Shown here in pieces: positions 1 through 64,000 of a DNA stretch of 64,000 bases. Location of the stretch: positions 26,556-90,555 of the forward strand of contig CAZQTW010000011.1 in assembly GCA_964596165.1 (NCBI GenBank), read 5' to 3'. The position numbers were made by a program, and so were the translations under genes. The first letter of the stretch is position 1; every line of letters begins with the position of its first letter. The DNA comes from an uncultured Planctomycetales bacterium (lineage in GTDB: Bacteria > Planctomycetota > Phycisphaerae > UBA1845 > JAFGLZ01). The notes under the pieces are model-generated. The model saw only the letters and a program-made list of their open reading frames with translations. It was not told the DNA's origin and made no database searches.

Positions 1-519
1 GCTGTAGGGCAGCGCCTTGTTGCGGTGCGGCGTCTCGTTCAGCACAATCCCGTCGATCGGCTGGTGCGTCGGGTTCAGCACGCGAACCGCCAACCGGTTC
101 TTCTCGCCCGGCTTGATCAAGCCGCTCACGTCGAACACAAACACCGACTCGCCACCCTCGTGCGAGCCTACCGGCGCATCGTTGAGCCACACGTCGCACT
201 TGTAGTCGACCTGCCAGAAGCGAAGCAGCGTGCGCCCGTCCTTGTTCGGATTGGTCGGACCCTCAAACTCCTTCCAATACCAGGCGACGCCGTGGTAACC
301 TGGAAACGCGTCCTGGATGATCCAGGGTACCTTGGTCTGCTTGGCCTCGGGGCGTGGGGATGTCCACCACTTCTCGGCCTGCCCGACGTTCTTGGGATCG
401 GTCGCCAGCAGCCATTGGCCATCGAGTGAGAACACCGTCGTCGCATTGACCGTCGTCGCCCGCGAAACGGCGAAGACCATCATGAAAACGGCTCCGAACA
501 CATGGGCTCGCCTTGTCAT
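1..519 (-). CDS. Glycoside hydrolase family 2-like protein, N-terminal part (3' end lies beyond the window start)
   Basis: Absent from the ORF track because it runs off the edge. Hand translation from ATG 519-517 gives MTRRAHVFGAVFMMVFAVSRA (signal peptide), then DGQWLLATDPKN...VPWIIQDAFPGYHGVAWYWKEF...LLRFWQVDYKCDVWLNDAPVGSHEGGESVFVFDVSGLIKPGEKNRLAVRVLNP. This is the typical GH2 sugar-binding domain pattern. Confidence 0.7.
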   Translation of the reverse strand, partial: MTRRAHVFGAVFMMVFAVSRATTVNATTVFSLDGQWLLATDPKNVGQAEKWWTSPRPEAKQTKVPWIIQDAFPGYHGVAWYWKEFEGPTNPNKDGRTLLRFWQVDYKCDVWLNDAPVGSHEGGESVFVFDVSGLIKPGEKNRLAVRVLNPTHQPIDGIVLNETPHRNKALPYS

Positions 520-560
520 GTTTGAGACCTCACCTTCTTGGTTTGTCCTGGGGAAATCCG

Positions 561-610
561 AGGTGTGCGGTACACCTCCCTTGAAACTAGTTTCAGCATA
601 TCATATGATA
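561..610. promoter_or_regulatory. Divergent promoter region with three short palindromes (candidate GntR operator sites)
   Basis: Read directly: AGGTGT-gcggt-ACACCT (561-577), TGAAACTAGTTTCA (582-595) and TATCATATGATA (599-610). They lie between the divergent GH2 gene and the GntR gene, just upstream of ATG 619. Confidence 0.35.
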
Positions 611-618
611 ATTGAACT

Positions 619-1290
619 ATGCGACCTGTCAAGCGAACAACCTTGAGTGAGCAAGTCGTAGCTCAGATCAAGCAGTACATCGTCCAGCACAATCTCAAAC
701 CCGGGGACCGACTTCCCACCGAGCAAGAACTGGCCGATCTGCTGGGCGTCAGCCGAATCAGCGTCAGGGAGGCGACCAAGTCGCTCAGCTTCCTCGGCAT
801 CGTCCAGGCGGCTCCACGCCGCGGCCTGACGTTGGGCGAGGTGGACATGGACCGGGTCACCAAGTACCTGGGCTTTCATTTCGCGCTCAGCGGCTACTCA
901 AAGCTGCACCTGCTCCAGGCACGCATGGTAATCGAGATCGGCTCATTGCCGTTCGCCATGGAGCGAATGAACGAGGACCCCGGCGTCCACCGCCGGCTGA
1001 TCGAGTTGATCGAAAAGTTGGACAAGGCGAAAACACCGGACGAATTCATCGAAGGCGACATCGTCTTTCATCGCGCGCTGGTCGAGGGAAGCGGAATCGA
1101 ACCGCTGGTGGCCTTCACGGACCTCTTGCATGTCTTCTTTCGAGAGTTCCGCGAGAGCGTCGTACCCGAGGGCCTGCGGAGCGGGAACCAGTCTCATCGA
1201 CGGATTGTCGAAGCCCTGAGAAATCACCGCCCGGAAACCGCCCAAAAGGAACTGCGCCTCCACCTCGGGCATTACAGGAAACAACTCTGA
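619..1290 (+). CDS. GntR family transcriptional regulator (FadR/FCD subfamily)
   Basis: N-terminal winged HTH LKPGDRLPTEQELADLLGVSRISVREATKSLSFLGIV followed by an all-helical FCD-like C-terminal domain. Confidence 0.9.
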   Translation: MRPVKRTTLSEQVVAQIKQYIVQHNLKPGDRLPTEQELADLLGVSRISVREATKSLSFLGIVQAAPRRGLTLGEVDMDRVTKYLGFHFALSGYSKLHLLQARMVIEIGSLPFAMERMNEDPGVHRRLIELIEKLDKAKTPDEFIEGDIVFHRALVEGSGIEPLVAFTDLLHVFFREFRESVVPEGLRSGNQSHRRIVEALRNHRPETAQKELRLHLGHYRKQL

Positions 1291-1492
1291 ACTCTGCCAA
1301 CATGACGGCGGACTACTCCAGGATCGACCCGGCATTCAGAACGCCGGGGGAGACACCGGACGCCTTGAACCAAGCGGCATGATGTGTTCTCCCTGGTTCT
1401 TGTGCTTGCCGAACTCCGCAAGGGGTGCCCATGCGGATGGAGGATAGGCCCGGCGGCACACTCGGCCGGCACTATGATGAGAGGATGCCCGA

Positions 1493-1954
1493 TTACCTTC
1501 GTGATCCCTCATCGGATAAGGGTACTTCCTGGCGGGCGAAAATGCCTTCGGCCACCGCCTTCACCAAACCCGACTGGCGGATCTCAGCCTTCACCACGAA
1601 CAGCGAAGGTGACTCGCCCACGTGCCAGCCCCGCACGGTAGCGGCTTCGCCCACAACCACCGGGTGTCGAAACTGCACGGAAAGCTTCGTGGTGACCGCA
1701 TGGTGGCCGCGGGCAAACAGACAATGGATCATCGCCGCATCCAGCAGCAAGGCGATGATGCCGCCGTGTAGCCGATCCGGAAAACCCTGGTATCTCTCTT
1801 CACAGGAAAACGAGGCCGTCACGCTGCCGTCATCTTGCCGCACGAACCTCAATCCCAGGCCTCCCCGTTTCGGGTCACCGCAGGCGACGCACGCCGGATG
1901 ACAAGACTCGCCGAGCCCAACATCGTTTTCCGTAACCTCACTCGGTGTGTTCAC
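1493..1954 (-). CDS. PaaI/hotdog-fold thioesterase
   Basis: N-terminal CHPACVACG followed by LGLRF...FPDRLHGGIIALLLDAAM, typical of the PaaI-type thioesterase family. Confidence 0.75.
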   Translation of the reverse strand: MNTPSEVTENDVGLGESCHPACVACGDPKRGGLGLRFVRQDDGSVTASFSCEERYQGFPDRLHGGIIALLLDAAMIHCLFARGHHAVTTKLSVQFRHPVVVGEAATVRGWHVGESPSLFVVKAEIRQSGLVKAVAEGIFARQEVPLSDEGSRR

Positions 1955-2053
1955 GTGTCATTACCTTCATGGTTGTATATCCGGCCCTTGCGGGTCATTC
2001 CCTTCCGGCTTGTCGACGGCGAAGCACGCCGTTGCTCGACCCGACGCTCTGAA

Positions 2054-2392
2054 TCAGTGATCGCAGACGTTGGCACCGGTCTGGAGTGTCCCGTCGAGAT
2101 ACGCCTTCACAAGGGTCTCCGGGGCCTCCGACGGGGCGCCCACCAACACCTGGATGCCTCGCTCGGCAAACAAATCCTGGGCCCGGGAACCCATGCCTCC
2201 GGCAATGATGACGTTCGCTTCGCGATCGTGCAGCCACCGGGGCAGGAGCCCCGGTTGGTGCTCGGGGGCGTCGACCGTCTCCTGTTTGACGATCGCCTTG
2301 GTCTTCGGATCGACGTCGATCAAGGCAAAATGCTCACAATGACCAAAGTGCGGACACAGTCTGCCGCCGGCAACCGGAATGGCAATACGCAT
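2054..2392 (-). CDS. NifB/NifX-family (dinitrogenase FeMo-cofactor-binding domain) small protein
   Basis: MRIAIPVAGGRLCPHFGHCEHFALIDVD...VIIAGGMGSRAQDLFAERGIQVLVG. Start chosen at the internal ATG, which is preceded by GGAGAG. The ORF track extends to 2440. Confidence 0.8.
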   Translation of the reverse strand: MRIAIPVAGGRLCPHFGHCEHFALIDVDPKTKAIVKQETVDAPEHQPGLLPRWLHDREANVIIAGGMGSRAQDLFAERGIQVLVGAPSEAPETLVKAYLDGTLQTGANVCDH

Positions 2393-2498
2393 TGCATTCT
2401 CTCCATTTTCTGCTGAACCATTTCCACAGAACGAACGCACTCGCTACTCATGTCTCCACCCCATGGACCGCGATCCAATCGCGGGTCGAGACATCCGT

Positions 2499-3800
2499 TT
2501 ACGACCATCGGTCTCTCTCACGAAATCCGTTCTTGTCCAGCCCAAGAATCGGTCCGATGACCTGCTGGAACGTACTGGCGGTCGTGGTTTCGGCGTAGTG
2601 ATGGGCGTAGGGCCTGCCCTCATCGCAGGCCAGGGCGATCTTGGGATCGATGGGGATACGCCCCAAAAACGGTACGTCCATCTCCTTGGCCATCCGTTCC
2701 CCGCCGCCGCTCTTGAAAATGTCCGTCACCTCGCCGCACTGGGGACACGCAAAACCGCTCATGTTCTCCACCACGCCGAGCACCGGCATGCGCACCTGCC
2801 GGCAGAACGTCACACACCGGCGGACATCGGACAACGCCACCTCTTGCGGCGTGGTGACGATCACGGCCCCATCGGCATCGGGAATGAGCTGACAGACCGA
2901 CAACGGTTCGTCACCCGTGCCCGGCGGCGAGTCGATGACCAGAAAATCCAGTTCACCCCATTCAACGTCCTTTATAAACTGCTTGATGACCCCCATCTTG
3001 AGCGGACCCCGCCAGATGACCGCGTCGCTCCGTCCCGACAGCAGCAGACCGATGGACACGACCTTCAGATCGCCGATCTCGAAGGGGACGAGCGTCTGGT
3101 TCTCCACCTCCAATCGCTTGCCCTCCAACCCCAGCATCCTCGGGATGCTCGGGCCGTGGATGTCCACGTCCAGAAGCCCTACCCGTTTGCCGGACAGAGA
3201 GAGTGAAACGGCCAGATTCACCGCGACGGTGCTCTTGCCCACTCCCCCCTTGCCGGAGAGCACAAGAACTTTGTGTTTGATCTGACAGAGCCGCCGTTGA
3301 AGCGCTTGGCGATCCTCGAACTCCTGGGTCGATTCGCCTTCACGGGCCGTCTTGGCGTCACAGCTTTCATCGGAACAACTTCCGCACCCCTGATCTCGCC
3401 GGCCGTCCGCCTTGGACCGCTCCTTCATCCGCTTCAGTGAATCCTCGACCGCCGCCCTGAGCGTGTTGGCCGCCAGCAGCGCGCAGTGCCTGGATTCTTC
3501 CGTCAGCCCCCCCAGGGCATCGATGATGTCCTGCTGCCGAATCTGAGCCGCCTCCATCAGCGACTTCCCGACGGCCAACTCGGTCGCCATGCTGCCCGAG
3601 GCGATGCTCGGACCGCATCCGTCCGTTTCGAAAGTCGCCTGCACGATGCGCCCGTCGTCGTTCTTGATCCAGATCTCCATGGTGTCGCCGCAGGGGCCCG
3701 TAATCCGCGCGTGTCCTGATGCGCCACTCAGTGCCCCACGGTTTCGGGGATGATCGAATCGCTCAATCGCCCCTTGCCCATAGTCGTTTTCGCCGCTCAT
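2499..3800 (-). CDS. IscU/NifU-like scaffold domain fused to an Mrp/NBP35 (ApbC-type) P-loop ATPase
   Basis: N-terminus: HPRNRGAL...GPCGDTMEIWIK...FETDGCGPSIASGSMATEL...SRHCALLAANTL (IscU signature Cys residues). C-terminus: VLVLSGKGGVGKSTVAVNLA...CPQCGE (Mrp family). Start chosen at the ATG preceded by AGGAGCAAGGAA. Confidence 0.85.
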   Translation of the reverse strand: MSGENDYGQGAIERFDHPRNRGALSGASGHARITGPCGDTMEIWIKNDDGRIVQATFETDGCGPSIASGSMATELAVGKSLMEAAQIRQQDIIDALGGLTEESRHCALLAANTLRAAVEDSLKRMKERSKADGRRDQGCGSCSDESCDAKTAREGESTQEFEDRQALQRRLCQIKHKVLVLSGKGGVGKSTVAVNLAVSLSLSGKRVGLLDVDIHGPSIPRMLGLEGKRLEVENQTLVPFEIGDLKVVSIGLLLSGRSDAVIWRGPLKMGVIKQFIKDVEWGELDFLVIDSPPGTGDEPLSVCQLIPDADGAVIVTTPQEVALSDVRRCVTFCRQVRMPVLGVVENMSGFACPQCGEVTDIFKSGGGERMAKEMDVPFLGRIPIDPKIALACDEGRPYAHHYAETTTASTFQQVIGPILGLDKNGFRERDRWS

Positions 3801-3826
3801 CGTCGTTCCTTGCTCCTGATTGCCAA

Positions 3827-4723
3827 TCATGCACCCGGTGCCTCGCCGAGCCGCCTTGAGACATCTCGCCAAATGTCCGCTATCTCGCGCGCCGCTGTGC
3901 TGTCGCGGCACTCCACCACAGCCTTACCCTGGATCTGCGCCTGGGTTACCGCCCGGTCGTAGTGAATCCGCCCAACCGGCTGAGCGCCGTGCTCCGCGGC
4001 ACAGTCTTCGATCTGATCCGCCATGGACGGGTTCAGGTCATACTTGTTCACGCACACCAGCGCCGGTATCCTAAAGTGTTTCGCCAGGCCCAGCACGCGC
4101 TCCAGATCGTGCCGACCCGAAAGCGTCGGCTCCGTCACGACCAAGACGCCCGAGGCCCCCGTGATCGACGCGATGACCGGACAGCCGATGCCGGGCGGGC
4201 CGTCCACGATGATCAGGTCGAGCCCTCGTTCGCCGGCAATACGCTGGGCCTCGCGCCGGACCGTGCTGACCAGCTTCCCGGAGTTCTCGGCGGCGATGCC
4301 GAGCCGGGCGTGGACCATCGGACCGTTCGCGGTCTCCGACACAAACCATTCACCGGTGACTCTCTCGACGAAGTCAATGGCATTCACCGGGCAGAACCGC
4401 GCGCATACGCCGCAACCCTCACACGCAATGGGATCGATTCGGAAGGTCCACGCCCCATTCGTGCTCTCCTTCCGGACGGCCTCAAATCGGCAATGCGCCA
4501 GGCACCCGCCGCAGGCGAGGCAGTCCTCCTGGCGTATCACGGCCTCCTTGCCGCTGCGAAACACCTCTCGTCGGACGATCGCAGGGTCCAACACCAGATG
4601 GAGGTCGGCGGCGTCGACGTCGCAATCGGCCAAGACCGATTTCCCGGCCAAGACGGCGAACGAAGCCACCACGCTCGTCTTTCCGGTACCGCCCTTGCCG
4701 CTGATGACCACGAGTTCCTTCAT
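3827..4723 (-). CDS. MinD/CooC-type P-loop ATPase with an inserted 2x[4Fe-4S] ferredoxin domain
   Basis: MKELVVISGKGGTGKTS deviant Walker A, then CLACGGCLAHC and CEGCGVCARFCP cluster motifs inserted before the rest of the ATPase fold. Confidence 0.85.
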   Translation of the reverse strand: MKELVVISGKGGTGKTSVVASFAVLAGKSVLADCDVDAADLHLVLDPAIVRREVFRSGKEAVIRQEDCLACGGCLAHCRFEAVRKESTNGAWTFRIDPIACEGCGVCARFCPVNAIDFVERVTGEWFVSETANGPMVHARLGIAAENSGKLVSTVRREAQRIAGERGLDLIIVDGPPGIGCPVIASITGASGVLVVTEPTLSGRHDLERVLGLAKHFRIPALVCVNKYDLNPSMADQIEDCAAEHGAQPVGRIHYDRAVTQAQIQGKAVVECRDSTAAREIADIWRDVSRRLGEAPGA

Positions 4724-4772
4724 GCTTGCTCTCGTGCCCCGCCGTACGGGCGGGCCTCTGGAATCCCGCACC

Positions 4773-5712
4773 TTACTCCGTCGACCTGTAGAACGTAGTG
4801 CCGTTCAAAACCTTCGCGTCCACACACCGACTTTCGAGAAGAGGACCCATGACCTTCATGATCTCGTTGGGATGGACACCGAGTCCGTTGGCCAAATCCG
4901 GAAGCGAACACGGCCGGCGCCTCAGCAGGGCCAACAACCCATCGCTGGTGGCGCGAGTGGATGGATGATCCTCCGCCCCGTGGTAGCCTCCAATGACCTC
5001 GGTCTCAACGGGGAATCGCCTCGCGATACGCTCGAGCATCTCCCTGGAGGCCGGCATGGCATAAGGTTCGGTCGGCGGACGGTTCACCGTGTTCAGTTGC
5101 ACGCGATCGGGCAGAATCCGTTCCACCGCCTGCACCATCTCGTTGACTTCGGAGTCGATCGTTGTGACCCCGCTCAGGATGAACACCTCCAGCCAGATCG
5201 GTTTGGCGAACTCCCGTCGAAACTCCACGAGCCCGTCCACCATCTCCGCGAATCGTATTCGCGGATGCGGCCGGTTCACGTATTGAAATGTCCGGTCGGT
5301 GCCCGCGTCCAAGGACGGAATCACCAGATCCGCCTGCGAGAGGCCCTTTCGGACCTGACGATCCCACAGGAGTGAGCCGTTGGTCAGGACGGCCACCGGT
5401 ATCGTGCTGATCTTCTTGACCGCCGAAATCAATTCGCCCAATCGCCCGTGGAGCGTCGGCTCGCCCGAACCCGAGAGCGTGATGTAGTCGGGTAGCGGCC
5501 TGACGTTCAACTTGCCGGCAACTTCATTCACCACGCGTTCCAGGGGGACGTACTCTGCCCGCTTGACCGTCTTATTGGTGGTTCGCCCGAGTTGGCAGTA
5601 GATGCAGTCGTAGGTGCAGGTCTTGAACTCGACCAGGTCGACACCCAGGGACCTCCCCAGGCGACGGGACGCCACCGGACCGAACACGTATTGGAATCGC
5701 TGTTGACTCACT
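4773..5712 (-). CDS. Radical SAM protein with a C-terminal winged-helix-like tail
   Basis: GPVASRRLGRSLGVDLVEFKTCTYDCIYCQLG (CX3CX2C). The GTG start at 5712 lies 3 nt from the stop of the upstream gene. The ORF track's upstream extension overlaps that gene and is rejected. Confidence 0.8.
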
Positions 5713-5715
5713 CTC

Positions 5716-6606
5716 TCAACACCCGAGCCGCGCTGATCGCGCCGCGTCCAACTCCTCTTGAACCGACTGTCCCAGTCTCCGAAACGCCGTACGCAGTTCC
5801 GGTAAGGCCTCAACGGCCGCCTTCCCACGCGAGTACGCCTCCGCGATCCGCCGATCGTCGGGGATCTCCATGAGAATGCGAATGCCTTCCTCGGCACAGT
5901 ATGCGTGGGTCCGGCCGTCGCCGGCATCCGCTCGGTTGATCACCACGCCGAACGGGAGCTCCAGCTTCCGAACGGTCTCGACCGCCAGCTTCAGATCGTG
6001 CAGACCAAACGAGGTGGGTTCCGTCACGAGAATCACATAGTCGGCGCCTCGGACCGACGCGATCACCGGGCACGAGGTCCCGGGGGGCGCGTCGATGAGC
6101 GTGAGTCCCTCGTCCGAAACGTATCGCTTGATCGCCCGGATCAGCGGTGGAGATTGAGCCTCGCCTACCCGGAGGCGACCCTCGACGAACTCGACGTCCC
6201 GCGACCGCCCGATGCTCAGGTGGCCGACGTCGCGGCGACCCTCCGCAATCGCCGAAACAGGACAGACCTTGACGCAACCCCCGCATCCGTGACAGAGTTC
6301 CGGAAAAACCAATGCCTTGGTCTTCAGCGAAGCAATCGCGTTGTATTGGCAGATCTCCGCGCACCTGCCGCAGGCCGTGCAGCGATCCTCATCGACAACC
6401 GGTACGGGAACGCTGACCGGCAGCGTCCCGGTAATTGTGGGCTTCAGAAAGAGGTGGCAGTTCGGCTCCTCCACATCACAGTCGATCAGACGCACCAGGC
6501 CCGGCGCCGAGAGCGCCATACTGACCGCAACGGTGGTCTTCCCGGTGCCACCTTTGCCGCTGGCAACCGCGACGACGATTCGTTTGTTGTCGCATCCCGC
6601 GTTCAT
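5716..6606 (-). CDS. MinD/CooC-type P-loop ATPase with an inserted 2x[4Fe-4S] ferredoxin domain (paralog of 3827-4723)
   Basis: IVVAVASGKGGTGKTT, CTACGRCAEICQ and CHGCGGCVKVCP. Same architecture as the downstream paralog. Confidence 0.85.
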   Translation of the reverse strand: MNAGCDNKRIVVAVASGKGGTGKTTVAVSMALSAPGLVRLIDCDVEEPNCHLFLKPTITGTLPVSVPVPVVDEDRCTACGRCAEICQYNAIASLKTKALVFPELCHGCGGCVKVCPVSAIAEGRRDVGHLSIGRSRDVEFVEGRLRVGEAQSPPLIRAIKRYVSDEGLTLIDAPPGTSCPVIASVRGADYVILVTEPTSFGLHDLKLAVETVRKLELPFGVVINRADAGDGRTHAYCAEEGIRILMEIPDDRRIAEAYSRGKAAVEALPELRTAFRRLGQSVQEELDAARSARLGC

Positions 6607-6678
6607 TCGACCATCTCTGCAAAACCAATGGGGCGGTGGTGGTCTCCAACCACAACCCCTGGCCCTTCAGACCCCTTC

Positions 6679-7191
6679 CTAGCGTGACGACTCGTTCGCG
6701 CGGACATCCGGCGATCCATGCCGTCCGCGTCCCTGACCGCCCCGGCCCCGACCGACCGGTTGATCGTGAGGAACGACATCCTGCGCATTCCGATGCAGAA
6801 ACTGCGGCGTATCGCTCTTTTCGGGCGATACCAGCAGCGGCAAGGCAAAGAGGCCCGTACAGATCAGTACAAAGACCACCGCGACGACGATTCTCACGGC
6901 GCGCGATGCAATCAGATGCGTAAGGGTTGCGGTGATCCAACTCCAGTGAAGCACGATGTGTACCGCCAGCAGGGCCAGCAACGTGAGCGAGGCGTACAGA
7001 TGCACCGTCCCCCACTGATGCCTGTCCAGTCCGAAGAGGTACAATTCGATGTTCGCCCCGTACTTGAGCACCCGCTCGCGGCCCGGTAGGAGCACCCACT
7101 TCATCAGGAACCCCAGACCCGCAATCAGGGCCATGTCGATGAACATCAAGGCATCAATCACGAAGTTAATCTTGGCTTTGTTCTTGAGCAT
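6679..7191 (-). CDS. DUF4405-like integral membrane protein
   Basis: INFVIDALMFIDMALIAGLGFLMKWVL...RHQWGTVHLYASLTLLALLAVHIVLHWSW. About four hydrophobic helices with conserved His/Trp. GGAGAGG lies upstream of the ATG. Confidence 0.7.
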   Translation of the reverse strand: MLKNKAKINFVIDALMFIDMALIAGLGFLMKWVLLPGRERVLKYGANIELYLFGLDRHQWGTVHLYASLTLLALLAVHIVLHWSWITATLTHLIASRAVRIVVAVVFVLICTGLFALPLLVSPEKSDTPQFLHRNAQDVVPHDQPVGRGRGGQGRGRHGSPDVRANESSR

Positions 7192-7215
7192 CGGCCTCTC
7201 CGCTACCGGCCCGTC

Positions 7216-7437
7216 TCACTTCGGACATTTCTTGAGGACCATGAACCAGTCCAGCACCCGGGTGTCTGCCGCCGGTTTCTCAACGCGATCCTTGGCCGTC
7301 CCGCAGGAGCCGGCCGGCGGAACGATCACCTCGTCGCCCGATTGCCGCTGGGCCACCGTGGCATCGTCGATGAAGTCCTCGACATCCGTGCTCGGTCTTG
7401 CGTGTGCCTCAGTATCCGTCGCCACGATCGTCCCCAA
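7216..7437 (-). CDS. Small hypothetical protein (69-73 aa) with a C-terminal CG...KKCPK
   Basis: ORF fits the 24-48 nt gaps of the operon and has high third-position GC. I recognise no family. TTG or GTG start. Confidence 0.4.
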   Translation of the reverse strand: MGTIVATDTEAHARPSTDVEDFIDDATVAQRQSGDEVIVPPAGSCGTAKDRVEKPAADTRVLDWFMVLKKCPK

Positions 7438-7485
7438 TCCCTGCCCGTCGAGTCCGTGGGCCCGCTATGCGGCCGCCCGACGCCA

Positions 7486-7815
7486 CTACACCCAGTGCCC
7501 CTCGACATCGGGCGAATCCGACGGGCTCAGCTCGCCCCGCTTGAAGCGCTCGACGACCTCGCCCACGGTCCCTTCGACGCCGGTAATAACCTGGATCCCC
7601 GCGGCCCGAAGCGTGGCGAACGCCTTCGGGCCACAGTGCCCGGTCAGCAGGACCTGCGCTCCCAGGCGAGAGACGTTCTGGGCCGCCTGAATCCCCGCCC
7701 CCTGTGCGGCATTCAAGTTCTGCGTGTTGTCCTCGACCTGAACGCTGCCCGTTTCCGTGTCCACGAGGATGAATTTCGCCGCTCGACCAAACCGCGGATC
7801 GATCGGCGAACCCAA
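7486..7815 (-). CDS. NifB/NifX-family small protein with no canonical start codon for its conserved N-terminus
   Basis: SPIDPRFGRAAKFILVDTETG...VLLTGHCGPKAFATLRAAGIQVITG. The in-frame upstream codons read KVAGTSSGDGLG, a typical family N-terminus, but contain no ATG/GTG/TTG before TTG 7815. Confidence 0.7.
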   Translation of the reverse strand: MGSPIDPRFGRAAKFILVDTETGSVQVEDNTQNLNAAQGAGIQAAQNVSRLGAQVLLTGHCGPKAFATLRAAGIQVITGVEGTVGEVVERFKRGELSPSDSPDVEGHWV

Positions 7816-7955
7816 CCCATCCCCGCTTGATGTGCCCGCAACCTTCCCTTTGGCGCCCTGCCAACGGCTACTTGGTGTTGAGCTGCTCGGGCCCGGCGCT
7901 CGCCGGGCCCGCCCTCACGAACACCGAGATCTTTCGGCCGCACCCGCCCCGCTCG

Positions 7956-8315
7956 TTAGGACACCTTCTCCTCGGCCGCCAACTCGTCGATTCGTTTTCT
8001 CAGGTCGTCCAATTGGGCCTGAAGAACGTCAGCCTGCCTCGTCAGGAATTCCTTCTCGGCTGCCGGATTTGGAACCGGCTGAACTCCCGACATCGGCGGC
8101 GCAGCCCCCCACCCGAAACGAGCCCAGCCCGGCAATCCGGTCGCCCAGAACATGTTTCGCCGGCCTCGTCGGCCGCCACCGCCAAAACCGCGACCCCGAC
8201 CGAAAACCGGCACCGGATTCATGAAACCCGGAACACCGTATCCGGCACAGTAGCCCGCGGCACGGCCCGTCATTGGTCCCATTCCCATCGGTCCTGTTCC
8301 ATCTCCACCTGGCAT
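7956..8315 (-). CDS. DUF5320-like protein
   Basis: MPGGDGTGPMGMGPMTGRAAGYCAG N-terminus, a Gly/Arg-rich middle and a coiled-coil C-terminus (LQAQLDDLRKRIDELAAEE). Confidence 0.75.
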   Translation of the reverse strand: MPGGDGTGPMGMGPMTGRAAGYCAGYGVPGFMNPVPVFGRGRGFGGGGRRGRRNMFWATGLPGWARFGWGAAPPMSGVQPVPNPAAEKEFLTRQADVLQAQLDDLRKRIDELAAEEKVS

Positions 8316-8339
8316 GATGTATCTCCTTTCAACTGGAAG

Positions 8340-8999
8340 TTATCCTCGGGTCATCGTGGTACCGCAGTTCGGGCAAATCAGTTGAACGCAAGGCTGCCCC
8401 CTCTCATGGGCTTGCCTGTGCCCGCAACTCGGACAAACGCACTCTCCCGGCGAGCTGAGGTCCGGGTTCTGCATGCGCCATCTGCCCCTCCGGCCACGCC
8501 CCGTTCCTCTTCCTCGCCCGCCTCCGCCTCGTCCGCCAGTCCCGTTTCCCAACGGCATCGTTGATCCCGGCGAGGAAGCCGTGCCGCCCCAGCCTTCTCC
8601 CGGCCGGTTCGTTGCGGCATACGGCCCTCGCTCGCCCCTGAACTGCCTCTGCCCACCGCAACACCCCGGCATCTGCAACGACGGGGTTGACAGATTGCCG
8701 GTTAAGAACGCCCTCAGCACATCACCCACACTCCCGGCAATGTATGGGATGAGCCGGATTCCGGTGGCCCGCACCATGGCGGCAACCGGTACCGAGATGG
8801 CCCCACACACAAGGACCTGAACACCCATCCCCTGAATGGCGGCCACCTTTTGCAGGGGCTGCGCGTCGGAAAGTGCCTCCTGTCGGCTTGCGACCGCTTG
8901 GCCCTCTCGAACGTCAAACACCAGAACCTGCTGAGCAGCGTCGAAAACCGGAGAGATCCTTCCTTCCCACACAGTGAAGGCTACTCTTGTAGGGCTCAT
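8340..8999 (-). CDS. NifB/NifX-like domain fused to a Gly/Arg-rich linker and a C-terminal CxxC...CxxC zinc-ribbon
   Basis: VAFTVWEGRISPVFDAAQQVLVFDV...VLVCGAISVPVAAMVRATGIRLIPY, then GGRGGGGRGRGTGRGRRGR, then CVCPSCGHRQAHERGQPCVQLICPNCG. Start chosen at ATG 8999, which is preceded by GGAGG. Confidence 0.75.
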   Translation of the reverse strand: MSPTRVAFTVWEGRISPVFDAAQQVLVFDVREGQAVASRQEALSDAQPLQKVAAIQGMGVQVLVCGAISVPVAAMVRATGIRLIPYIAGSVGDVLRAFLTGNLSTPSLQMPGCCGGQRQFRGERGPYAATNRPGEGWGGTASSPGSTMPLGNGTGGRGGGGRGRGTGRGRRGRWRMQNPDLSSPGECVCPSCGHRQAHERGQPCVQLICPNCGTTMTRG

Positions 9000-9033
9000 T
9001 GCCAAAGACCTCCGAGGACTCATTTGTGAGAAC

Positions 9034-9049
9034 AGCACATGCCATGCCA
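9034..9049 (-). promoter_or_regulatory. Sigma-54 (-24/-12) promoter of the Fe-S/NifX-like operon
   Basis: The minus strand reads CTGGCATG-GCAT-GTGCT. The invariant GG and GC are at the canonical 12-nt register (consensus YTGGCACG-N4-TTGCW, two mismatches). It lies about 35 nt upstream of ATG 8999, and a bEBP gene is nearby. Confidence 0.6.
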
Positions 9050-9146
9050 GCAAGCAACTAAGACAACGGCGCGATCTTAACCTATTTCAAGAAAGTATTT
9101 TATGTCGATACTTGTTCGATCAGGGAACGTCGAGAAACAAAATTGG

Positions 9147-9194
9147 GTAGCACTACTGCAACCATTCGTCTGATCACAGTTGCATGAATGCTAC
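9147..9194. promoter_or_regulatory. Nested inverted repeat, candidate enhancer (UAS) for the bEBP
   Basis: The minus strand reads GTAGCA-ttca-TGCAAC-N16-GTTGCA-gtag-TGCTAC. It sits about 100-145 bp upstream of the -24 element, the usual UAS distance. Confidence 0.3.
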
Positions 9195-9690
9195 CGTCGA
9201 GTCGATCGAGTTGAAGAGAACAAAGCTCAGACACGAAAATGCCGCGCCCCTCGCCAGGGTCAGGTCTGTCAGCCCTCAATCCGAGGACCAAAAGCGGGGG
9301 CAATGGGACATTCGAGAACTGCGGTTAGGTTGCGGCGCGATGAGGGCCGGCATCCGCGTTCTGTTGAAGCGCGCCGGGCCGGAGGCTTGCGATCTCAAGA
9401 CCGTCCTCAGCGCCCGAAGGTTTGGCAGTCTCATTCGTCGTGACAACGCCCAGAGAATCGGCTTGATCCCACCGGAAATCGATCACCAGCGGATTCATCC
9501 CACAGCCAACATGGTGCCGGCAAGGGCGAAGGGGGCTCTGCTCACGCCGAAAGCCCGCCGGCAAGGATAAGGCACCGTCCGACGAACCCGACACGTCGGA
9601 TTGTCCCTCAACGGGGGTTTCCAAACCGTGTTCGCCGACGCTATGATCTTCCCGGACACGTGAACCTGTTAGGTCTGGGGGCTTATCAAC

Positions 9691-10485
9691 ATGCATGACT
9701 TTGAAGAAAGCGACGTTTCGCGGGCGATTCTGGAGGCGTACCACGCCAAGTTTGCCGAAGCCCTTCGGAGCGATGTGGTCATTGTCGGTGCCGGTCCGTC
9801 GGGTCTGGTGGCCGCCTGGCGGTTGGCGCGGGCGAGTCGTCGCGTCGTCGTTCTTGAAAAGCGGCTGAGCCCCGGCGGGGGCGTTTGGGGCGGCAGCCTT
9901 GGGATGAACGAGGTCGTCGTTCAGAAGGAGGCACTCGACATCCTGAACGAGGCGGACGTAAGGCACCGGGCTCGCGGCTGCGTCTTCACGGCCGACGCAA
10001 TGGAACTGGCCTCGGCGTTGTGTCTGAAGGCCCTCCGCGCCGGGGCAATCCTCCTCAACCTCACGATGGCCGAAGACCTCTGCGTTCGCGGCGGGCGCGT
10101 TACCGGCGTCGTCGCAAACCGATCGATGCTCGGAGAGAATCTGCCCATCGACCCGATCGTTTTCACCGCCGAGGCCACGATCGATGCTACCGGACACGAG
10201 GCCGTTCTGGCCAACTGCCTGCAACGCCGCGGCCTCTTGAAGGACGCCCCCACCCGGCTTCCCGGCGAAGGCCCAATGGACGCCCGGGCCGGTGAACAGT
10301 TCGTGGTGGACCACGTCACCGAGCTTTATCCCGGCTTGTGGACAACCGGCATGAGCGTCTGCGCGTCGCTGGGCGGACCGAGAATGGGTCCGATCTTTGG
10401 GGGCATGCTGATGTCCGGGACCGTGGTCGCCGAACAGGTGCTGAAGGGCATCGCCACGGGCGAACCGAGGCGCCGTCGTGACTGA
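9691..10485 (+). CDS. thi4: Thi4-family thiazole synthase, catalytic His type
   Basis: VVIVGAGPSGLVAA FAD fold, plus IDATGHEAVL with His where the eukaryotic suicide enzymes carry Cys. This suggests the sulfide-dependent archaeal/anaerobe type. Confidence 0.85.
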   Translation: MHDFEESDVSRAILEAYHAKFAEALRSDVVIVGAGPSGLVAAWRLARASRRVVVLEKRLSPGGGVWGGSLGMNEVVVQKEALDILNEADVRHRARGCVFTADAMELASALCLKALRAGAILLNLTMAEDLCVRGGRVTGVVANRSMLGENLPIDPIVFTAEATIDATGHEAVLANCLQRRGLLKDAPTRLPGEGPMDARAGEQFVVDHVTELYPGLWTTGMSVCASLGGPRMGPIFGGMLMSGTVVAEQVLKGIATGEPRRRRD

Positions 10486-10618
10486 GCCACAGTCGTCTGC
10501 CGTCGCCCGTTACCCGCTTTGTCTCGCGACACTCGGTTGCCTGGAACACACCGGCAAGACACTTCGATGTCATGGCCGCCGCTTGTCGCCGATTGCGGAT
10601 CGACGAGGGGACGACCGC

Positions 10619-10951
10619 CTACCTTCCGGAATCAGGTTCAGTCCCACGTCGTTCAAGCACGCGCCGGAGTGTGTCGGCGATGATCTCCACACGGCCGCGC
10701 CGAGCACGGCTCCAGGCCCGTGAAAGTTCAACCGGATCGAAATGCTCGCGGAGAAACCCTTCGATATCGAACACGCCGCCCCAACAACTCACAACACGTG
10801 GGCACGGCAGCGACTGACTCAGGCCCCGACAATAGCCGAATGTGACCGGGTTTCCAAGCTGGGGACACCGCGAGATGAGGTGGTGGTCGTAGCGAGCCTC
10901 CCGCCGATCCGGCTCATCCGATCGGCTCGGGTGTTCAGGTTGATCCGACAT
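10619..10951 (-). CDS. Small Cys-rich protein (C-X11-C-X8-C-X5-C) co-transcribed with the bEBP
   Basis: MSDQPEH...RCPQLGNPVTFGYCRGLSQSLPCPRVVSCWGGVFDIEGFL. ATG 10951 overlaps the bEBP stop by 17 nt. I cannot name the family. Confidence 0.55.
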   Translation of the reverse strand: MSDQPEHPSRSDEPDRREARYDHHLISRCPQLGNPVTFGYCRGLSQSLPCPRVVSCWGGVFDIEGFLREHFDPVELSRAWSRARRGRVEIIADTLRRVLERRGTEPDSGR

Positions 10952-12416
10952 TCGATCCTCCCTTCCGGGCCGTTCGAGTCTGCCGCGCCCCGCTCTCCTG
11001 CGAATCCTCATGCCTACCGCGTCTTCGTGCGGCCCTGCCGTCCCTTTCCGGCAGCACAAGTCCGAACGATTTCATCTTTCGGAACAACGTGGTCTTGTGC
11101 ATGCCGAGTTCCCGGGCGGTCGCCAGTCGGTTGTAGTTGTTCCTCTTGAGCGATTCCAGGATCGCCTGGGCCTCCACCGCGCGAAGCGCACCGGCAACGT
11201 CACGGGCCGACGGACGTGAAGCTGCTCGAAGCGCCAGGTCCTCCGGCAGGTGACGAGGCTCGATCAGTCTGTCGGGACCAAGCACAAAGGCATGCTCGAT
11301 GATATTCTCCAACTCGCGGATGTTGCCGGGGTACTCGTGGGCCAGCAAGATTGCCATGGCCTCTTGGCTGATCCCCTCCACGGACTTGCCCTGCAACCGG
11401 TTGAACCGAGCGATGAAGTGTTCGGCCAGAAGGGGGATGTCCTCCTTGCGCCTTCGCAGGGGCGGCAACTCCAGCCTCACCACGTTGATGCGATAGAACA
11501 AGTCCTGGCGGAAGGTCCCCTCTCTAACCAGGCAAGTCAGCTCCTTGTTGGTCGCGGTAATGACCCGAACGTCCGCCTTGACCGACTCCGTGCCTCCGAG
11601 GGGCTCGTAAACCTTGTCCTGGAGTACGCGAAGAAGCCGAGTCTGCAACGCCGGACTGACATCGCCGATCTCATCGAGGAAAAGAGTCCCTCCCTCAGCC
11701 AGAGCAAATCGGCCGGGTTTGTCCTTCTGAGCCCCGGTAAATGCACCCGCCTTGTATCCGAATAGCTCGGACTCCAACAACGTGTCCGGTAGAGCTCCGC
11801 AGTTGACAACGACGAACGGACCCTCGCAACGAGCGCTCAGGTTGTGGATCGCCCGGGCCAGGAGTTCCTTGCCGGTTCCCGTCTCACCTTGAATCAGAAT
11901 CGTGCTGTCACTGGCGGCCACGTGAGGCAAGACGCCGAGGATCTTCCTCATGGAAGCGCTGCGGCTGACCATGTCCCCCAATTCGAATCGGCCTTCCAGC
12001 TCCTTGCGAAGTTCCTCCACAACGCTCAAGTCACGGAACGTCTCCGCCCCTCCGATGACGTTACCCGCCCCGTCCCGAAGAAGGGCCGTCGAGACGCTGA
12101 TGGGAATACGGCGTCCTTCGGCATCGATGATGAAGGCGGATTGGTTGATCACCGGCGCGCCGGTGTTCATGGTGCGCCGCAGGGCACAATCGACCTCGCA
12201 CATGTTCGCCCGAAAGACCTCCGAGCAACGGCGACCGATCGCCTCATGGCGCGGAATCCCCGTGATTTCCTCCGCAGCGCGGTTGAATGAGGTGATCCGC
12301 CACTCGTGATCGACCGTGAAGACACCGTCGGAGATGCTCTCCAGGATGATCTCGGTGGCCGCGGGTGTCGCCGGCAGAGCATCGGGCCTTCGCTCTCTTC
12401 TCCTTGGCTTACTCAT
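10935..12416 (-). CDS. Sigma-54-dependent transcriptional activator (PAS - AAA+ - Fis HTH), no receiver domain
   Basis: PAS domain with [18 protein letters not shown] (C-X8-C-X3-C). AAA+ domain with [21 protein letters not shown] and ESELFGY. C-terminal [21 protein letters not shown]. Confidence 0.9.
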
Positions 12417-12675
12417 TCATCGTGTCCCGCCTCATGGGCATCCTTGCGGCGGACCCGCACATGGGTGATGCCGATCGTGTCGGACGCCCCCCCACCGTCC
12501 CGCGCCCTTCCGGGTGACATCATCCAGTATACAACGGCCCGCTCCTAAACGCAGACGGGAGGCAGAGGAACCATGCCAAACGGTGACGCAGCGGATCGAG
12601 CTGATGAAGGCCGTTGGAGAACGGGAACTCCGGCAGCTTCGCCCAACGAACCCAACGGACGTGTCGCCCCCACGG

Positions 12676-15018
12676 TCAATGCGGCGGCGGACACCACTGG
12701 TTCTCGCCCGGCAGGCATTCCGGCTTGGGCGGATACGGCCCCGGGCCGATCGGCTTGAGGCGCTCCGCCGGGGTACAGGGGCCGCCGGCCCCGTCCGGAC
12801 AGGTCATGTTCGGCGTGCTGGTGGGCGGCTTGGGCGCCTTGACAATGACCTCGTAGACTTGCCCGTCGGGCCCGGTGTAGCACCATGTGTTCGCGATCGG
12901 CTTTCCGTATACGTCGAGACAGAGGGTGTTCGGGTCCACGTCAAACGACGCGCTCGTCAGGTCGGCACCCGCCAGGAACGCCTGCGTAAAGTCCGTGCCC
13001 TGGAGATAGGCCAGGTGGAAGTGCGCGCCCGCCAGCGACGCCCCGACGAACTTGCAGTTGACCAGGACGGCGTAATCGAAATTCGCGTTGGAGGCCTTGG
13101 CATTGGTGAAGTCCATACCCGACGCGACGCAGCCGGCAAGATCGACGCCGTCCATCTTGGCGTTCTGCAAAGTGGCGTTCTTTCCGTACAGGTGGGCGCC
13201 GGCCAAGCGAACGTTCCGAAGATCGGCCCCCTCCAGGTTGACGTTCGGCATGAAGGCGTGATCAAGGATGGCCGGACCGGGATGGTCGGTCGGGCTGGCA
13301 GTGCCCAGGAGGATGCCCTGCAAATTGGCCCCCTCTAGGTCGGCGTAGGCGAGGTGCGCGCCGAGTGCAACCGCGTTGCTCAGGTTCGCCGACTGAAGGT
13401 CGGCCTGGTTCAGGACCGCTCCGATCAGCGTCGCGCCGGCCAGATTACATTCGCGCATGTCGGCGCCCGTGAAATCCGCACCGTCGCACACTGCTCCCCG
13501 CAGGTCGACGCCGGTCATTCGGACATTCCGGAAGGAGCAGCCGGTCAGGTCGGCACGAGGGGTTATCGTCGCCTTCGACATGTTCGCGCTGTCGAAGTTG
13601 CAGTCCTTGAGCGGCTCCGCGCCGGTCAGGTCACAGCCGGCCATGTTGAGTCCGGTGAAACACATCGCATTGACGTGCTTTACGCCCTTGAGACTGGCGC
13701 CCTGGAGGCTCTTGAGATTGCTCCAGTTGACTCCGATGGCGTCGATATGGTCCAGCCTGGCGTTCGCCAGGTCGGCGCCCTCGAAGTTCGCGCCCGTCAG
13801 GTTTGCGGAGGAGAAGTCGCAGCCCTGCAGGTTCGCTCCGGAAAAGTCGGCGTTCCCCGACAGTGTCGAGCCCGCGAACGAGACGCCCTGCGCCGCGGCG
13901 ATTTCCTTGAAGGTACAGTGCCTCAGATCCAGGCCGGAAAAGTCCGCCCCAGATAGATCCGCGCGGGCAAACGAGCCGTACCAGTACACATAGGGAGAGT
14001 GCACGAGCGTCGCCCCACTGAGGTCGGACCCGGTAAAGTCGATCCACCTCCAAGTCCCCTGGAACGTCGTCCCCGTCAGATCGCTGGAAACGAAGCTGGC
14101 CCCCAACGGCACATCCGTCTGTTCCGCCGCCAGATCGAATGACGCGCCGGCCATGGCGCATTGATCGAACGTGGCATCCCCCATCCTTAGCGGAGATTGG
14201 CAAAGGCTGTCGGAATCCGGCTGCTGGAACCTCGCCCCGGCGAAGTTGCAGAGCGTCATCCTAACGCCGAAGAAGTTGCAACCGACAAACGAACAATTCG
14301 AGAAGTCCTTGTCGGAGAACTCCTGATAGCTTGCTTCCCAGCAGGAGAACGTCAGCCCGGCGGCCGAATCGCTCACGGTGAGGTTCCAAGGCAGCGGCTT
14401 GATCGACCCTCCGGGACAGTCCGTCGCATGTTTCGCCACCTGCGACTTGAGAAGCGGCACCCTCCGGGCTTCTCCGGAGAGCGTGAGGAACAGGACGTCA
14501 CCAGGCGCTTCGGGCAGTCCCTTTTGGGCATGCCGAACGTGCAGCGTGTAGCGCCCCGGGTCAATCATAACGGCAGGCGCGTCGGCGCCGTTGGTCGCGG
14601 CGACTAGTTCGCGCCCTGTTTCGTCACGCAGAACGGCGCTGTGGCCGCGCTGGTTGCCCAGGGCGAATCGTATCGAGATCTGCATCCGATCGCGGAAATA
14701 ATAGGGAATCTCGTCCACGCCCGTCTCGTTGCCGGTATCGCCTTCCTCCGATTCGGCCGCGCGGAGATCGAGCACCACGATATCACCGAGCCCGACAGTC
14801 AAATTAGGGTCCGCGGCGAACTCCCGCTCGCAGAAGGCGTTCTTGCCCCCTCGGGCTACGGAGGCCGGCTCGGGGTCGGGGTTCTGCCACGGCCACACGA
14901 AACAGCCGCCGGGTAGCAGCGACAGGGCAACAAGGCAGAGCGCCAGAGCCCCGGCTCCCGAGAGCAGCGAGACGCACCCATGCCGATTCCAACCGTTGTG
15001 CCGATTATTCAGGTCCAT
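12676..15018 (-). CDS. Pentapeptide-repeat lipoprotein (780 aa) with a Cys/Pro-rich C-terminal tail
   Basis: Signal peptide with LLPGGC lipobox. About 450 aa of A(D/N)LxG-type pentapeptide repeats (ANLQGCDFSSANLTGANFEGADLANARL...). Tail: IGPGPYPPKPECLPGENQWCPPPH. Confidence 0.85.
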   Translation of the reverse strand: MDLNNRHNGWNRHGCVSLLSGAGALALCLVALSLLPGGCFVWPWQNPDPEPASVARGGKNAFCEREFAADPNLTVGLGDIVVLDLRAAESEEGDTGNETGVDEIPYYFRDRMQISIRFALGNQRGHSAVLRDETGRELVAATNGADAPAVMIDPGRYTLHVRHAQKGLPEAPGDVLFLTLSGEARRVPLLKSQVAKHATDCPGGSIKPLPWNLTVSDSAAGLTFSCWEASYQEFSDKDFSNCSFVGCNFFGVRMTLCNFAGARFQQPDSDSLCQSPLRMGDATFDQCAMAGASFDLAAEQTDVPLGASFVSSDLTGTTFQGTWRWIDFTGSDLSGATLVHSPYVYWYGSFARADLSGADFSGLDLRHCTFKEIAAAQGVSFAGSTLSGNADFSGANLQGCDFSSANLTGANFEGADLANARLDHIDAIGVNWSNLKSLQGASLKGVKHVNAMCFTGLNMAGCDLTGAEPLKDCNFDSANMSKATITPRADLTGCSFRNVRMTGVDLRGAVCDGADFTGADMRECNLAGATLIGAVLNQADLQSANLSNAVALGAHLAYADLEGANLQGILLGTASPTDHPGPAILDHAFMPNVNLEGADLRNVRLAGAHLYGKNATLQNAKMDGVDLAGCVASGMDFTNAKASNANFDYAVLVNCKFVGASLAGAHFHLAYLQGTDFTQAFLAGADLTSASFDVDPNTLCLDVYGKPIANTWCYTGPDGQVYEVIVKAPKPPTSTPNMTCPDGAGGPCTPAERLKPIGPGPYPPKPECLPGENQWCPPPH

Positions 15019-15057
15019 GATTGATCCTCGTCGTTCCGTTCGATACGCGCCGTGGCC

Positions 15058-15134
15058 TCAGTGCGGCGGCGGACACCATTCGTTTTCACCGGGGAGGCAT
15101 TCCGGCTTCGGCGGATACGGCCCCGGGCCGATCA
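15058..15134 (-). pseudogene. Orphan copy of the Cys/Pro C-terminal tail, with no intact ORF context
   Basis: The minus strand encodes (L)IGPGPYPPKPECLPGENEWCPPPH-stop, matching the last 25 codons of 12676-15018. An in-frame TGA lies 9 codons upstream of the Ile and there is no start codon. Confidence 0.5.
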
Positions 15135-15205
15135 GGGTGTCGACAGGCTCGGTTCGGGTTCACGCGTCACCTCCCACACAACCGCCGGAGACGAGTCGGG
15201 CGACG

Positions 15206-18200
15206 TCAACTTCCGCAAATCGACGGATTGACGATCGTGTTCGGCGCGTCGCTTCCCGGCGTGGACGGCGTCCACTGCGAGAGCGAAGGTTCGGTCAGGC
15301 CGTTTGGGCCGACGAACGACTCGTAGTTGAGCGAATACACCGTTCGCCAGTAGTCCACGGCGATGCGGGCGGCGGGCACCCCCTCCGTTCGGGACAGCCA
15401 CACGCCGTCCGGCTTGTAAACATCGAGGAAGTAGTCGGCGGGCTGCAGGCCCGTGCCCGTATACCCCAGAACGTAGAGGTAGCCGGCCGCCTCAACCTTC
15501 ATGTCAAGATAGACGGCGGTGTTGGGCGGATCCTTCAACGGCATCGTGCTGGAGGTCTTGTCGGCGAAATAGGCGACGGCGTTTCCGGTCACGTCGAAAG
15601 CCTGGATGCGATTGTTTCCGGCTTCCAGGACAACAATGGTCCCGTCGGGCGTGACCGAAATGGCCACGGGCGAATTCAAGAGGCCGACGCGAGTCCCAGG
15701 TCCCGCCTTCAACGTGGACATGACCGACGTGTCGTCCGGCTTCGGTTCGTCCTCGAGCTTGATGATCTCCATCTTGTGGCTGCTCGTGTTGACCCCCACG
15801 ATGTAGCCGGCCGGATGGACGGCGACGGCGTTCATCACCTGGCTGAACCGTCCCCAACTCCGGATCTGATGCGTGTCCATCGGCGTGGTCTTGTCCAGGA
15901 CGATCGACCGCACGTGGTAGTCGCCGTTCCGGGCGTCGATGAAAAAGTTCTTGCCGCGTCCGGACGCCGGACCCATCAGGTCATACGCCATGGCCGGCAT
16001 CTGTACGTAGCCGCACCCCGACGTCTTCAGTCCGTCGTCGGGCGGGTTGTTCAGCGAGATGTTGCGCAGCGTGTACAGCAGCGTGGCTCCTCCGGTGTTG
16101 TCGCACGTGTGGGTCTGCCCGCCGCCCAGGAAGCCGTAGCCCAGCATGCCGGTGAGCTGGCTGACCGTCAGATTCACGAGGCTGCACAGACCGGTGTTGC
16201 TCGCGCAGTCCAAGTCTCCGCGGGTGGCCGTCGGGGCCGAGGTGGCGGACCAGTGGTGGGCACCTCCGGCATACGTCAGCTTCTGGTAGTGCGAGTATTT
16301 CGTGTTCTTCGTCAGCGGGACCTGGTTCTCGGTAATCGTGACGGTCACTGCGCCGGCGGACTCCGGCGTGTTGGGGATCGGACCGACCTTGCCCGTGTTG
16401 TCGAGGACGCCGCCGTAACCGGCGATCCAGTCGTCGTCCGAGAGGAACCAGGTCTCGATCTGAACCGTGCCGCCCTCGGGAACGTTCGTGAAGTTCACGA
16501 CGATATCGGCCGACGTGGTGCCCGTCAGCTTGCCGCAGTAGTAGCGGGTCGTCTTCTTGCCGTACAGGGCCCGTACGACGTACTTTCGCGCGACCAGCGG
16601 GAAGTGGGTGTCCTTCGGGTCGTGCTTGATCGTCACCTGCGTGTTCATGGTGGCCGACAGCGTATTGTCGAAAATCGCCGGGGATGCCAGGACCTCCCCG
16701 ACGGTCTGACCGATCTGCGACACCGTGGCGCCGATGGACAGGGCCTTCACCGCCCAGCCGACGAACGGGATGGCCTGCACGAGTTCCTCCGCCGTTGCAT
16801 AGGCCAGGATTCGGGCCAAGAGGGCGGGTATCTTCATGATGACGAGGCTTACGATGACGTTGGCGACGTCGATGATCACCGGACGAATACTGCCTGAGAA
16901 ATAGGCGTGAATGGCCTCGCCGCCGGTGATGATGGGAAAGAGAATCCCGGCGATCGCCCACTTGATGTCGGGGTCTTTCAGCAGATCCGAAATCCACTTG
17001 GAGGATTGAAGGCCCACGCCCAGCGACAGCAGGAGCGTCGGGATCCCGATATTCAGCACCAACGTCCAGGCCGAAGGATTGGCCGCCTCTTCGCTGAACG
17101 CACCGCCGCCCACGCCCAACGACCCGAAGATGATCCGGGCGGACGTGGCGTCCGCCGGCAGTGTGATGTTGAGCTTCGTCTTTTCCAGAAGGTCGCCCGT
17201 CAGGGGGATCCCCATGATCGTACTGTTCGAGTTGACGTCGTCCAGGTACTGGGAGTTCCTCGACGCAATATCATGCTCGCCGGGGTTCGCCAACGGCAGG
17301 ACGTTCCCATCGGCGTCCAGGTACTGTGCCCAGGCGGCCGCGCACCGCAGGTAAAGGTTGTCCACCGTCAGTCTGACCGCTCGGCTGGCGGCGTCGGTCA
17401 CTTGGAAATCGTAGTATCGGATGCCGTGCACCCTCGATCCGACGGCGTCGTGGAGGGCATAGTTGGTCGCCGCTGCCGGCGCCTCCAGCCCCGGCGCCAC
17501 GCCGTCCGGTCCAACCATGGTGAATCCGTCGGCGGGATGCCACTGTTGGTCCTGGAAGTCCGCGTCGTCGAAGATCAGCGCCTTGACCTCATCGATCGTG
17601 TCGCCGAGCCGCTCGTTGGTTTGATCCGAGGGAACCTGCTCGTAAACCGGCTTGCCGTCTGGGCCGATGACGGGGTTCCCGTCCGGGTCCTTTGAAGGGA
17701 CGATGCGGAGGTAGCCGTTGCTGACGCCCGCCGGCCCCTGCGCCATGATACAGTTCACCAAAAGGGTGAACGACGGAGCAACCTCGATCGCGGGATCGAC
17801 CAGGGCCGCGATCTTCGGATCGAGGTTCATGATGTCCGGATGGTGGAACACCAGCGATTTGCCGGCGGCGATCCACGTGTTGATGTCGTTGATCCAGGTC
17901 AGGACCTGCGCCGTGGCCTCGATGTCTTGGCCGCTCCGGACGCCTTCCGGCAGTTGGACCCCGTAGGTCCTGAGGAACGTGTGGGAGGACTCGCTGAGGG
18001 CGTGCGTCAACAGGCCGGACTCCACCTTCGCCCGCCGCCGCTGCGCCGCGTGACGCCAGGCGTACGACGGAATGTGGATGCTCGTCATCACCACCGCTTC
18101 CACGGGGCCGGTGTCGGTCTCGATCTGCATCGAGACATACCAGTGCTGACAGGCGTCGGCGGGCAGGTCCACGTCTTCAGCGTAGTGCGTCAGCCGCTCG

Positions 18201-28002: not shown

Positions 28003-29190
28003 ATGTCGGCTGAGAAAGCGAAATCATTCGGAGCCGACGGGTTCGAAGGGTCATGGGGTCCGCGGGCACAGCTCGCCCGCGACACGATCGACATGAAGGC
28101 GAGCCGTGGCATCCCCGCCTGGCTTCTCCACGTCATGGACATCCCTTTCATCGAGGAAGTCACCGGCCGCGCCCCCGGCGACTTCGCCCGAAACCCCGAT
28201 GCCGCTTACCTGGCCTTCCAGGAACGCGCCGGCGTCTGCTACATCGACCAGTACATCCCCGACAACCCGTTGACCATGAGGGCCCACGGTTTCGACTCCG
28301 CCACCGAACGGAGCCCCACCACCGGCAAGACAGACATCGTTCTCGACGGTATCCGAATCGATTCGCCCGAGGCCGTCATCGAGCATCTGGAACGAGTCGT
28401 CTTCCCCCGACGCGCGCAGCGGATCCGTTCGTATAACCCCCTCGACGCAACGCGGATCAACGAGCTGATCGCTGCTGAGTGGAAAATCCAGGAGCAATTC
28501 GGCCCCCATATCCTCAAAGGACCCTACTGCGACGGCTTCCAGTCGTTCCCCATCTTCGGCAACTACACCTACGGCTACGAGAACTACTTCATGGCCTACG
28601 CCCTCTGGCCGGAAATCATGGAAAAGGACTTCGCCCAGCAGGCCGACCTGGCAACGCTCGAGAACGAGACCGCCGCCGCCGCGATCATTCGCGGCAACCT
28701 GCCCCGGCTGGTCCGCCTCGACTACGACATGGCCGACTCTCGCGGAACCCTGGTGGACATCCGGTCGCTGGACACGATCTGGTTTCCACACTTCGCCCGC
28801 TCCATCCGGCCGTTTCTCGACGCCGGCATACGGCTCATCTGGCACTGCGACGGCAACCTGATGCCCATGGTGCCTCGGCTGCTCGAAGTCGGAATCGGCG
28901 GCTTTCAGGGCTTCCAGTACGAGGACGGCATGGACTACGAACGGATCTGTCGGATGACCGATCGGAACGGCGCCCCATTGTTCATCATCGCCGGCGTGTC
29001 GGTGACGCGAACGCTGCCGTTCGGCACTCGGCAAGAGGTCATCGATGAGATGAAATGGCTTGTCGCCAAAGGCCCGCCCGTCGGCCTGATGCTCGGTGCC
29101 AGCAGCAGCATTCCCCCCGGTACGCCGCGCGAGAATATCGAGGCCGTCATCGAAGGCCTGGCCTACTATCGCGAGCATGGACGAACGTAA
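28003..29190 (+). CDS. Uroporphyrinogen decarboxylase (URO-D) family protein, methyltransferase-like
   Basis: The C-terminal half IWHCDGNLMPMVPRLLEVGIGGFQGFQ...LMLGASSSIPPGTPRENIEAVIE matches the URO-D/MtaA-type TIM-barrel pattern. Start uncertain. Confidence 0.7.
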   Translation: MSAEKAKSFGADGFEGSWGPRAQLARDTIDMKASRGIPAWLLHVMDIPFIEEVTGRAPGDFARNPDAAYLAFQERAGVCYIDQYIPDNPLTMRAHGFDSATERSPTTGKTDIVLDGIRIDSPEAVIEHLERVVFPRRAQRIRSYNPLDATRINELIAAEWKIQEQFGPHILKGPYCDGFQSFPIFGNYTYGYENYFMAYALWPEIMEKDFAQQADLATLENETAAAAIIRGNLPRLVRLDYDMADSRGTLVDIRSLDTIWFPHFARSIRPFLDAGIRLIWHCDGNLMPMVPRLLEVGIGGFQGFQYEDGMDYERICRMTDRNGAPLFIIAGVSVTRTLPFGTRQEVIDEMKWLVAKGPPVGLMLGASSSIPPGTPRENIEAVIEGLAYYREHGRT

Positions 29191-29233
29191 CGGGTCGTTG
29201 TGGTCATCCATGAAGCGATGGCGCCACGCCGCT

Positions 29234-29959
29234 TCATCGGACCGGCAAAGACGCCAACACATCGCACACGTGGTCGTAGATACGGTAGTCGGTGAAGTAG
29301 GCAAGGCCAAGACGAACAATGACCGGCCTGCGGGACGGAATGACGACGATCTTCTGTCCTTCGAACCCGGATGCGTTGAAGGTATCCTCCGGCAAAAGGA
29401 CCCCGCGCGCGGCCGCCCGGGCCCGTTCGCTCGACGATGGCCGCCACCAATGGGCACCGTACTGCCCGTCAGGAGCCGTGGGCGTCACCGTCCCGGCGTA
29501 TTTCACCCAGCCATCGGGCAAAATGCGTGTCCCATGCCATACACCGTCGTTCAGGTACAACAGGCCAAAACGCGCGTAGTCGCGGGCGGTTGCAAACATG
29601 AAGGAAGAGCAAACAAGGGTCCCCGACGCATCCGCCTCGATGACGGCACTTCGCATCCCAATCTTGCTGAAAAGCTCCCGGTAAGGCAGGGCATAGTAGG
29701 TATCGTCGCCGTAAACCTCTCGCAAGACCCGCGACAGGATGTTGCTCGTGCCGCTTGCATAAGCCCATACCGTGTCCACGGGATGCGCCAACGGCAGTTG
29801 CGCGGCATACGCGGCCGCATCCTCACTCAAAAACAACGAACGAACCAAATCGCTGGGGGGAACACGTCGTATTCCCTGAACGCCAGTCCGCTGCTCATCC
29901 GGAGTATCATGTCGATGGTGATCGCTGAGACAGGAACAAACCCGGCGGAGGCAAAACAT
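29234..29959 (-). pseudogene. Beta-lactamase-family serine hydrolase, 5'-truncated fragment
   Basis: Only the C-terminal two-thirds is present (PLAHPVDTVWAYASGTSNILSRVL...GFEGQKIVVIP). The SxxK-bearing N-terminal part is missing. The ORF abuts the fhs stop codon 50 nt away, leaving no room for it. Confidence 0.55.
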
Positions 29960-30009
29960 GCCACACCCCCCAGTCTGCCGATTCGATCCCGGATCACTTC
30001 ATAAGCGAT

Positions 30010-31767
30010 TCAGAAAAGCCCTACCACACGGCCGTCGTCGTCCAGATCCACGTTCAAAAACGCCGGACGGCTCGGCAGACCGGGCATCGTTCGCATCTGC
30101 CCGCACAACGGATACAAAAAGCCCGCCCCCACCGACGCACGAACCTCACGGACCGGAAGCCGGAATCCTTTCGGCACGCCCTTCAACTTGGGATCGTGGC
30201 TCAGCGACAAGTGCGTCTTGGCCATGCATATGGGCAGACTGCCGAAGCCGGCTTCGGTGTAGGTCTTGATCTGCTTCTCGGCTAACGGCTCATAGTCAAC
30301 GCCCGTGGCACCGTAAACTCTCGTCGCGATGATCTCGATCTTCTGCTTGATCGAGGCGTCGAGCGGATAGAGAAAGTCGAATCTGCTGGGCTTCTCGCAC
30401 GCCGTGACGACGGCCCTCGCAAGGTCCAACGCACCGGCGCCGCCGTCCGCCCAATGCGTCGACCGAACGGCGTCCTCGGCCCCGGCGTCCTTGGCGGCCC
30501 TGCGGACCAGCTCCAACTCGGCCTCGGTATCGGTCGCGAAGGCGTTGATGGCCACCACCACGGGAACCCCAAACAACTTGGCGATCCGGATGTGCGCCTG
30601 AAGGTTGGACAGCCCCTTGCCCAACAAATCGAGATTCTCGGTGGTGTAGGCCGAGTGCAGGGGCTTGCCCGGTATGACGGTGGGACCGCCACCGTGCATC
30701 TTCAACGCGCGAATCGTGGCCACCAGAACCACACAATGCGGTATCAGTCCGCTGTAACGACACTTGATGTTGAAAAACTTCTCCATGCCCATGTCGGATG
30801 CGAAGCCGCTTTCCGTAACAACGTAGCCGGCCAGCTTCAGGGCGATCTTGTCCGCCACGATCGAGCTGTTCCCGTGGGCAATGTTCGCAAAGGGTCCAGC
30901 GTGAACGAATACCGGCTGGCCCTCCAACGTCTGCATCAGATTGGGCTTGAGGGCTTCCTTCATCAGAACCGTCATCGCTCCGTCACACCCGATATCGGCC
31001 GCGGTGATCGGCCTGCCCGCCTTGCTGGTGCCGATGACGATCCGCGCCATTCGCTTACGGAGGTCCTTCAGGTCGGTGGCGAGTGCCAGGATGGCCATGA
31101 TCTCACTGGCCACCGCGATGTCGAAGCCCGTCTTCCGCCGCGGGCCATCCATCCAATTGTCGCTCTGGCCCGTCTCGACGAATCGCAATGCCGCGTCATT
31201 GACGTCCACCACCCGCCGCCAGGTAATGTGTTCGGGGTCAATGTCGAGCCGCGGCAAACCCAGCTTGGACCATTCCTGCTCACTGGTGTGGGCCTCATGC
31301 TTGATGCGGGCGTCGATGGCGGCCGCCAGGAGGTTGTTGGCAATGCTGACGGCGTGCAGGTCACCCGTCAGATGCAGATTGAACTCCTCCATCGGAATCA
31401 CCTGGCTGTAACCGCCGCCGGCCGCTCCGCCCTTGATACCGAATGTCGGACCCATCGACGGCTGGCGAATGGTCAATATCGCCTTCTTGCCGATCTTGCC
31501 CAGACCTTGCGTCAGTCCGCAACTGGTGGTGGACTTGCCCTCGCCGAGTGGGGTCGGTGTGATCGCCGTGACGTCGATGTACTTGCCCGGAGGCTTGTCG
31601 CGAAGTCGGTCAATGATCTCAAGCGAGACCTTGGCCTTGTATCGCCCGTAGGGCTCAAGCTCCTCGCTCAAAATGCCGGCCTTGTCGGCCACCTCCCGAA
31701 TGTCCAGGGGAACAGCCGCCTGCGAAATCTCGATATCCGAAGGAACCCTCTTGGAAGTCGTGCTCAC
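30010..31767 (-). CDS. fhs: Formate--tetrahydrofolate ligase
   Basis: [11 protein letters not shown]...YGRYKAKV...[12 protein letters not shown]...[24 protein letters not shown]. Full-length match to the Fhs pattern. GTG start preceded by GGAGAG. Confidence 0.95.
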
Positions 31768-31951
31768 CCAGTGCTCTCCGTTCTCATATACACGTGCCCG
31801 TCCGTTGGCGATCCGGCCACCCAGCCTATTCCGCCCCGTCGGCAGGCCCGCCGCTTACGTCACGGATCATCGAACGACGACCTGCCCCTCTGACCGACGC
31901 CTTTCCAGGCCCGAACGATCATTATGTCGGCGGAGAAAGTCCTTGGGCAAG

Positions 31952-32000
31952 AATGCCGACGCCATCAAGGATGCCTCCCCCTCTTGATTCCAACGGCATT
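31952..32000 (-). terminator. Interrupted stem-loop downstream of the protease gene (possible terminator, no U-tract)
   Basis: AATGCCG/CGGCATT outer stem and ATCAAG/CTTGAT inner stem, separated by a 5x5 internal loop. It lies 46 nt past the stop at 32046. Confidence 0.25.
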
Positions 32001-32045
32001 TCCCACCGGGATCAAGCGCGGCAGCGTGAACTGGAAATAGAGCGA

Positions 32046-33239
32046 TTACCTCGCGGACCGTCGCGGCACCGGCGCCCTCTGATCCGGCGTGCGAACGTGC
32101 CTGACCCACCCCGATAACGCCGACATTCCCAGAACCAACGGCAGCACGAATGCCAACCCGGCGCCGCAGCTGAACGCCGCCTCCACCTGCCTGTCGGTAT
32201 CCATGCGAATCGTGATCACCGTGTTGGCATCAATCGTGGCGAAATTGAGATCGTCGGGATGGTTGGGGTCGTAGAGCGTCCATTGACCGAACGACCGACC
32301 GTCGTTGGGAATCGCCGTAAGCGTTACCCACACGCCGGAAGGGTATTGAGGCACATTGGAATCGGCGGGTTCGGGACTCAGGTTCACGTGCCCGAACAGC
32401 GCGTTGGTGACGGTCACCGTCAGTGTTCTTAGTGGCGGTATCCGGCTCTGGATCCAAGATACGTACTCACTGACGCGCACGTCATACCCTACGTCCGTGT
32501 AGTCGGGCGCCAGTCCGTTGTTATTGTAGTCCCACAGCGCGCTGTGAATACCCGCAACGCACAGCGTTCCGCCGATGCTGAGAAATGTGGGCCCGCCGGA
32601 ATCCCCCGGAGCGAACATGACCTCCTTGGAAGCACCCAGCGTCCCCGGACCGTAGGGGCCGGGCAACCCCGGACCGTCGAAGTCCATCACCAGGTATGGA
32701 ACACCGTTCGGATCCGACGCCACCAGGTCAATGCGGTTGGACCCGGACCGCTTGGTCCCTCGGGGGTAATTCGGATCCGGACCGGTCAGACCGGTGCCGC
32801 TCATGCCATAACCGACCAGAATGCCTGTCTTCGTCGCTTCGCTGCTGCCCGTATAGAGAGCGTAGCCCGTATGCTTGGCGCTGCTCTGCAACCGCGCTAC
32901 CGCAATGTCTGCGGACGGATGCAGAAATCTCTCGGCCACGGAGTAGACGATCCGACCCTCGGCCAGATCCAGCGCGAACGTATGGTCGCTCACCGCGCCC
33001 GGACTGATGGCATGCTTGGCGGTCAGAATGTGCCACGGGTCGATCAGAACGGCCGTGGAGCCTCCCGGAAGACCCTGGTAGATAAGGTTGCCCACGCCGT
33101 CATAGTCCGACGGGGGTGTGATCACATGATTGTCGGGAGCGTCACTGACGACAATCGCTCGGGACGAGCCGACAAGACAGAAGCCCACGATGCAGGCGGC
33201 CGACACGCGTGGGAGATGCCCCGATGCAGCGCCTTTCAT
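32046..33239 (-). CDS. Secreted trypsin-like (S1) serine protease with a C-terminal CG-TM-basic tail
   Basis: ILTAKHAI (catalytic His) and GDSGGPTF (catalytic Ser). Signal peptide after GGAGGG. The tail SCGAGLAFVLPLVLGMSALSGWVRHVR resembles the tails of 40347-40811 and 41312-42091. Confidence 0.85.
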   Translation of the reverse strand: MKGAASGHLPRVSAACIVGFCLVGSSRAIVVSDAPDNHVITPPSDYDGVGNLIYQGLPGGSTAVLIDPWHILTAKHAISPGAVSDHTFALDLAEGRIVYSVAERFLHPSADIAVARLQSSAKHTGYALYTGSSEATKTGILVGYGMSGTGLTGPDPNYPRGTKRSGSNRIDLVASDPNGVPYLVMDFDGPGLPGPYGPGTLGASKEVMFAPGDSGGPTFLSIGGTLCVAGIHSALWDYNNNGLAPDYTDVGYDVRVSEYVSWIQSRIPPLRTLTVTVTNALFGHVNLSPEPADSNVPQYPSGVWVTLTAIPNDGRSFGQWTLYDPNHPDDLNFATIDANTVITIRMDTDRQVEAAFSCGAGLAFVLPLVLGMSALSGWVRHVRTPDQRAPVPRRSAR

Positions 33240-33504
33240 CTTCTCGCCCTCCCTCGTATGGCCGCACGAAATGGAGACGCCGGCCTCCGGCATGAGGGGA
33301 TCCGTGCCGAACCCGTCTACTCGAGCGACGAACGCGCTTCGTGCACCCAGACACACACACCGCATCGAGCGCGTCCCGCCTCCCGACAGAGGCTCGCCAC
33401 ACCATCAATCCTACCCCCCTCGCATGGGGCGTTCAACAGTCGGACGACGAGCATCAGGCCGACAGGATACGTTCCACCGGACCACGGCCCGGTCCCAACA
33501 AAAC

Positions 33505-34812
33505 CTAGACCGGCAGTACCCACGGAGCCCGGTACTGCTTGGTAACCAGTGCGTTTGCCTGCGGATCGTCCACGAACTGCTCGGTCTTGTGGTCCCAACG
33601 AACGCGGCGACCCACCCTTGCCGCGATGTTCATCAGGTGGCCCGGATTCGAGGCGTAGTGACCCACCTCGACGTCCGCCTCGGGCCGTTTCCGCGACTTG
33701 ATACACTCAATGAACACCTCGTGGTGATTCTCTTTCGAGCCGCCGACTTTCTTCTCCTCCATAACCGGCTTCTTGTCCCTCGTCTCGGAGTAGATATGGT
33801 AGCCGCCTCGATCCAGAACCAGGGTTCCGTTCGTTCCATAGAAGACCTTGCCGTGCGTGCGGCCGTCGATGGGCCGGGCATTGCCCGCGCGGAACATGTA
33901 CGTCATCAGGAACCCCCGCTTCGCCACCGGTCCGGCCGGATACTCACACGAGCCGCTGAACGTGTCGGGCCACTGACGAGACTCGTCCGGAAAGGCCCAG
34001 TGTCCGCCGGCGGCCGTGGCGGCTATCGGCGCCTCCACACCCATCGCCCAATGAACAATGTCGTAATGGTGAACCGCCCAATCAAGCTGCCACCCGCCGC
34101 CGTAATCGAAGTACCAGTAATGATGCGCATACCGATTCGGGTTGTACGCGACCTTCGGTGACGGACCGACCCAGAAGTCCCAATCCAATTCCGCGGGAGG
34201 ATCACAATCGGCCGGGTTGCCGATGCCCGGATACTGATTCTCCAAATCGTACACGTGAACGTGGGAGATGTCTCCCAGCTTCCCCGACCGGATAATCTCG
34301 ACGGCCTCGCGGTAATGCTGCCAACTGTGTTGTTGCGTGCCGATCTGAACGATTCGATCGTACCGGCGGGCCGCCTTGACCGCCGCGCGGCCCTCGCCGA
34401 TCGACGTCCCAAGGGGCTTCTCGACATAAACGTCCTTGCCCGCCGCGCACGCATCGATGGTCGGCAGGACATGCCAATGACCGTTGGTGGCCACGATGAC
34501 CGCATCGATGGACTTGTCCTCGAGCAACCGGCGGTAGTCGCCGTAGGTCTTGGCCTTCTCGCCGGCTACTTTCTTCCCCTCCGCCAGCCGTCCCTTGTGC
34601 ACATCGCAAACGCCCTCGACGCGAATCCCGGGTAACTTGATGAATCGTCCCAGGACATACCTCCCCTGTCCGCCGCAACCGATCAGGCCGAAGCCGATGC
34701 TCTCGTTTGCCGTCGTCTTGGCGGCCGCCGCCTTCGCCAGCGCGTGCGAACCGGCAAAGGCCGCCGGCACCGTGGCACCCAAAAACACCCTGCGGGTGGT
34801 CGTGTTGTCCAT
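33505..34812 (-). CDS. Gfo/Idh/MocA family oxidoreductase with a Tat signal
   Basis: MDNTTTRRVFLGATVPAAFAGS, then IGFGLIGCGGQGRY Rossmann motif and EKPLG. Start chosen at the ATG preceded by GAGGAGG. The ORF-track extension to 35481 is rejected. Confidence 0.9.
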   Translation of the reverse strand: MDNTTTRRVFLGATVPAAFAGSHALAKAAAAKTTANESIGFGLIGCGGQGRYVLGRFIKLPGIRVEGVCDVHKGRLAEGKKVAGEKAKTYGDYRRLLEDKSIDAVIVATNGHWHVLPTIDACAAGKDVYVEKPLGTSIGEGRAAVKAARRYDRIVQIGTQQHSWQHYREAVEIIRSGKLGDISHVHVYDLENQYPGIGNPADCDPPAELDWDFWVGPSPKVAYNPNRYAHHYWYFDYGGGWQLDWAVHHYDIVHWAMGVEAPIAATAAGGHWAFPDESRQWPDTFSGSCEYPAGPVAKRGFLMTYMFRAGNARPIDGRTHGKVFYGTNGTLVLDRGGYHIYSETRDKKPVMEEKKVGGSKENHHEVFIECIKSRKRPEADVEVGHYASNPGHLMNIAARVGRRVRWDHKTEQFVDDPQANALVTKQYRAPWVLPV

Positions 34813-34974
34813 TGCGGATCCTCCTCGCAAGAAATGCGGACCAAACCCTACGAAAACGAAGAAACAACGATCCAACATGGTGGACGATGATGATCGTCCG
34901 CGCTCGCATTGTAGCAGGGCCGTGGTCGCCCGGCACGCAAAGGGGGAAAGGAAACCGGAACACGGGCGCGCGAC

Positions 34975-35125
34975 AACCCCGGCGTTGCGAATGCCGGGCT
35001 GTTCCGGCAGGCAGAGGCAATTCAGCGGCGAACGAGGACCCTGTACCGCATCGAACCGGCCGGCAGAAGGACGGAGTGGAATGGCGCCCTCCTCGGCATC
35101 GACGATGCCGTTGAGAAACCGGCGG
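34975..35125 (+). pseudogene. Ghost fragment homologous to the linker region of the NifX-like/zinc-ribbon gene (8545-8700), inverted
   Basis: The plus strand reads LRMPGCSGRQRQFSGERGPCTASNRPAEGRSGMAPSSASTMPLRN, against LQMPGCCGGQRQFRGERGPYAATNRPGEGWGGTASSPGSTMPLGN in gene 8340-8999. No flanking NifX or ribbon domains are present. Confidence 0.4.
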
Positions 35126-35386
35126 TCAACAACCGGCTTTCGGACCGGTTCAAAGTTCTCAACTAACTGACGAAAGACGGCTTGAAACTCGCGGATGGGA
35201 CGGTGAAATAGGTGATAGACGGACCGGCGCATTTGGCGTAGGGAGCCGAGGTTCCAGAGACACGACAAGGCTCGGGAAGGCGGACTTTCGGTCACCCCCG
35301 TGTCGTGAGGCATGCGTCCGCATTGCAGGTATCGCGCCGGACGCGTTTCGTGCCCGGCCGCAAACACACCTCGAAGGAAGCAACAC

Positions 35387-37414
35387 ATGAAACTCACCAA
35401 TATTCTCTTGTTCTTGGTGGCTGCCCTGTGTTCGATAACCGGAGGCGTCGCGGTCCTCGCCGCGGAAAGCGCGAAGGTCAAGGATGCGGAATCGGCCGCT
35501 CATGGCGGCGACGCGGCCGCGTACCAGATTGTCGACACCTACACGTACGCCGGCTTCAGCGTGGTACAGTTCAATCTCCCCGTCCTGTCACACTACTCCT
35601 ACATCCTGATGAGCGACAAAGAGGCCCTCGTCGTCGATCCCGGTCGCGACATTGCGGCCTATATGGAACTAATCCGCAAGGAGGGGCTGACGGTCAAGGG
35701 GGTATTTCTCACGCACAGTCACGCCGACTTCGTCGCGGGCCATATGGAATTCGCCAAGGCAACGGGCAGCCCGATCTACAAGAGCCCCGTGGGCTCGCCG
35801 GGCTTCACGTACAAACCGACCAAGGAAGGCTCGGTGCTCAAGGTGGGAAAGGCCACCGTCACATTCGTTGAAGCACCCGGACATACGCCCGACATGGTGT
35901 GCGGATATGTCTCGGGCTCGGCCGAACCGGGGAAGCCGGAGGTGATCTTCACCGGCGATGCGCTCTTCGTCGGAAGCATCGGACGCCCCGACCTGCTGGA
36001 GGGCACGGTGACGGCCGCGTCGCTGGCGTCGATGGCGTTCGACACCTGGCAGAACAAGCTGGCCAAGGCCGGCGACAACGCTATCATCTTTCCGGCCCAC
36101 GGAGCCGGATCCTTGTGCGGGGCCCGTCTGAGCGACAAGCCGTTCTCCACCATCGGAGCGGAGAAGGCCGCGAACCCCTACGTTCAACACAAGACGCGAT
36201 CCGAGTTCATCGCCGCGGTCCTCGAGGGCCTCCCCGAAGCGCCGCAGTACTTCAAACACAACGCCGCGATAAATCGAAAGGGGCCGGATCCGGTCGACTG
36301 GAACGCGCCCCTCCCGGACGAGGTTCCCGCCACCCAGGCCTTGACCGACAGCACCAAGCATTACGTCGTGGACGTCCGCCGAAGCACCGAGTACGCCGCC
36401 GGACATATCCCCAATTCGGTCAACATCGGCCTTCGCGGCCGATTCGAAACCTGGGTGGGAACCCTGGTCCCCTGGGAGGCCAACCTGGTCCTGTGCGGCG
36501 GAACGCCGGAACTCCTCGAGTCCGTCCGACGACTTCACCGCGTGGGTTACCGCGCGGGCGTCATCACGCCGGAGAGCTGGAAGAAGGCGGGGCTGCCCTG
36601 GGCGACCAACGCCCTGGTGAAGCCTGCGGACCTTTTCGAAAAGACTCGGAACGGTACGGCGCCGCTGGTGATCGACGTCCGTTTGCCCAACGAATGGATG
36701 GGCCTCCGCATCGGAACGGTCGTGAACCTGCCGTTGACGCACTTGAGCGAACTGTCGGCTAAGCTGGACCCGGCCCAGCCCGTCGTCACCGTGTGCAATT
36801 CCGCGTATCGGTCCAGCATGGCCGTCGGACTTCTCGAACGCAAAGGGTTCAGGCAAATAGCCTCGCTCGCCGGCGGAAGCAAGGCGTGGATCGAGGCGGG
36901 CCTGCCCGTTCACGGCGCCGAGACCGGGCAGAACCACGACGCCGGCGGTGCGAAGCAAGCAATCCGGCTGGCCGACCGTATTTCCCCGGACGACCTAAAA
37001 CGACTGATGATGGACCTGCCGGGTACGTTCGATCTGGTGGACATACGGCCGGCGCCGCACTTCTTGGACTACAACCTGCCCGGCTCGAAAAACGTGGACA
37101 TCGGCGATCTACTGAACAATCCCGCCTACCTTGCGGGCGACGCGCCGTTGATCGTGGTCGATCGCGACGGCTCACTGGCCATGCAGGTCGCGGGAATCCT
37201 GTCTCAGAAAACGCAGCGACCAATCCGGGCGCTCCATGGCGGGTTGGAAGCCTTCTGGGAACAGACAGAGCGGAGGCGGGCGGTGAAGGAAGTCCCCCTT
37301 CCCCCTCCGGCAAGACCGGGGACGGCCGGCCCGGCGCCACACGCCCCTGCCGCGCCTCCGCCGACGACCCCTCAGGCCCCCGGTGTTTCCAAGAAGAAGA
37401 GTGCGGGGTGCTAG
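35387..37414 (+). CDS. Secreted MBL-fold hydrolase (persulfide dioxygenase-like) fused to three rhodanese domains
   Basis: Signal peptide. LTHSHADFVAGH metallo-beta-lactamase motif. Three rhodanese units, the middle one with active-site VCNSAYRSS and the third with Asp in place of Cys. Confidence 0.85.
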   Translation: MKLTNILLFLVAALCSITGGVAVLAAESAKVKDAESAAHGGDAAAYQIVDTYTYAGFSVVQFNLPVLSHYSYILMSDKEALVVDPGRDIAAYMELIRKEGLTVKGVFLTHSHADFVAGHMEFAKATGSPIYKSPVGSPGFTYKPTKEGSVLKVGKATVTFVEAPGHTPDMVCGYVSGSAEPGKPEVIFTGDALFVGSIGRPDLLEGTVTAASLASMAFDTWQNKLAKAGDNAIIFPAHGAGSLCGARLSDKPFSTIGAEKAANPYVQHKTRSEFIAAVLEGLPEAPQYFKHNAAINRKGPDPVDWNAPLPDEVPATQALTDSTKHYVVDVRRSTEYAAGHIPNSVNIGLRGRFETWVGTLVPWEANLVLCGGTPELLESVRRLHRVGYRAGVITPESWKKAGLPWATNALVKPADLFEKTRNGTAPLVIDVRLPNEWMGLRIGTVVNLPLTHLSELSAKLDPAQPVVTVCNSAYRSSMAVGLLERKGFRQIASLAGGSKAWIEAGLPVHGAETGQNHDAGGAKQAIRLADRISPDDLKRLMMDLPGTFDLVDIRPAPHFLDYNLPGSKNVDIGDLLNNPAYLAGDAPLIVVDRDGSLAMQVAGILSQKTQRPIRALHGGLEAFWEQTERRRAVKEVPLPPPARPGTAGPAPHAPAAPPPTTPQAPGVSKKKSAGC

Positions 37415-37417
37415 ATC

Positions 37418-37951
37418 ATGAACACAACGCCATCGCAATCGTCATCGTCGCCGCGAGACTACATGAATCCGTACCTGGCGGGCGTCCTCCTGGGCCTGAC
37501 GCTGCTGACGTCATTCCTCTTGCTCGGCGCCGGGCTGGGGGCATCCGCCGGCATCGCGCGGGCAGGCGCCTATGTCGAAGGATGCTTTCTAAGCGCCCAC
37601 ACGCTGACCAGCGAGTACTTCGGGGCGTGGGGCGCCAACCCACTCCGCTACTACCTGGTCTTCATGCTGGGCGGCACGTTCCTCGGCGGGCTCTTCTCCG
37701 CGTTGCTCGGAAATCGGATCCGGCTCGGGTTGGAGCGGGGTCGTTCGGCGCCGAGCCGGCTTCGGGCCGTTTTCGCATTGGTCGGGGGAGTTGTCGTGGG
37801 ATTCGCCGGCCGTCTGGCCCAGGGCTGCACGTCGGGACAGGCCCTCAGCGGCGGCGCCATGCTTCTAACGGGCAGCCTGATCTTCATGATGTGTGTCTTC
37901 GGCGGAGGCTATGCCGCGGCCTACTTCTTCCGGAGGCAGTGGCATGATTAG
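37418..37951 (+). CDS. YeeE/YedE family sulfur-compound transporter subunit
   Basis: Multi-TM protein with GRLAQGCTSGQALSGG, the family's conserved Cys loop. Confidence 0.85.
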   Translation: MNTTPSQSSSSPRDYMNPYLAGVLLGLTLLTSFLLLGAGLGASAGIARAGAYVEGCFLSAHTLTSEYFGAWGANPLRYYLVFMLGGTFLGGLFSALLGNRIRLGLERGRSAPSRLRAVFALVGGVVVGFAGRLAQGCTSGQALSGGAMLLTGSLIFMMCVFGGGYAAAYFFRRQWHD

Positions 37952-39167
37952 AACATTCTATGGAATGGACGACCTGGGGTCGCCTCAGGCCTTTCTGGCA
38001 GCCCTGCTGATCGGCTTGGCCTTCGGTTTCTCACTCGAACAGGCCGGGTTCGGCAGCTCGCGAAAGCTGGCCGGCATCTTCTACTTCCGAGACATGACCG
38101 TACTCAAGGTGATCTTCACGGCGATGGTCACCGGCATGGTGGGGCTGTCGTACTGCATGGCGATGGGCTGGGTCGGCCCCGACCAGATCTACTTCATGCC
38201 CACCGTGTATGGCGCGCAGATCGTGGGCGGCCTGCTGTTCGGCATCGGTTTTGCGATGGGAGCATGGTGCCCGGGCACGGCGGCCGTTGGCGTCGCCTCG
38301 GGCAAGTTGGACGCCCTGCTGTTCCTCGGCGGCGCCGGTCTTGGAAGCATCCTCTTCAATGAATTGTTCTCCGTCGTCAGGCCGCTCTACACATGGGGTT
38401 CCAGCGGCGTGCAGTTCGTCTGGCAAAGCCTGGGCGTCTCCCACCCCGGGTTTGCCTTCGGCCTGGCGCTGGTGGCTGTCGCGTGTTTCTGGGGCGCGGA
38501 ATACATCGAACGGATACGCGTCGGCGGAGGGCGATACTTCAACAGCCCGTTCCTCAAGGCCTTCAGTCTGGCGATTCTCGTGGCGGCGGGCGGATTGTTC
38601 GTCGTCTTCCCATCGGCGGGCGTAGCCGGCCGGACATCGGAGCTGACCGGCCAAACGGGCGCAGAGCGAACCACCGACGAAGCGGGCTTCTTGGCCGCCG
38701 TCGAGACGGGGGCCGATCATGTCGCGCCCGAACAACTCGCCGACTGGCTGATGACCGGCCGACCGGATCTGGTTGTGATCGATATCCGCACGCCCGAAGA
38801 GTACGCCGCCTTCCACATCCGGGGGGCCTCAAACATCGCCATGACCGATTTGCCGCGGCACCTGGAGCCGAGGAAGAACACCGGCATCGTAGTGCTCTAC
38901 TCCAACGGCATGACGCATCCGGCGCAGGCGTCCGACGCACTGACGCGGCTCGGATTCCGGAACGTTCGCATCCTGACCGACGGACTCGACGGTTTCATGC
39001 GGCACTGCCTCAAGCCCGTCTCGCTCCGACCCGAACCGCTGCCCCATGAGGCGGCCGCCAGGATCAGAGCCTGGCGAGCCCACTTCCTCGGGCAGCCGAC
39101 GTCTCAAGGGGCAGCCGTCCACTCGACCGCCCCCACCGCACGAATCGCGGACTCAAAGCCGTCATGA
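37944..39167 (+). CDS. YeeE/YedE family membrane protein fused to a C-terminal rhodanese domain
   Basis: FSLEQAGFGSSRKL...GAWCPGTAAVG, then LVVIDIRTPEEYAAFHIRGASNI. ATG 37944 overlaps the end of the previous gene. Confidence 0.85.
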   Translation: MIRTFYGMDDLGSPQAFLAALLIGLAFGFSLEQAGFGSSRKLAGIFYFRDMTVLKVIFTAMVTGMVGLSYCMAMGWVGPDQIYFMPTVYGAQIVGGLLFGIGFAMGAWCPGTAAVGVASGKLDALLFLGGAGLGSILFNELFSVVRPLYTWGSSGVQFVWQSLGVSHPGFAFGLALVAVACFWGAEYIERIRVGGGRYFNSPFLKAFSLAILVAAGGLFVVFPSAGVAGRTSELTGQTGAERTTDEAGFLAAVETGADHVAPEQLADWLMTGRPDLVVIDIRTPEEYAAFHIRGASNIAMTDLPRHLEPRKNTGIVVLYSNGMTHPAQASDALTRLGFRNVRILTDGLDGFMRHCLKPVSLRPEPLPHEAAARIRAWRAHFLGQPTSQGAAVHSTAPTARIADSKPS

Positions 39168-39968
39168 CGTGTCGAGACCGCCCGCCCGGCGGAACGCCTC
39201 AGCCAACCGGATCTGCGGATCATCCAGACGCGGCCGCGGCCTTCGTACGCCGCCGGACATCTTCCGGGCACCTTATGCCTTTCCCCCGACACCGTTCAGC
39301 GTGTCCTCGGCCGCATTTCTTCCATGTTGCTGCCCGGTGACCCGATCGCCAGGAATCTCTCGCTGATGGGGGTGACCCCACGGCACACCATCGTCATCGT
39401 CCCCGAAGACAAGTCTCACGACGCCACGCTGGTGGCGACGGGCCTGGAGCACGTCGGACACCGCCACTACGGGGTCGTTCAGGGAAGGTTCAGCAAGGGG
39501 GTGGCCGAGAAGCGGCCGGTCGACACGGCGGTGCCTCGAATCGAGCCCACTCAGTACCCTTACACGCCCGGGGCAGACTCCTGCACCGTCGACGCCGGGA
39601 CGGTGCTTCGTCGCGTTCACGATCGCCGCGCAGTGATTCTTGATGCTCGACCGGCGGAGCTCTACTCCGGCGCCAAGAAGGAAGAGGCGAGGCCGGGCCA
39701 TATTCCTGGGGCGCGGAACCGACCTGTTGTCGACGATGTGCCCAAGGTCGCCCGTGGTCACGCCCTCAAACCTCTGGAGAAGTTGCACAAGGTTCACGGC
39801 GGTCTGATTCCCTCGAAAGATGCTGAAGTCGTCGTCTACTGCCGCACAGGGCATCAGGCAAGCCAGTCCTATTTCGTCCTCAAGAACCTCCTGGGTTACA
39901 CGAACGTCAAATGATACGACGGCGGCCGGTCCCAGTGGTCCGCGCGCCCGGAACTCCCGGCGGGGTAG
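39164..39968 (+). pseudogene. Two-domain rhodanese (SseA/thiosulfate sulfurtransferase-like) gene with a frameshift after codon 2 and an in-frame TGA
   Basis: ATG 39164 forms an ATGA overlap with the upstream stop. After ATG ACG, one extra nt (39170) shifts the frame away from VETARPAERLSQPDLRIIQTRP...YAAGHLPG. The active site VVYCRTGHQAS is intact. TGA at 39912-39914 interrupts NVK-stop-YDGGRSQWSARPELP. Confidence 0.65.
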
Positions 39969-40346
39969 CTGAGGTTCAGCCGATACCGAATACAGGAGGT
40001 GAGCAAAGAAAAACACTCGCGCGGCTTGCCAAGAGCCTTACAGGACTGTCGGCGGAACTGCCCCCAAGAGATACGAGTCTGACGCGTCGCAAGCCGCAAG
40101 GTTGCATGGATTCGACTGCACGGCCATCGGTATGTGACGTCCTACTGGCGATGTAGGACCACGATCCTTGGACAAGATAGATACCCTCGGGACGTTCGGT
40201 ACGCCCAGGATTTCTGATCCGTCTTCCCCTACTGGAGACGTTCCGCTTGTTTCCACAATCTTACCCAACGTCTTGTCGGCCACTTGGTCCCTTGCAGATG
40301 ATTACCGTGTGGTAAACCATGTCCTCATTCATAAGGAGATAAGGCG

Positions 40347-40811
40347 ATGAACAAACACTACGGGGCGATCTGTGGGTGTTGCATTGTACTTCTGCTGGCT
40401 GCCGAAGGACTCTGCAACAGCAGAACGGAAGATCCTATTGGCGTTGCGATTTCTCCACAGACACTCATTCTGGGAACGGATCAGGGGGGTAGAGTAACCG
40501 TCAACACCGCCATCCCCTACAGCACGGTGGATGTCGCTACGCTGGCGCTTCAAGGGGTACCCGCCGTCGGCGCCATGGCAGACAACCGTGGCGAACTGGT
40601 GGCCTTGTTTGACGAGCTTGCCGTTGAAGCAATTGTGCAGCCTCCTAAGACAACACTCACCCTGACAGGAAGCACAAAGGACGGAACACCGTTCTCGGGA
40701 TCCGACACGGTTCGGGTCATCACTACAACCTGTGGACAGGGCGAGGTGGCGTCTTCGATCGCTGCGTTCTCTGCCCTCATGGGCTTGGCCGCTATCCGCC
40801 GACGAAGGTAG
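40347..40811 (+). CDS. Small secreted protein with a C-terminal CG-TM-RRRR tail
   Basis: AAGGAG upstream of the ATG. Signal peptide, an about 100-aa beta-rich domain and the tail TTTCGQGEVASSIAAFSALMGLAAIRRRR. Confidence 0.7.
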   Translation: MNKHYGAICGCCIVLLLAAEGLCNSRTEDPIGVAISPQTLILGTDQGGRVTVNTAIPYSTVDVATLALQGVPAVGAMADNRGELVALFDELAVEAIVQPPKTTLTLTGSTKDGTPFSGSDTVRVITTTCGQGEVASSIAAFSALMGLAAIRRRR

Positions 40812-41311
40812 AATCGCCGGGCGGGAAACTCACGGATTGACCACCCTCCGAACGTGCGCCGAACGACCAAGGTTGCGAGTTGTTCTGCGTTTCGTTGTTC
40901 GTAGATGCAACAGAAACAGGGGGTGTAAAACGAGGCCGGTTGGTTTGTCAACTCTCTCGTTTTGTCTCGTATTTTCACACCTTCTCGGGGGCGGGCAGAC
41001 GGACCGGTTTTCCTTATGCTTCAGGTGTCTGACACTTGGTCTGTGCGTAGAAGCAGGTAGACGACCGTCACGTATCGAATACCACGCTGTCGAGTCCGGC
41101 GGCTCGTGTAGAAGGGGCGTACTCGAGCACGAAGCGGGCTACCATCGGTGTGAGGACAGGACGGGCTCAGAGATACCGAGTTAACGACGGCATGGATCAC
41201 ATATACGGTGGGAGCAGCAGCTCCAGCGAGTAGTACATCGTACACGATCGGCCAAGAACAAGCGGATCGGCAACCCGTCTGGAACCGTGCATCGCAACGG
41301 AGGCAAGTCTA

Positions 41312-42091
41312 ATGAAGAAGAACATTGCAGTTGTCTGTTTGGGAACATGTTGTCTTGCGTCTGCCGGAGAGGTGCTGGCCAACGAGAGGACCGATGATCC
41401 TCTTGGCATCGCCATATCACCTCAAGCACTGATCCTTGGGGCTGAACAAAGCGGGCGCGTAACGGTCCATACCGACATCGCCGGGAGCACAGTGGATCGC
41501 TCCACGGTCGCTCTGGAGGGCATTCCGGCATCAAGTACCTGGGTTGATTTGAGGGGGAATCTCGTCGCAGGTTTCCCGGAGGCTGACGTCAAGGCCTTCG
41601 TCGCACCACCCGAAGCGACCTTGACGCTTACCGGCAATAGACTGGACGGGACACCCTTTGAGGGATCGGACACCGTTACCGTGCTGGATTCAACTGAACC
41701 CCACGCGTCGAGCATATTGGCGGAGTCTACCGGCTTCATTATCTGTGATCCCAACTGTTCCGAACCCAATATCTGCGACCCGAACTGGTCAGGCCCCAAT
41801 CGGTGTGATCCCAACCGCGCGGATCCCAATACCTGTGACCCCGACTGGTCGGGTCCTAATCGGTCTGATCCTACCAGGTCAGGTCTCAATTACTGTGATC
41901 CAAATTGTTGCGATCCCAACTGTTCAGGTCCCAATTCGTGTGAGCCGAACAGCTCAGGTCCCAACACGGTCGACCCTGACGTAGTCGATCCACTAATGGC
42001 GACGAACAGGTGTGGAGACACTGCCGTTCTCCCCCTAGCGTTAACACTGGGCATGCTGGGTCTTGTCTCGGCAATGAGGCGCAGGGCGTAG
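41312..42091 (+). CDS. Paralog of 40347-40811 with a 17-unit Cys-rich xx[DEG]PN repeat stalk and a CG-TM-RRR tail
   Basis: Roughly half of the N-terminal domain residues match by eye (DDPLGIAISPQALILGAEQSGRVTVHT vs EDPIGVAISPQTLILGTDQGGRVTVNT). Tail: TNRCGDTAVLPLALTLGMLGLVSAMRRRA. Confidence 0.75.
   Translation: MKKNIAVVCLGTCCLASAGEVLANERTDDPLGIAISPQALILGAEQSGRVTVHTDIAGSTVDRSTVALEGIPASSTWVDLRGNLVAGFPEADVKAFVAPPEATLTLTGNRLDGTPFEGSDTVTVLDSTEPHASSILAESTGFIICDPNCSEPNICDPNWSGPNRCDPNRADPNTCDPDWSGPNRSDPTRSGLNYCDPNCCDPNCSGPNSCEPNSSGPNTVDPDVVDPLMATNRCGDTAVLPLALTLGMLGLVSAMRRRA
41741..41992 (+). repeat. In-frame 15-bp tandem repeat (about 17 units) encoding the pentapeptide xx(D/E/G)PN
   Basis: Units read ICDPN CSEPN ICDPN WSGPN RCDPN RADPN TCDPD WSGPN RSDPT RSGLN YCDPN CCDPN CSGPN SCEPN SSGPN TVDPD VVDPL. 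Confidence 0.9.
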
Positions 42092-42305
42092 GATCGCATT
42101 ACAGTTGAACGGGGATTCGCAGGGACCCGCAGGAGATGCATCCTGCGGGTCATTTTCTTGTGCGCCAAGCATGTCGCGGATCTTGGACGTGCAAGTCCTC
42201 TGCGGAGCGTAATGCCCACAACCGCGAGCCGAAGGCAGGGGTGTCCGTCGCGAGGCGAAATCTGAAGGAAGCCGTATCGGCGATTCGCATGATCGCCACA
42301 ATGGC

Positions 42306-42965
42306 TTACGGCGAAGACGGCATCAGTCGGGAAGGGCAGCACCTCAACGACGGCTGACTCGTCCTCCCGAGCATGCCGCACTCACCGTCGTCCTTCTCTC
42401 CGGCCCACGATGGTTTGGCATGCTGTCTTCCGCGTTCGCGAGTCCTGTCGCAACATGCGTCGCATCCCGGAGTGCGACGTTCCTTCGGTGCCGGTTGCTG
42501 ATCGCTCGATGCCGCCACGGTTCCACCACGGAAGCAACACCCCCGTCCACGGACAGGGTCGTCTGCGCAAGGAGTGGCGTCCGTGGCGGCAACCAGTCTC
42601 TTGCACTGCCACAGCGTAATCGTCGTCCCAAGGGTCAGAAATACCGCAAGGACGGCCCCCCATAACGCCCGCCCGCCGCGCGACCCCGCATCCCCGTTCG
42701 GATGCAACGGCGACAATAACCGCCGTGCTGTTTCGCAAACCCACCGCCAGTGGAGCAATACGTGAACCACCAACAAACCGCAGAGAGCAACCGCCAAGTA
42801 GAAGTGAATGTCACCCCAACCGTGCCGGTCTTTACCCAGCACGGTCAGCCATCGTCCCGTTCCCGGCGGCAAAACGTACTTGATCAGTAGTCCTGTGGTC
42901 AACAAGGCCCACAGAGTGATGAACGTCACGAGATCCACCGCAAAGTTCAACGTACTACGTGCCAT
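42306..42965 (-). CDS. DUF4405-like membrane protein with a Cys-rich C-terminal extension
   Basis: NFAVDLVTFITLWALLTTGLLIKYVLPPG...RHGWGDIHFYLAVALCGLLVVHVLLHWRW parallels 6679-7191. The tail contains GCCF, GCDACC and ECG. Confidence 0.7.
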   Translation of the reverse strand: MARSTLNFAVDLVTFITLWALLTTGLLIKYVLPPGTGRWLTVLGKDRHGWGDIHFYLAVALCGLLVVHVLLHWRWVCETARRLLSPLHPNGDAGSRGGRALWGAVLAVFLTLGTTITLWQCKRLVAATDATPCADDPVRGRGCCFRGGTVAASSDQQPAPKERRTPGCDACCDRTRERGRQHAKPSWAGEKDDGECGMLGRTSQPSLRCCPSRLMPSSP

Positions 42966-43130
42966 GGATAGGTCCTCCCCGAAAGCCGGCCAGATCCACT
43001 GTAGCCGGTCTGCTGATAAACGACAGCGCTCCGCAGTCGTTCAGAGTCGGTACCATGGATAGCGCGGTGCCGCCGCTCTACCGGCGACGGCACCACGCAT
43101 CCCAGTCATGTTGCGAAAGATAATCGCCGA

Positions 43131-43511
43131 CTACTGTGATTGACAGCTACCGTCGTGAAGCCGCAGCATGTCCCCATTTCCAATACCGGCCCCCGCTGGG
43201 GCCCGTCCGCCGGAGCCGTCCTGTGCCGGAATGCCCCAGCACGACCCATCTCGCAATTGATCGCGCCGCTGAGACCGGAGTTGATCCTGGGTGGCCGCCT
43301 GTGCACACGAACCATCCGCCAAACGATCTCGATCCCGCGTCTGGAGCCGGCCACCGCTGCCCGTTGCATCCAACTCGCCATTCGACAGGCTCGCGCCTGC
43401 AAGCTTGGCAAGCTCGGGAGAGAGTGCACTGAGGCTTTCCTCATCGCACGCCGTCAGGACAAGCGAGCCCGCCACAACACAGACCGACAACCCCACAAAC
43501 ACCAACCTCAT
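43131..43511 (-). CDS. Small lipoprotein with three (R/L)xDGSC repeats
   Basis: GGAGGTG upstream of ATG 43511. MRLVFVGLSVCVVAGSLVLTAC lipobox. Repeats: RDRLADGSC, RDQLRDGSC, LRLHDGSC. Confidence 0.6.
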   Translation of the reverse strand: MRLVFVGLSVCVVAGSLVLTACDEESLSALSPELAKLAGASLSNGELDATGSGGRLQTRDRDRLADGSCAQAATQDQLRSQRRDQLRDGSCWGIPAQDGSGGRAPAGAGIGNGDMLRLHDGSCQSQ

Positions 43512-43923
43512 ACGACACCTCCAACAGAAATAAGAATAATGACTCGCCTTCACCCACTAAGCACGCGCACACCGCTTCTCAAGCGTCCAGTCATGAATTG
43601 AACGAACATCAATGCCCCCACCTGCGGGAATTGTAGGATTTGCACAACGTGCCTGAAAATCGCCCCCTGTGGATGTAAAAACAAAATCCGATATTGCACT
43701 TAAACTATTATGATATAATGCCTTAAGTATACACGCCTGCTAGAGAGAATACCTTACTATCGGGTAATGGGAAAATGCACCTCCTGGCTTCCTATTTTAC
43801 CCAAACCACCTATTTTGTTTGACAGATGCCTCTGCCATATCGTACAGCTTCATCCGAGGCATGAGCGCAACGGGGCAACCCACCGATTCTGCGGGCAAAC
43901 AGATATTCCTGGTGAAGACAGCG

Positions 43924-43956
43924 GCGCCCGAATGGCGGGCGCGCATTCTATTGTTG
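43924..43956 (+). terminator. GC-rich hairpin followed by a T-rich stretch, terminator/attenuator-like
   Basis: GCGCCCG-aatgg-CGGGCGC (7-bp stem), then gcATTCTATTGTT. It lies about 30 nt upstream of the small W/D-rich ORF, in an AT-rich intergenic region that carries TATAAT at 43714-43719. Confidence 0.3.
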
Positions 43957-43983
43957 GTCCGGGCTTTGGGGAAGGAAGCAGAG

Positions 43984-44235
43984 ATGTTCAAGAAAGTGTC
44001 ATGTCGGATCGTTGCAACGCTGATGGGCTGTTCCTTGGCCGTCGGTGTGCCGGCCGCCACGCTTGATGGTTGTGCGAGTCAGCTCACCAGCTTGCTACCC
44101 GAGATTGAATCGTTCATCAGCCAACTGCAAGAATCCGGAATTTTCGATCGGTTCGGCGGCGGAAATCACCAGTGGAATTGGGACCATGACTGGGACTACG
44201 ACTGGAACTGGGGAGACCAAGAGGTCGAAGAGTAG
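43984..44235 (+). CDS. Small secreted peptide (83 aa) with a Trp/Asp-rich C-terminus
   Basis: GGAAGGAAG upstream of the ATG. Signal/lipobox-like MFKKVSCRIVATLMGCSLA. C-terminus: GGGNHQWNWDHDWDYDWNWGDQEVEE. Confidence 0.5.
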   Translation: MFKKVSCRIVATLMGCSLAVGVPAATLDGCASQLTSLLPEIESFISQLQESGIFDRFGGGNHQWNWDHDWDYDWNWGDQEVEE

Positions 44236-44406
44236 AGCGGGCCACCGCGCGCAACGGACCGGTTTGGAGCGAGCGGGCATGACCGTGTGACTGGCGGTCA
44301 TGCCTCTTTTCATTTAGTATCCCTCTCTTACGGTCGGCATCTCTCTCGGGCGAAAAGGTCGCCTCTCCCCGAATCGAGACGCTGGTCGGCAAGGAGGCCG
44401 TCGAAG

Positions 44407-45246
44407 TTGGTCGAACATCTTCGCATCACCGTGCTGGCCGAGAATACCGCCGGGGCGCGCGACGTCCTGGCCGAGCACGGATTGTCCTTCTGGATCGAGG
44501 CGAACGAGCGTCGGATTCTCTTCGACACGGGGCAGGGTCGCGTCCTCGAGCACAACGCCAAAACGCTGGATGTAGACCTAAAGACCGCCGAGATCGTCGC
44601 CCTGAGTCACGGGCACTTCGACCACACGGGCGGCTTGAACCGGCTCGCGGACCGGCTGAGCAAGCTTTCGGTGCACGCCCACCCGCTGGCGTTCGAGGCC
44701 AAGTGGAGCCGGATGCGTGACGGAAGGGTTCAGGCAATCGGCGCGCCGGTTCCGAGTGTTGCCGCCCTCATCGAACGCGTCGGGACATTTGTCCCCACCC
44801 AGGAACCACGCAAGCTGATCGACGGGGTCTGGCTGACGGGGCAGATACCCCGCTGCAACGATTTCGAGGACACGGGCGGCGATTTCTACCTCGACGCGGG
44901 TTGCACGACCCCCGACCCGCTGTTGGACGACCAGGCGATGTTCATCGAGACACCGCGGGGGCTTGTCGTCCTGCTGGGGTGTGCCCATTCCGGACTCGTC
45001 AACACGCTTGACTACATCGGGGAACTGTCCGGACAGTCGCGCGTTCACGCGGTCCTTGGGGGAACACACCTGCTCGCAGCCCGCGAAAACCGGCTGACGC
45101 GATCGATCGAGGCGCTGCAAAGGTTCGGCGTAGAGGTGGTTGGCGCATCGCATTGCACAGGCCACCGCGCGATGGCCCGATTGTGGAGCACCCTTCCCGA
45201 CCGATGCGCGCCGTGTGCAGCCGGCTCGCGATTGGTGTTTGAGTAG
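44407..45246 (+). CDS. MBL-fold metallo-hydrolase
   Basis: LRITVLAENTAG...ILFDTGQG...VALSHGHFDHTGGL. TTG start inferred; the ORF-track start at 44287 is unlikely. Confidence 0.75.
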   Translation: MVEHLRITVLAENTAGARDVLAEHGLSFWIEANERRILFDTGQGRVLEHNAKTLDVDLKTAEIVALSHGHFDHTGGLNRLADRLSKLSVHAHPLAFEAKWSRMRDGRVQAIGAPVPSVAALIERVGTFVPTQEPRKLIDGVWLTGQIPRCNDFEDTGGDFYLDAGCTTPDPLLDDQAMFIETPRGLVVLLGCAHSGLVNTLDYIGELSGQSRVHAVLGGTHLLAARENRLTRSIEALQRFGVEVVGASHCTGHRAMARLWSTLPDRCAPCAAGSRLVFE

Positions 45247-45517
45247 ATTGAACCCCGCGGAGCCTTCGAAAACGGGCGGGCTCTTCTCACGGGTCGCGAA
45301 AAGTCCTGCGCGGATTTCGGACCCCGCTGCGGTCCTCAATACGGCTCCAGCTACTCCAACCGCATGCCTCTCCAGCCTGACACCGATTCCCACACCGGTA
45401 TCTCGCCCTGGCGCTCTATTCCGGCCGTCCGTACAAAGGTGCCGCTTGTAGATTTCGACCGAAACGATACCATGAGTGAGTGGGCCTACATGTCTTTCAG
45501 CAAAGGGGTTGACAGCC

Positions 45518-64000: not shown

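What the first reader, a model, noticed from the sequence alone, without database searches (positions are those of the whole stretch)
2054..12416. Sigma-54/PAS-bEBP-associated operon of NifX-like, MinD-ferredoxin, IscU::Mrp and radical-SAM genes with no visible client enzyme
Ten co-directional minus-strand genes (8999 down to 2054, gaps of 3-140 nt) make up the operon. They encode three stand-alone NifB/NifX-type cofactor-binding domains, one fused to a Gly/Arg linker and a CxxC...CxxC ribbon. They also encode two paralogous MinD/CooC-type ATPases, each split by a 2x[4Fe-4S] ferredoxin insert, and an IscU-scaffold::Mrp/NBP35 fusion. The rest are a radical SAM enzyme with a winged-helix-like tail, DUF5320, DUF4405 and a 73-aa orphan. 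No nitrogenase, hydrogenase, CODH or other obvious recipient is present in the window. The first gene is preceded by CTGGCATG-N4-GTGCT, with GG/GC in the exact sigma-54 register, and by a nested palindrome 100-145 bp further upstream. The next unit on the same strand is a receiver-less bEBP whose PAS domain carries C-X8-C-X3-C. The stop of that bEBP overlaps the start of a C-X11-C-X8-C-X5-C mini-protein. Together this reads as a redox- or metal-sensing switch driving a dedicated metallocluster assembly or carrier module of unknown function.
Basis: partly seen in the sequence, partly recalled or inferred. Interest (0 to 1): 0.72.

Follow-up and report, generated by a model that had tools for sequence, protein, structure and literature searches.

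The report
Orange-protein (ORP) operon with OrpR switch
This is a version of the "orange protein" (ORP) gene cluster of strict anaerobes, with its redox-sensing sigma-54 activator OrpR. The system is known from Desulfovibrio, its cellular role is still unsettled, and here it carries extra iron-sulfur genes in what is probably a planctomycete.

Summary
All domain calls, the sigma-54 motif, the upstream palindrome and the Cys motifs are present at the stated coordinates.

The unit is not an unknown module. It is the ORP system described in Desulfovibrio vulgaris Hildenborough.
- g3 is an orange-protein homologue (PDB 2WFB, E 4e-22).
- g6 and g8 match the published description of Orp3/Orp4: paralogous MinD-type ATPases, each with two [4Fe-4S] motifs.
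- g9 plus g10 together pass NCBI's MrpORP model (555 bits, cut-off 450).
- The activator carries OrpR's C-X8-C-X3-C triad and acidic residue.

In 84 related loci from many phyla, the order activator-g1-(g2)-g3-MinD-(radical SAM)-MinD-Mrp-NifX recurs. A sigma-54 motif sits 10-45 nt before g1 in 30 of 43 loci. Two GCA-N4-TGC sites sit about 113 and 146 nt upstream in 19 of 30.

No nitrogenase, hydrogenase or CODH recurs nearby.

Differences from Desulfovibrio:
- a single operon;
- MrpORP split and fused to IscU;
- an IssA-like cationic-tail protein;
- a radical SAM enzyme;
- a DUF4405 protein, a family shown elsewhere to bind heme b;
- a Cys4 mini-protein.

The "73-aa orphan" is a peroxiredoxin remnant.

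Verdict: a new variant of a known kind, of moderate interest.

The parts
10935..12416 (-). OrpR-type sigma-54 activator: PAS with C64, E66, C73 and C77; AAA+ domain with a GAFTGA loop; Fis-type HTH
   Evidence: Pfam assigns PAS, Sigma54_activat and HTH_8. The motif C-x-[DE]-x6-C-x3-C is present in all 120 closest homologues and in all 41 activators next to ORP genes in the fetched loci. Its spacing matches DvH OrpR C52/D-E54/C61/C65 (PMC8359166).
10619..10951 (-). 110-aa Cys4 mini-protein (C-X11-C-X8-C-X5-C) with a helical C-terminal half. A GGAGGA ribosome-binding site lies upstream, and the gene overlaps the activator's end by 17 nt.
   Evidence: Sequence read directly. The family has 275 clusters at E<=0.001 with four invariant Cys. 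It has no Pfam or NCBIfam model. A homologue sits between the two MinD-Fer4 genes in L024 8549-8818.
9691..10485 (+). thi4, a sulfide-dependent thiazole synthase. It is a neighbour, not part of the operon, but it recurs beside ORP clusters.
   Evidence: TIGR00292 scores 228.7 bits against a cut-off of 148.3. thi4 also lies beside ORP clusters in L001-3, L005 and L086.
9301..9567 (+). Remnant of a RACo (corrinoid activase) gene, left by a deletion relative to the sister lineage
   Evidence: It is 69% identical to residues 496-584 of the 615-aa RACo of L002. A RACo_C_ter Pfam hit is recorded on the called ORF in L090/L093.
9180..9193 (.). Distal activator-binding site (UAS). It reads TAGCATTCATGCAA on the operon strand.
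   Evidence: Exact TNGCA-N4-TGCNA match. It is centred about 145 nt upstream of the promoter centre, the position conserved in related loci.
9148..9161 (.). Proximal activator-binding site (UAS). It reads TTGCAGTAGTGCTA on the operon strand, 32 nt from the distal site.
   Evidence: Two such sites spaced 31-34 nt occur in 19 of 30 loci, against 0.26 expected in shuffles.
9050..9145 (.). AT-rich spacer between the UAS and the promoter, probably a bending region
   Evidence: GC is 39.6% against 62.2% for the window. The best IHF consensus match has 2 mismatches. IHF is required at the DvH orp promoters (PMC3897727).
9034..9049 (-). Sigma-54 promoter element TGGCATG-N4-GTGCT (GG at -24, GC at -12), ending 34 nt before the g1 ATG
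   Evidence: It is the only match in 64 kb. The best sigma-54 motif lies 10-45 nt before g1 in 30 of 43 loci, against 4 in shuffles.
8340..8999 (-). g1: NifX-like domain, Gly/Arg-rich cationic tail and a CxxC...CxxC zinc ribbon (IssA/IssX-like)
   Evidence: PF02579 scores 38.9 bits. The tail has 24 Gly and 12 Arg in 81 residues, and the C-terminal part (residues 105-219, tail plus ribbon) has a calculated pI of 10.5. This is the first operon gene in most loci.
7956..8315 (-). g2: DUF5320, with a Gly/Arg/aromatic-rich N-terminal half and a C-terminal coiled coil
   Evidence: PF17253 scores 100.9 bits. Sequence.
7486..7815 (-). g3: orange protein (Orp8 homologue)
   Evidence: The best PDB hit is 2WFB, D. 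gigas ORP, at E 4.2e-22. Identity is 48%.
7216..7437 (-). g4: C-terminal remnant of a peroxiredoxin gene, probably a pseudogene
   Evidence: It matches positions 178-222 of 224 in NCBIfam PRK13189. Full-length peroxiredoxins occur in the clusters L017 8884-9576 and L010 9264-9971. The sister strain L085 has peroxiredoxin coding sequence upstream of the point (about 7337) where it diverges from the window, and identical DNA below that point.
6679..7191 (-). g5: half-size DUF4405 membrane protein with a Gly/Arg tail
   Evidence: PF14358 scores 45.7 bits. DUF4405 and FezC bind heme b (PMC11334425). DUF4405 also occurs in the clusters L086 and L087.
5716..6606 (-). g6: MinD-type ATPase with a 2x[4Fe-4S] insert (Orp3/Orp4 type)
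   Evidence: CbiA, ParA and Fer4 hits. The sequence shows Walker A GKGGTGKT and two CxxCxxCxxxC motifs.
4773..5687 (-). g7: radical SAM enzyme (CX3CX2C; annotated 'wyosine synthetase' (radical SAM superfamily) by JGI for close homologues) with a winged-helix tail
   Evidence: PF04055. It passes no specific NCBIfam model. The fold search returns only generic radical SAM folds, TM about 0.5. It lies inside ORP clusters in about 8 of the 80 scanned loci and in L086-L088.
3827..4723 (-). g8: second MinD-type ATPase with a 2x[4Fe-4S] insert
   Evidence: CbiA, ParA and Fer4 hits.
2499..3830 (-). g9: an IscU scaffold domain fused to the Mrp/NBP35 part of MrpORP
   Evidence: NifU_N scores 98.3 bits and ParA 343.5 bits. 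The MrpORP model scores 405.7 bits over model positions 2-253 of 365. The sequence shows GKGGVGKS and CPQC.
2054..2392 (-). g10: the Di-Nase (NifX-like) domain of MrpORP, encoded as a separate gene
   Evidence: It matches MrpORP model positions 265-365 at 137.7 bits. g9 plus g10 concatenated score 555.5 bits, above the 450 cut-off. The motifs CPHFGHCE, PEHQPGLLP and terminal CDH match those named in PMC6345978.
1493..1954 (-). 4HBT thioesterase, possibly an 11th operon gene
   Evidence: It lies 100 nt after g10 on the same strand. A 4HBT gene also lies inside the ORP-like cluster L087.

Best explanation
The region is an extended ORP (orange protein) gene cluster with its cognate OrpR-type activator.

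**Regulation.** This part rests on homology to a characterised system and on conserved DNA anatomy.
- The activator holds a redox-sensitive [4Fe-4S] cluster on PAS residues C64, C73 and C77, with E66 as a possible fourth ligand.
- It binds two tandem GCA-N4-TGC palindromes at 9148-9161 and 9180-9193.
- At low redox potential its AAA+ domain contacts sigma-54 RNA polymerase at 9034-9049, across an AT-rich bendable spacer, and opens the promoter.
- When the potential rises the cluster is damaged and transcription stops.

**Products.**
- Two MinD-type ATPases, each with two [4Fe-4S] clusters (Orp3/Orp4 type).
- The orange protein (Orp8 type), which in Desulfovibrio holds a non-covalent Mo/Cu-sulfide cluster.
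- A split MrpORP. Its Mrp half binds a bridging [4Fe-4S] cluster at CPQC and passes it to the MinD-ferredoxins. Its Di-Nase half (g10) carries the CxHFGHCE and CDH motifs.

**Inferred steps.**
- The fused IscU domain builds clusters next to the Mrp carrier.
- g1 and DUF5320 use their Gly/Arg tails to hold anionic metal-sulfide species, as IssA does.
- The radical SAM enzyme, the DUF4405 protein and the Cys4 mini-protein are accessory parts of unknown role.

**Overall reading.** This is an anaerobiosis-only module that builds, holds and hands over Fe-S or metal-sulfide clusters within its own complex. It does not serve a neighbouring enzyme.
For: **Identity of the parts**
- g3 against 2WFB orange protein: E 4e-22.
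- g9 plus g10 pass the NCBIfam MrpORP equivalog model at 555.5 bits, cut-off 450, over its full length.
- g6 and g8 are MinD + 2xFer4.
- The activator has the OrpR domain order and Cys triad, and the triad is invariant in 161 relatives.

**Conserved gene order**
- The order activator-g1-(g2)-g3-MinD-(radical SAM)-MinD-Mrp-NifX recurs in loci from Planctomycetota, Hydrogenedentota, Acidobacteriota, Verrucomicrobiota, Desulfobacterota, Nitrospirota and Bacillota.

**Regulatory DNA**
- Sigma-54 motif: its position is conserved in 30 of 43 loci, against 4 in shuffles. In 31 loci the best match reaches 10 of 12 consensus positions, against 0.9 in shuffles.
- UAS pair: conserved in 19 of 30 loci against 0.26 in shuffles, with modal spacing of 33 nt.
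- Both motifs are essentially unique within the 64 kb window.
- No sigma-70-like site precedes g1.

**Published mechanism**
- PMC8359166: OrpR [4Fe-4S] cluster, redox switch, ChIP-seq.
- PMC3897727: IHF and site positions.
- PMC6345978: MrpORP transfers clusters to Orp3/Orp4.

**Accessory genes recur together elsewhere**
- L086 has DUF4405, a radical SAM::NifU_N fusion and Thi4 beside MinD-Fer4, NifX and MrpORP.
- L087 and L088 are similar.
Against: - No D. vulgaris Orp or OrpR sequence could be fetched. Orthology to Orp3, Orp4, Orp5, Orp7 and OrpR therefore rests on published motifs, on the MrpORP model and on the D. gigas structure, not on pairwise alignment.
- The DvH binding site as printed (GGGCGYRTTTTGCGCCC) has GCA-N3-TGC spacing, not N4, and does not occur in the window.
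- The layout differs from DvH: one operon here, and the activator lies 1.9 kb away behind thi4.
- No good IHF consensus was found.
- No rpoN gene is in the window.
- The cellular role of the ORP complex is unsettled even in DvH, where a link to cell division was proposed.
- The functions assigned to g1, g2, g5, g7 and the mini-protein are inference only.
Confidence: 0.82

Rival explanations
1. The cluster is chiefly an iron-sulfur storage system. g1 and DUF5320 would nucleate and wrap an anionic thioferrate-like Fe-S polymer, as IssA does in Pyrococcus. IscU::Mrp and the MinD-ferredoxins would load and unload it. The orange protein would be a small carrier.
For: - g1 has an IPR003731-type domain plus a cationic Gly-rich tail; the C-terminal part has a calculated pI of 10.5. 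IssA and the uncharacterised 'IssX' clade are defined by this combination (PMC5524996).
- Gly/Arg tracts also occur in g2 and g5.
- Ferritin lies inside the sister cluster L002.
- Peroxiredoxin, rubrerythrin, FUR and catalase lie in related clusters.
- DUF4405 is related to the ferrosome cytochrome FezC (PMC11334425).
Against: - The g1 tail has few aromatic residues (4 of 81), whereas the IssA tail has 14 of 70.
- Placement of g1 in the IssA clade was not tested.
- g1 lacks the long tail in the closest relative, where it is 126 aa in L002.
- No nanoparticle or thioferrate data exist for any ORP protein.
- The DvH complex was pulled down as a discrete five-protein complex (PMC6345978).
Confidence: 0.2
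2. The cluster matures a complex metallocofactor for an enzyme encoded elsewhere. It would work as a NifB-like pathway split into separate proteins: the radical SAM enzyme, NifX-like carriers and an IscU-Mrp scaffold.
For: - Three NifX-like proteins, a radical SAM enzyme and a scaffold-carrier fusion sit in one operon.
- The radical SAM family is fused to NifU_N in P0342.
- NifB structures appear among the fold matches.
Against: - The radical SAM gene is present in only about 10% of ORP clusters.
- It matches NifB no better than viperin, PflA or MoaA, with TM about 0.5 for all, and it hits no NifB model.
- No candidate client recurs in 81 loci or in the window.
Confidence: 0.1
3. The complex acts in cell division or in positioning at the cell pole, through its MinD-like ATPases. 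This was proposed for D. vulgaris. The metal clusters would serve as redox inputs.
For: - Morphological defects of the DvH orpR mutant and polar localisation of MrpORP are reported (PMC8359166, PMC6345978).
- g6 and g8 hit MinD models weakly.
Against: - g6 and g8 score far below the MinD cut-offs: 62 and 53 bits against a cut-off of 201.75.
- No MinE, MinC or fts genes recur in the neighbourhoods.
- The accessory genes concern Fe-S and redox handling.
Confidence: 0.1
4. The activator at 10935-12416 does not control this operon. It would regulate the mini-protein or a distant target, and the sigma-54-like motif before g1 would be a chance match.
For: - thi4 and a pseudogene remnant separate the activator from the operon.
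- A single TGGCAY-N6-TGCW match appears in 35 of 100 shuffles of the window.
Against: - The motif's position before g1 is conserved in 30 of 43 loci, and the paired upstream sites in 19 of 30.
- In most loci the activator directly precedes g1.
- The separation in the window is explained by a deletion and rearrangement relative to the sister lineage.
Confidence: 0.04

Closest known systems
ORP (orange protein) system of Desulfovibrio vulgaris Hildenborough: orp3-orp4-orp5, orpR, orp7-orp8-orp9 (DVU2103-DVU2109)
   Same: - An orange-protein homologue.
- Two paralogous MinD-type ATPases, each with two [4Fe-4S] motifs.
- Both domains of MrpORP.
- A sigma-54 promoter with upstream palindromic activator sites about 100-150 nt away.
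- A PAS-AAA+-HTH activator with the C-X8-C-X3-C triad.
- No linked client enzyme.
   Different: - One operon of about ten genes instead of two divergent three-gene operons.
- The activator lies 1.9 kb upstream on the same strand, behind thi4.
- MrpORP is split into two genes, and its Mrp half carries an N-terminal IscU domain.
- Added genes: an IssA-like g1, DUF5320, DUF4405 and a radical SAM enzyme.
- Added elements: a Cys4 mini-protein and a peroxiredoxin remnant.
- The UAS half-sites are spaced N4, against N3 in the DvH motif as printed.
- The activator loop reads GAFTGA rather than GAFTDA.
- The host is probably Planctomycetota, whereas OrpR was reported as restricted to Deltaproteobacteria.
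MrpORP (Orp9 / Dde_3202), NCBIfam NF041136
   Same: - The Mrp part scores 405.7 bits and the Di-Nase part 137.7 bits against this model.
- The deviant Walker A motif GKGGVGKS and the CXXC motif are present.
- The Di-Nase motifs CxHFGHCE, PxHxPGxxP and the terminal CDH are present.
   Different: - The two domains are on separate polypeptides. They are fused in 14 of 18 comparable loci.
- An IscU domain is added at the N-terminus.
IssA of Pyrococcus furiosus (thioferrate storage protein) and the uncharacterised 'IssX' clade
   Same: g1 has an N-terminal IPR003731/PF02579 domain followed by a disordered Gly-rich, Arg-rich cationic tail.
   Different: - The g1 tail is poor in aromatic residues.
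- It ends in a four-Cys zinc ribbon.
- Clade membership was not tested.
- There is no evidence of polymer binding.
NifB / NifX / NafY of nitrogenase cofactor synthesis
   Same: - The same cofactor-binding domain family (PF02579).
- Radical SAM chemistry is encoded in the same operon.
   Different: - There are no nif genes.
- The radical SAM enzyme is not NifB-like beyond the common fold.
- The NifX-like domains are closest to the orange protein and to the MrpORP Di-Nase domain.

Membership tests
ORP gene cluster (Fievet et al. 2011; PMC6345978, PMC8359166) | Encodes an orange-protein (Orp8) homologue | tested here: met
   g3 against PDB 2WFB (D. gigas ORP): E 4.2e-22 and 48% identity.
ORP gene cluster (Fievet et al. 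2011; PMC6345978, PMC8359166) | Two paralogous MinD-like ATPases, each with two [4Fe-4S] ferredoxin motifs (Orp3, Orp4) | tested here: met
   g6 and g8 each have CbiA/ParA plus two Fer4 motifs. No pairwise test against the DvH proteins was possible.
ORP gene cluster (Fievet et al. 2011; PMC6345978, PMC8359166) | MrpORP: Mrp/NBP35 P-loop domain plus Di-Nase domain | tested here: met
   g9 plus g10 concatenated score 555.5 bits on NF041136 (cut-off 450) over model positions 2-365 of 365.
ORP gene cluster (Fievet et al. 2011; PMC6345978, PMC8359166) | MrpORP is a single two-domain polypeptide | tested here: not met
   A stop codon and a 106-nt gap separate g9 from g10, and the same is seen in four other assemblies. 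g9 alone scores 405.7 bits, below the 450 cut-off.
ORP gene cluster (Fievet et al. 2011; PMC6345978, PMC8359166) | Two divergent operons flanking orpR | tested here: not met
   The window has a single co-directional operon, and the activator is upstream on the same strand. Collinear layouts dominate in the 84 loci, including a Desulfovibrionaceae genome, L019.
ORP gene cluster (Fievet et al. 2011; PMC6345978, PMC8359166) | Small [2Fe-2S] protein Orp5 (Dde_3197 homologue) and Orp7 | not tested
   No sequences could be obtained. Candidates in the window are g1, g2 or the Cys4 mini-protein.
ORP gene cluster (Fievet et al. 2011; PMC6345978, PMC8359166) | Sigma-54-dependent transcription | tested here: inconclusive
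   The motif is present and its position is conserved. Transcription itself cannot be tested here, and rpoN is not in the window.
ORP gene cluster (Fievet et al. 2011; PMC6345978, PMC8359166) | Products form one physical complex | not testable with these tools
   This needs a pull-down experiment.
OrpR family of bEBPs (PMC8359166) | PAS - AAA+ - HTH order, with no receiver domain | tested here: met
   Pfam PAS_4 at 25-131, Sigma54_activat at 150-315 and HTH_8 at 411-450.
OrpR family of bEBPs (PMC8359166) | Three conserved PAS cysteines spaced C-X8-C-X3-C, with D/E two residues after the first | tested here: met
   C64, E66, C73 and C77 are present. The motif occurs in all 120 closest homologues (120/120) and all 41 locus activators (41/41).
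OrpR family of bEBPs (PMC8359166) | Binds the palindrome GGGCGYRTTTTGCGCCC upstream of the orp promoters | tested here: not met
   The DvH motif is absent from the g1 upstream region, which was read directly. The window instead has two T[TCA]GCA-N4-TGC[AG]A sites at the equivalent distance.
OrpR family of bEBPs (PMC8359166) | Binds a [4Fe-4S] cluster and is switched off by a rise in redox potential | not testable with these tools
   This needs anaerobic purification with UV-vis and EPR, and reporter assays.
IssA / IssX (PMC5524996) | IPR003731 domain followed by a cationic, Gly-rich and aromatic-rich disordered tail | tested here: inconclusive
   The g1 tail has 24 Gly, 12 Arg and only 4 aromatic residues in 81. 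The whole C-terminal part (tail plus ribbon) has a calculated pI of 10.5.
IssA / IssX (PMC5524996) | Falls in the IssA clade; forms thioferrate nanoparticles | not tested
   No IssA sequence or phylogeny was available here.
NifB | Radical SAM domain specifically related to NifB | tested here: not met
   No NifB model appears among the NCBIfam hits. NifB structures rank 23-38 in the fold search, with the same TM of about 0.5 as unrelated radical SAM enzymes.
IscU/NifU_N scaffold | Three conserved Cys and the Asp of the cluster-assembly site | tested here: met
   NifU_N scores 98.3 bits. The sequence shows GPCGD, DGCGPSIAS and RHCALLA. It scores below the NCBIfam equivalog cut-offs, as expected for a fused domain.

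The most novel reading that the evidence does not exclude
The extended ORP clusters may encode a complete, self-contained, redox-gated pathway that makes and stores an inorganic metal-sulfide species. The extended set is the IscU::Mrp scaffold, NifX-like carriers with cationic tails, DUF5320, a radical SAM enzyme, a DUF4405 protein (a family shown to bind heme b) and a Cys4 protein. The stored species could be thioferrate-like Fe-S or Mo/Cu-S. If so, this would be a bacterial counterpart of archaeal IssA storage bodies, widespread in anaerobes of many phyla. The 'orange protein' would be its soluble carrier rather than a cell-division factor.
Probability: 0.15. Interest if true: 0.75.

Novelty: new variant of a known kind. 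Interest (0 to 1): 0.38.

Why it matters
The ORP system has been known since the orange protein was isolated. OrpR is described as the first Fe-S PAS sensor among sigma-54 activators. What the complex does is still unknown.

This locus and its 80-odd relatives show four things.
- The system and its regulator are not confined to Deltaproteobacteria, as was reported. They occur in Planctomycetota, Acidobacteriota, Hydrogenedentota, Verrucomicrobiota, Nitrospirota and Bacillota.
- The promoter plan is conserved across these phyla: two GCA-N4-TGC sites three helical turns apart, an AT-rich spacer and a sigma-54 element.
- The recurrent accessory genes all concern iron, sulfur and redox stress, and none concerns division. 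They are IscU, cationic-tail proteins, a radical SAM enzyme, DUF4405, peroxiredoxin, ferritin and Thi4.
- No client enzyme travels with the cluster.

These points give concrete hypotheses and a richer set of proteins for working out ORP function. They do not reveal a new kind of system.

Tried and rejected
**Sources that could not be obtained**
- The founding J Bacteriol 2011 paper (PMC3133258) is not held.
- D. vulgaris and D. alaskensis Orp sequences could not be fetched.

**Searches that found nothing**
- Rfam found no RNA family in the window, so no TPP riboswitch precedes thi4.
- g1 has no PDB sequence match.
- The IHF consensus search found nothing better than 2 mismatches.
- A literature search for newer ORP work found nothing beyond the 2019 and 2021 papers. 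A search for Dde_3197 or DVU2105 gave no sequence or domain information.

**Mini-protein**
- The word-index search found only 4 relatives.
- The AlphaFold model was too poor to use, with pLDDT 57, so no fold search was run.
- No member of its family hits Pfam.

**Radical SAM enzyme**
- The fold search against the PDB gave only generic matches: viperin, PflA, DesII, TYW1, MoaA and NifB, all with TM about 0.5.
- I therefore rejected any specific assignment, including JGI's 'wyosine synthetase' label and a NifB-like role.

**Rejected readings**
- The junction at the peroxiredoxin remnant is not an assembly artefact. Four independent assemblies share it.
- The third UAS-like match at 54611 is not a second regulated promoter. 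It is a single site inside a coding region, at about the chance expectation.

Full report
**1. What is in the sequence**

On the minus strand between 8999 and 2054 lie ten closely spaced ORFs.

| Gene | Coordinates | Content |
|---|---|---|
| g1 | 8340-8999 | PF02579 NifX-like domain, then a Gly/Arg tract and a CxxC...CxxC ribbon |
| g2 | 7956-8315 | DUF5320 |
| g3 | 7486-7815 | PF02579 |
| g4 | 7216-7437 | no Pfam family |
| g5 | 6679-7191 | DUF4405 |
| g6 | 5716-6606 | CbiA/ParA P-loop domain interrupted by two Fer4 motifs |
| g7 | 4773-5687 | Radical_SAM |
| g8 | 3827-4723 | CbiA/ParA P-loop domain interrupted by two Fer4 motifs |
| g9 | 2499-3830 | NifU_N plus Mrp-type ParA |
| g10 | 2054-2392 | PF02579 |

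The same gene boundaries were called independently on four JGI metagenome assemblies that carry exactly this layout. A plus-strand thi4 gene (9691-10485) follows. The next minus-strand genes are a 110-aa Cys4 protein (10619-10951) and a PAS-AAA+-HTH sigma-54 activator (10935-12416).

**2. It is the ORP system**

A literature search on the gene content led to the orange protein (ORP) system of Desulfovibrio vulgaris Hildenborough. That system has two sigma-54 operons, orp3-4-5 and orp7-8-9, flanking the activator gene orpR (DVU2106).

According to the papers:
- Orp3 and Orp4 are paralogous MinD-like proteins, each with two [4Fe-4S] motifs.
- Orp8 is the orange protein.
- Orp9 (MrpORP) is an Mrp/NBP35 domain fused to a 'Di-Nase' NifX-like domain. 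It transfers [4Fe-4S] clusters to Orp3 and Orp4 (PMC6345978).
- OrpR senses redox potential with a [4Fe-4S] cluster bound by PAS residues C52, C61 and C65. D/E54 is a possible fourth ligand. ChIP-seq found the two orp promoters as its only targets (PMC8359166).

Tests of the window against these features:
- **Orange protein.** The best solved-structure match of g3 is 2WFB, the D. gigas orange protein (E 4.2e-22, 48% identity).
- **MrpORP, Mrp half.** g9's Mrp half scores 405.7 bits on NCBI's MrpORP equivalog model NF041136, over model positions 2-253 of 365. It scores only 232 bits on ApbC.
- **MrpORP, Di-Nase half.** g10 covers model positions 265-365 (137.7 bits). g9 and g10 joined score 555.5 bits, above the 450-bit cut-off. 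g10 also carries the CxHFGHCE, proline-rich and terminal CDH motifs that the MrpORP paper names for this domain.
- **OrpR.** The activator has C64-X8-C73-X3-C77 with E66, the OrpR spacing. The motif C-x-[DE]-x6-C-x3-C is present in all 120 closest homologues and in all 41 activators next to ORP genes in the fetched loci.

**3. Conservation of the neighbourhood**

A scan of one genome per species with an orange-protein profile found relatives in more than 541 genomes. I searched the best 80 loci, plus four others, with the window proteins by tblastn.

- The order activator, g1, (g2), g3, MinD-Fer4, (radical SAM), MinD-Fer4, Mrp, NifX recurs in loci labelled Planctomycetota, Hydrogenedentota, Acidobacteriota, Verrucomicrobiota, Gemmatimonadota, Nitrospirota, Bacillota and many Desulfobacterota.
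- This contradicts the published remark that OrpR is restricted to Deltaproteobacteria.
- The closest relatives of the window's proteins are Planctomycetota or other PVC-group genomes assembled from metagenomes. The source is therefore probably a planctomycete; this is an inference.
- Mrp and the CDH-type NifX domain are fused in 14 of 18 comparable loci and split in 4, as in the window.
- An IscU-like domain is encoded in 34 of the loci. It is fused to Mrp in a single alignment in two of them, L014 and L017, and lies directly upstream of Mrp in L024.
- The radical SAM gene lies inside about eight of the scanned clusters.
- Independent look-ups of radical SAM homologues again landed in ORP-like clusters. 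These carried DUF4405, a metallo-beta-lactamase-fold protein, NifU_N, 4HBT and Thi4 (L086, L087, L088).
- One homologue (P0342) is a radical SAM::winged-helix::NifU_N fusion.

I clustered all other ORFs in and around the 81 clusters. The recurrent accessory families were:
- receiver domain, metallo-beta-lactamase fold, Zn_ribbon_8 and DUF134;
- CGGC, Pyr_redox_2 with rhodanese, ARMT1-like and methyltransferase;
- peroxiredoxin, C_GCAxxG_C_C and DUF364.

No nitrogenase, hydrogenase or CODH recurred. None was found among the 20 largest other ORFs of the window either.

**4. Regulatory DNA**

- TGGCATGGCATGTGCT at 9034-9049 is the only TGGCAY-N6-TGCW match in 64 kb. It ends 34 nt before the g1 ATG, which has a GGAGG ribosome-binding site.
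- Across 43 loci, the best match to TGGCACG-N4-TTGCW within 400 nt upstream of g1 falls 10-45 nt before the start codon in 30. In shuffles the mean is 4.0 and the maximum 10.
- In 31 loci the best match reaches 10 of 12 consensus positions, against 0.9 in shuffles.
- Upstream of these promoters, 19 of 30 loci have two sites of the form T[TCA]GCA-N4-TGC[AG]A. They are centred about 113 and 146 nt from the promoter centre and are mostly 31-34 nt apart. Shuffles give 0.26 loci.
- The spacer at 9050-9145 is 39.6% GC in a 62.2% GC window. No good IHF consensus is present.
- In DvH the activator sites lie at -131 and -88, with IHF sites in between (PMC3897727).
- The DvH site as printed, GGGCGYRTTTTGCGCCC, has similar half-sites but N3 spacing, and it is absent from the g1 upstream region.
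- No sigma-70-like site lies on the operon strand before g1. One lies at 9618-9647 (+), before thi4.

**5. The extra parts**

- **g1.** It has a cationic Gly/Arg tail, with 24 Gly and 12 Arg in 81 residues. The C-terminal part (tail plus ribbon) has a calculated pI of 10.5.
  - This is the architecture that defines the thioferrate-storage protein IssA and the uncharacterised 'IssX' clade (PMC5524996).
  - The tail is poor in aromatic residues, and I did not test clade membership.
- **g2 and g5.** Both also carry Gly/Arg tracts.
- **DUF4405.** Proteins of this family bind heme b and are related to the ferrosome protein FezC (PMC11334425).
- **g7.** It has the CX3CX2C motif and passes no specific NCBIfam model.
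  - Its AlphaFold model (pLDDT 77) shows a partial radical SAM barrel plus a helix-helix-helix-strand-strand tail.
  - Foldseek returns only generic radical SAM enzymes, with TM about 0.5.
- **Mini-protein.**
  - It belongs to a family of at least 275 sequence clusters of 80-110-aa proteins with four invariant Cys.
  - The family has no Pfam model.
  - One member lies between the two MinD-Fer4 genes in L024.
  - It may be the 'small iron-sulfur protein of the ORP operon', but I could not test this.

**6. Two gene remnants**

- **g4.** It matches only the last 45 or so residues of a peroxiredoxin.
  - Full-length peroxiredoxins occur inside ORP clusters L017, L010 and L013.
  - A sister strain (L085) has identical DNA below about 7337 and peroxiredoxin coding sequence above it.
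- **Segment 9301-9567 (+).** It is 69% identical to residues 496-584 of a 615-aa RACo protein. In the 88%-related lineage L002, that protein sits in a six-gene block between thi4 and g1.

The window lineage has therefore lost genes at two points. This explains both the 'orphan' and the odd position of thi4.

**7. Verdict**

The object is a member of an already described system whose regulator mechanism and one maturation step are published. It differs enough in layout and gene content to count as a new variant of a known kind.

The open question is what the ORP complex is for. The neighbourhood evidence here argues for Fe-S or metal-sulfide handling under reducing conditions, not for cell division or for service to a linked enzyme.

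Noticed in passing
window 7216-7437 (-); L085 1-370; L017 8884-9576; L010 9264-9971: The '73-aa orphan' is the C-terminal tail of a peroxiredoxin. A sister strain has peroxiredoxin coding sequence with identical DNA downstream of about 7337, and full-length peroxiredoxins sit inside other ORP clusters.
   Followed up: yes
window 9301-9567 (+): The 640-bp 'intergenic' region between g1 and thi4 holds a remnant of a RACo (corrinoid activase) gene. It is 69% identical to residues 496-584 of the full-length gene in L002, which implies a deletion of several kilobases in this lineage.
   Followed up: yes
window 9691-10485 (+); L005 8211-8963; L086 9469-10299; L002 12311-13105: The sulfide-dependent thiazole synthase gene thi4 lies next to ORP clusters in at least four separate lineages. 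The link is unexplained. Both need iron and sulfide, but this was not tested.
   Followed up: partly
window 10619-10951 (-); L024 8549-8818: The Cys4 mini-protein belongs to a family of at least 275 sequence clusters with the invariant pattern C-X11-C-X8-C-X5-C and no Pfam or NCBIfam model. One member lies between the two MinD-Fer4 genes of another ORP cluster.
   Followed up: partly
window 1493-1954 (-); L087 4979-5473: A 4HBT thioesterase gene follows g10 by 100 nt on the same strand. One also occurs inside another ORP-like cluster, so it may be an eleventh operon gene.
   Followed up: partly
window g1 8340-8999, g2 7956-8315, g5 6679-7191: Three products of the same operon carry Gly/Arg-rich tracts: GGRGGGGRGRGTGRGRRGR, GRGRGFGGGGRRGRR and GRGRGGQGRGRHG. 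This suggests a shared binding partner or a co-assembly signal.
   Followed up: no
L086 8001-9392 (P0342); P0320, P0366: Homologues of the radical SAM enzyme are fused to an IscU (NifU_N) domain in one lineage and to a methyltransferase domain in others.
   Followed up: partly
window 54611-54624: A single UAS-like match, TCGCAGAGTTGCGA, lies inside a B12-binding radical SAM gene (53860-55296, -). It is probably a chance match, since 0.9 matches are expected per window.
   Followed up: partly
window 12676-27719: Downstream lie several very large proteins. They are a 780-aa pentapeptide-repeat protein, a 1117-aa protein with no Pfam hit, a 1246-aa PQQ-propeller/methyltransferase/malectin protein and a 1414-aa protein with Laminin_G_3 and a hydrazine-synthase-alpha middle domain.
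   Followed up: no
window 35312-39167 (+): Two adjacent sulfur-handling genes lie here: a metallo-beta-lactamase with three rhodanese domains, and a Sulf_transp protein with a rhodanese domain.
   Followed up: no

What the first reader, a model, noticed from the sequence alone, without database searches (positions are those of the whole stretch)
15058..15210. Orphan second copy of a Cys/Pro C-terminal tail that differs almost only at synonymous sites but has no ORF
The last 25 codons of the pentapeptide gene (12676-12750: IGPGPYPPKPECLPGENQWCPPPH-stop) recur at 15058-15132, just downstream of the 1117-aa gene. Across 75 aligned nt I count 8 differences. Seven are at third codon positions and the only amino-acid change is Q to E, which is a purifying-selection signature. 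Yet the copy has an in-frame TGA 9 codons upstream and no start codon. A TTG (15209-15207) overlaps the TGA stop of the 1117-aa gene (TTGA) and opens a 25-codon Pro/Ser/Glu-rich frame, which ends at 15134-15132. One extra C in the CCC run (15135-15137) would fuse this frame to the tail, and one extra A near 15210 would fuse everything to the 1117-aa protein. Three explanations fit. The tail may be a shared C-terminal module of both proteins, disrupted here by indels or assembly errors. It may be an unannotated ~50-aa peptide. Or it may be the remnant of a deleted paralog.
Basis: seen in the sequence. Interest (0 to 1): 0.6.

Follow-up and report, generated by a model that had tools for sequence, protein, structure and literature searches.

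The report
Deletion relic of a duplicate gene
The stray 75-base copy of the Cys/Pro tail is the leftover end of a second, tandem pentapeptide-repeat lipoprotein gene whose body was cut out between two copies of a 10-base repeat; it is an ordinary gene remnant, not a hidden peptide or a broken end of the neighbouring 1117-aa protein.

Summary
Window 15058-15132 repeats 12676-12750 (67/75 nt; 7 of 8 differences at third codon positions; only Q->E), and no ORF covers the copy. It is not a sequencing error: four other assemblies have the identical sequence, and a relative at 75% protein identity has the same frame-breaking layout. The tail does not belong to the 1117-aa protein: 34 homologues all end near EPSLSQWxPSTPG without it. 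It is the second half of a conserved 4-Cys C-terminal module of the pentapeptide-repeat lipoprotein that always partners the large gene. The decisive evidence is contig L014, 99.5% identical to the window over 7 kb. After the same stop codon, the same "bridge", a GGGAGG ribosome-binding site and a GTG, it continues into an intact pentapeptide-lipoprotein 5' end. Collinearity stops at window 15123. The tail homology starts at 15132. The 10 shared bases (ATCGGCCCGG) occur in both parental contexts. So the locus once held two tandem pentapeptide genes, and the upstream copy lost about 2 kb by an out-of-frame deletion between short direct repeats. The synonymous bias is inherited from when that copy was functional. 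This is an ordinary relic of low interest.

The parts
15206..18559 (-). 1117-aa Tat-signal/lipobox protein with an NHL repeat (function unknown). It is complete at its C-terminus.
   Evidence: In some searches homologues end at the same place (...EPSLSQWxPSTPG plus 0-30 aa) and none has the Cys/Pro tail.
15164..15205 (-). Former intergenic/5' UTR of the deleted upstream pentapeptide gene. It includes the Shine-Dalgarno GGGAGG at 15175-15170, 6 nt before the GTG.
   Evidence: sequence. Searches show it is identical in L014, where it precedes an intact gene.
15123..15163 (-). 5' stub of the deleted pentapeptide-lipoprotein gene: GTG 15163-15161 plus about 13 codons (VNPNRACRHPDRPG), the n-region of a lipoprotein signal peptide.
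   Evidence: L014 reads VNPNRGCQHPHRPG and then continues RGFAHAMAVLAVVLPLALGGCPFWLWPNPNPDTASVARGGKNAF. tblastn of that peptide hits 15163-15104.
15123..15132 (-). Deletion junction: the 10-nt microhomology ATCGGCCCGG. It is read as (C/G)AT CGG CCC GG in the 5' stub and as ATC GGC CCG G in the tail, so the join is out of frame.
   Evidence: Three-way comparison. The blastn alignment of L014 to the window (99.48% over 7055 nt, no gaps) ends at 15123. Homology to the real tail begins at 15132.
15058..15132 (-). Orphan tail: the last 24 codons plus the stop of the deleted gene (IGPGPYPPKPECLPGENEWCPPPH*). No ORF covers it.
15086..15163 (-). Residual mini-ORF left by the deletion (GTG, 25 aa, VNPNRACRHPDRPGAVSAEAGMPPR*). 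It reads the tail out of frame and its length is not conserved (51 aa in the relative).
15019..15057 (-). 39-nt spacer between the relic's stop and the ATG of the surviving pentapeptide gene.
12676..15018 (-). Surviving pentapeptide-repeat lipoprotein gene (780 aa). Its C-terminal tail is at 12676-12750 and its own copy of ATCGGCCCGG is at 12750-12741.
   Evidence: Family conservation of the 4-Cys C-terminal module is shown.

Best explanation
The locus originally carried the large gene followed by two tandem pentapeptide-repeat lipoprotein genes, A and B. Both ended in the family's conserved Cys/Pro C-terminal module, and both diverged under purifying selection. That history explains the third-position differences and the lack of similarity outside the coding sequence.

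Gene A then lost almost its whole body (about 2 kb, inferred from the 2.0-2.3 kb length of family members). The deletion joined two copies of the 10-nt direct repeat ATCGGCCCGG. One copy lay in codons 11-14 of A's signal-peptide n-region. The other lay at codon -24 of its tail. The likely mechanism is replication slippage or microhomology-mediated end joining; this is inferred.

The join is out of frame. What remains is A's ribosome-binding site, GTG and 13-codon stub, fused to the last 24 codons read in the wrong frame. The open TTG frame across it and the 'one extra base would fuse it' arithmetic are coincidences of a GC-rich sequence. The relic has no demonstrated function.
For: SHOWN:

(a) L014 is 99.48% identical to the window over 7055 nt without gaps, up to window 15123. 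Beyond that point it encodes a bona fide lipoprotein signal peptide (lipobox LGGC) and the family's conserved mature N-terminus ASVARGGKNAF.

(b) Homology of the orphan to the real tail starts at 15132. The 10 nt from 15132 to 15123 are present in both L014's 5' end and the intact gene's tail. The chance of a 10-nt overlap at a junction is about 1e-6.

(c) The tail is the second half of a 4-Cys module, C-P-x-G-x2-G-P-C...G-P-[YF]-P-P-x-P-x-C-[VIL]-P...C. This module is invariant across the pentapeptide partner family and always C-terminal.

(d) The large gene and the pentapeptide gene form a conserved pair, normally overlapping by 4 nt or separated by 11-38 nt. Here the gap is 187 nt (15019-15205).

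(e) Tandem arrays exist in the family: a Phycisphaerae MAG has the large gene followed by three pentapeptide paralogues, each with the tail.

(f) Homologues of the large protein never carry the tail.

(g) The region has no Rfam match, no promoter or terminator motif in the relic, and its RNA fold is weaker than shuffled controls, z = +2.6.
Against: No genome with both A and B intact has been seen. L014 ends 66 nt past the junction, so A's body and its own tail are inferred, not observed.

The orphan tails of the window and of the 75%-identity relative differ at 14/75 nt, 10 of them at position 3 (p = 0.004). The adjacent stub and bridge differ at only 2/73 (Fisher p = 0.0026). A single shared deletion followed by neutral drift does not predict this. 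It requires either mosaic recombination (widespread at this locus) or independent deletion at the same repeat. Residual coding constraint is formally not excluded.

Branch-specific counts are too small to decide: window orphan 4 of 5 at position 3, p = 0.045; relative 4 of 7, p = 0.17.
Confidence: 0.85

Rival explanations
1. The tail is the true C-terminus of the 1117-aa protein. It is separated from it by two sequencing or assembly indels, or it is reached by two programmed -1 frameshifts.
For: The arithmetic holds: the TTG frame (15209-15135) bridges the two, and two single-base additions would fuse them.
Against: The sequence is identical in 5 W-type assemblies, and the same stops occur in 3 assemblies of a diverged relative. 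All 34 homologues end without the tail. Neither site (GGAAGTTGA, ACACCCTGA) has an X XXY YYZ slippery heptamer. There is no stimulatory RNA structure. The bridge is demonstrably the 5' end of another gene, read in a third frame.
Confidence: 0.01
2. The tail is still translated as a small Cys/Pro peptide of about 24-33 aa. This would occur by non-canonical initiation (CUG 15135 or AUC 15132, overlapping the TGA of the upstream frame) or by a +1 shift from the GTG-initiated stub. It would therefore remain under purifying selection.
For: Third-position bias persists between the two orphan copies (10 of 14, p = 0.004). The tail diverged more than the flanking stub while keeping 20 of 24 residues. 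CTGATC is conserved in both lineages.
Against: There is no ATG, GTG or TTG and no SD in frame 0 in either lineage. There is no +1-prone motif. The orphan keeps only half of the 4-Cys module, detached from its beta-helix domain. The relative's orphan has 4 amino-acid changes in 24 residues (E11P, L13I, E18Q, H24Q). Branch-specific tests are weak (p = 0.045 and 0.17). The bias is explained if each tail was part of an intact gene until recently, as the intact 5' end in the 99.5%-identical strain L014 implies.
Confidence: 0.05
3. The relic is retained as a silent donor cassette that recombines with the C-terminal module of the expressed pentapeptide gene (gene conversion, pilS-like).
For: It is a promoterless, start-less in-frame copy of an expressed gene's end lying 2.4 kb away in direct orientation. 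The window's two copies are identical over the first 23 nt and over an 18-nt 3' block, TGGTGTCCGCCGCCGCA plus the preceding A.
Against: There is a single cassette differing by one residue, so there is negligible diversity to donate. No mosaic alleles of the expressed tail are seen among 5 strain variants; the only variation is a CCG-repeat indel. Recombination between direct repeats would delete the whole gene rather than vary it.
Confidence: 0.03
4. The ancestor had a single gene and no tandem paralogue. The tail plus spacer plus the present gene's 5' end arrived as one imported segment by recombination with foreign DNA, not by deletion within a resident copy.
For: The locus is a recombination mosaic. 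The present gene's 5' region is only about 83% identical to L014's in the conserved mature N-terminus.
Against: The donor would itself need a tail-spacer-gene arrangement, that is, tandem copies, so the origin of the relic is the same one step removed. The 10-nt microhomology at the junction is still best read as a deletion or illegitimate join.
Confidence: 0.06

Closest known systems
Bacterial gene relics/pseudogenes produced by deletion between short direct repeats (slipped-strand mispairing or microhomology-mediated alternative end joining)
   Same: One copy of a 10-nt direct repeat is retained at the junction. Both parental contexts are identifiable. The reading frame is lost and the remaining fragment has no ORF. 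Microhomologies flanking deletions in bacterial pseudogenes, and their link to A-EJ and slipped-strand mispairing, are discussed in PMC6054270. The classic lacI deletions between short repeats (Albertini et al. 1982) are cited from my own knowledge.
   Different: Nothing essential differs. The deletion is large (about 2 kb, inferred) and the relic sits in an operon-like gene pair. The same junction occurs in two diverged lineages, which needs recombination or recurrence to explain.
Tandem paralogue arrays of the pentapeptide-repeat lipoprotein that partners the large Tat-signal protein (e.g. Phycisphaerae MAG GCA_033764195.1, locus L015)
   Same: The gene order is the same (large gene, then pentapeptide genes). 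The lipoprotein signal and the C-terminal 4-Cys module ...GP[YF]PPxPxC[VIL]P....WCP.P are also the same.
   Different: In the window only one copy is intact. The upstream copy is reduced to 41 nt of 5' end plus 75 nt of 3' end.
Programmed ribosomal frameshifting (dnaX -1, prfB +1)
   Same: There are stop codons and overlapping frames at the end of a gene, with a conserved-looking downstream coding segment.
   Different: There is no slippery site and no stimulatory structure. Two shifts would be needed, and no homologue has the fused product.
Silent cassettes for gene conversion (Neisseria pilS; own knowledge)
   Same: It is a start-less, promoter-less partial copy of an expressed gene's variable end that keeps codon register.
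   Different: There is a single copy with one amino-acid difference and no evidence of exchange.

Membership tests
Gene relic from deletion between short direct repeats | The left flank is collinear with an intact homologous gene up to the junction | tested here: met
   L014 vs window: 99.48% over 7055 nt with no gaps, ending at window 15123. L014 then continues as an intact lipoprotein gene.
Gene relic from deletion between short direct repeats | The right flank is homologous to a distal part of the same gene family, starting at the junction | tested here: met
   Homology to the real tail begins at 15132 and runs to the stop codon. The tail is the family's C-terminal module.
Gene relic from deletion between short direct repeats | The short repeat is present in both parental contexts, with one copy left at the junction | tested here: met
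   ATCGGCCCGG occurs in L014's 5' end and at 12750-12741 in the intact gene. A single copy lies at 15132-15123.
Gene relic from deletion between short direct repeats | An undeleted ancestral gene (same copy, with body and tail) is observed | not testable with these tools
   L014 ends 66 nt after the junction. No protein 40-95% identical to the surviving gene is in the databases. Tandem copies are seen only in a distant relative.
Gene relic from deletion between short direct repeats | Neutral evolution after the deletion | tested here: inconclusive
   Orphan-branch changes: window 1/0/4 by codon position (p = 0.045); relative 2/1/4 (p = 0.17). The pairwise orphan comparison is 3/1/10 (p = 0.004) but is confounded by mosaic recombination.
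C-terminal 4-Cys module of pentapeptide-repeat lipoproteins | Complete motif CPxGxxGPC...GP[YF]PPxPxC[VIL]P...C attached to a pentapeptide beta-helix domain | tested here: not met
   The orphan keeps only the second half (2 of 4 Cys) and is attached to nothing. The 12676-15018 gene meets the feature fully.
Programmed ribosomal frameshift site | A slippery sequence, a stimulatory structure, and a fused product conserved in homologues | tested here: not met
   Neither frame boundary has a slippery heptamer. Fold z = +2.6. 34 homologues lack the tail.
Independent small ORF (micropeptide) | An in-frame start codon with a ribosome-binding site, conserved in relatives | tested here: not met
   Frame 0 has a TGA at 15162-15160 and then no ATG, GTG or TTG. 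The SD/GTG at 15175/15163 is in another frame. The TTG at 15209 is CTG in the relative.
Known structured RNA (Rfam 15) | A covariance-model match | tested here: not met
   No match with E <= 1 in 14700-15600 on either strand.

The most novel reading that the evidence does not exclude
The relic is not dead. Its 24-codon Cys/Pro segment is still expressed, either by non-AUG initiation at the conserved CUG-AUC overlapping the upstream stop or by recoding from the SD-GTG stub. Alternatively, it serves as a recombination partner for the expressed gene's C-terminal module. Either reading would explain why the two orphan copies in diverged lineages differ mainly at synonymous sites while their flank is nearly identical.
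Probability: 0.05. Interest if true: 0.5.

Novelty: new member of a known kind. Interest (0 to 1): 0.15.

Why it matters
Its main value is as a clean, fully resolved example for annotation. A start-less fragment with a textbook 'purifying-selection' substitution pattern turns out to be a deletion relic, so synonymous-biased divergence between two copies dates past selection, not present coding.

It also documents copy-number turnover (1-3 tandem copies, with intact and deleted alleles in 99.5%-identical strains). This turnover affects a conserved but uncharacterised Planctomycetota gene pair: a large Tat-signal protein plus a pentapeptide-repeat lipoprotein with a 4-Cys C-terminal module. Finally, it warns against 'repairing' the 1117-aa gene by frameshift correction.

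Tried and rejected
(1) A protein word-index search with the last 71 aa of the pentapeptide protein found nothing. This was uninformative, because the exact protein is in the collection. The exhaustive HMMER scan of 1.84 billion representatives replaced it: 9 hits, all pentapeptide proteins or short fragments.

(2) A degenerate DNA pattern for PGENxWCPP scanned against JGI metagenome contigs gave one hit, L005. It is an AT-rich chance match inside an unrelated gene.

(3) The genome-contig scan with the large protein returned only the already known MAG.

(4) The frame-1 translation of the bridge contains EPEPSLS, which resembles the large protein's conserved C-terminal TEPSLSQW. I considered a duplicated 3' end of the large gene. 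I rejected it because L014 shows the bridge is a 5' UTR plus a stub read in another frame.

(5) In the relative (L001), the pentapeptide gene's own tail diverges after PYPPNP into unrelated sequence 45 nt before the contig end. The contig end shares a 15-nt inverted match with other contig ends, so it is probably an assembly-end artefact and was not used.

(6) RNA-element readings (Rfam, terminator/promoter scan, folding) were all negative.

It is not needed for the verdict.
Full report
**1. The observation.**

On the minus strand, window 15132..15058 and 12750..12676 align without gaps: 67 of 75 nt are identical. Seven of the eight differences are at third codon positions and one is at a first position. 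The peptides are IGPGPYPPKPECLPGENEWCPPPH* and ...NQW...H*. The probability of at least 7 of 8 differences at position 3 under a uniform model is 0.0026.

Similarity ends abruptly at ATC on one side and at the stop codon on the other. These are the only two copies in the window.

The frame description is correct:
- The tail frame has a TGA at 15162-15160 and no ATG, GTG or TTG after it.
- A TTG at 15209-15207 overlaps the large gene's stop (15208-15206) and opens a frame closed by TGA 15134-15132.

**2. It is not an error.**

The window is not identical to any one database contig. It differs from JGI contig L004 by 10 SNPs and a 3-nt indel in 15.3 kb. The 15058-15210 region is nevertheless base-for-base identical in L004, L011, L012 and L013, from four JGI samples.

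A relative is available: an uncultured Planctomycetales MAG, with 75% protein identity in the large gene. It was assembled three times (L001, L002, L003). It has the same stop of the large gene, the same TGA in the tail frame, the same CCCTGATCGG junction and a tail reading IGPGPYPPKPPCIPGENQWCPPPQ*.

**3. Whose tail is it?**

The 1117-aa protein has a Tat-like signal, a lipobox and an NHL repeat. It has 34 homologues, and all end at ...EPSLSQWxPSTPG plus 0-30 variable residues. None has the Cys/Pro tail. Its C-terminus in the window (…TEPSLSQWTPSTPGSDAPNTIVNPSICGS*) is therefore complete.

The pentapeptide-repeat lipoprotein is the conserved downstream partner of the large gene. The two genes overlap by 4 nt or lie 11-38 nt apart in L007, L008, L015 and L016. 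In L010 the partner is on the opposite strand.

This partner always ends in the motif C-P-x-G-x2-G-P-C-(T)-x3-L-x-P-x3-G-P-[YF]-P-P-x-P-x-C-[VIL]-P-x4-6-C. In a 16-sequence alignment, four Cys and several Gly/Pro of this module are invariant.

An exhaustive HMMER scan of 1.84 billion representative proteins with the last 80 aa found only 9 matches. All are pentapeptide proteins or short fragments. A degenerate DNA pattern scan of metagenome contigs found only a chance hit.

So the tail is native to the pentapeptide gene. The orphan is a lineage-specific insert that widens the intergenic gap to 187 nt (15019-15205).

**4. The decisive locus.**

L014 is a Logan contig from run DRR490230. Its large protein sits in the same 90% cluster as the window's. 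L014 is 99.48% identical to the window over 7055 nt without a gap, and the alignment ends at window 15123.

After the same stop codon and the same 'bridge', L014 has GGGAGG, 6 nt, then GTG. It then reads VNPNRGCQHPHRPGRGFAHAMAVLAVVLPLALGGCPFWLWPNPNPDTASVARGGKNAF. That is a lipoprotein signal peptide with a lipobox, followed by the conserved mature N-terminus of the pentapeptide family. For comparison, the window's own gene reads ...LPGGCFVWPWQNPDPEPASVARGGKNAF.

In the window the same GTG (15163-15161) gives VNPNRACRHPDRPG and then runs out of frame into the tail, stopping at 15088-15086.

Three-way comparison:

| Sequence | Left flank | Shared 10 nt | Right flank |
|---|---|---|---|
| L014 5' end | ...CACCCTC | ATCGGCCCGG | CCGCGGGTT... 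|
| Window orphan | ...CACCCTG | ATCGGCCCGG | GGCCGTATCC... |
| Intact tail | ...CTCAAGCCG | ATCGGCCCGG | GGCCGTATCC... |

The orphan matches the 5' end of a gene to the left and the tail to the right. A 10-nt block is common to both parents. That is the signature of a deletion between short direct repeats; the chance of a 10-nt overlap is about 1e-6. The repeat is read in different frames at the two sites, so the join is out of frame.

**5. Model.**

- Shown: the bridge is the 5' UTR plus the first ~13 codons of a pentapeptide-lipoprotein gene.
- Shown: the orphan tail is the last 24 codons of such a gene.
- Shown: the two are joined at a microhomology.
- Inferred: they come from one gene (A) that stood in tandem upstream of the present gene (B), and it lost about 2 kb by slippage or microhomology-mediated joining.

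Tandem arrays do exist in the family. A Phycisphaerae MAG has the large-gene homologue (39.6% identity, full length) followed by three pentapeptide paralogues, each with the tail.

The third-position bias between the orphan and the real tail then simply records A-B divergence under purifying selection while both genes were intact. The flanks are unalignable because A's downstream region (the spacer and B's start) and B's downstream region were never homologous.

Microhomology-flanked deletions are a known feature of bacterial pseudogene decay (PMC6054270).

**6. What does not fit neatly.**

The window's and the relative's orphan tails differ at 14/75 nt, with 10 at position 3 (p = 0.004). The adjacent bridge and stub differ at only 2/73 (Fisher p = 0.0026). 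One shared deletion followed by neutral drift would not give this pattern.

However, window-versus-relative identity along the locus is a mosaic of 95-100% and 40-80% patches. One 97% patch (15130-15360) ends exactly at the junction. In addition, an intact-5'-end allele persists in a strain 99.5% identical to the window.

The simplest reading is that each orphan tail was part of a functional gene until recently. The deletion allele, or the stub-bearing patch, then moved between lineages by recombination, or the deletion recurred at the same repeat.

Branch-specific counts are too small to show selection on the orphan itself. The window orphan has 1/0/4 changes by codon position (p = 0.045). 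The relative has 2/1/4 (p = 0.17), including E11P and L13I. I therefore leave about 5% for residual expression.

**7. Alternatives examined.**

- Fusion to the large protein by indels or double frameshifting. This fails on reproducibility, on the homologues' C-termini, on the absence of slippery sites and on the third-frame identity of the bridge.
- A small ORF. This fails on start codons. TTG becomes CTG in the relative. The relative's ATG is ACG in the window and lies in the non-tail frame.
- An RNA element. There is no Rfam match and no terminator or promoter in the relic, and folding is weaker than shuffled controls.
- A silent recombination cassette. This is not excluded, but nothing supports it.

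**8. Verdict.**

The finding is a real sequence feature with an ordinary explanation: a microhomology-mediated deletion relic of a tandem paralogue. It is a new instance of a well-known kind. Interest is low (0.15). Its value is as an annotation lesson and as a record of copy-number turnover in an uncharacterised conserved gene pair.

Noticed in passing
window 12681-12683: There is a 3-nt (CCG) indel polymorphism in the expressed gene's tail. The window, L011, L012 and L013 end ...WCPPPH, while JGI contig L004 ends ...WCPPH. It looks like slippage in the CCGCCGCCG run.
   Followed up: partly
L001 ~3310-3330 (also L002, L003): In the 75%-identity relative, the homologue of the 1117-aa gene carries a 1-nt deletion (GGTATATC vs GGTTATCTC). 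This splits it into 1039-aa and 88-aa ORFs, and the split is identical in three assemblies. The locus may be decaying there.
   Followed up: partly
window 12600-18800 vs L001: Nucleotide identity to the relative is a sharp mosaic (e.g. 98-100% over 13000-13600, 40-60% over 14400-14700). This indicates frequent homologous recombination between diverged lineages. One 97% patch (15130-15360) ends exactly at the deletion junction.
   Followed up: partly
window 12676-18559; L007, L008, L010, L015, L016: The large Tat-signal/NHL protein (~1100 aa, with hydrophobic segments mid-protein) and the pentapeptide-repeat lipoprotein form a conserved adjacent gene pair across Planctomycetota-like MAGs. No function is annotated. 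A Phycisphaerae MAG (L015) has three tandem pentapeptide copies.
   Followed up: partly
window 41312-42091 (+), repeats 41744-41968: A 259-aa ORF has a signal peptide and a run of 5/10-residue CDPNxSxPNx repeats (15/30-nt DNA period). It ends in a hydrophobic C-terminal segment finishing in RRRA, which resembles a PEP-CTERM-type sorting signal.
   Followed up: no
window 46352-46715 and 50464-50828: Two direct-repeat blocks (213 nt at 86% and 105 nt at 88%) lie 4.1 kb apart. They probably mark paralogous genes.
   Followed up: no
L004 1-506 (window ~24025-24530): A neighbouring 1231-aa gene carries Laminin_G_3 and HZS_alpha (hydrazine-synthase alpha-like) Pfam hits. Another neighbouring gene, of 1244 aa, combines PQQ beta-propeller, methyltransferase and malectin domains.
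   Followed up: no
L001 6080-6126: The relative's pentapeptide gene departs from the tail after ...GPGPYPPNP into unrelated sequence just before the contig end. That end shares a 15-nt inverted match with the starts of L002 and L003. It is probably an assembly break caused by the repeated tail.
   Followed up: partly
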